The translations under genes and the position numbers were made by a program. A stretch of 64,000 nucleotides of DNA from Tubulanus polymorphus (Eukaryota > Animalia > Nemertea). The DNA lies in contig NC_134026.1 in the NCBI RefSeq assembly GCF_964204645.1, positions 13,514,050-13,578,049 on the forward strand, read 5' to 3'. Under the pieces are notes generated by a model. That model was not told the origin of the DNA. It did not search any database and saw only the letters and a list, made by a program, of their open reading frames with translations. This document shows, one piece after another, positions 1-64,000 of this stretch (within the stretch, counting starts at the first letter, position 1; the number at the start of each line of letters is the position of its first letter).

Positions 1-334
1 ACTAACAAGCAATGGTTAGTTAGTTCCGAGGTTGTTAGAATGAGAATCTACTGTGTATATGTTTCATCGTAGAATCTATTTCACGCAAATGGGATAAACT
101 TTATACATATTTCTGGACCATGCTTTTCGTTACGTCAGTGCGCATACAATGCATCCAACGACTGGTCGCCCCGGGAATATCATTCATGAAAAACTAAAAT
201 TATCTTCGGCAAAAATTAGAAACAAGTGAATCTATATCGCCTTTAGTTAGCTTAATGACCTGACATATTTGAGCAATGTAATTCAATGTAATTGGTACCA
301 AAAAGAATTATACTTTTTGCAATCACACCCCTAA

Positions 335-3300
335 GTGATGAGAAACAACTCCTTCCGAGGAAAGATTATCCTTCAATAAAATGTCCTTGATCAGTGAAGA
401 AGAGACCCATCGAGCCACTGTGTCCCAAGAAACATCACCCTTCAGGTGATCCAGCAGCAGAAATAACCGCTCCTTCAAACCCCTTTGTGAAGCAGAGCGA
501 TCTAAATAGAAACGCAACGCCCATACAGGACATTACTTCCTGTCCGTAAGACCCGGTTCAACTCAATGTTTTAGGGCTTCAATTCGCCATTGACGATCAA
601 CCGAGCCTTTGCCTAAAACTCCAAAGCAGGCAGCAGCAAAGCAAATTCCTTCGCTGGCCCGGAGACAATATGACCTCGTCGAACTGAAAGTGCATGAATT
701 TCAGAACAACGGATCCGAGCAAGCCAAGAAAAGCAGGAATAGTGTCTTTTTGACAAATTCGCAAATGACGCTTCGGAAAGAGATTCAAATGGAGCCTCCA
801 TTAACTTCTTCAAAATTACATGGTGGAACTATTCTCGTTGCCTGAGGCCGGGAAATAGAAAACCCTGCAACAAGCTGGGATATCCGATGATCAGCTATTA
901 TGTTTGGCTGTCCAGAAGTACTCAATGTGTGGGAAATCACGGAGTGGTAACCTTTTATAGATATAACCTGCAGACCTTTTACTACAAATAGATGCAGTAA
1001 ACAAACCGACACACAGAGGGTGAGCATGAATCAATTTCCCCTGTAGCACACCAATCTGCAAAATGACCCCATTTGCAATCGTAAATGGTACTTGTCGATG
1101 GCCGCTTAGATCCTGTGATAAAAGGGGCAGCCTATTCTGAAAAGCCTGAAGATGACAAGGATCGCTGGACAATGGCCAGGCATGCAGATTAAACCACTTG
1201 CTGTTCCAGGATGATGCCGAAAGTTCCCCTCAGACAGAAGTGATGGGAAATTTGGAAGAATCCTGGTGTTGTCGCACAGTAGGTTGAGAAGTGGTAGGAA
1301 CCACTTCTGAGCTGGCCAACATGGTGCTACCAGAACTATGTTGCAATTGAATGATCTCTCAACTTGATCCAGCAGGCGCAGGAGGACTGGTGTGGGCGGG
1401 AACGCATACGCATGCATCCCCGACCAGTCCTGAGAAGGCAACAAGCCTTCAAGCTTCCACGTCCGGAAACGGGTAAACAAACAGTGAACACCTCCGATTG
1501 AACCGTTAGGAAAACAGATCCAGCCGCGGATTGCCAAACATGTCTCGAACCCGATTCGCTACTTCTTGGTGGAGAAACCATTCTGTCACAATAGCCTGAC
1601 CTCAGCGAGAAAGAGCATCGGCCATCAGGTTCCTTTTCCCTGCTTAATGTGCCACAGTCAGGGAAACGCCGGAAATTTATGTGGTTGGTGGCCTCGTAGC
1701 GAGACCACCTCCCCGCTTTGACTTGGTTCTTTAGATGCTCCCCCTACTGTTGGGGACTGGCATCCATGAATATATGAACTGGAGCCTCTAACGGGGCCAG
1801 AGATACCCTGCGACGAAGAATCGTAGTTGTCGCCCACCAATGAAGATCTGGAATTAGAGCGGTTGGAGGTACGGGAATCAAGGTTTCCCAGTCGCCCTTC
1901 GATTGAGACCAGAAGACCTTCCAATATTGTTGCAAGCACCTGTTTCTGAGGCGGCTTAATGGCACCACCAGACCCATGGAGCTGATGGAGCCTAGAAGCC
2001 GTGGCCAGTAACGAGCCGTTCTCGGGGTTGTGGGAACTCCCGCTACAGCTTCAAGAAGTTTGGCTACTCTCCACCCATGGACGGAAAGACTTTGCCGATT
2101 AGGAGATCGAAGTCCATGCCGAGATAAGTGAACTGTTGGGCCGGCGTCAACTGAGATTTTCACCTGTTTACGCGGAACCCTAGCTGATGGACTAAGTCCA
2201 AGACTGAGGTCATTGCCTCCCGACATTCTTGAGCCGAGTTAGCCACTTTTAACCAGTTGTCAGGGTAAACAAACTGTCGAACAGGACTGAAGTAGCTTCT
2301 GAATGGACTTAACCAACTTGGTAAAACCCACGGGGCCGTACTGAGGCCAAATAGAAGACACCTGAACTCGAACTGGCAGCCTTTCCACTTTAACCTGAGA
2401 AATAACCGAGATTTTGGGTGAATTGGAACCTGAAAATAAGCATCTTTCAGGTCCGATGAAGCTGCCATTGACCAGGACAGAGCCCTTAAATCACATCCCT
2501 GGGTTTGTCATCCAGAACCTTGGAATGTCTAGGTGCCGATTGAGGGATGACAGATCTATCACCATCCGTTGACCCCCTGTGGCCTTTGGTACCATGAATA
2601 TTCGAGAAAACCAGCCGGGAGAAGTTTCGTTGCAAACTGGTTCTATCGCTCCCATCTCTGCCAATTCCTTGAGAGCCAGACAGATTAAGGCCTCCTGACC
2701 TGGTTTTGGCCGCATGTCAGAGCTGACCTCATCAGGCGCGGTCGCCTTCGGAAACGGCAGCCCGCTACAAACTCCCACTGGTGCCAAAATTCATTTCGAG
2801 TTTTTCCGAAAGGAAGAGCCCCTTTTTGGAGCCTTGCCCTTGCCCCGATACGAACCGGAACTGATATGACCGGACGAGGCTTGATACGATTGATGGAGCT
2901 GTGCGCTAGTTCTCCAACCGGCATCTGTAGCCGCCTGAGACAGTGCCGAAGTTTGAGTTGGTGCTGTTTGAGTCCTTTCCGGACCAAGAATGCTTTTTCC
3001 ACGGAGTCCGGATGGTGGATTTGGTCTGGACCTCCCGAATCTTCCTCAGCTTGGCGGAAACAACGGAGCCCACCAACTGGAGAAGAGACACGAAGACGTC
3101 CCCAATGGAGCTCTCAGTAATGAATTGGACACTATATCTGGTAGATGAGTTTTGGAACTGGAGTCCTTAACTGACTGACAGGAGGCTTACACAAGATTAG
3201 CCTGACCCCAAACCGACAACGGAATGACACAAAAGATTGATTAATCCGGTCCATTCCCTCTAGTTTTAGGGCAACTGATGAGAGTTTAGCAAAGCTCGCC

Positions 3301-3532
3301 CCCAACACCTTAAGTGCCATATCCTGAAACGAACCAACCATGGTAAGATTCACCAGGATTGACGTCATGGCAACCAAACCGGACTTAGGCAAACGAATAC
3401 CCGACTGTGCTGAACCAGTATTCGCGCTGATCAAAGTATAATCAGCATCCAGGCAGCTATGACTATGATCCACAGTGCCTGGAGTTGCATAATATGCCGA
3501 GCGAAATGCACTTATAGGCAGAACGGTTGAAC
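335..3532 (-). mobile_element. Degenerate, truncated DIRS (tyrosine-recombinase) retrotransposon: gag C-term, RT, RNase H, MT-like and YR fragments
   Basis: Frameshifted ORF pieces with RT motifs (FSRIFMVPKATGG, DLKDAYFQVPI, FGLSTAP), RNase H (IFMDAS), MT-like DWSGMHAYAFPP and YR (RLFLLLDH...DTVARWV). Colinear with the copy at 49746-59342. Confidence 0.92.
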
Positions 3533-4000
3533 GGTTGTGGCTATACGACAAACTAACCACAAGAAGATTTCTGTGTTTCTGCTTCTTTATTGCTGTTTCT
3601 GATGTGTCTAAATTTCGACTTTTGAACTGCTCTAATATACTAAATTCTTATCATTTTATCTTCAAAACCTATTATCACTAATTATATTAAACATTCATCA
3701 TCATGTGAATTCGTCAGAAAGTCTAGATAAAGTGTAGCGCAGGTTTTAAAATGTCATTAGTCTAATCAATGAAAGTTTTACATGTTACACTTGTTCGCTT
3801 CTCAACATTCTCCGCTTCCTGATAATCCTACGGATTATCATGTTTTTAATCTAAAATTTCAGCAATCAATTCAGCTAAAATACAATTATATACATATTTA
3901 TGAAATAAATTCTACACATGTTTTACAAATCTAAAATTCTAGTTACTAATAAACATGTAATTTTAATCCTTTTAAATGAATCAATAATAATCTACAATTG

Positions 4001-4385
4001 CTACTCGGTAGTTTCTATCGGACATAATTTTGCAATTGGTCTAACCAATGTTGTTTTACCAACTTGTAACTTAACTACTCGAACATGCCCGTCTTTCCCT
4101 GGAAAGATCTCTAACACGCGCCCTAAAGGCCATTTACCCCTTGGTGTATCTGACGATATTACTAAAACGACATCCCCGACTTTAAAATCTCGTTTAGTAT
4201 CAGTCCATTTTTTGCGCGAATTCAACTGTGGTAACCATTCTCTCATCCATCTTTGCCAAAAATGTTTCATAAGTTCTTAGACACGTCGCCATCTTCTTCG
4301 TAGACTGAAATCCGTTTCATCTACAGTATCTGGCGCGAACTCACCTCCCATTTGACCGAACAAGAAATGATTTGGTGTCAACGGA
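4001..4385 (-). pseudogene. BEL/Pao integrase C-terminal fragment
   Basis: PLTPNHFLFGQ...FWQRWMREWLPQL...KVGDVVLV...PRGKWPLGRVLEIFPGKDGHVRVVKL...RPIAKLCPIE, with one stop. Cut off exactly at the palindromic element's left end. Confidence 0.9.
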
Positions 4386-4470
4386 AGTAATTAGAAAAGT
4401 AGGCTTTCATACCAGAGGGCGTGAGGGCGAGACACCACTCATCACCACAAGTAATTTTTTTTCCTAATAA

Positions 4471-4617
4471 ATGGGAGACAGTGAGTTCCAACTAGAAAAC
4501 AATAATGTCAATAAAAATCAATATTATTGTCAATATTGTAAAAAATACATCGATAAACCTTACATGGAAAATGTTAGAAATTATATTGATTCACTAGAAA
4601 TAAAAGATACAAATTAA
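4471..4617 (+). CDS. 48-aa ORF with CxxC (YYCQYCKKYID), probable truncated zinc finger
   Basis: Hand translation: MGDSEFQLENNNVNKNQYYCQYCKKYIDKPYMENVRNYIDSLEIKDTN*. TAAATG start; followed by a T-tract. Confidence 0.45.
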   Translation: MGDSEFQLENNNVNKNQYYCQYCKKYIDKPYMENVRNYIDSLEIKDTN

Positions 4618-4693
4618 ATTTTTTTTTGTTGCTTTTTTCCAAAAATAAACACACTTTTTAATATAAAAGCGCTAATAAAATGATAAAATTGTT

Positions 4694-5054
4694 CAATATT
4701 AAAAGTGTGAGTAAAGTGTGAGTAAAATAATTTAGATTTTCAATATTAAAAGTGTGAGTAAAGTGTGAGTAAAATAATAAAATTGTTCAATATTAAAAGT
4801 GTGAGTAAAGTGTGAGTAAAATAATAAAATTGTTCAATATTAAAAGTGTGAGTAAAGTGTGAGTAAAATAATTTAGATTTTCAATATTAAAAGTGTGAGT
4901 AAAGTGTGAGTAAAATAATAAAATTGTTCAATATTAAAAGTGTGAGTAAAGTGTGAGTAAAATAATTGAGATTTTCAATATTAAAAGTGTGAGTAAAGTG
5001 TGAGTAAAATAATTGAGATTTTCAATATTAAAAGTGTGAGTAAAGTGTGAGTAA
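4694..5054 (+). repeat. 47-bp tandem repeat, 8 units (CAATATTAAAAGTGTGAGTAAAGTGTGAGTAAAATAA...)
   Basis: Unit starts at 4694, 4741, 4788, 4835, 4882, 4929, 4976, 5023; internal GTGTGAGTAAA dimer. Confidence 0.95.
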
Positions 5055-5070
5055 TAATTTTGTTATAAAA

Positions 5071-5727
5071 ATGAAGAAAGAAGAACCCAACTTCAAAATC
5101 GAAATCAATGAAACCAATAAATCATTTTCACAGTTTAACATTAGAAATTATATTTCAGCAACAAATTTAGTATATGGAAGACAATATAAAATTGATAATA
5201 TTACTGTAATTAATCAAATATTATTAAATGAAACATATTTAATTACTGAACTAATAGATACTTTAGATAATGGCGCCAAAAATCCTAAAATATTTAATAC
5301 AGTTTTAAATTATAAAGGTAATTTAGATGAAAACATAATAAATATTCTTAAATTTCCTTTTAATGAAAGAGAAAGTGATATAATACTTTCAAAAGGTAAT
5401 GATAGGATAGACTTAAGAATTGAAAAACGACAATTATATTATTGTAATTTTGATAATAAACAAATTATTTATAATGAAAATACATCAAATATTGAAATTC
5501 AATGTGATTTAGAAAACAATAATTCTTTTAAAGATATTGCAATTCAGTGTGATTTAGAAAATAGTAAATCTTTTAAACATATCGCAATTCAATGTGATTT
5601 AGAAAATGAATTCAAAAGATTTAATCCTAATGAAAAAATTCATTGTTATTGCGGAGGTAAATATTCAAAATCACATAAATCAAAGCATTACCAAACAATT
5701 AAACATAAAAACTGGTGTAAAGAGTAA
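5071..5727 (+). CDS. 218-aa protein with three IxIQCDLEN repeats and a C-terminal CxCGGKY..H..H zinc-finger-like motif
   Basis: Open in both arms. First ATG is 5071 (track start 5047 is a GTG inside the repeat). C-term CYCGGKYSKSHKSKHYQTIKH resembles small ZnF motifs of large-DNA-virus/Polinton proteins (recognition from memory). Confidence 0.75.
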   Translation: MKKEEPNFKIEINETNKSFSQFNIRNYISATNLVYGRQYKIDNITVINQILLNETYLITELIDTLDNGAKNPKIFNTVLNYKGNLDENIINILKFPFNERESDIILSKGNDRIDLRIEKRQLYYCNFDNKQIIYNENTSNIEIQCDLENNNSFKDIAIQCDLENSKSFKHIAIQCDLENEFKRFNPNEKIHCYCGGKYSKSHKSKHYQTIKHKNWCKE

Positions 5728-5785
5728 CGATTCTACATTATAATTATTGAATTGAGTTAAATGATTTAAATATCTAATAGACTGC

Positions 5786-6480
5786 TAAAATGATAAATTG
5801 TTTGACAGTTGAAATGATAAATTGTTTGACAGTTAAAATGATAAATTGTTTGACAGTTGAAATGATAAATTGTTTGACAGTTAAAATGATAAATTGTTTG
5901 ACAGTTGAAATGATAAATTGTTTGACAGTTGAAATGATAAATTGTTTGACAGTTGAAATGATAAATATTTTGACAGTTGAAATGATAAATATTTTAACAG
6001 TTGAAATGATAAATTGTTTGACAGTTGAAATGTTAAATTGTTTGACAGTTGAAATGATAAATTGTTTGACAGTTGAAATGATAAATTGTTTGACAGTTGA
6101 AATGATAAATTGTTTGACAGTTGAAATGATAAATTGTTTGACAGTTGAAATGATAAATTGTTTGACAGTTGAAATGATTTGACAGTTGAAATGATAAATT
6201 CTTTGACAGTTGAAATGATAAATTGTTTGACAGTTGAAATGATAAATTGTTCGACTGTTGAAATGATTTGACAGTTGAAATGATAAATTGTTTGACAGTT
6301 GAAATGATAAATTGTTTGACAGTTGAAATGATAAATTGTTTGACAGTTGAAATGATAAATTGTTTGACAGTTGAAATGATTTGACAGTTGAAATAATAAA
6401 TTGTTTGACAGTTGAAATGATAAATTGTTTGACAGTTGAAATGATAAATTGTTTGATAGTTGAAATGATAAATTGTTTAG
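5786..6480 (+). repeat. 24-bp minisatellite (TTGAAATGATAAATTGTTTGACAG), about 29 units
   Basis: Directly visible; occasional shortened units. Confidence 0.95.
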
Positions 6481-6602
6481 CTGTAAATTTAATTGTTATT
6501 TGATTTAATCATTTAAAAGTTTAATATTTTAAAAATGATTTTAAAATATTTAAATAAAAACAAGCAAATGTTTATTAATTTTCTAATTTCTTTCTTAAAT
6601 AA

Positions 6603-6821
6603 ATGGATGGTTTCATTCCAACTGGGAAAAGTGATTTAAAACATTATTTAGTTGCTGGAGGTTTAATTTTAGCTGCGCTTTACTTTTATTATGAAAATAT
6701 TTCAAAAGATTTAATAAATGAAAATAATGAATTAAGCAAGAAATTAAAGAAGTTAAATACTAAAAATGGAAATAATTATAAAAACGGTAATAATCACAAG
6801 AAAGTTGTTGAATCAGATTAA
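6603..6821 (+). CDS. 72-aa small membrane protein (one TM helix plus basic coiled tail)
   Basis: HYLVAGGLILAALYFYY hydrophobic segment; TAAATG start; open in both arms. Confidence 0.6.
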   Translation: MDGFIPTGKSDLKHYLVAGGLILAALYFYYENISKDLINENNELSKKLKKLNTKNGNNYKNGNNHKKVVESD

Positions 6822-6857
6822 ATAGTGAATTAATCTATTAAAATCTTTTCTTATTAA

Positions 6858-7139
6858 ATGAGTGAAAATATATTAAATTTGTTAAATCTTATTTACAGAA
6901 ATCAAGAGAAAATGAAATTAATTATGATGATTTCAGGGTTACTTTCATTTTCAGTTTATAGTTTGAAACAATTGTTTCATTTTTATGATGATTGTAAAAT
7001 AAAATATATTGAATTGAAAAATAATATCAATTACATTTCAGATAGAATGAATAATATTAAAAGATGCGAAATTTGTAGTAAAAAATACAAGACGGAAAAA
7101 GGATTTAGAAATCATAAAATTGGGCATAAATTGGAATGA
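6858..7139 (+). CDS. 93-aa protein with hydrophobic segment and C-terminal C2H2 zinc finger
   Basis: CEICSKKYKTEKGFRNHKIGH = C-x2-C-x12-H-x3-H; TAAATG start; identical protein in the other arm. Confidence 0.75.
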   Translation: MSENILNLLNLIYRNQEKMKLIMMISGLLSFSVYSLKQLFHFYDDCKIKYIELKNNINYISDRMNNIKRCEICSKKYKTEKGFRNHKIGHKLE

Positions 7140-7274
7140 TTAAATAACAAATTAAAGTAAAGAATTTAAAAAAAATCTCATTTATTGTGTGAAATTGACT
7201 AAAATTGAACTAAAATAGACAACTTTGTTAATCTAATGAAAGTTAAGTTATATTTTAGTTGAATTGTAATTAAA

Positions 7275-7563
7275 GTTAGTTGCAACTAACTTCAACTAGA
7301 ATTTAACTAGAATTGACTAAAAATACACTAAATCAACTGTCTTGTTAATCTTTTTAATTTTTTATTCAATTCTAGTTAAATTCTAGTTGAAGTTAGTTGC
7401 AACTAACTTCAACTAGAATTTAACTAGACTGTTAGTTGCAACTAACTTCAACTAGAATTTAACTAGAATTGAATAAAAAATTAAAAAGATTAACAAGACA
7501 GTTGATTTAGTGTATATTTAGTCAATTCTAGTTAAATTCTAGTTGAAGTTAGTTGCAACTAAC
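7275..7563. other. Central nested-palindrome/hairpin junction of the fold-back element
   Basis: Self-complementary 16-mer GTTAGTTGCAACTAAC at 7275, 7392, 7431 and 7548; perfect 58-bp palindrome at 7371-7428. Confidence 0.9.
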
Positions 7564-7698
7564 TTTAATTACAATTCAACTAAAATATAACTTAACTTTC
7601 ATTAGATTAACAAAGTTGTCTATTTTAGTTCAATTTTAGTCAATTTCACACAATAAATGAGATTTTTTTTAAATTCTTTACTTTAATTTGTTATTTAA

Positions 7699-7980
7699 TC
7701 ATTCCAATTTATGCCCAATTTTATGATTTCTAAATCCTTTTTCCGTCTTGTATTTTTTACTACAAATTTCGCATCTTTTAATATTATTCATTCTATCTGA
7801 AATGTAATTGATATTATTTTTCAATTCAATATATTTTATTTTACAATCATCATAAAAATGAAACAATTGTTTCAAACTATAAACTGAAAATGAAAGTAAC
7901 CCTGAAATCATCATAATTAATTTCATTTTCTCTTGATTTCTGTAAATAAGATTTAACAAATTTAATATATTTTCACTCAT
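7699..7980 (-). CDS. 93-aa C2H2 zinc-finger protein (mirror copy)
   Basis: Identical translation to 6858-7139. Confidence 0.75.
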   Translation of the reverse strand: MSENILNLLNLIYRNQEKMKLIMMISGLLSFSVYSLKQLFHFYDDCKIKYIELKNNINYISDRMNNIKRCEICSKKYKTEKGFRNHKIGHKLE

Positions 7981-8016
7981 TTAATAAGAAAAGATTTTAA
8001 TAGATTAATTCACTAT

Positions 8017-8235
8017 TTAATCTGATTCAACAACTTTCTTGTGATTATTACCGTTTTTATAATTATTTCCATTTTTAGTATTTAACTTCTTTAATTTCTT
8101 GCTTAATTTATTATTTTCATTTATTAAATGTTTTGAAATATTTTCATAATAAAAGTAAAGCGCAGCTAAAATTAAACCTCCAGCAACTAAATAATGTTTT
8201 AAATCACTTTTCCCAGTTGGAATGAAACCATCCAT
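8017..8235 (-). CDS. 72-aa small membrane protein (mirror copy)
   Basis: Two amino-acid differences (D>H, E>K) from 6603-6821. Confidence 0.6.
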   Translation of the reverse strand: MDGFIPTGKSDLKHYLVAGGLILAALYFYYENISKHLINENNKLSKKLKKLNTKNGNNYKNGNNHKKVVESD

Positions 8236-8357
8236 TTATTTAAGAAAGAAATTAGAAAATTAATAAACATTTGCTTGTTTTTATTTAAATATTTTAAAAT
8301 CATTTTTAAAATATTAAACTTTTAAATGATTAAATCAAATAACAATTAAATTTACAG

Positions 8358-9800
8358 CTAAACAATTTATTATTTCAACTGTCAAACAATTTATCATTTC
8401 AACTGTCAAACAATTTATCATTTCAACTGTCTAACAATTTATTATTTCAACTGTCTTATCATTTCAACAGTCGAACAATTTATCATTTCAACTGTCAAAC
8501 AATTTATCATTTCAACTGTCAAACAATTTATCATTTCAACTGTCAAACAATTTATCATTTCAACTGTCAAACAATTTATCATTTCAACTGTCAAACAATT
8601 TATCATTTCAACTGTCGAACAATTTATCATTTCAGCTTTCAAACAATTTATCATTTCAACTGTTAAACAATTTATTATTTCAACTGTCAAATCATTTCAA
8701 CAGTCGAACAATTTATCATTTCAACTGTCAAATCATTTCAACAGTCGAACAATTTATCATTTCAACTGTCAAACAATTTATCATTTCAACTGTCAAACAA
8801 TTTATCATTTCAACTGTCAAACAATTTATCATTTCAACTGTCAAACAATTTATCATTTCAACTGTCAAAGAATTTATCATTTCAACTGTCAAAGAATTTA
8901 TCATTTCAACTGTCAAACAATTTATTATTTCAACTGTCTTATCATTTCAACTGTTAAAATATTTATCATTTCAACTGTCAAAATATTTATCATTTCAACC
9001 GCCAAACAATTTATCATTTCAACTGTCAAACAATTTATCATTTCAACAGTCGAACAATTTATCATTTCAACTGTCAAACAATTTATCATTTCAACTGTCA
9101 AACAATTTATCATTTCAACTGTCAAACAATTTATCATTTCAACTGTCGAACAATTTATCATTTCAGCTTTCAAACAATTTATCATTTCAACTGTTAAACA
9201 ATTTATTATTTCAACTGTCAAATCATTTCAACAGTCGAACAATTTATCATTTCAACTGTCAAACAATTTATCATTTCAACTGTCAAATCATTTCAACAGT
9301 CAAAGAATTTATCATTTCAACTGTCAAACAATTTATCATTTCAACTGTTAAACAATTTATCATTTCAACTGTCAAACAATTTATCATTTCAACTGTCAAA
9401 CAATTTATCATTTCAACTGTCAAACAATTTATCATTTCAGCTTTCAAACAATTTATCATTTCAACTGTTAAACAATTTATCATTTCAACTGTCAAACAAT
9501 TTATCATTTCAACTGTCAAACAATTTATCATTTCAACTGTCAAACAATTTATCATTTCAACTGTCAAACAATTTATCATTTCAACTGTCAAACAATTTAT
9601 CATTTCAACTGTCAAACAATTTATCATTTCAACTGTCAAACATTTTATCTTTTCAACAGTCGAACAATTTATCATTTCAACTGTCAAACAATTTATCATT
9701 TCAACTGTCAAATCATTTCAACAGTCAAAGAATTTATCATTTCAACTGTCAAACAATTTATCATTTTAACAGCCAAACAATTTATTACTTCAACAGTCTA
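8358..9800 (-). repeat. 24-bp minisatellite, about 60 units (mirror array, expanded)
   Basis: Reverse complement of the 5786-6480 unit; roughly twice as long, with higher-order duplicated blocks. Confidence 0.95.
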
Positions 9801-9871
9801 TTAGATATTTAAATCATTTAACTAAATTCAATAATTATTTGACTATTTAATTTATTTTCAATGTAGAATTG

Positions 9872-10528
9872 TTACTCTTTACACCAGTTTTTATGTTTAA
9901 TTGTTTGGTAATGTTTTGATTTATGTGATTTTGAATATTTACCTCCGCAATAACAATGAATTTTTTCATTAGGATTAAATCTTTTGAATTCATTTTCTAA
10001 ATCACATTGAATTGCGATATGTTTAAAAGATTTACTATTTTCTAAATCACCCTGAATTGCAATATCTTTAAAAGAATTATTGTTTTCTAAATCACATTGA
10101 ATTTCAATATTTGATGTATTTTCATTATAAATAATTTGTTTATTATCAAAATTACAATAATATAATTGTCGTTTTTCAATTCTTAAGTCTATCCTATCAT
10201 TACCTTTTGAAAGTATTATATCACTTTCTCTTTCATTAAAAGGAAATTTAAGAATATTTATTATGTTTTCATCTAAATTACCTTTATAATTTAAAACTGT
10301 ATTAAATATTTTAGGATTTTTGGCGCCATTATCTAAAGTATCTATTAGTTCAGTAATTAAATATGTTTCATTTAATAATATTTGATTAATTACAGTAATA
10401 TTATCAATTTTATATTGTCTTCCATATACTAAATTTGTTGCTGAAATATAATTTCTAATGTTAAACTGTGAAAATGATTTATTGGTTTCATTGATTTCGA
10501 TTTTGAAGTTGGGTTCTTCTTTCTTCAT
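9872..10528 (-). CDS. 218-aa IQCD-repeat / zinc-finger protein (mirror copy)
   Basis: One amino-acid change (IQCD>IQGD) relative to 5071-5727. Confidence 0.75.
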   Translation of the reverse strand: MKKEEPNFKIEINETNKSFSQFNIRNYISATNLVYGRQYKIDNITVINQILLNETYLITELIDTLDNGAKNPKIFNTVLNYKGNLDENIINILKFPFNERESDIILSKGNDRIDLRIEKRQLYYCNFDNKQIIYNENTSNIEIQCDLENNNSFKDIAIQGDLENSKSFKHIAIQCDLENEFKRFNPNEKIHCYCGGKYSKSHKSKHYQTIKHKNWCKE

Positions 10529-10544
10529 TTTTATAACAAAATTA

Positions 10545-10813
10545 TTACTCACACTTTACTCACACTTTTAATATTGAAAATCTCAATTATTTTACTCACA
10601 CTTTACTCACACTTTTAATATTAAACAATTTTATCATTTTACTCACACTTTACTCACACTTTTAATATTGAAAATCTCAATTATTTTACTCACACTTTAC
10701 TCACACTTTTAATATTAAACAATTTTATCATTTTACTCACACTTTACTCACACTTTTAATATTGAAAATCTAAATTATTTTACTCACACTTTACTCACAC
10801 TTTTAATATTGAA
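10545..10813 (-). repeat. 47-bp tandem repeat, 6 units (mirror array)
   Basis: Reverse complement of 4694-5054, two fewer units. Confidence 0.95.
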
Positions 10814-10925
10814 CAATTTTATCATTTTATTAGCGCTTTTATATTAAAAAGTGTGTTTATTTTTGGAAAAAAGCAAAAAAAAAATTTAATTTGTATCTTT
10901 TATTTCTAGTGAATCAATATAATTT

Positions 10926-11042
10926 CTAACATTTTTCATGTCGTGATTTTTGGTATTTATCGATGTATTTTTTACAATATTGACAATAATATTGATTTTT
11001 ATTGACATTATTGTTTTCTAGTTGGAACACACTGTCTCCCAT
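10926..11042 (-). CDS. 38-aa ORF, zinc-finger-like (mirror variant of 4471-4617)
   Basis: MGDSVFQLENNNVNKNQYYCQYCKKYIDKYQKSRHEKC*; an indel changes the C-terminus relative to the left arm. Confidence 0.4.
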   Translation of the reverse strand: MGDSVFQLENNNVNKNQYYCQYCKKYIDKYQKSRHEKC

Positions 11043-11127
11043 TTATTAGGAAAAAAAATTACTTGTGGTGATGAGTGGTGTCTCGCCCTCACGCCCTCTG
11101 GTATGAAAGCCTACTTTTCTAATTACT

Positions 11128-12760
11128 ATCAGCTCCGTTTCAGGGCTACAGATAGGTCTAGGGAAGATACTTGATACACCAAGTATCGAGTTGTTTGAAA
11201 AATACCTTTATTCCGACAAACATACAGATGAATGGAGAGACAAAATGTGAACACAATAGCCAGTTGCGACTCATCTCCGAAGCTAAAAATGATCAATCTT
11301 TTGGGTAAAAGCCATCGACTTTGACATCCCTGATCAATGATGAGCAAAAATTTAGTTTTTGAGGGGTATTGAGTGCAACAGCCCCAGGAAATGAAGGTAA
11401 TGTTGCTTTCCATAGTTCAGAATTGAGGAACTGGATCCAACGGTTAAACTAACGCTTAGACTTAAAATACAAATAGAAACTAAAATACATAAAGAAAGAA
11501 AAACTTACGTCACAACAATTATTGGTAGGTGCACTAGAGGACTTCACACATATTACTACACGGACACATGCCACTAGTCTCAGGAACAGTTCCCACATGC
11601 TTACTGCCCAGGGTTGAGGAAATCTCAGTATGCGCTAATAACTTTCCATCATCCTCATCATCATCATCATCATCCAAACTATTACTTCCAGTCACCCCAA
11701 AACTCTCAGTTTCACTAATAGAAACAGGAAGTTGCATGGCATTTGTGCAGACCGCATAACTATTTTGATTTCTTTTTTTAAGGGTGTCAGTAACTGACTC
11801 ATCAAAGTGTGAGTTTCTTTGTATGTTGATAATTTCAGGAACGCATTGTATGTCAAGCGAACCATTCGTAGTGATTGTCAATTGAAAGTTGTCAATTGTA
11901 GCTTCATCATCATCTGATTCAGATTCTGAAGATGAATTATGGCGTCTGCGTCGATAAATATGCTGAAATGCCTTGATGACTCCTTCAGCACGTACAACAT
12001 TTTTAGCTAATGCACTGAATGAACGGACTCCTCCAGTGATCCCACTACATCTATTTTGATCATGTCTAATGCTCCAAAGCACATCAGGAATCAAGTGTTC
12101 TTCATTTTCAAATTGAGCATTTTCGTGTATATTAAGAGCTTCCCCGTCAATTGTTTCTTCACCATTTATAGAAATTATCCGTTTACGGTTGTCACAAGAA
12201 TTAATGCGATCAATAACAACACCATTTGCTTTACCTGCTCCTTGTTTCATCTTGAAATGCAGATATATGGGCTAGATAGATAAAAAAAATAAAAAAAGAA
12301 GTTTAGCATGACATTTATAAGATTGTGATCATACCATCCAGTGTTTTATCAATGTGCTGAAAGATTTTCACAATTCTTACATGACCGCTTACACATTTTC
12401 ACAATTCTTTGCAAATACCCTGGCATTAAAAAACAATTTTCAAGTGATTCCTATGTGCAAGACATATTGTTCAGAATTAAATGCAGTCTCAATTTAATGA
12501 GATTTGGCATCTACCTAATACAAGCCGCTTGGAATATTGCAAGGAATTCTAGCCACATACACACAGGCAACAGGAATCTTGCCATCCATAGCTTTAAATT
12601 TTCTGGATCAATTGTGTGCACAGACTGGTCTATAACTTCCTGATTTTTCCTGTTTCTTAAAGGTATGCAATCAGACCGGCCAAGTGCAACCATAAATTTT
12701 CCAGAAAATGTGGGATTTGAATGGTGGATGATTATAGATTTAAAGTCAACATTCAACACT
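11128..12760 (-). pseudogene. Unidentified coding-like region (238-aa acidic/Ser-rich ORF 11534-12250 plus stop-interrupted frames either side)
   Basis: Long ORF with natural-looking composition. Flanking frames (e.g. NSELWKATLPSFPGAVAL.., MDGKIPVACVYVARIP..) contain stops. Family not recognised. Confidence 0.35.
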
Positions 12761-13269
12761 GGTTTCTAGAATTTTCAAAATTTCAATGAAGATCAAAAAC
12801 ATTAATCGATTAGCAGCACCAGGTATAAACATAAGATATACATTTTGCAGAACATTGTTAGATGATTCTTATTATTGGAGTTATCTACTCATTAGCGGTT
12901 AACCCGTAAGTATTAGTCTTGAGAGTATCATTGTCATTAAGTCTTACGGCTCAGCAAACATTTATCCTATTTCTGCTATGTTATTAATGATATAAATCAC
13001 CAATTAATAGAATTTGCTTAGATTTATAAATTTTTTGGAAGGATTGCCTTGCTACACCTACACCCATATTTTTTCATTCATGGGAATTTTACGTACAACT
13101 TCCCAGATAATCCTTAGAATATAGTGCAGAATAACGTACAGGCTATAGGAGCAAATGGTAACATCTCAAAATTTCATTTAAGATTTTTTTCTGAAAAAAA
13201 AAAAAAATATAAATCATGTGTTAGGGAGCCAGGGCACATTCTATCAACAGTTTGTGCCCAAAAGGTTTG

Positions 13270-13605
13270 CTAATTTATTCTTGTAGGTTAAACTGCACAA
13301 TATTGGTCTACCTGCATGGTGTTTTTAAATGCAAATTAGTATTGTTTACAATTAATCTGCATATTGAAAGAAACATTTTTTTTCATCAAGATAACCCCAG
13401 GGGTATTATGCATAATTAATTTTAGTTCAATATTTTAAAACAAATCTTTTTTTATATATAGATTATCCTTTATCTAACGGCTTGGTTGATTTTGGTGAGA
13501 TACACGTGCTACTAAACGTGGGCACTATTATCACATCTCCGCTAAAGTAAATACTTTAAACTACACCGCGCATCAACATGGAATTTTCAGCACAGTACAA
13601 AATGC
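13270..13605 (+). repeat. Dispersed repeat, also at about 24983-25270
   Basis: Shared ACTGCACAATATTGGTC...TAACGGCTT..TTGATTTTGGTGAG...CAGCACAGT. Confidence 0.75.
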
Positions 13606-13949
13606 TTATTATCTTTCTCATCTTGTCTGCTATTCAGACGGGAAAACAGTTAAGATGAATGTACACATAATACAAACACGCCTACCCAGGCATAAAGGCT
13701 TACAAACACAGCACACCAGTCTAATAATGCCAGGCATTCCAAGGACCAGGGCCCAGATATAAAGAATCCAATTAGTCCATATTTGACAAACAATGAAAAG
13801 TCCCATGAAGGATTATCACGAAACATATGCGATCTATAAGTCAGCCGCTAACCATTTTTCACGAGCTATCTTAGCTATGTTGCGGACCAATCTTTGCACA
13901 ACAGTTTCATTTACGGTATATCCTCATTATTTTCCGCTTGCAGCTTCCC

Positions 13950-14625
13950 ACCATGAACATTATCTATGCTGCAACAGTCAACCTCGAGAGGGTTAAGTTT
14001 GTTTATAGGTCGATTAGTCTGGGACGACTAATCGACCCAATATTTTTAAATATATTTAGTATATAATATATTTTTAATTCCAATATTTTTTTGAAGAGCA
14101 GTTGAAAGTGTGCGCATTATCTGAGAACATTTTAATCGGTAGTCCACAACGACTAAAGAATCGACGAAATGAATAAGACTGCCTGTTTAAAACTATCTGC
14201 AGTCAAATCAGTCACTAGCTCTAAATGAATGGCTCTCGAACCTGGGAACGTGAATAAGTCGATAAAGGTTTTATCATTTCCCGAAATCAATGGTCTGCAA
14301 AAATCTACGTCTGTATAATAAAAGAGGGGCACAATCGCAAATTGGCTACGTGGCAAAGGCAGGGGGATCTGGCAAACTGAAGGTAATCCTGTGATCTTTT
14401 TACATAAGACACACTTTAACAAAAGCCTTTTCACAAAGGGCCTAATCCTGGTTATCCAGAAACTTTGACACACAAGCCCGATGGTCGTTTTGGTAACCAG
14501 ATGCATACATAACCTGTGAGTCTTTAACTATCATAGACGTAAAATCACACTTCGGCAACAAAATCGGAAATTTACAATCATCACATAATGATGCATTGTG
14601 AATTCATCCCGCACTTCTAATAATA
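13950..14625 (-). pseudogene. BEL/Pao integrase remnant
   Basis: FWITRIRPFVKRLLLKCVLCKK, TDVDFCRPL, RAIHLELVTDLTADSF, SDNA, TNRPINKL; many lesions. Confidence 0.85.
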
Positions 14626-15135
14626 TACTATAATGCTCACTATGAAAAAACTATGCGGTGAATCAATCCGGAATTTTTCAGTAGAATGTCAGACACTAGG
14701 TACCTTTCTTTAAAGGTTTATTTGTTGTATGCCATTAACAATCAGTTATATAATACTTTATTCATAACTTTGAAGCGTCGCGCCGGCAGCGAACGCTCAA
14801 GCAAGGTCAGTCAGTCACGTAGGCCAACGATAACACAAAACAGACCACGGTTTGCCGGTTAAGAGCGTCTCTCCACATAAATTAGAGGGACTGTAATGGG
14901 CCATTTGTTGACACTAACCTTTAATAAACTTCGTATGGATACAATCAAGATAATTCAACCCTATAATTCCACTATTCAACGACGATCGACGCGAAGCTAA
15001 AGCATGGCGCCGCCTTTCATTACACTAGTCACGATGTATCTCTACACACATCAAAATCACACTTGAATTACAAGTGTTGACTTTGAAAACGATCGAAATC
15101 TAGCAATTTGATTGGGAAAATAGCAGCACTATAAT
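14625..15135 (+). repeat. Dispersed repeat of about 500 bp, also at about 46275-46775
   Basis: Near-identical CACTATGAAAAAA..GCGG...AATAGCAGCACTATA in both places. Confidence 0.85.
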
Positions 15136-16269
15136 TGAACAAAGTTAATAAACCACCTCCGACTGTCTAATCATTTAAAAGCTTTGCCTTCACATGGAAC
15201 TATTTCCGCCTTATCACAGGTGCACTCTGCCGCCGTGATTCGCCCATTCAACGATAAAAACTTTCCCATGGGCTCATTATCAACATTTTCTAATAATTTA
15301 GGGAAATATTCAAAAAAGCAAAATTTCACACTCTGCATTGATACGATTAAAGTATTTATTCCTTTGACAAATCTTCCTCTGAACTCCCACCAACAAGTTA
15401 TAAGAGGCGATACCAAAATCAAAATGACGTCATCGACTCACTACCATCTTATAACCTATAAGGTATAAATACTAGTTTAGCAGAATAACTGGTTCAAACT
15501 AAGAAAGCAATTGCTTACCGAAACATTCGACTGTAAATAACAAGTCGACGCGTAATATTTTTTGCTCTTAACCTACTTAACAAGCTAATTACCGCAGTAA
15601 ACTGATTAATTCATCACCGAAACGATGAGGAGTGATTAGCCATAAGTATCATATTTTGCCACATGTCATCATACTTTCACAAGAATATTAAAGAACAACA
15701 TATTTCATAACATTTTAACTAACATGGACTTTATTTTGATCGCTGTAACAATTAAGAAAGCTTCTTTCCTAAAATGAAATAATCACGTCATGCAAAGATA
15801 TAATCAATACCACTGCACAGGCACACACAACCACATGTGCACGTTCATAGCCTCACACACGCTCAATGCAGGCCTTTGTATAAAACAGTGACAGCGATGC
15901 ATTCATCAACCACGTGTGTAATTTCCCTGCCAATCATATTGTGTTACAACGCGCTGGCAGTGGAAAGTCGGACATTGCCGTAGGGGAAAAGAATTCGGAA
16001 TTTTGGATACCTGATTGTATCGTCAGATTTCTTCACACAAATAAAGAGGATTCCGAAAAATTTGAGAGGGTTGGCAGCCCTATACAGACTGCCTCGCAGG
16101 CGAGTGTAAGTCTACTGCAGTTTAATGACACAGCACTTATATGCTTGTGTGTGAGTACAGTAGTATGCAAACCAATTAATCATTGGGATCTGTTGTTTCT
16201 AATATGAAATTACCAGGTTAGTGCTCAATGTTCGTATCCACGTGTTGAATGTATTGTGTATACATTGAA

Positions 16270-16510
16270 ATTGAATGCTTTTTGGCATGTTAGATTGATG
16301 CCAACAACCGACCTTTGTCTATTTGCCGACCTCTATCATCGAATCAATCAATTGGCTATTTTTCATTTCATATTGATCAGAATCGTGATCCCCATTGAAC
16401 ATTAGTCTAAGTTCCAAAGATGTTGCTTAACTGCAACTTTGCTTTATTTGTATTTTTGCCATTATTCATTTTGGATCCAGAGACAAAAATATTCAATATA
16501 AACTGACTTG
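16270..16510 (+). repeat. Dispersed repeat, also at about 19005-19195
   Basis: TTTTGGCATGTT.GATTGATGCCAACAAC...GGATCCAGAGACAAAAATAT..ATATAAACTGACTT in both places. Confidence 0.75.
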
Positions 16511-16865
16511 TACTCGCATGTGTATGGTACCTAGTCCAAAGAAACCCCTGCCATTTTGTGTGCTTTCCCATAATTAAGTCAGTAGCGCTGGAATTCCCAA
16601 AATTTCCTGTTTATCCCCAAAACAGCCAATCACATTACGCTTGTAGAGACGATGCCCCCCAATCAAAGGTCACAGGTATCTTACACCTACAGCAATAATG
16701 GAAATGGATTTTACCACAGAATTTCACTGGCATCAGTAAGGAGACAAACCAGTAGCAATATTTTTATAACCTGACGCAAATGCTGCCCCTGCTGTCATTG
16801 ATATTGAGGCCACGAAGACAATTAGTATTCAATGTCTAAATTACTCTGCAACTATCCCTACTTCT

Positions 16866-17182
16866 AACTAGCCCATCCACCTTCTGCAGGGACTCGAACC
16901 TGATGGCATCGCTACACTCAGCCACGGCACGAACCCCTGCATCAGTAGACCGGGTGCGCAGGTACATGCGCAGCTTTCCGAACGAAAACTGGCGGCACCA
17001 ATCAGATTGCTCGTTGTATAATCGTTGAGGCGAATTTCAAGGAAGAACTATAAATGGGAAAACCCGGGCTAAAATAAAACTGCGCATGTATCTGCGCATA
17101 CGGTCGATTATGGCAGGGTTTCGTGCCGTGGCAATCTCGATGCCATCAGGTTCGAATCCCTGCCGGGGGAGGATGTTACTAG
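16866..17182. repeat. Diverged inverted repeat pair of about 110 bp, each ending in a Pol III B-box (tRNA-like/SINE or MITE)
   Basis: GCAGGGACTCGAACCTGATGGCATCG...CATGCGCAG versus CTGCGCATG...CGATGCCATCAGGTTCGAATCCCTGC; B-box GGTTCGANTCC on each arm. Confidence 0.6.
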
Positions 17183-19472
17183 CCTGGCACTGCACTGCAC
17201 AACGGGCCCGACTGTTTTGATGATGTGCCACCTTTGTATTATAGTATATAAGTCAGTATTCTAAAAAACAATGGACCCTTCATTTCGACACTTACAAAGT
17301 ATGCTAGAGCAGATATTTCTATTATGAATTCCGCACAAAACTAAATGCACATACCTAATTCATGTACATCCAAATGGCGACATCTTCCTGTGGAAGCCAC
17401 CTTGAACCGAAGAACGCAAAAATAGGGCCATGCTCTGTGATTCTTTTTTTTTAAACTTGAGAAATATCATTTTTGAAAATACGAATTGTCACCGTCTGGA
17501 CTGATGTCTGATTAATGAAATAAAGATGTTGTGAAATTATTTCGTGGCTTACAGGGAGCAAATAAAGGTTTCTAATTTCATGTACATAAGTATAGGATCA
17601 TGCTACTTTCTAGGGTGACATGATTTTCGTCTGATATTAATAGCTAATAAACTGTGAGTCAATTGATGATACAACATGGTTGTTCTTGGTGTACTTATAT
17701 ACCGCGTTGCATAATATTATGTGTTTCTATTCAAAAGAGGCCACTCTCCATTCTTTACTGCCTATATCAATGCGGACATATCATTATGCGATTGCTTAAC
17801 CCCCTCCCATGTACCACATAACTAACAAACAAAAATGCAATAAAATAACTTTTAGGACCATTAAATCAAAAATCTGAATTCAATTGAGTTTCAATTTGAA
17901 TTAAATATGTAACAGTAATGGCATGACGCCATAGACATCAACCAATGCTAGAAATAGTGTGGTAATAATGATAATAACAATCAAGTGAATCAAGAGGGTT
18001 TTCGGTGAACAAACAAAAAACCCTTATGATAATAATCCACAAAGTAACAAAAGGGTTTCTGTGAAAGCTTTCACAGAAACCCTAATTATAATCACAAGAA
18101 TATCAATAGGGTTATGTGAAGTAACAACTCAACTTACTTTATGATCACCCATGCAGGTAGTCGGTCCTATCATGTTGTAGACAGCTTCCGATTGCTAGAA
18201 AAATATGTGAAATAAAACTTTAGTGGAGGTGATTTTCTGTGATAGTAGACATTATTATATCACATTGAATATACCATCGAAGGTACTATGCTGGAAAACT
18301 ACATAAATCTAGTTGAGACCAAAAAGAGAAACAAGAGGCCCATAGGCATTGAAGCAGTAGATTATACCGTGGTATGGTTAATGTGTTACATGGTTTATGT
18401 TACTGTTTACGATGGTCAATATTTTACATCTACCCACAGATGTACACATAATGAGTGCTAGACATGTAAAGGGCAAATGCCATCAAAATTGTGCTTTCCG
18501 CGATTTCTAAACCAGAAGAAACTTTAGTATATACATAACGACCTGAGATGTGACTTATTGAAAAAAGGAGCACGAATTAGCCGTAATCATTAGCGGAATA
18601 GTCATTTATTTATCCTTCACTCTGTGCGTCTAGTTCATATTCAACCCACGGGTGGTGCCATTTATGATGTTAACTATAATCAACACCAGCACGTGAGTGC
18701 GCTAATATGCGTAGCCTATGTATAATCGATAAAATAAACATATTTGTTCATTTGTGAATACATCACATTTTAAAATGAATTTTACACAATATTCTATTTT
18801 GAAGGTCAATTTGTGTTAATGTAGGATTCTCATTCACACTAACAATGAATTTCATTTTTCGATCCTAAACTAATTGTATTTTTTTTTCATCCTAGGTTAA
18901 TTGTATAACTGCACACCAGTCACTTCAAGATTAAACCCTTAGAACATGTCTTATTGGCAAACCAGCTAACAATCAGCATACAGTATTTCTAACCACAACA
19001 CAATATCTTTTTGGCATGTTGGATTGATGCCAACAACTGACCTTCTGTTCTATCATCCTATCGTAATCGTAATCATAATCCCAATCGAACATTTATTCCA
19101 AAGATGTTGCTTAATCTTAACATTACTTCAGTTGTATTTTTGCCATTATGTAATGTGGATCCAGAGACAAAAATATGCGATATAAACTGACTTTTTCAAT
19201 ACGAAAGTAAAAAAATGCGATGTCTAGACATGTGTACTAGGAAATCGACAAATTCAAGTTCTGAAATTAGTCGTTTGATGGCATTAGTCAGAACCGGAAA
19301 TTGGAGCATAAATCCGCCATGTTCTAGTTCATTTGCAATAAAAACTCGCAATTCAAGGTTTTAGTTAACGATATTTTACTTACTATACTCTGTCACGCGT
19401 AATCCTTTAAGTATGATATCCTGACAATGTGTTGGATTCGATCAAACACAACTTTAAATGCTAGAGATTACT

Positions 19473-20880
19473 AACTAAGGGTCGAGGGACACCATGCCCA
19501 CTTACAAAATATGCCTACAAAATATGCATACTAATATTAAATGGAAATACTAAGTTATCCTACTATTCAACACCCCCTGGTGACCATATGCAAAAAGCAA
19601 ATACCTTGAAACTTACTACAATCATAGAACATGTTATGAGCTACAAGTTTGCAATTGGTTGTGGTAACAATATATGCCTAGGTACCACTATAACATGGAA
19701 ATACTAAGTTATAGTACTATTCAACACCCCCTGGTGACCATATACAAACACCAATGACCTTGAAACTCAGCACAATCATAGAACATGTCATGAGTTAAAA
19801 TTTTTCTCATGCTGATAGGCACTTGGAGGATACAAATATGTGAACGATCAAGGTAATTGATTAAAGCATCTTCAAAATTTCCATTTAAAACTTCAAAATG
19901 TGTTAAGTGCTGATTATGCAAACAAAATTGGCTGCCAGTCAGCCATCTTGATTTTAACAGGGCCAATTTTTGGGCCGAAGATATGTCTAGGGTAGATACA
20001 TGTATAAACCAAATATCAAGACATTACCCTGCAGCGTCTTCTAAACTTCACAAAATAACTGGATGAGAACGGACGGACGGACGACGACTGATAATCACTC
20101 TAACCCATCAGCTCCGCTGACTTTCGTCCACAGCGGAGCTGAAAATGGCTCCGTAACTGTATAGGCCTTGGTCCATAGAACATTCATACCAAATTTGGAA
20201 TTGATCTGATTAAAACTGTAGGACTAGTGTCAATTTGAAGAAATAAAAACTCCACCCCCAGGGGTGCCCCTTGGGGGACGAATCCAAGAAATTGCTCTGT
20301 AACGAAAGAACGAACTACAATGACCTCACCCCCTAACCCATCAGCTCAGCTGACCTTCGGTCACAGCGGAGCTAAAAATGTCAAAGTAATAATTTTCTGT
20401 TGAAATGCAGCTCATGAAAATTACAGATCAAATCAAATTAGGAAACGCAAACTATCCCAGAACTAGGGGTCCAGGGACACCATGCCCACTTGGAAAGTGG
20501 TTTCAAATGCTCAACAATCCAACAGTATCAATGTTCAACGCCCCCTGGTGACCATATTCATAAAGCAATGACCTTGAAACTAACCACATTCATAGAACAT
20601 GTCAGCAGCAGCTTTTGTAATCGATTGTGATAACAAAATATGCCTCGTTACCAATTTAATATGGAAATACTAAGTTATTCTACTATTCAACGCCCCCTGG
20701 TGACCATATTCAAAACCCAATGTCCTTGAAACTCACAAAAATCGTTAAACATGTCATGAGCTACAACTTTGCAATTGGTCATGGTAACAAAATATGCCTA
20801 GGTACCAAGATAATAAGGAAATACTAAGTTATTCTACTATTCAATGCCCCCTAGTGACCATATAGAATAACTTATGTCCT
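19473..20880 (-). mobile_element. Cluster of HINE-like (Helentron-associated) non-autonomous elements
   Basis: AACTAGGGGTCCAGGGACACCATGCCCACT ends, 154-bp cores, (GGAC)n microsatellite, terminal stem-loops at about 20108-20144 and 20341-20377. Confidence 0.75.
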
Positions 20881-20916
<36 letters not shown>

Positions 20917-21187
20917 CTTTATTTGACAAAAAATTATAATGTTAAAGGTTTGCTCTGGTACAAAGTACATTAATAGCAACACCATAATAATAATTGTTCA
21001 CAAGAACAATTGATCTGGACTATTAGGGGATGGTCCGTTTATGATGGCTAGTACCATCTTTGTACCACTGCCCCCTTTATCCACCCCGATCTTTGCCCAT
21101 ATTTCGTCATGAAATTCTGGGGTTTAACTGATTTTTCATCATCAGTTTTTCTACTGACTTTTGTATTAATAGCTCTATTGATGTTAC

Positions 21188-21525
21188 AGAAACAAACGCT
21201 GATAATTGCTTTTCATGAGTTCTGCTATTAATTTACAGTTCTATTTCACCAGCTTCAATGAATGTAGACAGAAACAAACGCTGATAGGCCTAATTGCTTT
21301 TCATGAGTTCTGCTATTAATTTCCAGTTCTATTTCACCAGCTTCAATGAATGTAGACAGAAACAAACGCGCTAATAATTGCTTTTCATGAGTTCTGCTAT
21401 TAATTTCCAGTTCTATTTCACCAGCTTCAATGAATGCAGACAGAAACAAACGCTGATAATTGCTTTTCATGAGTTCTGCATATTAATTTCCAGTTCTTAT
21501 TCACCAGCTTCAATGAATGTAGAAA
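21188..21525 (+). repeat. Tandem repeat of about 80 bp, 4 copies
   Basis: AGAAACAAACGCTGATAATTGCTTTTCATGAGTTCTGC...CAGCTTCAATGAATG repeated. Confidence 0.9.
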
Positions 21526-21779
21526 ACGACTCTTGTCTGGCTGCAAGCTCGTCTAATATTTCGACTAGACGGAAAAATCTGAATATTGTAATGTTTCAAG
21601 ATTTTTTTTTAAAGTTCAAGTACCTTATTCATCGGTAGTCTCAAATTTAATTTCAATTCTATTACTAGAGTACTAGCGCGGTTTTCTGCACAGTCTTGTT
21701 CGTATTCTTGATCTTGTGTGGTTACTGTGTCAACTACGATCGCGTGTATGCTGACACAGCCGCACCGTGCTATGAAAAT

Positions 21780-22170
21780 GTAGGGAATTTAGAGTCCTGT
21801 TCAATGGTCAAAACGGTTTTATAAAAGGAAGGTCTACGAACAGTCAATTGGGCCTACTTGAAACCATGGATAACTGGACCAGATGGTTATTTGACTCTGG
21901 AAAATCGACTGTTAGGCCTTAATTAGTTCTTTGGATTTCGAAAAAGCTTTTGATTAGGTACTACATCAGCGATTACTAAACAAGCTATTAGGTAACGGTA
22001 TCAATGATGGTGTCGCTTGAATGAGTCAGCAGTTTACTCCGAATGCAAACAAGTGGCCGAAATCAACAGAACTGTCTGACCTTGGATATAAGAAGATCTA
22101 ACTAGTGGAGTCACACAAGGTAGTAATCTAAGTTTTCTTCTCTTCAATGTCCTGATTAATGATATACAGA
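21780..22170 (+). pseudogene. CR1/L2-type LINE reverse-transcriptase remnant
   Basis: LDFEKAFD*VLHQRLLNKL and TSGVTQGSNLSFLLFNVLINDI match non-LTR RT motifs. Confidence 0.8.
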
Positions 22171-23639
22171 GTTATCGAATGTACAGGACCGAGTAAATTT
22201 CCAAAAGACCTCCACCCGCATTTTGATACCTTGTCAACACAACAGCTTTTCTCTACTGTATCTGTTCAGCGTGTTTAGTTCATTAAGGCAGTGAAGGGCT
22301 AATGTGCCTAATGGTACGTGTTCTTGGACCCCACATATACTATACTTCTATACTTCTGAGATATGCTTGCAGCTGAACAGTACTTTTAACAAACCTTTGG
22401 CATCAATTCTATTGCATCATGACTCATAATAATGCGGTCACACCAGGCAGGACATCTAGTTTTCATATATGAGCAGCCATCATCTGTATCCTCACTGAAT
22501 GGATAACTAGAAAAGAATTAGAAATCTATGTTTGCCGTGTCCACAAGAGGTCAAGACGCACCATGCTAACTTGGGGGTAGCCTGAAATGCTTGACAATCT
22601 GGTAATTGAATAATAGCAATAGTTAGGGGTCCTGAGACATAATGTCTACTTGGGGGTGGTTTGAAATGTTCACCAATTTCAAGGTCCATATGGTCGAAGA
22701 CACTGCTTCTGACTAAATAGTAGTGAGTGGACCCTATTGTGTGTACTAATCACACCGCTTATGTATGTTTCAATGCACAAAATTATATTTTTCCAATTGT
22801 CACCAACTTTTCCTTTGCCGTACAAAATTAACCTCCAAACGAGGCTTAGTTTCTCTTCGGAACCTTCAAAACATTCAATGCAGTAATAAAATCTCTAACC
22901 CTATTGAATTTCATTGGGATCCGTTGCTTATTTATTAATTTCGTTATTTATTTAGTTTGATCACTTATTCATTTGTGGTTGAAATTTTTGTGTGGTTACT
23001 GTGTACAGTTTGTGGTAGTTCATAAGAACTGCACAGTTTGTGGTTTACACTGACTTTTTTTGAGAGGATCGGTAGATTGTCTCTGCAGGGTTCGTCGCTA
23101 TCCCTGATTTTATTTCTTGTCTGTGCGAGTGGGGGATTTTCTTCTTTGACGTCACTGCTATCGCTACTACGGCACTGACGATCCCTTAAGGCTCTTTTGA
23201 GTCTAAAAATCAATGACCTTGAAACTCACCGATATAATACTAAATAGGACATGTCATGAGCTTCAACTTTGTGGTTTCAAAATATGCATGGCTACCAATA
23301 GTAAATAGACATCGGGTAACATCAAACAACATAACTCACATAATTGTGGCACTCCACTGGTTAACCACGGCCTGTGATAGCAGCAAAACAGGGATCAGTA
23401 CCACAGGAGAATCAAGTCAAAGTTCATGTAAAGAACTTTATAGATGACCCGGTGCGTCTAAGCCATGGAGACCAGCTAGGTTTGGTCTAGTCCGTTTGAA
23501 TTGATCCAAACATTAGAATTAACAAAGAGGAATCTTGATTTGCCGACAGAGGTGAAGTTAATGCAACAGAATACCCGTCTCTTCCCAAGGCCTACGAGCT
23601 GAAGTGTGTGCTGGATGCCCTGATAGTGACCGACTTGGA

Positions 23640-23885
23640 TATACCTGAGGTGACAAAATGAGGATTGGTTGGTGTTATATGAGGCAACCTGGATATATTC
23701 TCAACAGGGAATATTGATGTCGGAAGAACTCTACTTGAACATTGCAATGACACTGGCACAAGTAAACCGATCTAACAAGTGTACACAACCTGATACAATG
23801 GTCTACGGGAGCATGGGCTAGATAATGGCGAAAAAAGCAGATGGAACCCTATGTCTTTATTACTGCCGACTCAATGACATCACAA
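23640..23885 (+). pseudogene. Ty3/Gypsy RT N-terminal remnant
   Basis: IDVGRTLLEHCNDTGTSKPI*Q and AWA..IMAKKADGTLCLYYCRLNDIT resemble DLGRT..EH.IDTG..PI.Q and SPWASP.V..KKDG.LR.C.DYR.LN. Confidence 0.65.
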
Positions 23886-26175
23886 GTGTACTCATTGAGT
23901 CTTTTTTTTGTAAAATTAGTGCACAGGCAAAGTAATTAGTGCACAGTGCGCAGGGAAAGTGCACTTCACAAAATAGTGTGGTTGGTAAGTATACTACAAG
24001 TGTACCAACCAATCCTTCAAAGGGGAACCGCAGTTCAATTTTTGTTTCACTTATTTATTAAGTATGAATATCAAATAAAACATACAAGCTAAAAAAGTTT
24101 TCTAATTTGCGTTTTTGAATAAAAGAGCGATTTGTTGAAATAGTGGGTGCTGCCATCTTCTGGCTAGCAGACGCAGTTCTTGCTTGAATCGTGTGAATGA
24201 AAATGCAAAATTTTGACGCACTGATTTATTTGTTTCATGTGCGTGAGTTCATTCAGTTTATCAAAATAGTGTTATTTAACGTTATCAAAGTGCGATATAC
24301 AGACTTTGCAGCAATCATTTTACGTGATATTAAGGCAGATTTACAAGTGAGTAGCATTTATTCATTAAGCCCCGGCCTGTGACTCAATTCATTCACTTTA
24401 TTTATGGTCTATAAGAAAGGAATGAAGAATGAAATGTTAGATGCATGACCTGAACATAGACATTATAACAATTATAAAGACAAAGAGAGGAATCCACCAA
24501 AACCCATACTAGACTAGTCTACTACTAGTTAGTGGAGCTGTAGTTCTTACATGATATTTTACTTTAACAGACCCGGCAGTTTTAGAAATGAACCGATTAA
24601 GTTTATAAATTTTACGACTAAAAAGATTCAGTGTGGTCGGGTTGGCAACAAGTTTGACATTTTAATGAATTCCCAATTTATTCTCAAACTACAGTAGATC
24701 AATTCTACTTGAACAATGTGAAAGTGAGTGATATTTATTAGCCAAATTGAAGTGCCAGTCTAGGTTCCCTCGTAGTATCAATCTAACGGCAATGCATTTC
24801 TAAATCACGCCGTAAGAGAAAGCGCGCGGATTGCGGCTACCCTGCTATGTAACCATCTCACCATAAACTGTAGGGTCAAGCAGTAACGCAAAAGAGACGC
24901 AGAGGTCAACAAGACGGATCCAACTCATAGGCAGGATCGTAGCGAGTAAGCCACGGCGGATGCAGACTTCGAATTCAAATATATACTGCACAATATTGGT
25001 CGACATGTATGGTGTTTTTTAATACGAATTAGAATTGTTTAAAATTCATCTGCATATTGATGCAAACGTTTTTTTCGGGCGTATGCATAATCAATTTTAG
25101 TTCAACAATTCTTTTTTTATAAAGAGAATATCCTTTATCTAAGGATTAACGGCTTCATTGATTTTGGTGAGCTTCACGTGTTACTAAACTGAGGGCGCTT
25201 TCATCACAGCTCCACAGTAAATACTGCAAACTACGATGCGCATTGACATGCAATTTGCAGCACAGTCCAGGAAAATGAAAAATCCTCGTAAATTTATATT
25301 TCTTCTTTTGTAGTTTTCTTATTGAAGAATTCTATATGTTGTATCAGTAATATAAAGCCTTCTTGTAAATTCGACAGCAAATTATGTACATTTCCGCGTT
25401 TACATTATCCGAGTTTACATTAGTACATCAAGATGAAGTCATCGCTAAAAATCCCCAAAAACGGCATAATTGCCAATTTACCCAATTAATCAATAGCCTT
25501 CAAACCATGCGCCACTTAGCTGCCATTATAACAGCCAACTTAATGCAGTCCTTAGCCCATGAATCATTTCACACTTGGGGAGATAGCGGTCAACATGAAT
25601 TCAACACTCCATTTAATACAAATAGATTCAGCTGGGCTGAATCTAAAAATGACTTTTTTTCGAATTATGAATGGAAACGGGATAGGCCAACCTATCTTCG
25701 GCATGAAGTTTTTGGCAGAATATCAGAGAATCCGTGCTCCAAGTAATCAAAAAAGCCTAAGATGTCCCCCTTGATTGAATCCAGAAGTTTTCATGAAAAC
25801 CTGTCTATTGATACGATCTCCATCACACACAACTGCACGGTCATTCATCATTAATATACATGGTAGTGGGTTTTCCCCACTGACTCAAATAGACACTCTC
25901 CACGTTCATGGTGGACGATTTCTATACACTGTGTAAGAAGTTTGTTAGACAATTCATTTTCGTAAATCGAATTATCTCAAGTTCACGATTTTACTGCAAT
26001 TCTATCAAATTCACTGCTTTTCATCATTTGAATCATTTGCAGTATCCAGGAAAAATTTAACTAGGCCACGCGTGAGCCACAGTTTTCAAAAACATGCACA
26101 GATTAATACATCACATGGCAGCGAATCTAACGAGAACGTGTGTAAGAATGAATGACTCAACTCTATCATATCTGT

Positions 26176-27755
26176 TGTTATTACGAATGTGACTGAGCTG
26201 TCCAGTGAACTGTATATTTCCGAATTCAATACTATTAGTTATTCACGGTCTGTGACCGTCATATTCGCTGCATATAAATATCTGTGTATTAATAAATTGT
26301 GTGGCATTTTGTAAGATCAAACTGATTGTTGTACCGAGTTCTTGTTCTCTGGTCGTCTCTATCATCTAATACTACATTTTGGTGCCGTGACGCAGCGAAA
26401 TTCCGGAAAATGCCACCCAAGGAAGGAGATCCAGAGAGCCAGACGGTGTGCAAACAAGGGTGTAGTAACAAAACAAGTAGAAAGATTCGACCTCAGCTCA
26501 AGTAGCGAACCTAACGTGCTGGAATTGGAATCTGCGAAATCGTTGAGTCGGAAGATTGCTGTTATTCATGATTTGGTTCTACAAATATTAGAGCTGGTGG
26601 ATGAAACCGCATTGGAAGAGACAGTGAATGAGTTCCACTCATATCTGGAAGAGCTTGAGAAAAAGAAATTTTTGATTGGTAAGTCCATTCAAAAGTATGC
26701 TACACAATTTCACGAAAATGGAAAATTTAAAACAAAAATGCAACATAGTAGTCGTTTGCGGAAACTTGACTTGCCTCAATTCTCCGGTAAAATATTAGAC
26801 TTTCGGCCCTTTTGGGATAGTTTTAAAGCCGCAATACACGATGATATACATCTAAGTGATGTTCAGAAGTTTACCTATAGGAGAGCGCAACTCGAGGGTG
26901 AGGCTATGCGGGCTATTGCTGGACTCTCGTTGACGTCTGATTATTATACAGCTGCCTAGAAATACTAAATAAGCGTTTCGCTCAGGATTCAAAAGTTGTG
27001 AATGCCTACATGGCTATCAGCTCAGCTGCCAAATTTTTATTTCGATACTGTTGATTGTGCAAATAATTCTTTCGTAAATGTCAGTTTGATCGAATACTTG
27101 TTACTGTATACATAAGGCTATGGATATTGATAGCTTTAATTCTTTGAAGATGAATTGCCTGTTGAGAGTGAAGGTTCGTTTATACAGATTTGTAAAACAC
27201 GAATTTGCAGAGAATCAATGGGTGTTCGGTATTCAGAGTGAAGGGTTTGGTGATATTATTCATTTCTTACGTTCCAATTCGAAGCCACGACCAGTTTTGG
27301 TAAGACAGTTGAAACTTTTTTTGTCTGATGGCTTCCTTCGTTGCGGGGGGAGAATACAGAATGCTAGGCTTCCAGTGAAAATGAAGTACCCAACCCTGTT
27401 GCCGAGAACCCATCGATTCACGTTTTTGTATCTTCGTTATGCCCATTGTATTAAGGTAATGCATGAAGGTGTTAATGAAACAATAGCATTTGTTCGATAG
27501 AAATATTGGGTACCACAATTTCGTCCTCGTATTACCTCTTTGATACACCTCTTTGATACTCTTTGATGTGCCTTGTATTAAGGCTGGCACTGGTAAACCA
27601 TTCACGCTACCCGATCAGGCTCCATCACCCTTTTCAGTAGTTGGTTTTGATTATACAGGCGCTTTAATGGTAAGAACTGAATCATCTGATGCAAAGGTTT
27701 ATATCTGTCTTATTACATGCGCTATTACTAGAGCATTACATTTAGAACTTGTAAG
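26176..27755 (+). mobile_element. Internally deleted BEL/Pao element (5' LTR about 26176-26376, tRNA-His PBS, gag, integrase fragment)
   Basis: TG..CA LTR candidate; TGGTGCCGTGAC at 26380; LRKLDLPQFSGKILDFRPFWDSFKAAIH (DUF1759-like); LRCGGRIQNA, GFDYTGAL, TRALHLELV. Confidence 0.85.
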
Positions 27756-28532
27756 AGTCTTGCAAGGGGAAAATTGTGATTTTGATAATCTTAATCTAAG
27801 TAATCCCATATCATAAAGAAAGTGATATTCATGTCATAAATCGTCATAAAAGTGTTTTTCTAATCTGAAATCAATATACTAGCCACTATCATCAGTTTTT
27901 AAAAAATGACGCATGCGCATTGACGACGAATGAAACGCAAATAGCGCTGAGTTGCCCGCACACGGGAGCACAGTTGGCGCTGCGTAAAAATAAATTGCCC
28001 ATGGGCAAAGTGTCGTTTACCTTGAAAGCTAGAGGTTGTTTGGAGTAAGGGCATTGCTTGAAAAATCTGTTCAATTCGTGACTTCAAAGTTCCACAAGTT
28101 TACATTGTACTTTATCTTTCTTAAAGAATTATTTTGAGGTCAAATAAGACCAAAGATACATTTGGTTACGGTCCACGTCCAAAATTTTGTAGGGTACAGG
28201 TAGGCGTGGCAGGGAAATTATTTCATATTTTCCAAAAAAATATGTTTCACAATATGAAAAAAATATTCAAATAAGGCCATCCCAAAATAATTGTCTGTTT
28301 GCCGTAACACAGACTCAACTTTTCAACTTTTCAGGATGAGTTGGTAGGTAAGAAAAAATTTTTTTTGCTAAATTTTTGGGCAAAAAAAAACAAATATATC
28401 ACCTTTTTACATGGAAACAATATCACAAAAATCATTTACGTTGTGAAAGGGAAATTTGTCTAATAGCGTAGATTTCGAGAATTATTCTAAAATTATAACT
28501 TCGTCCAGAGCGATCAATGTATTAATAGATTT

Positions 28533-29063
28533 TTGAAATCAAAACAGAACTCAGAACCTCAACCGAAACCTGTTGAAGATGGAATTGATCTATTCATTTC
28601 ATTACCGTATATTGGTAACCCGTCAATCCTATTTGCCCGAAAATTAAAATATCTATTTAAAAGGAATTTTGAAATCAACTTGAAATGTGCATTCACTACG
28701 ACCAAAATTAAGAATTTTTTCTCTTTGAAATGTGCTACCCCTAAATCGCTGAAGGCTAAAGTCATATATAAATTTAATTGTTTATGTGATATAAACACTT
28801 CCTATATTGGGAAAACTAAACGACATTTGGCCATCAGGATTAAGGAACACAGATCAAAGACTTCTGCGATTGGACAACATCTCGCAATTTGTCACACTTG
28901 TGATCAGGAATTCAGTAACAACAAATTCAAAATTCTAGACAAAGGATCATCTGATCTCGACTGTAAAATTAGGGAGGCCCTGTTTATTAAAGCGCAACGA
29001 CCCTCTTTAAATCAACAATTATTTCAAAACGGCTCATCCTTTATCCTAAATGTATTCAAATAA
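28533..29063 (+). pseudogene. 5'-truncated Penelope ORF: thumb/linker plus GIY-YIG endonuclease
   Basis: Same protein sequence as the C-terminus of 32268-33896. Confidence 0.9.
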
Positions 29064-29176
29064 TTAGTTTGTTATTAAATACTTGGTTGGTAATTAGCTT
29101 AGAATTTAGCACTTGTAATTTTGTAACTTATGTTGTATATAAACCTGTAGTTTAATCATTTGATTCACTTGTATTT

Positions 29177-29213
29177 CACCTGATGAGGGGATATGATCCC
29201 GAAAACGTTCGTG
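29177..29213 (+). ncRNA. Minimal type I hammerhead ribozyme
   Basis: CAC-CTGATGA-G-GGGAT(ATG)ATCCC-GAAA-ACGT-TC-GTG: catalytic core, stem II, palindromic stem III (AACGTT), stem I CAC/GTG. Confidence 0.85.
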
Positions 29214-29241
29214 TTAATAAACTGTATTTACTCATTAGAAA

Positions 29242-31255
29242 ATGAGGTTTTTAATGTTATCGCTTCTATGGTTATTCGGATATTTGAACTCTCTTCCTAA
29301 GATCTATTTCTACTGTGCGAAACAGAGAGATGTGTACGTCAAAGACTTCCGCAAATGTGAAAAACTGTATCTCAAATGGACTAAACTACGCTTGGATTTA
29401 TCTTACTTTCAAAGATGCATGGAATTACGAATCTGCCCGAAGTTTTTATTATTCAAACCTCCGAAACTGAGAGCGTATGCAAGTAATGATAATCTCAAAC
29501 TCGAAATCTTGAAGAATCAAATCGAAAATGTTAAAACCGAATTATCTAAAACCAACAGTAAATTGAAGAAAATCAAATCCGATTTATGCGAGAAATTGAC
29601 CTGGATTCAAACAATCATTTGGCTCACTAGACTTAACCAGAAAGGCAGGAAACTAACTTCGGAAACACAGCAACGTCATGAACGCAAGCTTTTAAACTTG
29701 TGGAAAGATCAGCGTCACCCAGCACCGGATTGCTTAATCAATAGATCAAATTATCAACTATCCCTAGAAGAAACTGAGATACTACGTTACGGCTTAAAGC
29801 ATCACATTCTTCCGAAAAATATCAACGAAATCGACCTTAAATCACGTATTGAAAAAACTGTTTACCACAAAAATAGGACTATATCTGGCGGCGAACCGAA
29901 TGTGAATAACTCTTTCCTTGAAAGTATTAGACATGCGACCATCTCATTTATCAACAGCGCTAAATCAGTATGTGGCTCGACCTGGAACCGACGTTTCTAC
30001 CGTACGATTGAAAAACTTCGAAAAAACTAGGACATTAAGATCTGCTCATTTGACAAAGGCAACGGCATTGTTATTTTGGACTCTAACGAATATTTCGATA
30101 AATTAGATAAAATTGTATTTGATAAAAGTAAATTTACTGAAATCAAAAATGTGAGAAAGAATCACCCTGTCATATCTAATGAAACCAAAATCTGCGGATT
30201 TCTGAGAAAACATGTGAAACAGTATGTAAGTTCAGAAATATTTGATTCTATCTACCCAAGCGGTAGCCAACCTGGTAAATTATATGGTTTGTGCAAAGTG
30301 CATAAAGATAACTTTCCATTTCGACCCGTTGTATCAATGATCGACACTGCTGAATATAACCTGGCCAAATATCTCGATAAAATCATTAAACCACATATAC
30401 CGTCTAAATTCATGTTAAATAGCACTTGGGAGTTCCTTAAAAAACTGAAACAATTCGTTTTTAAACCTTCTGATATTCTAATAAGTTTTGATGTAGAGTC
30501 ACTTTTCACTAATGTTCCATTGAAAGAAACCATTGATATAGTTTCCGATTATATATATGCTTCCGACTCTAAACCTACATATGATCAGGCTACATTCAAA
30601 GAATTACTTAAAATCGCAACTTCGGGTTTGTTTATGTACAATGATCGTATTTTCAAGCAAGTTGATGGGGTCACCATGGGCAGCCCCTTAGGCCCAACCT
30701 TAGCGAACTTTTGTCTTGCCCATTTTGAAAACTTGCTCCTCTCCAAAACTAATTACAAACCGACATTATACCTGAGATACGTGGACGATATTTTCGGCAT
30801 ATTTCGAAATGTATCCAGTTATAGACTATTTTTTGAAGAATTGAATCGCCTCCATTCTAACCTTAAATTCACTTTTGAACTAGGTCCTAATCTATTACCT
30901 TTTCTCGATACCGAAATACAAATTCCGTTAGAAACCGGTAGTGACTTTATATCTCGAGTGTACAGGAAAGCTTCCAACACAGGCCTACTTTTGAACTTCA
31001 ACGCCATGTGTCCGTATAAATGGAAAATAGGACTCATCAATACCATGCTTTTTCGTGCCTACAATATTTGCAGTGATTGGACCATCTTTTCAGAATCAGG
31101 AATTCAGTAACAACAAATTCAAAATTCTAGACAAAGGATCATCTGATCTCGACTGTAAAATTAGGGAGGCCCTGTTTATTAAAGCGCAACGACCCTCTTT
31201 AAATCAACAATTATTTCAAAACGGCTCATCCTTTATCCTAAATGTATTCAAATAA
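29242..31255 (+). pseudogene. Penelope RT-EN ORF, copy 1 (in-frame TAG at 30028-30030, 449-bp deletion at about 31095)
   Basis: ORFs 29242-30030 and 30076-31110 are in one frame; the deletion removes most of the endonuclease. Confidence 0.9.
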
Positions 31256-31368
31256 TTAGTTTGTTATTAAATACTTGGTTGGTAATTAGCTTAGAATTTA
31301 GCACTTGTAATTTTGTAACTTATGTTGTATATAAACCTGTAGTTTAATCATTTGATTCACTTGTATTT

Positions 31369-31405
31369 CACCTGATGAGGGGATATGATCCCGAAAACGT
31401 TCGTG
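31369..31405 (+). ncRNA. Minimal type I hammerhead ribozyme (copy 2)
   Basis: Identical to 29177-29213. Confidence 0.85.
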
Positions 31406-31433
31406 TTAATAAACTGTATTTACTCATTAGAAA

Positions 31434-33896
31434 ATGAGGTTTTTAATGTTATCGCTTCTATGGTTATTCGGATATTTGAACTCTCTTCCTAAGATCTATT
31501 TCTACTGTGCGAAACAGAGAGATGTGTACGTCAAAGACTTCCGCAAATGTGAAAAACTGTATCTCAAATGGACTAAACTACGCTTGGATTTATCTTACTT
31601 TCAAAGATGCATGGAATTACGAATCTGCCCGAAGTTTTTATTATTCAAACCTCCGAAACTGAGAGCGTATGCAAGTAATGATAATCTCAAACTCGAAATC
31701 TTGAAGAATCAAATCGAAAATGTTAAAACCGAATTATCTAAAACCAACAGTAAATTGAAGAAAATCAAATCCGATTTATGCGAGAAATTGACCTGGATTC
31801 AAACAATCATTTGGCTCACTAGACTTAACCAGAAAGGCAGGAAACTAACTTCGGAAACACAGCAACGTCATGAACGCAAGCTTTTAAACTTGTGGAAAGA
31901 TCAGCGTCACCCAGCACCGGATTGCTTAATCAATAGATCAAATTATCAACTATCCCTAGAAGAAACTGAGATACTACGTTACGGCTTAAAGCATCACATT
32001 CTTCCGAAAAATATCAACGAAATCGACCTTAAATCACGTATTGAAAAAACTGTTTACCACAAAAATAGGACTATATCTGGCGGCGAACCGAATGTGAATA
32101 ACTCTTTCCTTGAAAGTATTAGACATGCGACCATCTCATTTATCAACAGCGCTAAATCAGTATGTGGCTCGACCTGGAACCGACGTTTCTACCGTACGAT
32201 TGAAAAACTTCGAAAAAACTAGGACATTAAGATCTGCTCATTTGACAAAGGCAACGGCATTGTTATTTTGGACTCTAACGAATATTTCGATAAATTAGAT
32301 AAAATTGTATTTGATAAAAGTAAATTTACTGAAATCAAAAATGTGAGAAAGAATCACCCTGTCATATCTAATGAAACCAAAATCTGCGGATTTCTGAGAA
32401 AACATGTGAAACAGTATGTAAGTTCAGAAATATTTGATTCTATCTACCCAAGCGGTAGCCAACCTGGTAAATTATATGGTTTGTGCAAAGTGCATAAAGA
32501 TAACTTTCCATTTCGACCCGTTGTATCAATGATCGACACTGCTGAATATAACCTGGCCAAATATCTCGATAAAATCATTAAACCACATATACCGTCTAAA
32601 TTCATGTTAAATAGCACTTGGGAGTTCCTTAAAAAACTGAAACAATTCGTTTTTAAACCTTCTGATATTCTAATAAGTTTTGATGTAGAGTCACTTTTCA
32701 CTAATGTTCCATTGAAAGAAACCATTGATATAGTTTCCGATTATATATATGCTTCCGACTCTAAACCTACATATGATCAGGCTACATTCAAAGAATTACT
32801 TAAAATCGCAACTTCGGGTTTGTTTATGTACAATGATCGTATTTTCAAGCAAGTTGATGGGGTCACCATGGGCAGCCCCTTAGGCCCAACCTTAGCGAAC
32901 TTTTGTCTTGCCCATTTTGAAAACTTGCTCCTCTCCAAAACTAATTACAAACCGACATTATACCTGAGATACGTGGACGATATTTTCGGCATATTTCGAA
33001 ATGTATCCAGTTATAGACTATTTTTTGAAGAATTGAATCGCCTCCATTCTAACCTTAAATTCACTTTTGAACTAGGTCCTAATCTATTACCTTTTCTCGA
33101 TACCGAAATACAAATTCCGTTAGAAACCGGTAGTGACTTTATATCTCGAGTGTACAGGAAAGCTTCCAACACAGGCCTACTTTTGAACTTCAACGCCATG
33201 TGTCCGTATAAATGGAAAATAGGACTCATCAATACCATGCTTTTTCGTGCCTACAATATTTGCAGTGATTGGACCATCTTTTCAGAAGAAATCAATTTCT
33301 TGAAAAATCTGTTTAAATCTAATGCGTTTCCTATTCATGTCATCGATCAATGTATTAATAGATTTTTGAAATCAAAACAGAACTCAGAACCTCAACCGAA
33401 ACCTGTTGAAGATGGAATTGATCTATTCATTTCATTACCGTATATTGGTAACCCGTCAATCCTATTTGCCCGAAAATTAAAATATCTATTTAAAAGGAAT
33501 TTTGAAATCAACTTGAAATGTGCATTCACTACGACCAAAATTAAGAATTTTTTCTCTTTGAAATGTGCTACCCCTAAATCGCTGAAGGCTAAAGTCATAT
33601 ATAAATTTAATTGTTTATGTGATATAAACACTTCCTATATTGGGAAAACTAAACGACATTTGGCCATCAGGATTAAGGAACACAGATCAAAGACTTCTGC
33701 GATTGGACAACATCTCGCAATTTGTCACACTTGTGATCAGGAATTCAGTAACAACAAATTCAAAATTCTAGACAAAGGTTCATCTGATCTCGACTGTAAA
33801 ATTAGGGAGGCCCTGTTTATTAAAGCGCAACGACCCTCTTTAAATCAACAATTATTTCAAAACGGCTCATCCTTTATCCTAAATGTATTCAAATAA
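31434..33896 (+). CDS. Full-length Penelope RT + GIY-YIG ORF interrupted by a single TAG (32220-32222)
   Basis: KLRKN*DIKICSFDKGNGIVILD joins the two track ORFs in frame; the DKG motif is typical of PLE RT N-termini. Confidence 0.88.
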
Positions 33897-34009
33897 TTAG
33901 TTTGTAATTAAATACTTGGTTTGTAATTAGCTTAGAATTTAGCACTTGTAATTTTGTAACTTATGTTGTATATAAACCTGTAGTTTAATCATTTGATTCA
34001 CTTGTATTT

Positions 34010-34046
34010 CACCTGATGAGGGGATATGATCCCGAAAACGTTCGTG
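34010..34046 (+). ncRNA. Minimal type I hammerhead ribozyme (copy 3)
   Basis: Identical core in the terminal pseudo-LTR. Confidence 0.85.
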
Positions 34047-34412
34047 TTAATAAACTGTATTCACTCATTAGAAAATGAGGTTTTTAATGTTATCGCTTCT
34101 ATGGTTATTCGGATATTTGAACTCTCTTCCTAAGATCATTGCAATTTTATACGCGAGAGCTAAGAATTTTCCCGCCAAAAACAGGTTTTCGTAGAATATT
34201 TACTCAGTTGACCATGTACATCGACGGAGGTTCGCCATGTTTTCAATCGCATCGTTTATACGTCGTTTAAGCCGAGAACCAATGAAACAAATGCTCACAT
34301 AAAAAAACGTATCGCGATTTTACATGAATTGGCTCAATGCCAACCTCATATTGCTGACAAAGGTAAACCAAAAAATCAAACATGATAGATATTTTGCGAA
34401 CGACAAAATGCG

Positions 34413-37400
34413 TGTTGGAAATAGTAATAACTGAATATATATATATATATACCGGGTATATATGTATTATGTTCAATGTATTGTAGATTGTAATATCCTG
34501 TAATCCTTATTATAAAGCGAACAACCGAACAACCTGTACTGCCTGTTTATGCTTGTTTGTTCAATTTACTATTCAGCGGATTCTGTAACTATAAAAGGGG
34601 AAATAAAGTCAAAACTGAGTTAGTTCACTATGAGAAATACGCCTCATTGTTAGTACTGTCAGAGTGAGCTGTCGTCTCTAAGTTTGGATCGAACCTGGTA
34701 TATCCGAAATTTGGTGCCGTGACCAGGATCGAAGATGTCTACAGACACAGCAACCACAGATTTGGCTCCTTTGAAAAAATCGAGAGGGGGTCACCGCGGC
34801 CAGGTGACGAAGACGATATTAAAAGCTGAATCTTTGGTATTGGCAGAAGGTCTTACAGTATCCAAGCTCGACGAAATCGGATCCAGCATTGAGTCAATTA
34901 GAAGGCAGCTGTCGAAGATAAGAATTCTAGATGAATCAATCCAGAACCTAACCGACATAGAAAAACTACAAGAAGAAGTAGAGGAGGCCGAAGAATTCAT
35001 AGAAGATAGTAAAAAGAATTAGCTGCTTGGGTAAGACACGCTTATGTCTGGGATCAACGTTAGATCCAACTACTAGAGAATTCAAAAATAGCAGTTATGT
35101 AAATCGTTGTTTGCCTAAATTGATATTGAAAAAGTTTCTTGGCAACATCAATGACTTTCCCGAATTCTGGGATGGTTATTGTTCGGCTATACACAACGCT
35201 ACAGGCATGAGCGATGCAGAAAAATTCAATTATTTACGTATTCTACTGGAAGGGTAACCAGCTAGGGCTATTTCCGGTTTGACCTTGACGTCAGCTAATT
35301 ACGACGTAGCAGTAGGCATTTTAATCGAGAGATACGGCCAGGAGTATAAAATCATCAATTCATATATGAATACAATGATTGAACTTAATCCACCAAATTC
35401 TAATAAGCAATCATTACGAGAATACAGCCATTCGATTGAAAAGTGTATCCGTGGATTGGAGGCCATTGGACATGGTCCCGAAACATAGTCAAGATTATTA
35501 GTACCAATCATTGTTAAGAAATTACCAAAAAAAAGTCTTAGAAAATATTGCGCGCCAAAACGGAGGCAACTTGGACATGACTCTTGCTCGTTACAGTATT
35601 ATCTACAAACCGAAATTAATGTATTATGTCCAGGCAAGGAGTCAACTACTATCACTAAAAATTCTGTTTCAACGTTACCGACTGCGTCATTTGCCGTTAA
35701 TTCGACCAGTGTTAAAGAACGTCATTGCGTTTACTGTGGTGAAACTCATAATCCTACAGATTGGGGGAAAGTTACCGACCCCAAGAAACGGGTATCAATA
35801 ATTAAATCGAAACGTTTGTCTTTCAATTGTCTAGGTCCTCACATTGTTAGCAGGTGCTCATCAAAATTTAGATGTAAAAAATGTAAGAATAAACATCACT
35901 CCAGTTTATGCGAGTATAGAAATGTCGATCGTCTTCAGTCTAATGAAAAAAAAGATGAAACGGTCGAATCGGGTGCAGAATTAAAACAAGAGTCTGCATC
36001 CGTAGTACTTTCTGAGGAGAGCAAGGTCTATCACATTTCTGCAAATAAAACCATTTTGCTTAAAACTGCAGTAGCTAATGTTTACAGCCCGATATCCAAC
36101 GTACAATGTGCAGCAAACCTGCTCTTCGATGAAGGTTCTACCGCGTTCTTTTGTTACTGAAGATTTGACTAAACAATTGCAATTAGTACCTATTCGATCA
36201 GGAAATGTAGATATCTCTACCTTTGGAGGTACGAAACAGGGTCATCGAAAGATGGACGTTGTTAGATTGTCGATCCAAGCGTTATCGGGTGAAAACATTT
36301 CAATTGATGCGTTAGTCTGTCCTAAAATAGCGTCATCATTAGTTAATTGCATTCATTCAGCGGTTGAAAAATATCCATATTTACAGGGTTTGAAGTTTGC
36401 CAGTCCTGCAGTTAATTCTAACTCTTTCAATGTTTCAATGCTCATAGGTGTTGATAAATATTGGTCATTTGTAGGCGGTCAAGTGATTCGAGGACATGGA
36501 CCTACCGCAGTTTTGTCAAAATTAGGCTATTCATTATCAGGGCCGCTGAATGAGCGTAATTCTAACTCAAATTATTTGATAATTATACTGTTTCTTAAGC
36601 GAGGACACGATCTATGGTTCGAAAATTGAACCCTGAATTACGAAACACTTATGACAATATTATCCGAGATCAAGTCAATAGAGGGTTCATTGAGTTAGTT
36701 GAAGAAAGTGACCCTCTAATGAGGCCGTGCCATTATATCCCTCATCACCCGGTCATCAAGAATAGTGCTACCACACCAATTAGAGTGGTTTATAATTGAA
36801 GTTGTTGTGTTGGCGGTAAACCGAGTTCGAACGATTGTCTTCACAGAGGACCGTGCTTGATTAACGATTTACGCTCAATCCTGCATCGGTTCAGGCTGAG
36901 TAAGCATGCTTTTTGTTCTGATATTGAAAAAGCATTCTTGCACGTAATCCTTCATGAGGACGATCGAGATTTTGTTCGTTTCCTGTGGCTTTCTGATCCA
37001 ACAGATCAGGAAAGTGCTTTTCAAATACACAGGTTCAAAGTTGTTCTCTTTGGGGCGACTAGCTCACCATTTATACTTAACGCAACGCTTAACTATCACT
37101 TAGAACAAAATCCTGGAGAGGTATCTAGTGACATACGTCGAAATATCTATATTGACAACATAATTTCTGGTTGCGATTCCAATGACTGTTTGAGTAATTA
37201 TTTCAGTACTTCACGTTCACTATTGCTAGATGCGGGTTTTAATTTACATGAATGGGTTTCTAACAGTGAGAATTTGCGGATTCTAGCACATTCTGATAAT
37301 GTACTAAGTGAGAAACAGATTATCAAACTACTGGGTATTATTTGGGATGCTTACACTGATAATTTGAAGTTAGCGACTCGTGAACTTCTGGTTGATGATT

Positions 37401-39185
37401 TAGTTTCAAAGCGTAAAATTGTTCGAAACGCAGCTAAAGTATTCGATCCACTAGGTTTTTTTGGGCAAGTCACTGTATCGAGCAAAATATTCATTCAAAA
37501 ACTATGGAAGGGTCAATATGACTGGGACCAAACCCTACCCATAGCATTACGGGATGAATGGAGAATCATTAATGCTAATTTAGTTAAAATATTTGCGATT
37601 TCATTACCGCGTCGATATAATGAATCTATGAATACAGATAAACTAGGGGTCCAGGGACACCATGCCCACTAGGGAAATGGTTTCAAATACTCAACAATCT
37701 ATCAATTTCAATATTCAACGCCCCCTGGTGACCATTTACAAAAACCAACGACCTTGAAACTCACCACAATCATAGAACATGTCAGCAGCTACGATTTTGT
37801 AATTGATTGTGATAACAAAATATGCCTCGTTACCAATTTAATATGGAAATACTAAGTCATTCTACTATTCAACGCCCCCTGGTGACCATATTCAAAACCC
37901 AATGACCTCGAAACTCACCGCAATCATAGAACATGTCATGAACTACAACTTTGCAATTGATCATGGTAACAAAATATGCCTAGGTACCAATATAATAAGG
38001 AAATACTAAGTTATTCTACTATTCAACACCCCCTGGTGACCATATAGAAAAACTAATGTCCTTAAAACTCGCAACAATCATAGATGATGTCATGAGCTAC
38101 AACTTTCCAATTGATTGTGGTTACAAAATATGCATAGGTACGCATTTAATATAGAAATACTAAGATATTGTATTATTCAACGCCCCCTGGTGGCCATATA
38201 CGAAATCCAATTACCTTGAAACTCGCCACAATCATAGAACACGTTATGAGCTACAACTTTCTAATTGATTGTGGTAGCAAAATACGCTTAGGTATCAATA
38301 TAATGTGGAAAAACTTTTTCCCACTTATGCATGAGTACTGGTGACACAAAGATGGCCGCCAATTGCGTCATAATTGGCTGATGAAAAATACCTGTCTCAG
38401 GTATAAAACATCCCTTTCCAAAGAATACCCATCACAAATTGCAATGAGAAATGGCAAACCAGTAGGAAGCTACAGGACTCAGAATTCGGGCCAAAATTAA
38501 CATTTTTGGGCACTAAAAAGGTCATAGGACGGCCATCTTGAGTCCGACCGACCCAGATGGGCCCTGGGGGGATTCACATATATCCGAAAGATCAAGGTAA
38601 TTGATCAAAGCGTCTTCAAAATTTCCCTCAAAAAGTTCAAAAATGTGTAAAAAGTGCTGATTTTGGCGAACAACAATGGCTGCTAGTCGGCCATCTTGAT
38701 TCTGACAGGGCCAGTTTTTGGTCTGAAGATGTGTCTAGGGTAGATACATGTATAACCCAAATATCAAGACGTTACCTTGAAGCGTCTTCAAAACTTCCCA
38801 AAATAACTGGATTCCGTCTACGGACGGACGGACGACGGACGAAAAGTGAACGCAATAGCCCGCTGGGACTAAGTCCCAAGTGGGCTAAAAACCTAAACCA
38901 CGGACTAGATAACAAAGTTCGTTCCACAATTATTTGCACAACTTCAGGACGAACCTCTAGACCAATAAACAAACTGTATCCGCTAGAGATCAACAGTGAA
39001 AGCGAGTTGGAGGAGACCGTCATCATTCCCAAAGTGGTTCCAGATAGAGCGACGAGATGCAGTTCGAGACGTGCAGCAAAAATCGCCTCTGATAGGATAA
39101 AAGCCATCGTTTGCGGCGGGGAGGATGTTGGAAATAGTAATAACTGAATATATGTATGTATATATATATATATATATATATACAC
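34413..39185 (+). mobile_element. Decayed BEL/Pao LTR retrotransposon (5' LTR 34413-about 34709, PBS 34712, gag-PR-RT, deleted RNaseH/IN, PPT, truncated 3' LTR from 39126)
   Basis: TGTTGGAAATAGTAATAACTGAATATAT at 34413 and 39126; PBS TGGTGCCGTGACCAGGAT (tRNA-His); Cys/His knuckles, LLFDEGS protease, DIEKAF/FGATSSP/YIDN RT; RPINKLYPLE; PPT GGCGGGGAGGA. Confidence 0.93.
37640..38890 (-). mobile_element. Complete HINE-like element inserted in BEL pol
   Basis: Minus strand starts TTTTAGCCCACTTGGGACTTAGTCCCAGCGGGCTA (hairpin), then (GTCC)n, four 154-bp cores, and ends CCCCTAGTT. Confidence 0.85.
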
Positions 39186-39789
39186 GGGAGACACGAAGAC
39201 GCTATGTTTTCTGACTATACGTACTACTACTAGTGGCTATAAATAGACGTAGCCTACACGTACAAATGAGGTCACGTCACACAGGTGCACGGCTATCGCC
39301 GAAAGATCGATAATTGTAACAGAAGGAAATTATACACTTGCTAAACGTCAGTAATAGAATCTAAATGTAAAACGAAATAAATGTTGTCTGGTCTGCGGCG
39401 CTCTTACGGCAACTGGTACCAACAAACTTTCGAATAAACCCTACCCCCCATCCGGAATTCATCCGGAATTCCGTATAAATCCGGAAAACTTTCCTCCCTG
39501 CACATGGTTGTTTACAGACTTTTGGACTACGTTTATTCGACTACTAATTGCCGGATTGAAAAAGACTAGTTTTGTACGATGGATATTATCGAGATTGGAA
39601 CAATATACGATCAGCTGTGTTGATAAGCGTGTGCATTGATCCTCTAGTGACCTTTCTTCTGTTGGATAGCGATTGGACTGATTATTGAATAGTTTTCATG
39701 ATTCTATTTCTATATTTTCAATATTTCAAATAAAAGTCTTTTGTCATTCTAAAAATAATTTTTGTTGTTGAAAATCCTCTGCCTTCAAG

Positions 39790-40640
39790 AAACTGTTGTT
39801 GCCACAATGAACTATAATTAACCAGTGATCACGGCAAGCTTAACCTGTATACTTCAAGAAAGGCCTGGAAATGACTCCAAGAATTGAATATTTGATGATT
39901 AAAATATCTTTTGGATGGATGGGTAGAAGAAAAAGAAAATATATAACGGACAATTGATGTATCTTATTGAATGTTTTTTTCATTTCAATGGAATATTTCA
40001 GAATATAAGATTTTTTGAATGAAATGAATATTGACTCAGCCAAAGGCATAGTCTCGAATGAACCAGCATGCATGTCGACCAACAAATCTCGACCGACAAG
40101 CTCGCTCATGAAGGGTCAGAGTTTGGTAGATCCAGCAGGTGATAAATTTGATGTTTTAAGTACCTAATTCGGAACATTTAGTTCTATTTGATAGAATATT
40201 CCACAAGAGTCTTTCGATTAATATGATTATGAGTCAGACGGCATCTGGCTCGATCCCGCAGCAGGCACTGGCTATGGCAATAACTGCTCTTGGACGGTCA
40301 ATCATGGGATCCTTTTAATTGAGCGGGTGACCGGTGACAAATCTAGAATCAGCTGCAGCACAACAACAAATCTGGCAACTGCCTGTAAATCGAATACATT
40401 TCTTTCCTCTTCAATATAAATCTGCAAAATACGATACAGGTACAAATAAATGAAAAGCTTAAAATAAAAAGACAGGAATTCTATATTCTCAAATTTCGCA
40501 CATAACGTACCTCAGAAAGCAGCGATTTGAACGCTGTGATGATACAGCAGAGCCCCTCATAGTTCATGAGTTGTCTTAAATCAGGAGGTGATTCATACGA
40601 AATGCGCATTTCATTTTGTGATTTTGCCCTGAAAGTTACG
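39790..40640 (-). pseudogene. Possible spliced gene/TE remnant with a candidate intron at 40422-40510
   Basis: Minus-strand GAG|GTACGT donor and TTTTGCAG| acceptor; downstream frame IYIEEERNVFDLQAVARFVVVLQLILDLSP followed by stops. Confidence 0.25.
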
Positions 40641-41918
40641 CTCGTTGCTTGGGAAAATTGTTAATATTGAGGGCCTTATGGGCGTAAGGCCAACCAATAA
40701 CTTGTTGCCTTGAAGAAATTACGCTAAACTGTATCTAAAGTAGAAAGCAAATATTTTGATGGGTGGCATTGAAACGTGTTTCCAATAAAATTAAATTTAC
40801 TTGGATTTGGAATAAAAATTTTATTATCTCAAATCGTCTATAAAAAGCACCATAACGCACTTAAATTGATGAATAAGTCAACTACATCAACATAATAAGT
40901 AAGTTAATACATGGCAACCGTCTTCAAAAATTAGGAGAATATAAATCGGAAAATGAAGCGTAAAAAATGTTAGGAACTTGTACAAAATTTTCAGACGAGT
41001 GTCACTTTATATATCACATGAAAAGAAATGGAACCACGAAAGCATACATTTTCAGAAACTAGATACCAATATCTAGTTCGTCACATTTTATTTTTTTTTA
41101 ATAAGGCCGACCATATGGACAGAAATCGCACTTTTGTTGCCGAAAAAGCCAAGAATTTTACTTCCGGGTTCCTAAAATGCAAATTGACGCTATTGTAGAA
41201 TGTTGATCGAAATTCCGAAATTCTACGAACTAGTGGTGAATGTTGGCTCAAGATTTAATCAAGTTAGGTTCGGATCCCACGTTTACGGGTCCGTATCTCT
41301 AAACACTAGAACAAAATAAGAGCCCCAAGTGGCACTATGGCCAGCCTGTCAGCTTTTCATAAAATAGCAAATGATGATGCATTCTGTGGGTTAAATTTGT
41401 TAAAATGCACTCCCAGCTCAGAGTCAATACCTTATTAGACTGGTTGCCTGTCCCATTCAATATGGCCCGTCCGCCATCTTCCGCGGATTTTAGGGATCCA
41501 ATCAGATTTCAGTATTTCATCACGTGAACAATGTAACATGGCGCTTACACTGTGTCTCGATTTACGTTCCATGGACCTCTTTAAAGTCATTTTTTATACC
41601 AATGAAGAAAGAAATTCCGTTAAAACTGCCAGGTAACGCTTCTGCAGGCACTTGTTTAGCGTGTGGTACCGAAAATATCGGTATTCAATTCAGGATGGCT
41701 GCGTGACAGCGCCGTCGAAACCCACCGGTCGTCAATCAGCAATTTGGACTGGTGGATGGAAACAACAATACATACAATGCTACTATACCACTACTGACAT
41801 ACTGAACCTTGCAGCAGAGGCTACTTGTTTGTTCACTCGAGGCGATTGATTGATTGTTCTTAATGTGACATTGGACATCAGCAGTTGATCCAGTGAAAAT
41901 AATGACATCAACAAGGTA

Positions 41919-41921
41919 ACA

Positions 41922-41962
<41 letters not shown>

Positions 41963-41970
41963 ATCATCAG
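41919..41970. repeat. (TCATCG)n microsatellite
   Basis: Directly visible. Confidence 0.9.
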
Positions 41971-44259
41971 TTACATCAGCAAGCGCCGTTGCGCCAAGAT
42001 GTTGTGTACTTAATTTCTCCACTGCTCACGATCTGATAAACTGATGAGGTTTAAAGAGCTGGATTCTGTGAATAACTGCACTAGCTGGCCTTCAATTTGA
42101 ATTGTGATTGGATTATCTGTCCGGTCGAGACATGGTCTTTATGATTCTAAAGACACTATCATTCAAATCGGGGATATCAGGATCGTCCCAATTTGTGAAT
42201 GAAAAAAAAAACTACTGTTCTATGTCATGAAGTACGTAGTCTCATTGCTTATTCTCTTGTCAGGGGCTGAACAAGATTTTGTACCAGAAGTGAACAATAA
42301 ATATTGAATTCAGTGAAAAAGAATTGGTTGTGATGAATTTTATAATCGATTTCTAGCAAAGTCAACATTGACATTGTGTGGTCCATGAGGAGAAAGGATA
42401 TTGCGAATTTCCAGTGTGATCTGAGTAACTTGTCTTGACCAAGTCTCTTAATTTGACTGTCCCAACTTGCTGTCTGTATCAGGAAATCAGTAGGCTGAGG
42501 TGGATCCAAATATCTGATCTTACAAAGCACTAAGGAGTTCAACAATTGTAAACTTTATTCAGATACTAAATATAGTCAACTGTATTAAAACATCAATTCA
42601 CTAAATACATCTCAGAAAGGATGTCCCCTGTTCCTTAAGAATGTTCTGTATTCAGTGACGGTCGCGGCAGAGCTCACCTCGCATTAGATTTCGATCCTTG
42701 TTAGTTTGTATTCCGAGTACCAGGTAAATAATCAGCGGATTTATCTGATACTTACAGCAATTAATGTCTTTCGGTCCATTGTAAAGGGCAATTTTGATAT
42801 CGCTCGAAGCTAAGCAAATTCGAAGAGATGCCATCTTAAGCAGGAAGTAACTTGCTACTTTACATGTTTGACCTTATTTGACATGCATCGAAAATGTAAA
42901 ATGGAGGATGGGCACAACCGGTCTCTAATTGAAGATAGAGACCGGTAACCAGTCTAAAGTGAGAATACAACCCAAGTTGAAATATAGTTGCATCTAAAAT
43001 CCGAACTCCGCTGCGACTGAAACGCTGATGTGTTAGTTAATTAGATGGCGCCAGCTACCGGTGCAGAAATAATCAAGGCTCGAATTTATCCTTTTTTTCA
43101 CCAGGTTTTTGAACTGATCAAAACAGTAAGCTCATATCGAAGATAGAGACCGGTAACCAGTCTAATACATAATAATTTACACAATACAATCGTAGAATAC
43201 AAAAGTAGTACAGACAGCGACTGGATCTGGCAGGAACAAATACCTCAGATAAATCTTTTCCCTTGGGTCTTATTGATTTTAATGCGGAATAGAATTGAAT
43301 TTTCTGAAATTTGCTCAAAACAAAATTGAATTGGATTTGATGTTTTTATTTGTTTAATAAAGTAAAATTGAATTAGATTTGATATTTTTTGCGGAATAAA
43401 ATTTGATTGAATTTGTAGTTGGAGCACATGGCTAATTAGTATATCAAGGTCATCTATCCAATTTAAGAAAAAGCTTTTTTCCCGGACTTTGCACAATGGT
43501 CAATGATATTTTCTGTAGTGCTAATACAAATATTCCTCCCAAAACCCAAATCAACTCAAGCTTTCACAGAAATCGATCTTGAAATACAATTTTAGATCTT
43601 TAAATAAAACCTGGAAGTAAAACGGTAGACAATATACCGCGGGTTAATGTGCACACCTGCTGATTTCTGCGGCTAAGCCAATCATAGAGGAGTCTTTGCT
43701 ATTTGATTGGCTTTTCAAAACCAATATTTTTGCGATCATATATTCGCGAAAAAGCTCATATAAATTTCAGCGAGGCCCTCTTTCAAAATTCAGCTACGTA
43801 GAGTTTGGAGAATGGATAATGCTTTAATGAATGATATGTATGAATATATGCTCAGTTGCACAATAAAAGAGCCTTTGCTCTGGAAACCATGTCATTTAAA
43901 TTCGCTCCATTTGTATAGTAATAGGCTCAGCCAACGGTTGGCCTAATGACACGAAGCTCAGTGCGCATTATCAATTAATACGACCAATAATTAAAGTTGG
44001 CAAGATTCGTATTGTCTGTACGCACATGAGTTACTCCTTGAAAATGGTTTAAAACCGAAAATTTGGGCTTTTAATTTATTTCTATGGTTTCGATTTTTTA
44101 AAAACTTTTTCGATTTTGAAAAAAAGCTTTTCCAATCTTGTGATTGTGGGATTTATATTTTGATATCTCTTCTAGTTTTTGTTTTATGAATCTCTCAAAA
44201 ACACAGAAACCCTGGCATAGCACAGCATTTCTTGAAAAATTGTTATAGTTAATAGCATC

Positions 44260-44478
44260 AAAAATATGCCATCAGTCGGCCATCATTGTTCTGAGTGTGT
44301 CAGTTTTTAACTGAAGATATGTCTAGGGCAGATACCAAATATAAACCAAATATCAAGACCATCAAAAGAATCATCTTCAAAACTTTGCAATATAACTTTT
44401 ACGGATGGACGAATGGACAGACGGATGAAAAGAACACAATAGCCTGTTAGGACTTAAGTCCCAAGTGGGCTTACAAAA
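44260..44478 (-). mobile_element. Diverged HINE-like terminal fragment
   Basis: CTGAAGATATGTCTAGGG...(GGAC)n...GGACTTAAGTCCCAAGTGGGCT. Confidence 0.7.
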
Positions 44479-45347
44479 TATCTAAATCTTGATATCAAAT
44501 GTATAAATTATCAAAAGTAAGGATTCCATAGAATTTACAGATCTAGTGAAAGTGAAGTCAACATAATGTTCAATGTTTTTAAAAAAGATGTCAGTTAAGT
44601 TTCAGTTCACATGAAACAAATGTTATGTTTTTTATCAATCTGTTTTTGAATTCACAGCATAAAGAAACCATCAAATGTAAACATTGTGTATAGCCAGACG
44701 TGATTACTCCATGGCATCCCACAGGCCTGACGCTCTGTAACACTTATACTCAAGACACAATGCTCTGCATATCAAGAATTCTTAAACATATGCCATGTAT
44801 AAAAGGGAGTGAACGCTATCCTTTTTTTATAGATGTACATACCTTGGTGGAAAATCCAATTCAAACTCGTGAACTCTATCTCTGAAGTAATCAAGCTCAT
44901 TGTCATATTCATGTAACTGGAAATTAAGAAAATAAAACCAAATTTATTGCTTCATATCCTACTCATGTACTACATAAACTGCGCATCGTGTACTGAGTAT
45001 TGTAAAGATTTCTTGGGTTCGTAGATTTCCCTAAGTATGTGCATTATCTGTGTAATAACATAGTGATGTAACGACATGTGGGCCTGTACAGTTTGGGGTT
45101 TCTCTGCAGCGGTATACAAATAAATATTATCATTATTTCCTGAGGGAAATCAATTTCCAGCAAAATCTTCTATTGTTTATGTTTTGTAACAAAGCTTTTT
45201 CAAGCACAAAAATAATGAATAGTGGCAACCAACGTGCAGGTTTTCTTCTGGTAAAAATAGCGGCACACTAAAGAACTGGTATACAAAATTTTGTAGAACT
45301 GTCTTCATCAGTTCCATTTGAATTTCTTAGGAGCGCCACCAAGTATT

Positions 45348-46030
45348 AACAAGAGGCCCACGGGCCTTATACCTTCATGACGCAGTAGAAGATGAATGGT
45401 TCAGTATTCAAAGTCTTACAGAAAGATTGACACTGTAACGATGTAACAAGTTTTAAAATAGTTAAGATGGTATAGGCTATGTGGCGATAATGTTCATTTT
45501 CTGTTAATATATCCTTACATGAAAAGACAAGCCCATTTTAGTTGCCCCAAAGATCACACTACATGAAAAAATGCATCAAGAATTGGTGTAGGCATCGTGC
45601 TGAAAAGAAATCCAAGATGGATGGCAATCCTGGTGGCCATCTTGAACTCAATTTTCGGTAAGGGGTAGACATTTCACCTACCAAAATTCTTACACCTAGT
45701 ATCATGAAAATGCATCAAGAATTGCAGGCTGTTTCGTGCTAGAAATTCAAGATGGCTGACCTGGCGGCCATATTTGAAAGCCGATGACCTCCAAATACTA
45801 AAGACATGGACAGCTTACCTACCCTGATACTCACATCAAATTTTGTGATAATCCATCAAGAATTGCAAGCTGCATAGTGCAAACAAGAAATTCAAGATGG
45901 CCACCCCAATGGCAGCCATATTTGATCACCAATGACATTTTTTTATAATAGGGGTGGACATCTCACCAAACCCAATCTTCAAGCTTATTTTCGAAAAGAT
46001 TCATCGCAAATTACACTGTGTCGAATAACT
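45348..46030 (-). mobile_element. Second HINE-like family (AACAAGAGGCCCACGGGCC end); related copy begins at 61217
   Basis: Homologous to 61217-61323 joined to 62412-62480; internal CAAGATGG repeats. Confidence 0.65.
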
Positions 46031-47334
46031 GTGTCAAATTCAATTCAATTCCGAGGGCCTGGCTTAGGCCTATACAATAGGAGTCAATTAAAATTCGACT
46101 TTTTGAAAAACGAGCACAGATGCCTATTCAAATCACATGTAATTAAAAGATTCAGTGCTTGTTAGTTAGATGTCCCTATTTTCATCGCGCACGTGGTAAA
46201 ATTATTGTTTACATCGAACGTCTTCAACAGCTGATACAACCGCACCCGCGTCGGTCAATCATCTTCATTGATTCATATACTAAAATGTTCACTATGAAAA
46301 AATATGCGGTAAATCAATCCGGAACTTTTCAGTAGAATGTTAGACACTAGGTACCATTCTTTAAAGGTTTATTTGTTGTATGTCATTAACAATCAGTTAT
46401 ATAATACTTTATTCATAACTTTGAAGCAGCGCACCGGCAGCGAACGCTCAAGCAAGGTCAGTCACGTAGGCCAACGATAACACGAAACAAACCACGGTTT
46501 TGCCGGTTAAGAGCGTCTCTTCACATAAATAAGAGGGACTGTAATGGACCATTTGTTGACACTTAATAAACTTCGTATGGATACAATCAAGATAATTCCA
46601 CCCTATAATTCCACTATTCAACGATCGACGTGCAGCTTTTAAACAAGGTGCTGACATTCATTATGCTAGTCACATTGTAACTCTACGCACATCAAAATCA
46701 CACTTGAATAGAAGTGTTGACTTATGAGAAACGATCGAAATCTAGCAATTTGATTGGGCAAATAGCAGCACTATAGTTCAAAAAAGTTGAAATGGATGAA
46801 CATACAATTACTAAGTACAAAGTAACCATGTACCATGTCAAATTAGCTTTGAGGATTAAAAAGACACAGTTATCTAGCTAAAAAATCCCCAGTGCCAGTT
46901 GTCTAAAATTATTATGCCAATTGCATGTGGCACATGTACCTACACACCAAGCTTAGACTTATAATTGCGAAGCCATGCTATAAGTAGAAATGTTGTCTTC
47001 ACGCGAAGACATGTATATCTCCCAGACATTCCATAACTGTTCTCGTGACAACAGATGAATCATCTGCAATGATTACAGAAGACACAGTTTCCCCTAAAGT
47101 TCAAAATATGCAGGTATAAAACACGCCAACTTTTAAAACATTGCTCGGAACTTACTCAACCAAGCAACAGCGCTGCTCGGTATACTACTCGGTTCCGTTC
47201 GGTTTTGATGAATAGCTCCGCGCAATATGAGCTGCTCGGTAATCATTGCTCGGAATTCAATTTCAATCGTAAGTAGATCCGTGCAAATACCAACTGCTCG
47301 GATTTCTGCTCGGCTTCAATCCTTAGCGGATCCA

Positions 47335-48538
47335 AGCAAAAACGAAAAGCTCAGCAATCTGCTCAGCTTCGACCGTTAGTAGTTCTGCACAAAACAAACT
47401 GCTTGGCATTCTGCTAAGTTTTAATTGTCAAATAATGCGAAGAATATACCGGTTGAATACCACAATAAATCAGCTAATAAAAATCTTTTGAAAAGATTTC
47501 ATAAAGCTTCATTCAATGAGCCGAGGCCCTTTAAACTGGGAGTTTAATACACTGAGTATTCAATTATTTTGTCTTATTTGACGATGTTTTTAATATCATT
47601 GACAGTAAATAACTAGAGGTGCAAGGCCCTAATTGTGAAGTCTAAGAGTCAGATAAAGTACTTTCCATAGCCAAGGCATTTTTTCTAAGTGACTTGGAGC
47701 ATGGATTAAGCACCCTCCCCAGCATAAATCATCAAATTAAATAGGAAGTTTTTTAGTCTATCAAGTTTTCATTGAAATCTTTCTGCAGTCCTTCGTGTTT
47801 TCATTTTTCCACAGTCCTCGCAAGTTTTATGTTTACAACACACAACTCAATTACTATTTCTTTTATTGAAACTTTTTCCCTTAGGTTTTCCTCGAAAAAA
47901 TGCTGGGATCAGGAACCGTCCAGTAGAAGCCACCTTCAGGAGCATGTGTTACACATCCATCTCACCGCGCCACTCGCTTCGAAGCAAAAACGAATAGCTC
48001 AGCAAAAGGGCTCAGCTTTGATCGTTAGTAGATCTGCACAAAAACAAACTGCTTGGCATTCTGCTAAGCTTTAATCGTCAAATAATGCAGAGAATATACC
48101 GGTTGAATACCACAATAAATCAGCTAATGAAAATCATTGGAAGAGATTTCATTTGACGATGTTTTAAATATCATTGACAGCAAATAACTAGAGGCGCACG
48201 GCCGTAATTGTGAAGTCTAAGAGTCAGATAAAGTACTTTGCATAGCCAAGGCATTTTTTTCTAAGTGACTTGGCGCATGATGGGTTAAGCACCCTCTCCA
48301 GCATAAATCATCAAATTAAATAGGAAGTTTTTTGGTCTTTTGTGTTTTCTTTGAAATCTTTCCACAGTCCTTCGTGTTTTCATTTTTCCGCAGACCTTGC
48401 AAGTTTTATGTTTACAATACACAACTCAATTGCCATTTTTTAAATTGAAACTTTTTCCTTTAGTTTTTCCTTGAAAAAATGCAGGGATCAGGAACCGTCC
48501 CGTAGAAGCCACCTTCAGGAGCATGTGCTACACATCCA
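47335..48538 (+). repeat. Tandem duplication of about 650 bp
   Basis: CTGCACAAAACAAACTGCTTGGCATTCTGCTAAG...GAAGCCACCTTCAGGAGCATGTG occurs at about 47385-47950 and 48034-48527. Confidence 0.85.
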
Positions 48539-48849
48539 TCTTGAGTCCAATCGACCCAATTTTTCTTATGGGCCCTTTGGGGATTCAAATATGTACGAAA
48601 AATCAAGGTAATTGATATAAGCGTCTTCAAAATTTCCCTCAAAACGTTCAAAAATGTGTAAAAAGTGCTGATTTGGGCGAACAACGGTGGCTGCCAGTCG
48701 GCCATCTTGAATCTGACCGGGCCAGTTTCTAGGCTGAAGATGTGTCTAGGGTAGATACACGTATGAACCAAATATCAAGACATTACCTTGAAGCGTCTTC
48801 AAAACTTCCCAAAATAACTGGATTCCTAAAGTCCCAATTGGGCTAAAAA
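48538..48849 (-). mobile_element. HINE-like fragment
   Basis: Matches 38535-38890. Confidence 0.8.
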
Positions 48850-50372
48850 GAATACTTTTACATTTTGAGCCATTTTAATTAGACATAAAAACTAAATCCA
48901 ATTCGACTTAGCGTAATTCATCAAGAAAAACATTGATCTTAAGTATTCTTGCTAACTACTGTATGTGTTATTTGCAAAATAAAATTTCAAGGTGCAAACA
49001 AAGTTTAACAAATATTATTTCATCATAAATTGGCATAATTCAATGAAAGATTAGATCAAGCTTATATAGTCAACTCTTCATCTAACAGACAACTCTTAAT
49101 CTTACATAGTCAAATCGTGATATCAAATTTCCCTTGAAGACTTCAATAAAGGACTTATGGTCCAGTTGCCTGCCAGACTGTGCGGAGTAAAAATCTATCA
49201 CCCTGTTGGCCTACTGATGTGCAAAAATTTCATTGAAAATTAAACAAGAACAAGGCAATTTGATACTGTGTATTTATGACCCCGCGATATAAAAATGATG
49301 AGTGTATCCAGGGATAACCATACTATGAAATATCATTGTCAATGGTTATCTAAGAATTGAGTTTACAGGGCTTTAGGCAAAAGATCTATACTAACCTGGA
49401 CCTTTGGCCCTAGAACTCCAAAATCACTAAGGCACATCCTCTCTCCAGGCGTAATCATACTGTGAAATAGTATGTCCTGTTATCAATGGTTCTTCTTGAA
49501 TCGTGTTAACAAGGTTTCAAATGATTGACCTGAGGAGACCTTGACCTTTGATCCTCGGACCACGAAATCAATAGGGCACATCCTCCCACTAGAGGTTATC
49601 ATACTAAGTAATATCATGGTCCTGCTATCGACGGTAATTCTTGAATCACGTTCACAAGGTTTCACATGAATGACCTGTAGTGACCTTGACCTCTGATCCT
49701 TGGACACCAAAATCAATAGAACACATCCTCCCTGCAGGATATAACTACAATTTTTGGAACTAAAATTTGTATTTCCGAGTAGTACTTACCCTTTCCTATG
49801 GTTTTTGCCAATATTTTCTAAATTTGGATTGATCGCCAATGGTTTTTCTATACGACCCGGCCCTGCGGTATTGCATTTAGCCACCGGCGAAATCCGCCAT
49901 CTTTTTACGTCATAGCAGACAAAAAAAAAACAGCTATGCGGGGCAGGTGGGCGGGATTCCCACCATAGGAAAGGGTAAGTACTACTCAGAAATACAAATT
50001 TTAGTTCCAAAAATTGTAATATTTCCGTCGAGTACTGTACCCTTTCCTATGGTTTTTGCTAGACTAGCCTAGCACAAGGATGGTGGGAAAGGTAGATAGA
50101 AAAACCACCGCTCAAACGCAAGGTAAGAGGGAAAAAGAGAGCACTTACCCAAACACGGAATGGAGCACTGTAGCACAGGTAAGAGGGAAAAAGAGAGCAC
50201 TTACCCAAGCACGGAATGGAGCACTGTAGCACAGGGAAGACCGGTTGGCCACAGTGAGTCCGTCCAGCTCAGGGCCCCCCAGAATTTTGCGAAAATTAAT
50301 ACTTGCAGATATGAGCCCAAACTATGTACAAGGATACACCCCATGTGATCCTGATAATGCAACATAAATATT

Positions 50373-51690
50373 CTACACTAAAGGGTCCGATCGGAAAGAA
50401 CGGACACCTTGAGCCATGACAACAGGACCAAGTGAAGCTAATGAGCCCAACTGGCCTGAAACATCCCGTAAATAAAATGACGTGAATGTCGATGGAGAAT
50501 TCCAAAAGGCGGCCCGACAGACTTCCTCCAACGGAGCACCCAAAAAGGCTGCGCAGGAAGTAGCCATAGACCTCACTTGATGAGAAACCACTCCCTCCGA
50601 GGAAAGATTCTCCTTCAATAAAATGTCCTTGATCAGTGAAGAGACCCATCGGGCCACTGTGTCCCGCGAAATATCACCCTTAAGGTGATCCAGCAGCGGA
50701 ATAAATAACCGCTCCCGTGAACCCCTCCGTGAAACAGAGCGATCTAAATAGAAACACAACGCCCGCACAGGACATAAAGTCCTGTCCGGGATGCCCAGTT
50801 CCACTCGATGTTTTAGGGCTTCAATTCGCCATTGACGCCCAACCGAGCCTGGTCGTTGGTTCTTTGCCACAAATTCCAAAGCAGGCCGCAGCGAAACAAA
50901 TTCCTTTGCTGGCCCGAAGACAATATGACCTTGACGGACTGAAAGCGCATGAATCTCAGAGCGACGGGCCGAGCAAGCCAAGAACAAAAAGGGTGCGCAG
51001 GAAGTAGCCATAGACCTCACTTGATGAGAAACCACTCCCTCCGAGGAAAGATTCTCCTTCAATAAAATGTCCTTGATCAGTGAAGAGACCCATCGGGCCA
51101 CTGTGTCCCGCGAAATATCACCCTTAAGGTGATCCAGCAGCGGAATAAATAACCGCTCCCGTGAACCCCTCCGTGAAACAGAGCGATCTAAATAGAAACA
51201 CAACGCCCAGTTCCACTCGATGTTTTAGGGCTTCAATTCGCCATTGACGCCCAACCGAGCCTGGTCGTTGGTTCTTTGCCACAAATTCCAAAGCAGGCCG
51301 CAGCGAAACAAATTCCTTCGCTGGCCCGAAGACAATATGACCTTGACGGACTGAAAGCGCATGAATCTCAGAGCGACGGGCCGAGCAAGCCAAGAACAGC
51401 AAAAATACAGTCTTTTTTGACAAATTTGCAAATGACGCTGCCGAAAGAGGTTCAAATGGAGCCTCCATTAACTTCTTCGAAATTACAAACAGATCCCATG
51501 GTGGAACTGTCCTTGGTACCCGAGGCCGGGAAATAGAAAACCCTGCAACCAGCTGGGATATCCGATGAACCCCTGCTACATTTGGCCATCCAGAAGCACG
51601 CAATGTATGAGAAATCGCGGAGCGGTAACCTTTAATAGTTATGACCTGCAAACCTTTTACTTCAAATAGGTGCAGTAAAAAATCTGCCAA
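50373..51690 (-). pseudogene. DIRS tyrosine recombinase with internal tandem duplication
   Basis: ARRSEIHAL, LCPVRAL, HQVRSMATS, FWNSPSTFTSFY catalytic motifs. Confidence 0.9.
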
Positions 51691-51695
51691 TTGAG

Positions 51696-53488
51696 CTACA
51701 GAGGGTGAGCATGGATCAATTTACCCTGCAGCACACCATTCCGCAAAATGACTCCATTTGGCATCGTAAATGGTACTTGTTGATGGCCGCTTAGATCCTG
51801 CGATAAAGGAGGCAGCCTGTTCTGAAAAGCCTGAAGCTGACAAGGATCGCTGGACAATGGCCAGGCTAGCAGATTTAACCACTGGCTGTTTGGATGATGC
51901 CGAAAGTTCCCCTGAGACAGAAGCGATGGGAAATTCGGAAGAATCCTGGGGTTGTTGCACAGTAGGTTGAGAAGTGGTAGGAACCATTTCTGAGCCGGCC
52001 AACATGGTGCTACCAGAACTATGTTGCAATTGACTGATCTCTCTATTTGATCCAGTAAGCGCAGCAGGACTGGTGTGGGCGGGAACGCATACGCATGCAT
52101 CCCCGACCAGTCCAGAGAGAAGGCATCGACCCCCCCTTCCACACGGCCAGCATTTCTAGGAAATTTTTGTGGTTGGTGGCCTCGTAGCAGGACAATCTCC
52201 CGGCTTTGAGTCGGTTCTCCAGATGTGCCCCCCATCCTTGGTGACTGGCATCCGTGAATACACTGGAGCCTCTAACGGGGCTAGTGACACCCCGAGCCGA
52301 AGATTCGTAGTTGCCGCCCACCACTGAAGATCCGGACTTAGATGGGTTGGAGGTACGGGAATCAAGGTCTCCCAGTTGCCCTTTGACTGAGACCAGAAGA
52401 CCTTCCAATATTGTTGCAAGCGCCTGCTTCTGAGGCGGCCTAAGGGTACCACCAGACCCATGGAGCTGATGGAGCCTAGAAGCCGTGACCAGTAACGAGC
52501 TGTTCTCGGGGTTGTGGACACTCCCGCTACAGCTTCTTGAAGTTTGGCTACTCGGGCCATAGACGGAAAGACTTTGCCGATTCGGAGATGGAAGTCCATG
52601 CCGAGATAAGTGAACAGTTGGGCCGGCGTCAACTGAGATTTTTTCCCTGTTTACGCGGAACCATAGCTGATGGACTAAGTCCAAGACTGAGGTCATTGCC
52701 TCCCGACATTCCTGAGCCAAATTCGCGACTATTAACCAGTCGTCGAGGTGAACGAACAGTCGAACACCCCTTGACTGAAGTACCTTCTGAACAGACTTGA
52801 CCAACTTGGTGAAAACCCACGGGGCCATACTGAGGCCAAATGGAAGAGACCTGAATTGGAACTGGCGGCCTTTCCACATTATCCTGAGAAATCGCCGAGA
52901 TTTTGGGTAAATTGGAACCTGAAAGTAAGCATCTTTCAGGTCCAATGAAGCCGCCCATTGACCCGGACGGAGCCCTTGAATCACCTCCTTGGGCTTGGTC
53001 ATCCGGAACCTTGGAATGTCTAGGTGCCGATTGAGGGATGACAGATCTATCACTGTCCGTTGACCCCCTGTGGCCTTTGGTACCATGAATATTCGAGAAA
53101 ACCAGCCGGGAGAAGTTTCGTTGCAAACTGGTTCTATCGCTCCCTTCTGGGCCAATTCCTTGAGAGCCGGAGAGATTAAGGCCTCCTGACCTGGTTTTGG
53201 CCGCATGTCGGGAGGTGACCTCATCAGGCGCGGTCTCCTTAGGAAACGGAGACGGTAACCACGAGAGACGACCCGGGAGGGCCAACCGTCTCCAAAAAGG
53301 TCGGACCAGTGGGTTGCTGCCTGCTGCAGACAACCTCCCACTGGTCCCAAAAATTTATTTCGAGTTTTTCCGAAAGGAAGAGCCCCTTTTTGGAGCCTTC
53401 CCCTTGCCTCGATACGAACCGGAACTGTTACGACCGGACGAGGCTTGACACGATTGTTGAAGTTGCGCGCTAGTTCTCCAACCGGCAT
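51696..53488 (-). pseudogene. DIRS RT / RNase H / MT-like ORF (frameshifted, partly deleted)
   Basis: SLDLKDAYFQVPI, LPFGLSMAP, VHLDDWL, VFTDAS, VDAFSLDW..AYAFPP. Confidence 0.9.
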
Positions 53489-54062
53489 CCGAAGCCGCCT
53501 GAGAAAGCGCTGAAGTTTGAGATGGTCCTGTTTGCGTCCGTGCCGAACCTTGCACCGCCGGCGTCAGACCAGAACGCTTTTTCCACGGAGTTCGGGGGTT
53601 GGACTTGGCCTGAACCTCCCGAATCTTCCTCAGCTCTGCGGAATCCGGAGCGCACCAACCGGAGAAGAGACGTGAAGACGTCCCCAATGGGGCTCTCAGC
53701 AAAGCATTGGACACCATATCCGGTAGAGTTTTGGACCTGGAGTCCATCACTGACTGACGGGAGGCTAACACAAGATTAGCCAGACCCCGAACCGACAACG
53801 GAATTACATGCGAAACAGACCGAGCCAAAGATTGGATAATCCGGTCCATTCCCTCCAGTTTTAGGGCAACTGACTCTGGGTTGGAGCCCGCATGAATGGC
53901 GGCGTGAGTCTCGCGAAGCTCACCCGTCAACACCTTAAGTGCCATATCTTGAAACGAACCAACCCTGGTAAGATTGTCCAGGATTGACGTCATGGCCACC
54001 AAACCGGACTTAGGCAAACGAATACCCGACTGTGCTGTAACAGTATCCGGGCTGATCAAAGT

Positions 54063-57000
54063 CACGACGGTACGAGTAAAGGCAAATGCGACCATGTCGA
54101 ACGTTATGACGTAGCGCGTCTCTATTGGTTAAATTGATTGTTGCGCTAAAAATAGCTTCGCGGTTGAGCGCGCGTGTTGAATGAATACGGAACGGCACCC
54201 GGACTAATGTCACGTTTTAAGGTATTAAGTTTTTGGGATTCGAACCGAAACATATCTAAAACGAAATTATACGTGTTTTAGCGTTTAGCTATGTTCCAGT
54301 TTTCTCAACTTTCGCCATATTAATTTCCCAGGGCGGCGCTGAAAACCAGGAAGTAATTTTGTCATTTTGCCGGTTTTGGGCCTCCGAAATCTCAAAGTTT
54401 TGGAAGAATTTAAGGTAGAATAGACAGTTCAGTCATCCAAATACCCAATAGTATTAAAACCCATCTAAAAAAGAATAGAATGATACCTTATATGTCTATA
54501 TGGCATTGGAAATAAGTGAGATATTCCCAGTTTCTCGTACTACTTCAAAACTAATTTTATGAGCTAGCGTTTTTACCTTATTAATTTTGATGACTTTTAC
54601 CCGAATATAATTGGGTTCATTCGAAATCTGAAAACATACGTAATTAGATCTTGTTCTCCTGTCAATTTTGATATATAGAATGTGTACTCCCTATTACGAG
54701 TTGACTTAGAATTTGTGTCATCAAGTTAGGCCTAATCGTAAACTGCGGACCAAATTCGAAAATTATTGTAATTGGACTAGTGCCACAGTCTATAAAACAC
54801 ATACTGAGACTTATTGAATCCTGAAATGAAGGACTGTTATGAGAGTAATCATTTGGCATAAGGAAATATTGAATTCGTTGCGTAATATGTCTAAACTAGG
54901 ATTTTCCACGAGAAAGGCGTAAAAGCGCAGGCGTTACCTCAATTTTGGCTCTGACACAGAAATTTGTGTGCAGGTCTTCGGGTGGTGGGGCCATTTTTGT
55001 AGGGGATTTCCCTGAAAATTCTGACTAATTACTGCGCTGTCACAGTAAACAATTGATTAATACAGACTCGAAAATGTGTGTCTGTCCTGTCCAACAGTGC
55101 CGCACCCTTGTTGTGGAAACGGCTAAAGGGAAATAAATTTGATTGATCTGTTTCTCGTGGAAAACCAGCCTATGGCTCATTTTCACGCATCTCACATCTA
55201 ATGTCGAATTCAGTTTTGTTTGAAAGGATATCAGGTTGTCTGGCTCAGTAAGTGTTTAGTGTAGGCCTACTAGGGACCTATGTTTATTGTATTGGAAGAT
55301 TGCCAAAAATCTTTGAATTGTTAATTTTATTTTAAAGATAATATATTTTTTGTTTTATAGGATTCGTCAGTTATTTGTCAGACATAGCAGATATTTTATA
55401 ACCGATTTTCCCATTCAAATGTAAGTTGTATCGAGCAGAAATTTGCATTTTTTTCATATTTATTTGTTTATAACATAATATTGACATTTGTTTATTTCAG
55501 GTAGATGGCAAGTAGCGTGCATTTGGTTCTGATGGTACCCATGGAATTCAGCAGTTGGCCTTCCATATCATATCAATACATTTTACAAATTAGTAACCGC
55601 AATTGCTCAAATGGCTTGTTGCATTCAAACCTTCTGTCTCATTGTTTTAGGTTGGAAATAAAAGATTGATGTACTTTCAATTTGCTTCTTTTTCTGACTG
55701 CGATATACGTATATTACCACGTCTACAGCTCGTTGAACCCGGGTTTCAAAGTATGCGGGTTCATATGAACCCAGCGTTTGCAGGGCTGCATCTACACTTA
55801 ATTTAGCTCCAGTAACTGAATCCACATCTGGTCTCAGTTTCACAAAAGAGTTAAACTCAAATTTTTGGTGTAATTGCTATTGGGTACTTCATGTTTTGAA
55901 TGAGGACAACAATTCAAACTTAACCGTTTTAGGCTTAAACTTTTTCGTGAAACTGGGCCCTGTAGAGTTTTTCGTGAACATAGGTTCAATTCTCAATAGG
56001 TTATATAACTCCTTTTTCAAAAACCTGGCTTTTTGCATTCAACCCGTGTTTCGAGCTTAGTGTAGACGCATAACCTCGGTATAAGATGCAAGTGTAGACG
56101 AAGCTTCTCTTATTTTCTTCTGTTAGTAGGAATGAATAGGAATTCACGACTTCAAGAATACGCATAAGAAAAAGCTCTTTTATATGTTTAGATTTATTCA
56201 AACATCAAAGTGAAAAGATGGAAACAAGTAAAATCTTGACAATCCCCAGTTTAAAGATTCAACTTCATGCCCTTGTACTTGATATCTGCATCACCTAAAA
56301 ATGAATAAAAGCAAACAAAAAAATCAATTGATTGCTGAAAGTTAAATGATTCAATACAGCAGCGATGACTACAGATGATGTATTTACCATTCAGTCAGTG
56401 AGGCCTACTCACTTTTTATCATCTCCAATCCTGTAAACCTGGCTTATCTAGTCACAAGTTGACCTCTAAATTAGCATTGTTCCGGTTCCTGTAACAGGCT
56501 GAACTCTCTGAAAAAAAAAAACATTGCCTTTGAAATAAAAAAATTGCATGTGGAAATTTATCTCAAGACTTCATAGTTATGTAAATAAATGACATGAATA
56601 GCCTACCGTCTTACGACTCTAAGAGGCCTAGGCCTACTTTTCGGGTCCATGGAAAAATCATTCGACACTAGTAGATAGGTGGTCTGTCAAAAATGTTTCC
56701 TAAAAATAAGATAAGTAGCAGTGAGTACACTACCTACACGTACACTCAACCCCCAGTAGATTGTTTGATGAGAACCTAATCTACTAAAGTATCGCTTGTC
56801 CATGTTTTTGTAGACTACATTAAAGTGTGGATGGAGTAGACACTTGAAGATAATTAGACACCGTAGAATTGAGTGCAGGACACTTACATTTGTTTCGTTT
56901 ATTCTTCTCGTTAGGACCTTGGCTGCTTCGGGAATCAGGTTCCGATTCGATGCGACAGAAGAGTAGTAGTAGGCCTGTACCACATGGCATGACCGAGTAC

Positions 57001-57498
57001 CGACAGCTGATATTTTATCGGTCGTAGCGCACTATTTTATCATGATCCATAGCCATATTCCAACCTTGGTGCCTTGAGTGCGGTACAGTTATTCTTTTAA
57101 ACGGACTTGGGCCATTTGTGATGTGAAATACTACATTTTATACCAGATCCAGTCAGTTAAAGAACATTCTCCGTCTTGTTTATCATGACGGCCGCCATTT
57201 TGACTAGCGGTAATTGATGATTGACACCAATCAAATTTTTAAAACTAATCTTCCAGCGATGTTGCTTTCAATTAATTTTATGTTTTATATGTTATTTATA
57301 GTCTTTAAATGGATTCTTTTATAAATATTATTTAAAATACATCGCAGAATAGATTTTAGATCCTTCCACGCGCGTATCGCGAGACCGCGCGGTGTTGTTT
57401 ATTAAGAGTATTATGACGTCATAACAACATTCGCGCACCTAGATAGTTCACGTGTTTGGTGTCAAGGTCGCTGAAAGTTGCGGCTCTGTACCTTCGTG
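54063..57498. mobile_element. Non-autonomous DNA transposon, CAC..GTG termini, 4-bp TSD AAGT (Chapaev/CMC-like)
   Basis: CACGACGGTAC / GTACCTTCGTG TIR; AAGT at 54059-54062 and 57499-57502; empty site TCAAAGTATAATC at about 3431-3443. Confidence 0.85.
55831..55959. mobile_element. Small PIF/Harbinger-like MITE
   Basis: Imperfect TIR GTCTCAGTTTCACAAAA / TTTCGTGAAACTGGGCC with CTG on both sides. Confidence 0.5.
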
Positions 57499-59361
57499 AA
57501 GTATAATCAGCATCCAGGCAGTTATGACTGTGATCCACAGCACCTGGAGTTGCGTAATACGCCGAGCGAAATGCGCCTATAGGTGGATCGGTTGAACTAA
57601 AATATTTCCCAGATTTCATACCCCGTTCTGGAGGGGGAAATGAAAATGTTCCAGGTCGACATTCACCCCATAATTGCGTATCCAATCGAGCCCATTCTCT
57701 CGAAAGCGCTAACGATTCCCGTAAAACTTTAAGATCGGAGTCTGGAGGGCGATAAGCTTCCATTGACTCACCGACCAGAGGAGCTGCTGTGGGCTTAGCG
57801 CGAGTTGCCCCGTGCTTGACAAAGAACTCACTTATCATCGCTCTAAATGGCATGTCCCCCGCTGGTTCGGATAAAACTGAAGGGGACGGAGATACATTGC
57901 GAACCAGGGAAGCCCCCATCGTCTGGGGCAACCCACAATTGCTCGCGACAGGAACGACCCCAGAAGGAATTGCCGCTTCTCGGACCGGATCCTCATTGAA
58001 ATCAGACCCTACCGCAGCATCCAGGAATTCAGAGTCAGAATTCCGAAGAACTGAGTGGGCTGGCGAACTTCTAACTGGACAATCAGGAATAGGCTTACCT
58101 GTTGTAGAGGTTGCAGCGACTTGTTGCGACGAAGATAACAAGTTTAAAATTTTCTCTTCAAATACATGGAAATCCTTCTGAGTCAGGTATTTTCCAGTAT
58201 CCCAACGACCATGCCGACTTCGGTGACGGTCCCTCAAACGGGATCGAGACCTACTAGAAGAATCGCCTTCATCGCTAACCGACGTCGACGAACGATGAGA
58301 AGACCGACGGCGAAACTTCCGACAATAATGATCGTAGTCCCTCTCGCGATCAAACCTTGATCTGCGAGAAGGAGATCTTGCTCGTTTATTACGCTCACGG
58401 CGTCTAAATCTAGTGGGAGAGCGAGCTCTATCCCCGGAGCGACGATCACAATCAGACGATGAACGTACCGGATGTTTTGAACCGGACAACGTCTGGACCG
58501 GACCGGCCCGAACCGGACCGATGCCCGACCCGGACCGGACCAGTACCGACCGAACTGGTGCGGGCGGTTCCCGACTACCGCGGCCCGCACTTGGTTCCGA
58601 ACATGTAGTCTGAACCGGCCGAACCGGTGAACGACCAGAGACCGGTGAATGACCGGAAACCGGTGCCGGTGAACCAGCGTTCCTCCCCGGTGAACGGAGT
58701 TGGGAAGCCGATCGTACCTGAACGACCGGCGACCGCTCCGCTTTATGATAAGAAACAGGATTAGAAACGTCGGTTGGCACGTTGGCCGAAACCGACGAAT
58801 CCCTGCTAACTCCACGACGATCTCTTAGTTTAAGAGCCTTATCGGCCCGAAGCCCAAGGTCCTCGGACCACACCTCGCAAATCTTGCAAGGATTGCTCCT
58901 TGCACATATTTGATCGGATTTGCGCCTGCACGACGCACACGAATCGTGGTTGTCCCAGGCGCCAAACAAATGCCTGCATCCCTCCCCGCCACGATGTTGA
59001 CCCTTAAGAGGGGGTGGCATAATTATCCTGTTACAAATCAAATCAATTCAATTCAATCAAATTATATTTGTAAATAAAATTCTTACGAAAAAATAGAAAC
59101 CAGGCATAACCCCCAAACCGAACGGACTCACCGTTATGAGAGTGAAAACTCCCTAATATCCTAATTCCCAGATTTTTACGGCGAAAAAATCCAACGCGTT
59201 CTACTGCGAGAACGCCAAGAAAAAAGATGGCTAAATGCAATACCGCAGGGCCGGGTCGTATAGAAAAACCATTGGCGATCAATCCTAATTTAGAAAATAT
59301 TGGGAAAAACCATAGGAAAGGGTACAGTACTCGACGGAAATACATACTGTGTAATATCATA

Positions 59362-60054
59362 AAGTCTATCCCAGTGGTTATGACCGCAGCATTTCACTCT
59401 CAAAGAGCCAGTATCAACAACAATTTAATTGATACTGACAGCTTCAAGTGGTCAAACTCACCATGAGCATCGCTGCTTCGCTGGACCCCAGCTGCTTGTT
59501 ACTATGGTTACAGGCAAGAGTGAATAAAGAGCAAAACTTTTCCACACTTAATCCAAGAAAATGAAGTAATAAGCAATGAAAATTCAGTTTTGAAGTCTTG
59601 TTGCATTCAAGAGTGAATATTTTCGCTGGATGCTGAAGTCGGTGTTTACATTATGAAGCGTCAAAACCAATTTCCGAGTTGAAAGATTATATTTAGACGG
59701 AGTTTCAAGCAAAACAACAGCACTCGACTCATGAGATGATTCCAGATTATATATGCTCAAACTCTGAAGAGTTTATAGATGTACAAAATAAATCAATCAG
59801 ATTGAATTTGCCACATGACATGATTATTCCCAAAATGAAAATAAAAAATTCAAGAAAGGATTTTGTAAAATTATAAAAATAGGAATTTTATATCCTTTCA
59901 TGAATGGCCAGGATGGTATATTATTCACTCTTGAATGCAGTAGTCGCTTGACCTCAATTACTCGTACGGCTGAGTGATAGAAACCACAGGGATCCCGATA
60001 TGTTAGTGTAACAACTCTTTGATGCACCGCGGTCATAACTACTGGGATAGACTT
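59362..60054. mobile_element. 693-bp MITE with TA target duplication
   Basis: TIR AAGTCTATCCCAGTGGTTATGACCGC / GCGGTCATAACTACTGGGATAGACTT; removing it restores the host repeat TAATATCATAGTCCTG. Confidence 0.85.
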
Positions 60055-61323
60055 TAGTCCTGCAATCAATGGTTCTTCTTGAATCACGTTCACAGTGTTT
60101 CAGATGAATGACCCGAAGTGACCTTGACTTTTGATTATTGGACCCCGAAATCAATAGGGCATATCCTCTACCTAGGGGTAATCATACTGGGTAATATCAT
60201 AGCCCTGCGATCAACGGTTCTTCTTGAATCCCTTTCACAAGGTTTCACATGACCTGTAGTGACCTTGACCTTCAATCCTACGTCCCCAAAATCAATAGGG
60301 CAGATCCTCTCTCTAGGGGTAATCATACTGTGTAGTATCATAGTCCTACGATCAACTGTTCTTCTTTCACAAAAAGTGAACGCAATAGCCCGCTGGGACT
60401 AAAGTCCCAAGTGGGCTAAAAAGAGATGGAACTTATACCAACAGAAACTTTGGGATTGCAAGCATTAGAGGGTCATTTTGACACCAGGTTGGCATCTTTA
60501 AATGAATTTGAATGAGATATTTATATCATCGAAATCCAATGAACGGACATCATGATACCATGTAACTCACATGGAGTGATTGATTAATTTCAATTCTCAG
60601 TACTCAGTAGACTAAAATGTGTATATTAATTCCACTTTTGTGTGAAATTCCAACAGAAAAAAACCAATAAACCAAAGTTTAACCAATCTAACCACCTGCC
60701 ATTGTGGGATATATTTTCGCATGTTGCAGAGGAGACATTTTAATCCAATCTGAAATTATTAACCAGGAACCGGTTCAACAGTTCTTGATGAAATCTGCCT
60801 CAGAGTTAGTTTTAACTCAGAGTCAGAAACTAAATCTAAGTTGGCTGACTCAGTCAGTTAGTTTTGTGTTCCACAGTTCTCATTTAACTGAGAGTCAAAG
60901 TTATATCTCTATAGTAAGCATCTTAACTCAGAGTTTGAAGTGATCATTCTCAAAATGGCAACTTCCAGCAACAAAAAGCAGCATAAAACTAGAATGTCGC
61001 TGAAGACGACTGATGCCCTCACATCAGGTGAAACCCCTGAGTGTAAAATACACCCCGAGCGTATGTTGACCTATATATGAAGGCGGGAAATGAAAAATAC
61101 AAAACCTTTGACCTACAACACCCGAAATATAATCAATTACTCATGGCCTCTAGGGTAACCCATCCAAAAAAATCACCAAATTATCTTAAACCGCCTATGA
61201 GATAGGGCCGGAAATGAACAAGAGGCCCACAGGCCTTATACCTTCATGCCACAGTAGAAGAAGAATGATCCAGTTTTCAAAGTTTCACAGAAAGATTTAC
61301 ATTGTAATGATGTAACAAGTTTT

Positions 61324-62411
61324 AAACTAGGGGTCCAGGGACACCATGCCCACTTGGGAAGTGGTTTCCAATGCTCAACAATCTAACAATTTCAATATTC
61401 AACGCCCCCTGGTGACCATATACAAAAACCAATGACCTTGAAACTCACTTCAATCATAGAACATTTCAGCAGCTACGATTGATAACAAAATATGCCTCGG
61501 TACCAATTTGATATGGAAATACTATTAAGTAATTCTACTATTCAGTGCCCCCTGGTGACCATATGCAAAACCCAATGACCTTGAAACTCACAACAATCAT
61601 AGAACATGTCATAAACTACAACTTTGCAATCGATCATGGTAACATATTATGCCTTGGTACCAATCTAATAAGGAAACACTAAGTTATTCTACTATTCAAC
61701 GCCCCCTGGTGACCATATAGAATAACTAATGTCCTTAAAACTCACCACAATCATAGACAATGTCATGAGCTACAACTTTGCAATTGATTGTGGCAACAAA
61801 ATATGCTTAGGTATCAATATAATGTGGAAAAACTTTTTCCCACCCACGAATGAGTGCTGATGATACCAAGATGGCCGCCAATTGCGTCATAATTGGCCGA
61901 TCAAAAATACCTGGCTCAGATATAAAACATCCCTTTCCAAAGAATACCCTTCACAAATTGCAATGAGAAATGGCAAACCAGTAGGAAGCTACGGGACTCA
62001 GAATTTGGGCCAAAATTGACATTTTTGGGCACTAAAAAGGTCATAGGACAGCCATCTTGAGTCAGATCGACCCAATTTTTCTTATGCTGATGGACCCTTG
62101 GTAGATTCAAATATAAACGAAAGATCATGGTAATTGATTTAAGCGTCTTCAAAATCTCCCTCAAAAAGTGTAAAAAGTGCTGATTTTGACGAACAACAAT
62201 GGCTGCCAGTCGGCCATCTTGATTCTGACAGGGCCAGTTTTTGGGCTGAAGATGTGTCTAGGGTAGATACATGTACAAACCAAATATCAAGACATTACCT
62301 TGAAGCGTCTTCAAAACTTCCCAAAATAACTGGATTCCGCCTACGGACGGACGACGGATGAAAAGTGAACGCAATAGCCCGCTGGGACTAAAGTCCCATG
62401 TGGGCTAAAAA
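61324..62411 (-). mobile_element. Complete HINE-like element nested in a second-family HINE
   Basis: Same ends as 37640-38890, three cores; empty site TTTTAAAATAGTTAAGATGG seen at 45451. Confidence 0.85.
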
Positions 62412-63682
62412 GTTAAGATGGTATAGGCTATGTGGCAATAATGTTCATTTTCTGGTAAAATATCTTTACACGAAAAGACAAGCACAATTTGTTCAGAAAT
62501 CTAACCTGCCCCAATCACCATCAGGGGGACATAATGAAAGGTGATCTGAAGTAGTCATAGGATATCGTGTGACCTTAAAACTTTGCCAAGGGGCTTATCA
62601 TCCCATCAACTACATCTGCAAAACTTTCATTTCCATCAATTCTGCTTCATTTATAAGTTTATCTGACATTATCTTTTTCATGTATCAAACATCCAAGAAA
62701 ATAAATATGGCCATCAGTCGGCCATCTTGGATCCAATCACAAAATAAATGCAGATGCACAACCACATATCCAGATTAACATACGTGTTAAGTTACAAGAA
62801 GAGAAAGCCAGTAGTTTACGAGATCTTCGGACAAGATTGTGTCCATGGATGGACGACAACACGCAGGACAACCTGACTCCAGTATACTCCCTACACTTTA
62901 TTGTGGGGGGCAGAGCCGTATTATAAACCAAGCTGCAACATCTCCTTTAAGTAAATGATATTTATGTTAATTGACAGAATTTTCGGTCCACCAAACAGCT
63001 TAAAATAATGTCATAAAGAAACATCCACAGACAGACAGACACAGAGACACAGATACAGATACAGATAAACTGTTATCAATTTGAATAATGACGGTATACT
63101 GGGGCTTTAAAAAATTGAATTTCAAATAGACCCAGGTTCAATTTGAAATTGTGCGATAAGATCTTATTTACAGGAGTATATTTACTTACCCATTTCATAT
63201 AACTGTTGAATATTTCATCATGTTTCTCATGATGATCGAATGCCTTTTTCTCAATAGTAAGCACCGTGCGATTTGTGTTGTTAGAATCTCTATATACAAG
63301 TTTTGATAGTTCATTCCTTTTATTCAGTGTGCTGTGCATCACAGTTTTTTCTGTTAATCTCTATAAGAAGAAAAGGCAAGAATATTCATTTGCAGTGCAT
63401 GTTATATACCAAAGGACCCAATGATGGGACCCAAGGCCCTTATTCCCCAACACTTGAATGTAAAATTTCAAGGAAAATGCAGTCAATGATAAGGTTTTTA
63501 GACAGGGCCCATAGTAGTAAGGCTCAGGTTTTAATAAGCACTTATAAGCACCATTTCAAAACCCAAGATAAGCACTTACAAGCGCAATCCTGTAGATGCC
63601 TCAGTGCAGATCACATCCAAAGTAGCCATTTAAACACCCGCGTGTATGGGCGGCCATCCCCGCCAAACAGACTCTAAAGTCA

Positions 63683-63910
63683 TCACGTGAAGGATAAATC
63701 CATAACGTGAAGTACAATGTAGTAACGTGAAGGATAAACTCATAACGTGAAGGATAATGTCATGACATGAAGGATCAACCTTAAATCTAATGGGAAGGAT
63801 AAACCCATAACGTGAAGTATAATGTTGTAACGTGAAGGATCAACTCATAATGTGAAGTATAATGTCATGACGTGAAGGATCAACTCACGTCATCAAGGAT
63901 AAACCTATTA
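63683..63910 (+). repeat. 20-bp minisatellite (ACGTGAAGGATAAACCCATA variants)
   Basis: Directly visible. Confidence 0.85.
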
Positions 63911-63938
63911 TGTCAACAGATGGCGTGCCGGTCGGAAA

Positions 63939-64000
63939 TACAGGTTTATATACAACATAAGTTACAAAATTACAAGTGCTAAATTCAAAGCTATTTACAA
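63939..64000 (-). mobile_element. Fragment of the same Penelope pseudo-LTR (runs off the window)
   Basis: Near-exact reverse complement of TTGTAATTAGCTTAGAATTTAGCACTTGTAATTTTGTAACTTATGTTGTATATAAACCTGTA (33921-33982). Confidence 0.85.

Follow-up and report, generated by a model that had tools for sequence, protein, structure and literature searches.

A multi-copy palindromic element of Tubulanus polymorphus, predicted to be a snap-back derivative of a Polinton/Maverick

The stretch of Tubulanus polymorphus DNA analysed here (64,000 nucleotides of contig NC_134026.1; hereafter the window) contains an element at positions 4386–11127 (unstranded) that folds back on itself along its whole length and carries genes in both arms, which raises the question of what such a palindrome is and how it is copied. 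The inverted-repeat alignment places all 6,742 bp within the repeat, with arms of 3022 bp (4386–7407) and 3697 bp (7431–11127) and 23 nt between them, as the preliminary description had proposed. Its remarks on composition and arrays are also borne out: GC is 22.6% in the element versus 35.9% and 38.7% in the adjoining 1 kb on either side, and repeat search found tandem arrays of 47-bp and 24-bp units in both arms. The 47-bp array spans 4676–5054 (+ strand, 8.1 units) and 10545–10829 (− strand, 6.1 units). The 24-bp array spans 5788–6478 (+ strand, 29.7 units) and 8360–9798 (− strand, 62 units, with the variant units in a different order). Long ORFs running across the 24-bp arrays were rejected as genes; they are by-products of the repeat unit and unlike between the arms. 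With the arrays excluded, the arms align with 1929 matches, 13 substitutions and 33 gap columns at three sites, and they differ further in array copy number and array structure. A read fold-back would not be expected to yield these structured indels and copy-number differences.

The palindrome is a real mobile element and a member of a multi-copy family. Its ends, AGTAATTAG on the left (4386–4394, + strand, inverted-repeat alignment) and CTAATTACT on the right (11119–11127, − strand), are identical, as first described; the motif AGTAAT..ATTACT agrees with (AGT)2 at five of six bases and belongs to the AG..CT type. Summed depth in public contigs is approximately 12,000–161,000 across the last 230 bp versus 41.6 on the flank, and steps down at the right end from 12,316 (11107–11129) to 49 and 41.6. 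Relative to the flank, the depth is approximately 300-fold at the tip, 3,900 in the subterminal core, 590 in ORF72, 11–127 in ORF93 and 36 at the hinge, ratios of summed contig depth that give the order of magnitude only. The subterminal core at 11038–11083 (− strand) has the highest summed depth (94,329–161,031, run X1); its mirror lies at 4430–4475 (+ strand), with only two matches within the window by alignment. In fifteen contigs from two runs, nine in X2 (agreement 0.44 past base 11127) and six in X3 (agreement 0.49), the element stops at precisely this base, and the low agreement beyond it means that the contigs carry different flanks. Contig mapping thus defines the right terminus as a precise family boundary common to many loci. 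Contig 8 of X1 is identical over 11100–11560 and spans the right junction, with 28 bases inside the element, below the 31-base bar for a bridge. The three runs (X1–X3) come from one study; X1 may be the assembled sample, and the right flank is uncovered in X2 and X3. The far lower depth of the hinge than of the terminus indicates that most termini sit in other structures; the family is known from contig parts, and the palindromic form was read at the window copy only.

The flanks of the window copy do not belong together. The left flank (4001–4385, − strand) holds only the 3´ end of a BEL/Pao retrotransposon ORF, severed at the element edge (DUF5641, E 3e-30; frame read). The right flank (11128–11560, unstranded) is low-copy DNA with no continuation of the Pao element in contigs or sequence comparison. 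No target-site duplication (TSD) of 2–12 bp abuts the ends of the window copy, so the 6-bp duplication for which the preliminary description had suggested looking is absent here. A TSD is a defining mark of Polinton integration, and its absence counts against a Polinton reading. The window copy is not a clean insertion; it is probably a hybrid or flanked by a deletion, and its two arms may stem from separate insertion events.

Each arm carries ORFs of 48/38, 218, 72 and 93 aa, which are intronless, AT-rich and all face the centre. This orientation had been noted before, together with a count of four per arm that falls to three intact ORFs, because the outermost one is broken and unlike between the arms. 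The left copy (4471–4617, + strand, 48 aa) is a zinc-finger remnant that retains CxxC only, with weak zinc-finger matches below the cut-off; its right-arm counterpart (10926–11042, − strand, 38 aa; ORF list, alignment) departs from it where the arms diverge at 4558–4567, and 3 of its 10 family variants are synonymous, with no sign of selection. ORF72 (6603–6821, + strand; right-arm copy 8017–8235, − strand, ORF list) encodes a small protein whose N-terminal segment is mildly hydrophobic. ORF93 (6858–7139, + strand; identical protein at 7699–7980, − strand, ORF list) combines a hydrophobic segment with a C-terminal C2H2-type zinc finger, whose Pfam match (zf-C2H2_jaz, E 4.7e-4) is below the cut-off. 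Synonymous changes account for 6/9 family variants in ORF72 and 4/8 in ORF93 (expected fractions 0.18 and 0.16; joint p = 1.3e-4), or 10 of 17 pooled against 17% expected, in counts drawn from 40 of the 98 variants and leaving out a stop-codon variant at 6819. At the sequence level, these counts show purifying selection on ORF72 and ORF93 among family variants.

ORF218 (5071–5727, + strand; right-arm copy 9872–10528, − strand, ORF list) comprises an orphan N-terminal part, 15-aa repeats and a C-terminal CxCGGxY..H..T..H zinc finger. The finger (last 45 residues) matches 21 of the 24 best proteins, and GIY-YIG is carried by 7 of the 11 matching proteins scanned. Judged from these sequence matches, the finger is common to viral GIY-YIG proteins. 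The Atlas neighbours of ORF218 are viral clusters, including Preplasmiviricota, with scores under 0.9 that serve as leads only. For a GIY-YIG catalytic domain preceding the finger there was no Pfam match and an Atlas lead of 0.85–0.89 only, and the idea that ORF218 is a degenerate GIY-YIG nuclease was rejected (its own profile scores 0.3 bits, a value reached by 150 of 200 shuffles). AlphaFold on ORF218 alone gave an unusable model (pLDDT 36.6). Three of the four ORFs start within TAAATG, versus 3 of the 32 remaining array-external ATGs, a context that we take to resemble a poxvirus late promoter.

The element encodes none of the enzymes expected of a self-sufficient transposon. As previously described, the four left-arm ORFs have no Pfam or PHROGs match to a transposase, integrase, polymerase (pPolB included) or capsid. 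ORF lists and these scans revealed no pPolB or retroviral-like integrase, and, with homologue searches added, no ATPase, protease, or major or minor capsid gene. Neither near-length homologues of ORF218 (98 candidates) nor longer proteins bearing its finger, such as packaging ATPases (25 candidates), were found; ORF72 has no homologue in the protein database, the exact ORF sequences are absent from the protein collection, and PDB and Rfam gave no match. Viral contigs contain no relative of ORF218, ORF72 or ORF93. The terminal 17-mer occurs at five viral loci and the hinge 16-mer at 29, all rejected as chance since they have no further similarity to the element; the terminal 23-mer does not occur in metagenome contigs. 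A metagenome candidate for ORF72 (L036) was rejected as a weak match of 29.6 bits around the search peptide, and locus L035, whose similarity to P0023 is confined to the GIY-YIG part and leaves the finger unmatched, is context only. No relative that could be the helper was found in viral and metagenome contigs, and our search returned no published description of such an element.

The centre (7275–7563, unstranded; sequence comparison and folding) is itself highly structured. A self-complementary 16-mer occurs four times (7275, 7392, 7431 and 7548) in nested inverted repeats, a perfect spacer-less 58-bp palindrome occupies 7371–7428, and the folding z-score of 7260–7580 is −31.5 against 100 shuffles. 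The 23 nt initially taken for a spacer do lie between the arms, but they form no unique loop and are part of a 39-nt tandem duplication (7392–7430 and 7431–7469, 38/39 alike). One X3 contig spans the hinge centre (7332–7416) with 11 differences and represents a diverged relative. Contig joints indicate that diverged relatives retain the order ORF72-ORF93-hinge, with different DNA preceding ORF72 (loose ends at 6481–6483), and none of the 18 loose ends listed, out of 81, joins the hinge to new coding sequence.

On balance, we favour the prediction that this multi-copy, enzyme-less palindrome is non-autonomous, derives by snap-back from a Polinton/Maverick and is copied and inserted by a helper. 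Having no enzymes of its own, it would likely spread by borrowed Polinton/Maverick copying and insertion enzymes; since no helper emerged from the searches, the link to Polintons depends on the AGT..ACT ends and the gene style. The original reading thus stands in that the family is real, multi-copy and precisely terminated and that a copy-back Polinton derivative describes it best, while the 6-bp TSD it proposed looking for is absent. In the proposed mechanism, the protein-primed polymerase of the helper would start at one end, switch template at the hinge and copy back, yielding a molecule that bears one end twice. Each single strand would fold into a hairpin of approximately 3 kb whose open end serves as a duplex origin, and the hairpin and the full duplex would be two states of one cycle. 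The two options offered initially, a terminal module copied back on itself and a dimer of a hairpin replicon, largely become two states of one snap-back cycle, although they were presented as alternatives. Such forms would be short enough to out-replicate a 15–25-kb helper, and the integrase of the helper would insert the duplex. Once it was inserted, its perfect symmetry would have been lost through the 39-bp duplication at the centre and the drift of the arrays, and the TSD could be missing either because arms from two insertions were joined by recombination or because the element end made an adjacent deletion. A more tentative extension, possible but doubtful, is a germ-line snap-back satellite family of an endogenous Polinton virus, palindromic with a sequence-specific hinge and alternating between hairpin (3 kb) and duplex (6.7 kb) forms, whose selected zinc-finger and membrane-type genes would redirect or restrain the helper as a heritable defective-interfering satellite.

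The strongest rival, itself rather unlikely, is a one-off collapse: the normal member would be a larger Polinton-type element with gene-bearing TIRs of approximately 3 kb, or one-armed fragments, and recombination at the 16-mer between two TIRs or neighbouring copies would have deleted the interior, in which case the element would not replicate as a palindrome. The missing TSD, the unrelated flanks, the differing arms, the great excess of termini over hinges and the relatives with other sequence upstream of ORF72 are consistent with such an event, as are the gene-bearing Polinton TIRs of approximately 2 kb in the portion of bioRxiv 10.1101/2025.02.07.637071 consulted. Yet the hinge is itself repeated, at approximately 36 times the flank, and a diverged contig spans its symmetry centre; the listed loose ends lack any hinge-to-coding junction, and a perfect spacer-less palindrome is the expected copy-back product. 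A Foldback-type cut-and-paste element, mobilised in trans by a Mutator- or P/Galileo-like transposase, would have captured virus-like genes in array-bearing TIRs and would make the AG..CT ends coincidental. The very high terminal copy number fits this scenario, and in the part of PMC4079207 consulted Foldbacks typically have long modular TIRs with variable-number tandem repeats, are non-autonomous and lie between rearranged flanks; conserved ORFs are missing from the elements of that paper, whose middle domain is heterogeneous and whose TSDs measure 8–10 bp, whereas here selected genes lie inside the arms, no middle domain exists and the composition and finger type are viral, which leaves this origin with a small chance. 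Smaller still is the chance of an integrated dimer of a hairpin-telomere replicon, with the 16-mers as a sequence-specific resolution site that a non-Polinton helper virus (poxvirus- or other large-DNA-virus-like) would cut with its telomere resolvase or nuclease. The four nested 16-mers and the TAAATG starts would suit it, but no resolvase or Rep gene is present, the 29 viral 16-mer loci are otherwise unlike the element, and sharply defined open ends at many places in the genome suggest the action of an integrase. That the palindrome is a fold-back error of sequencing or assembly, or a solitary inverted duplication of host DNA, the outcome that would have undone the original reading, is very improbable: the evidence is contigs only and includes no read that covers the element from end to end, but the arms differ in a structured manner, identical precise ends lie in two unrelated flanks, an independent short-read contig contains the right junction, and the terminus recurs at multiple loci of a multi-copy family.

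That animal Polintons replicate by protein-primed strand displacement has been deduced from the genes they carry rather than observed. A family of spacer-less palindromes that end as Polintons do is what such replication would be expected to produce, which makes the model testable from genomes alone, including the cis requirements for the terminal 45 bp, the subterminal core and the hinge. Genes under selection in an enzyme-less element suggest satellite functions, and hundreds of long inverted repeats are a likely deletion source, as the mismatched flanks here suggest. Pipelines based on hallmark genes overlook elements of this type; the coral survey PMC11131425, for instance, takes hallmark genes as its starting point and requires the loop between TIRs to exceed a long minimum.

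Polintons/Mavericks of animals are reportedly the subject of work by Kapitonov and Jurka in 2006. In the consulted portions of PMC8097293, bioRxiv 10.1101/2023.08.22.554363 and PMC6431247, they share with the element AGT..ACT ends, long inverted repeats, centre-facing intronless genes and many genomic copies; PMC8097293 gives Maverick ends as (AGT)2..(ACT)2 or (AG)3..(CT)3, with genes that face the centre. Autonomous members, as described in these portions, measure 13–25 kb, with inverted repeats given as 46–1,447 bp and a TIR norm of 100–1500 bp, a size range outside which the 6.7-kb, all-repeat element falls. They carry pPolB, integrase, ATPase, protease and capsid, all five absent here, and their TSDs of 5–8 bp, usually 6 bp, have no equivalent at the window copy. 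Butterfly Polintons, in the consulted part of bioRxiv 10.1101/2025.02.07.637071, have gene-bearing TIRs of approximately 2 kb and mobile copies without polB; they share with the element genes within inverted repeats, and therefore two copies of each, and mobility without a polymerase of their own, but they still possess a unique core that bears hallmark genes, whereas the element has no core left. Foldback elements (FB, TU, Galileo, Tetris), as the excerpted PMC4079207 presents them, are likewise non-autonomous with very long arms and tandem arrays of variable length. The element has long TIRs with internal tandem repeats, but unlike those Foldbacks, which depend on cut-and-paste transposases, it has no 8–10-bp TSD, and its arms are coding rather than placed around a variable middle domain. 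The closest mechanistic parallels are snap-back products. The Kluyveromyces hairpin plasmid is the snap-back product of a protein-primed replicon. Subgenomic phi29 molecules arise by template switching (PMC4974454, in part), and adenovirus 12 SYREC is a helper-dependent symmetric recombinant (PMC2396429, in part). All three have one terminus copied back and depend on a helper, as in the mechanism proposed here; they are extrachromosomal laboratory products, whereas the element belongs to a germ-line family with genes under selection.

The element at 4386-11127 is genuine; our best reading, which we consider probable, is that it derives from a Polinton/Maverick by snap-back and is non-autonomous. 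Self-alignment of the window bears out the preliminary description of one inverted repeat with arms of 3022 and 3697 bp. The claimed identity of the ends and AT-richness also hold, as both termini read AGTAATTAG inwards and the GC content is 22.6%, compared with 35.9% and 38.7% in the adjoining kilobases. Each arm carries the two arrays described, with units of 47 bp (8.1 and 6.1 units) and 24 bp (29.7 and 62 units) in the tandem-repeat listing.

The centre of symmetry, or hinge, is built on a self-complementary 16-mer found at four positions (7275, 7392, 7431 and 7548). The 23 nt previously described as a spacer do separate the arms, but they form no unique loop and belong to the duplicated, palindromic centre. 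The segment 7371-7428 is a perfect palindrome lacking a spacer, and 7392-7430 is duplicated as 7431-7469 with 38 of 39 positions identical. The simplest reading is a spacer-less hinge to which the 39-bp duplication would have added asymmetry later. There are two viral contigs (L017 3001-3089; L013/L014/L021) in which the 16-mer also occurs three times each, in one of them at 36–37-nt spacing, among GTTAG-rich repeats; on comparison, these contigs are otherwise without likeness to the element. Another viral contig (L035, 10.9 kb) appears virophage- or PLV-like by eye, with genes for an ATPase and a GIY-YIG protein and with a protease-like ORF.

Each arm contains four ORFs (48/38, 218, 72 and 93 codons), all directed to the centre as described, but the outermost is a broken finger remnant of unequal length in the two arms; 3 of its 10 family variants listed are synonymous. 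In the two inner ORFs, ORF72 and ORF93, 10 of 17 coding variants among 40 of the 98 variant rows are synonymous (6/9 and 4/8, respectively, not counting a variant that falls in the stop codon of ORF72), compared with 17% expected (p = 1.3e-4). No full-length relative of the 218-codon ORF218 was found in searches that included 1.84 billion protein representatives and the PDB; 21 of the 24 best matches among these representatives cover its C-terminal CxCGGxY..H..T..H finger. GIY-YIG proteins account for 7 of the 11 matches scanned, no GIY-YIG domain was detected in ORF218 with Pfam or our own profile, and structure prediction yielded no fold. Its Atlas neighbours, mostly viral clusters including Preplasmiviricota (0.85–0.89), serve as leads only. 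ORF93 ends in a C2H2-type finger that falls under the Pfam cut-off, and the N-terminal segments of ORF72 and ORF93 are mildly hydrophobic (Kyte-Doolittle 1.27 and 1.39). Three of four ORF starts fall within a TAAATG context, compared with 3 of 32 other ATGs. Consistent with the preliminary description, Pfam and PHROGs scans of the ORFs revealed no enzyme of replication or integration, such as a transposase, integrase or pPolB.

The evidence for a family comes from contigs of three public runs of one study (X1, X2 and X3), of which X1 is possibly the assembled sample. Across 10900-11560, 449, 217 and 132 contigs aligned at 85–100% identity. Summed X1 depth ranges from 11,724 to 161,031 within the element and drops to 41.6 outside it, on the flank; the step coincides with the terminus. 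An X1 contig of 2496 nt matches 11100-11560 without difference and reaches 28 bases into the element, slightly below the threshold for a junction bridge. Past 11127, nine X2 contigs and six X3 contigs continue with low agreement (0.44 and 0.49), which indicates separate insertion sites with a common end; a terminus shared by unlike flanks contradicts a lone host duplication without other copies. X1 depth over 6480-7430 is 275–24,509. Because summed depth does not measure copy number, ratios to the flank are orders of magnitude: about 300 at the tip (the right terminus end), 3,900 at the core (11038-11083), 590 at ORF72, 11–127 at ORF93, 36 at the hinge and 7 at 7408-7430. The core lies about 4-fold above the adjoining outer bin (11084-11127), where common family variants depart from the present sequence at 11086, 11091 and 11094, indicating that the core is common to several subfamilies. 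It is unlikely that the palindrome arose once, by collapse of a larger element whose TIRs bore genes; TIRs of that kind are published for Polintons (bioRxiv 10.1101/2025.02.07.637071). Diverged contigs over 6480-7430 preserve the ORF72-ORF93-hinge order. One X3 contig bearing 11 differences crosses the hinge centre, and upstream of ORF72 some relatives carry other DNA; the number of full palindromes among family members is not deducible from contigs.

On the left the element abuts a 3´ stub of a BEL/Pao ORF, identified by DUF5641 (Pfam E 3e-30); the frame of this ORF extends to the left edge of the element and is not resumed on the right. The suggested check for a 6-bp target-site duplication (TSD) found none, as no duplication of 2–12 bp adjoins the ends; together with the interrupted ORF, this shows that this copy is no clean insertion. 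Neither flank has a second match inside the 64-kb window. In the right flank, a 245-codon frame with acidic runs (11534-12271, minus strand) has no Pfam match and may be a host exon or element fragment. Further BEL/Pao pieces at 26315-26959 and 35489-39147 (DUF1759, Peptidase_A17, RVT_1) gave no blastn match to the stub and belong to another family. A Penelope-like retroelement at 28491-33896 (RT, Pfam RVT_1 E 3.6e-10; GIY-YIG-like tail by eye) is a partial tandem with blocks 99–100% identical, indicating a very young insertion. Two related DIRS-like retroelements (299-3650 and 50373-59047; 90–95% alike, RT match) carry, as judged by eye, a tyrosine-recombinase-like frame and overlapping ORFs. 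At 19548-20967, 37639-38815, 48568-49732 and 60055-62338 lie members of dispersed repeat families whose tandem units measure 154 bp and 141–145 bp.

The adenovirus symmetric recombinants (SYREC) are palindromic in build, and a yeast hairpin plasmid is a further snap-back-type product of a protein-primed replicon. SYREC are described as helper-dependent (PMC2396429), and template switching in phi29 protein-primed replication as giving subgenomic molecules (PMC4974454). As a snap-back Polinton derivative, the element would have arisen by copy-back at the hinge, cycled between hairpin and duplex through the polymerase of a putative helper (an autonomous Polinton) and been inserted by its integrase, after which arrays and hinge may have drifted. 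The TSD could have been lost via recombination between two insertions or via adjacent deletion; Polinton-linked rearrangements are described (bioRxiv 10.1101/2024.01.15.575659). No fully palindromic non-autonomous Polinton was described in the literature searched, which was mostly non-subscription and outside Repbase, a collection that may contain elements of this type; an Anolis survey remarks that non-autonomous Polintons seem to be absent (PMC3014272). The present copy combines several genes, two of them with selection measured as above, with a hinge motif that occurs four times.

As previously proposed, the element fits neither a foldback nor a standard Polinton. A foldback transposon (PMC4079207) with captured genes is quite improbable, the likeness being in shape only. 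A hairpin-telomere replicon served by another helper is more doubtful still, and an artefact is scarcely credible: excluding arrays, the arms align with 1929 matches, 13 substitutions and gaps at three sites (10, 2 and 21 bp) that total 33 columns, and variant 24-bp units are ordered differently, none of which a fold-back read, the chimera once considered, would generate. Mavericks encode an integrase and a protein-primed polymerase, and PMC8097293 gives them 6-bp TSDs, genes directed to the centre and (AGT)2..(ACT)2 or (AG)3..(CT)3 ends. The absent core genes and different size indicate that the element is no autonomous Polinton. Of the marks of a Polinton-dependent class, the TSD is absent at this copy, but the terminus is shared by many loci, and the Polinton-type AG..CT ends stand insofar as five of six bases of the end motif are matched.

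What the first reader, a model, noticed from the sequence alone, without database searches (positions are those of the whole stretch)
7275..7563. Centre looks like a hairpin-telomere / concatemer-resolution junction
Seen: four copies of the self-complementary GTTAGTTGCAACTAAC, a perfect 58-bp palindrome (7371-7428), a 37-bp direct duplication (7392-7428 = 7431-7467) that offsets the axis, and a local inverted pair within each arm (7275-7314 versus 7366-7407) able to form branched hairpins. Known: parvovirus, poxvirus and protelomerase replicons produce such head-to-head junctions. Inference: either a programmed hairpin end/resolution site or the self-priming point where a polymerase folded back.
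Basis: partly seen in the sequence, partly recalled or inferred. Interest (0 to 1): 0.7.

Follow-up and report, generated by a model that had tools for sequence, protein, structure and literature searches.

The report
Scarred centre of a foldback transposon
This hairpin-rich stretch is the middle of a 6.7-kb mirror-image repeat element of a multi-copy family, likely a helper-dependent offshoot of virus-like Polinton transposons in an animal genome that likely arose by DNA folding back at a short palindrome, and its off-centre duplication is likely a one-off repair scar and not a viral telomere.

Summary
All four sequence claims are confirmed. The motif cluster is the centre of a 6,742-bp inverted repeat (4386-11127). 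Both ends stop at the same AGTAAT terminus, without a target-site duplication, in transposon-rich, probably animal DNA. The arms differ by 0.3-1.7% and in tandem-array length, which argues against a read artefact. Each arm carries three small ORFs (two with zinc fingers) and ends in two ~117-bp direct repeats, each with a 58-bp palindrome around the 16-mer. The junction splits into 29 templated, 2 untemplated and 8 templated bases, as expected if hairpin ends were opened and rejoined. In one independent run the family is multi-copy, its cover ends just past the second palindrome, and this junction is absent. No polymerase, integrase, Rep, resolvase or protelomerase gene was found, and no flip/flop pair. 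Best reading: a fold-back (snap-back-like) non-autonomous Polinton derivative with a copy-specific repair scar. A programmed hairpin end stays possible but has little support. The helper element was not seen. This scan noted similar palindromic Polinton-ended elements before on other DNA.

The parts
4386..11127 (.). Whole element: 6,742-bp giant inverted repeat, 22.6% GC against 39.2% for the rest of the window; no target-site duplication
4386..4685 (+). Left terminus (begins AGTAAT, 5 of 6 to the (AGT)2 Maverick end motif) and outer arm
4676..5054 (+). 47-bp tandem array, 8.1 copies
5071..5727 (+). ORF218: 45-bp in-frame repeats and a C-terminal CxCG..H..H zinc-finger-like motif shared with GIY-YIG-type proteins; function unknown
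5788..6478 (+). 24-bp tandem array, 29.7 copies
6603..6821 (+). ORF72 with a hydrophobic stretch; no homologue found
6858..7139 (+). ORF93: hydrophobic stretch and a C2H2 zinc finger (below Pfam cut-offs)
7194..7311 (+). Repeat R1, ending in an imperfect 58-bp palindrome (7254-7311, 48 of 58) around the 16-mer at 7275
7312..7428 (+). Repeat R2, ending in the perfect 58-bp palindrome 7371-7428 (axis 7399|7400); ACTA/TAGT words 10-11 bp apart
7273..7409 (.). Local inverted pair 7273-7316 / 7366-7409 (44 bp perfect) around a 49-nt loop
7400..7438 (.). Junction: 29 nt templated past the left axis, 2 untemplated bases, 8 nt templated before the right axis; leaves a 23-nt unpaired centre 7408-7430
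7431..8358 (-). Right inner arm: mirror of 6480-7407 (925 of 928 identical), with ORF93 (7699-7980) and ORF72 (8017-8235)
8360..9798 (-). 24-bp tandem array, 62 copies
9872..10528 (-). Mirror copy of ORF218 (655 of 657 identical)
10545..10829 (-). 47-bp tandem array, 6.1 copies
10820..11127 (-). Right outer arm and terminus; similarity to the left arm stops exactly at 11127
4001..4385 (-). Left flank (host DNA): Pao/BEL retrotransposon tail (DUF5641), cut off at the element end and not continued on the right flank

Best explanation
The region is the centre of a 6.7-kb palindromic element of a multi-copy family, likely a non-autonomous Polinton/Maverick derivative that likely arose when a copying strand folded back at the 16-bp palindrome of repeat R2, and the 39 extra bases are likely a later repair scar private to this copy. 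Steps: (1) shown: both ends are one and the same terminus, the arms mirror each other, and R1/R2 carry palindromes and helically spaced words. (2) Inferred: a strand copied from one end of a parent element paired with itself at the palindrome, primed its own copy-back and gave a molecule with two identical ends. (3) Inferred: two good ends would let a helper's protein-primed polymerase and integrase copy and insert it, giving many copies with the same centre. (4) Inferred from the 29+2+8 split: a near-perfect centre extruded as a cruciform, was cut into two hairpin ends, opened off-tip on each side and end-joined, which left a stabilising 23-nt spacer. (5) Inferred: the missing target duplication reflects a later exchange between copies or an adjacent deletion.
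For: Homology ends at the same base on both sides, between unrelated flanks. The end is 5 of 6 to (AGT)2 (PMC8097293 section 7). The arms differ by 3 of 928, 2 of 657 and 5 of 298 aligned bases and by array length. The family is multi-copy in X1: 270 contigs laid, depth mostly 450-28,000 against a median 35 for 11 long single-variant contigs. In one search depth is 447-2644 up to 7409, 216 at 7410-7419, 38 at 7420-7429 and 0 at 7430-7470; the 32 junction-specific 31-mers span 7399-7460, and no joint for them is listed. Both junction flanks are exact palindromic extensions and the two middle bases are untemplated. This matches cruciform cutting, hairpin opening and end-joining as reviewed in PMC7999016 (passages). 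The ORF218 tail matches 20 or so zinc-finger proteins at E 1e-8 to 9e-4; the nearest Atlas clusters are viral GIY-YIG proteins, two of the top three mostly Preplasmiviricota (score 0.89, a lead only). AAV snapback genomes show this geometry in another virus (PMC8235507 passages).
Against: No autonomous Polinton with this end was seen; no genome is held. There is no 6-bp target duplication at any boundary shift from -6 to +6. The end motif is one base off. No full-length homologue of any ORF was found. X1 is one run of one study, its family differs from the window copy (for example every listed contig differs at 7245, 610.6 of 610.6 depth), and it is contigs only. So absence of the junction may reflect another individual or dropped rare variants, and summed depth is no copy number. 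A 29-base palindromic extension is longer than usual hairpin-opening overhangs (recalled); slippage during fold-back could give the same junction.
Confidence: 0.52

Rival explanations
1. Programmed hairpin end: the monomer is a ~3-kb helper-dependent linear replicon with one protein-primed end and one hairpin end at R2. The integrated form is its head-to-head replicative dimer, and R1/R2 with their spaced words are a dedicated nicking or resolution site.
For: The centre seems shared among family copies. R1/R2 are an old duplication (alignment score 57, 0 of 5000 shuffles reach it) whose palindrome halves stay 100% matched. ACTA/TAGT words are ten times denser than in control arm DNA and 10-11 bp apart. 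Tandem arrays inside inverted ends recall poxvirus ends (PMC8956199 passages).
Against: No flip/flop pair and no strand-change joint listed. No Rep, resolvase or protelomerase family hit. The junction is asymmetric, has untemplated bases and was not seen in X1. The recalled poxvirus resolution consensus is absent.
Confidence: 0.17
2. Foldback-type cut-and-paste transposon (FB/Galileo/TU style, names recalled) with giant, tandem-repeat-filled inverted repeats kept alike by gene conversion; no Polinton link.
For: Giant arms with internal tandem arrays of unequal length; arm identity is higher in the inner arm and ORF218 than in the outer 300 bp; multi-copy family.
Against: AGT...ACT ends and small intronless zinc-finger ORFs with virus-type relatives. 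Foldback arms are usually non-coding (recalled). No transposase was found in the window.
Confidence: 0.13
3. Chromosomal rearrangement joint: two copies at different loci each broke at their palindromic centre and were cross-joined, as in PATRR translocations, so the two arms come from different insertions.
For: It explains three things at once: no target duplication, unrelated flanks with the Pao frame not continued, and unequal arrays and indels between arms. The 29+2+8 joint fits. PATRR precedent in PMC7999016 (passages).
Against: The inner arms are 925 of 928 identical and share variants that most X1 contigs lack, which favours one source copy. Ordinary recombination between arms removes target duplications more simply. 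This reading still needs the palindromic family of the main explanation.
Confidence: 0.12
4. Fold-back chimera made in library preparation or assembly.
For: The exact junction is not in X1 contigs; no raw reads of this sample could be laid.
Against: A chimera would mirror on into flanking DNA and copy array lengths. Here the mirror stops at the element end, the arrays differ (29.7 against 62 and 8.1 against 6.1 copies), and there are point and indel differences.
Confidence: 0.05

Closest known systems
Polinton/Maverick elements (PMC8097293, passages and section 7; PMC11296320, passages)
   Same: Inverted ends starting AGT; small intronless ORFs, as in accessory regions; zinc-finger tail with relatives in Preplasmiviricota clusters.
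   Different: No pPolB, integrase, ATPase or capsid. The arms (3.0 and 3.7 kb) make up the whole element, against TIRs of 46-1,447 bp. The end is AGTAAT, not (AGT)2. No 6-bp target duplication in this copy.
AAV snapback genomes (PMC8235507, passages)
   Same: Self-complementary molecule made of one end region and its mirror image, with a symmetric or slightly asymmetric centre; helper-dependent.
   Different: Here it is integrated and amplified in a host genome, has no parvoviral ITR or rep/cap gene, and the centre seems fixed across copies.
Poxvirus concatemer junction and flip/flop telomere (PMC8956199, passages)
   Same: AT-rich head-to-head junction able to form a cruciform; tandem arrays within the inverted arms.
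   Different: No flip/flop pair seen, recalled resolution consensus absent, no A22-type resolvase, outer ends are transposon-like, and the whole unit is 6.7 kb.
Centre-break palindrome revision and PATRR breakage (PMC7999016 and PMC3300023, passages; Cunningham 2003 seen only as a reference entry)
   Same: AT-rich palindrome whose centre holds palindromic extensions plus untemplated bases that leave a spacer.
   Different: Described for host or transgene palindromes; here it is inferred from one junction in a mobile element.
Protelomerase (N15 telRL-type) sites and baculovirus hr repeats (recalled, not looked up)
   Same: A palindrome of 50-60 bp; tandem units each holding an imperfect palindrome.
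   Different: No telomere resolvase gene and probably a eukaryotic chromosome; no baculovirus-like genes.

Membership tests
Polinton/Maverick (autonomous) | Protein-primed PolB and rve integrase genes | tested here: not met
   No such Pfam hit in the three arm ORFs or in 38 of 41 long window ORFs scanned
Polinton/Maverick (autonomous) | Terminal inverted repeats | tested here: met
Polinton/Maverick (autonomous) | (AGT)2 or (AG)3 end motif | tested here: inconclusive
   AGTAAT, 5 of 6
Polinton/Maverick (autonomous) | 6-bp target-site duplication | tested here: not met
   No duplication of 3-10 bp at boundary shifts -6 to +6; only this copy could be tested
Non-autonomous Polinton derivative | Autonomous helper with the same terminus in the same genome | not testable with these tools
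   No genome held; the 13 viral-contig matches to the terminal 18-mer are unrelated
Poxvirus hairpin telomere / concatemer junction | Flip and flop isomers of the centre | tested here: inconclusive
   Neither junction form listed among 39 contigs of X1; contigs drop rare variants
Poxvirus hairpin telomere / concatemer junction | Concatemer resolution sequence beside the hairpin | tested here: not met
   0 matches to the consensus (recalled from memory, from no call) in 7150-7690, both strands
Poxvirus hairpin telomere / concatemer junction | Viral Holliday-junction resolvase and poxvirus genes | tested here: not met
Parvovirus/densovirus termini | Rep/NS1 and capsid genes between hairpin ends | tested here: not met
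Protelomerase replicon | Telomere resolvase gene next to a palindromic target | tested here: not met
   no match of the 23-mer centre word in GTDB genomes or of 6480-7470 in phage records
Snap-back defective genome (works-like) | One end region plus its reverse complement | tested here: met
Snap-back defective genome (works-like) | Parent genome that continues beyond the fold-back point | tested here: inconclusive
   Only low-depth diverged contigs leave the region (records 5-8); no parent seen
Centre-break revision scar | Palindromic extensions on both sides with or without untemplated bases | tested here: met
   29 + 2 + 8
Centre-break revision scar | Sister copies with an unscarred axis at the same site | tested here: inconclusive
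   Residual depth at 7410-7419 fits some copies with a perfect palindrome, but 31-mer graphs cannot tell R1-type from R2-type palindromes

The most novel reading that the evidence does not exclude
A family of helper-dependent replicons with one protein-primed Polinton-type end and one programmed hairpin end, built from an iteron-and-palindrome origin (R1/R2). They would integrate as head-to-head dimers and so join protein-primed and hairpin replication in one animal mobile element.
Probability: 0.17. Interest if true: 0.8.

Novelty: new variant of a known kind. Interest (0 to 1): 0.42.

Why it matters
If the main reading holds, animal Polintons spawn integrated, amplified snap-back satellites, as AAV makes defective genomes, and this centre shows both where the fold-back likely happens (a repeat-and-palindrome array) and how the host likely stabilises the result. 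Such elements would be breakage hot spots like human PATRRs. If the centre is a programmed hairpin end, it would be a new replication strategy and a handle on the untested question of how Polintons replicate. The 37-bp duplication itself is probably ordinary DNA repair.

Tried and rejected
Protein homologue searches for ORF218, ORF93 and ORF72 found nothing (near-length proteins only). Viral-contig scans with ORF218 and ORF72 found no relative. The metagenome scan gave 1 weak hit of 263 stretches (L043, 41% over 39 residues of a hydrophobic stretch, gut metagenome; taken as chance, not examined further). The 16-mer in IMG/VR: 29 stretches, unrelated contexts. The terminal 18-mer: 13 stretches, none similar beyond the word. 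The 23-mer centre word in GTDB: 0. Phage records: no match. Rfam: 0. NCBIfam: nothing above cut-off. Bacterial promoter scan at chance level, 6 against 4.2 +/- 2.2. AlphaFold of ORF218 without alignment: pLDDT 36.6, no fold search done. The zinc-finger alignment was too variable for a locus scan. No RNA holder listed. X2 and X3 are shallow, with no cover at 7194-7329 or beyond 7431. I considered the 49-nt loop (7317-7365) as the family's normal centre: its depth is not half the arm depth (633 against 452), a weak hint against. Three of the 24 representative hits (P0002, P0006, P0012) match only repeats or low-complexity stretches and were set aside. A 9-base match of the junction to the right arm near 9794 looks like chance by my rough estimate and was not used.

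Full report
Observation. Every sequence claim checks out: four copies of the self-complementary 16-mer (7275, 7392, 7431, 7548), the perfect 58-bp palindrome 7371-7428, and the 37-bp duplication 7392-7428 = 7431-7467 with two bases between. The local inverted pair is 44 bp, 7273-7316 with 7366-7409. The region folds 37 standard deviations better than shuffles.

Context. The cluster is the centre of an inverted repeat from 4386 to 11127. It is 22.6% GC against 39.2% for the rest of the window. The window holds Pao/BEL pieces, reverse transcriptases, a GIY-YIG ORF beside an RT, and 141-154-bp repeats, so I infer an animal chromosome. No genome is held. From the end inward each arm has a terminus beginning AGTAAT, a 47-bp array, ORF218, a 24-bp array, ORF72, ORF93, R1 and R2. 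All three ORFs point to the centre. The mirror stops at the same base on both sides. The left flank is a Pao frame that the right flank does not continue, and no target duplication was found.

Is it real? The arms differ by 3 of 928 bases (inner), 2 of 657 (ORF218) and 5 of 298 aligned bases plus 12 gap positions (outer). They also differ by a 21-bp indel and in array length (29.7 against 62 and 8.1 against 6.1 copies). A read chimera would not stop at the element end or change array lengths. Three public runs of one study hold the family. In X1, 270 contigs were laid on 6480-7470 at depths mostly 450-28,000, against a median of 35 for 11 long single-variant contigs. The tool warns that summed depth is no copy number, so I take only 'multi-copy' from it.

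Anatomy of the centre. 7194-7311 (R1) and 7312-7428 (R2) are a diverged direct duplication: their first halves align at score 57, reached by 0 of 5000 shuffles. Each ends in a 58-bp palindrome around the 16-mer, imperfect in R1 (48 of 58; its flanks match 16 of 21, reached by 8 of 20,000 shuffles) and perfect in R2. ACTA/TAGT words recur 10-11 bp apart and are ten times denser than in control arm DNA. This looks like a protein-binding array (inference). The junction splits exactly: 29 bases templated past the left axis (7399|7400), 2 untemplated bases, and 8 bases templated before the right axis (7438|7439). The sum, 39, is the period found by TRF.

Other copies. Laid on 7200-7470, X1 gave 39 contigs (8 pieces and 6 of 8 loose ends shown). 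Depth is 447-2644 up to 7409, 216 at 7410-7419, 38 at 7420-7429 and 0 beyond. The 32 31-mers unique to this junction span 7399-7460, and no joint for it was listed. The depth of 60 and 24 beyond 7431 is likely repeat contigs placed at their other site. No listed loose end is high-depth. One contig of depth 37 carries a near-perfect palindrome followed by letters that equal window 7312-7323, so R-unit variants exist. So the family's cover ends at the second palindrome and the 39-bp junction was not seen. Limits: one run, probably another individual (all listed depth at 7245 differs from the window), contigs only, and exits with a 30-base overlap may be missed. A 31-mer graph cannot tell a perfect fold-back from other paths through the repeats.

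Proteins. No full-length homologue was found. Of 24 representative hits to ORF218, most match only its last 30-45 residues, a CxCG..H..H motif, and several are GIY-YIG-type proteins by eye. The ten looked up are unnamed or 'hypothetical'. The Atlas's nearest clusters are viral GIY-YIG proteins, two of the top three mostly Preplasmiviricota, at 0.89, a lead only. ORF93 has a sub-threshold C2H2 finger. No polymerase, rve integrase, ATPase, capsid, Rep, resolvase or protelomerase family was hit. That covers the three arm ORFs and 38 of the 41 stop-to-stop ORFs of 115 aa or more (33, 5). The three left out were a mirror, a duplicate and an opposite-strand frame; array-derived frames were excluded beforehand.

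Mechanism. Most likely (0.52) a strand copied from one end of a Polinton-like parent paired with itself at the R2 palindrome and copied back, giving two identical ends. A helper's enzymes would then amplify it. Later, in this copy, the centre was likely cut as a cruciform, opened off-tip on both sides and end-joined, leaving a 23-nt spacer. The architecture and the 29+2+8 split are shown. The parent, the helper and the repair route are inferred. Rivals: programmed hairpin end (0.17), foldback transposon of another superfamily (0.13), cross-join of two copies (0.12), artefact (0.05).

Comparison with what is known. Mavericks have (AGT)2 or (AG)3 ends, 6-bp duplications, TIRs of 46-1,447 bp and core genes (PMC8097293: passages and section 7; PMC11296320: passages; PMC6431247: passages). 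This element fails the gene and duplication tests, so it is not filed as a Polinton, only as a likely derivative. It works like AAV snapback genomes (PMC8235507: passages). Poxvirus junctions need flip/flop forms, a resolution site and a resolvase (PMC8956199: passages); none was found, and the resolution consensus I tested is recalled. Cruciform cutting, Artemis opening and end-joining are from PMC7999016 (passages); centre-break revision is named in PMC3300023 (passages). Kapitonov and Jurka 2006 and Cunningham 2003 were not held and are recalled only. FB/Galileo/TU elements, telRL and baculovirus hrs are recalled. No supplements were read.

Novelty. Six literature searches (seen as listings, three of the listed papers opened for passages) showed no paper on giant palindromic non-autonomous Polintons. 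The library lacks most subscription journals and repeat databases. This scan has noted similar elements on other DNA, among them a 5.6-kb 'foldback mini-Polinton' with a zinc-finger gene on each arm. These are unchecked notes and not support; no look-alike sequence was found among them. I held the Polinton-derivative reading before seeing them and took the 'foldback' wording from one.

Verdict. Real, a new variant of a known kind. The repeat-and-palindrome array that seems to fix the centre is worth follow-up. The off-axis duplication is probably a repair scar. Interest 0.42.

Noticed in passing
window 28491-33929: Penelope-like arrangement: RT ORFs (30031-31107, 32223-33893), a GIY-YIG ORF (28491-29060) and three near-identical 300-bp direct repeats.
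   Followed up: no
window 785-3560 and 50296-54128: Two 90-95% identical copies of a GC-rich RT-bearing element with overlapping ORFs, possibly DIRS-like.
   Followed up: no
window 26315-26959 and 35489-37672: Pao/BEL pieces (DUF1759, Peptidase_A17, RT).
   Followed up: no
window 4380-4385 and 11134-11139: The same 6-mer lies directly outside the left end and, inverted, 6 bases outside the right end; not a target duplication, perhaps chance.
   Followed up: partly
window 6582-6750 (run X1): Depth peaks at 27,853 over the start of ORF72, far above the centre, so this piece is probably shared by a larger set of subfamilies; some contigs leave at 6700 and 6758, the latter into an A-rich run.
   Followed up: no
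window 11537-12271 (-) and 57422-59047 (-): ORFs of 245 and 542 aa with no Pfam or NCBIfam hit.
   Followed up: partly
L012 5001-5089: A 126-kb viral contig has three copies of the same 16-mer 36-37 bases apart; L008/L009/L016 hold three dispersed copies on one contig. Possibly operator arrays, unrelated to this element.
   Followed up: no
window 19548-20863, 37639-38815, 48568-49814, 60055-62338: Dispersed 141-154-bp repeat families in short tandem arrays.
   Followed up: no
window 18052-18083: Isolated perfect 32-bp palindrome.
   Followed up: no
window 63649-63924: Degenerate 20-bp repeat array with a 105-bp higher-order period.
   Followed up: no
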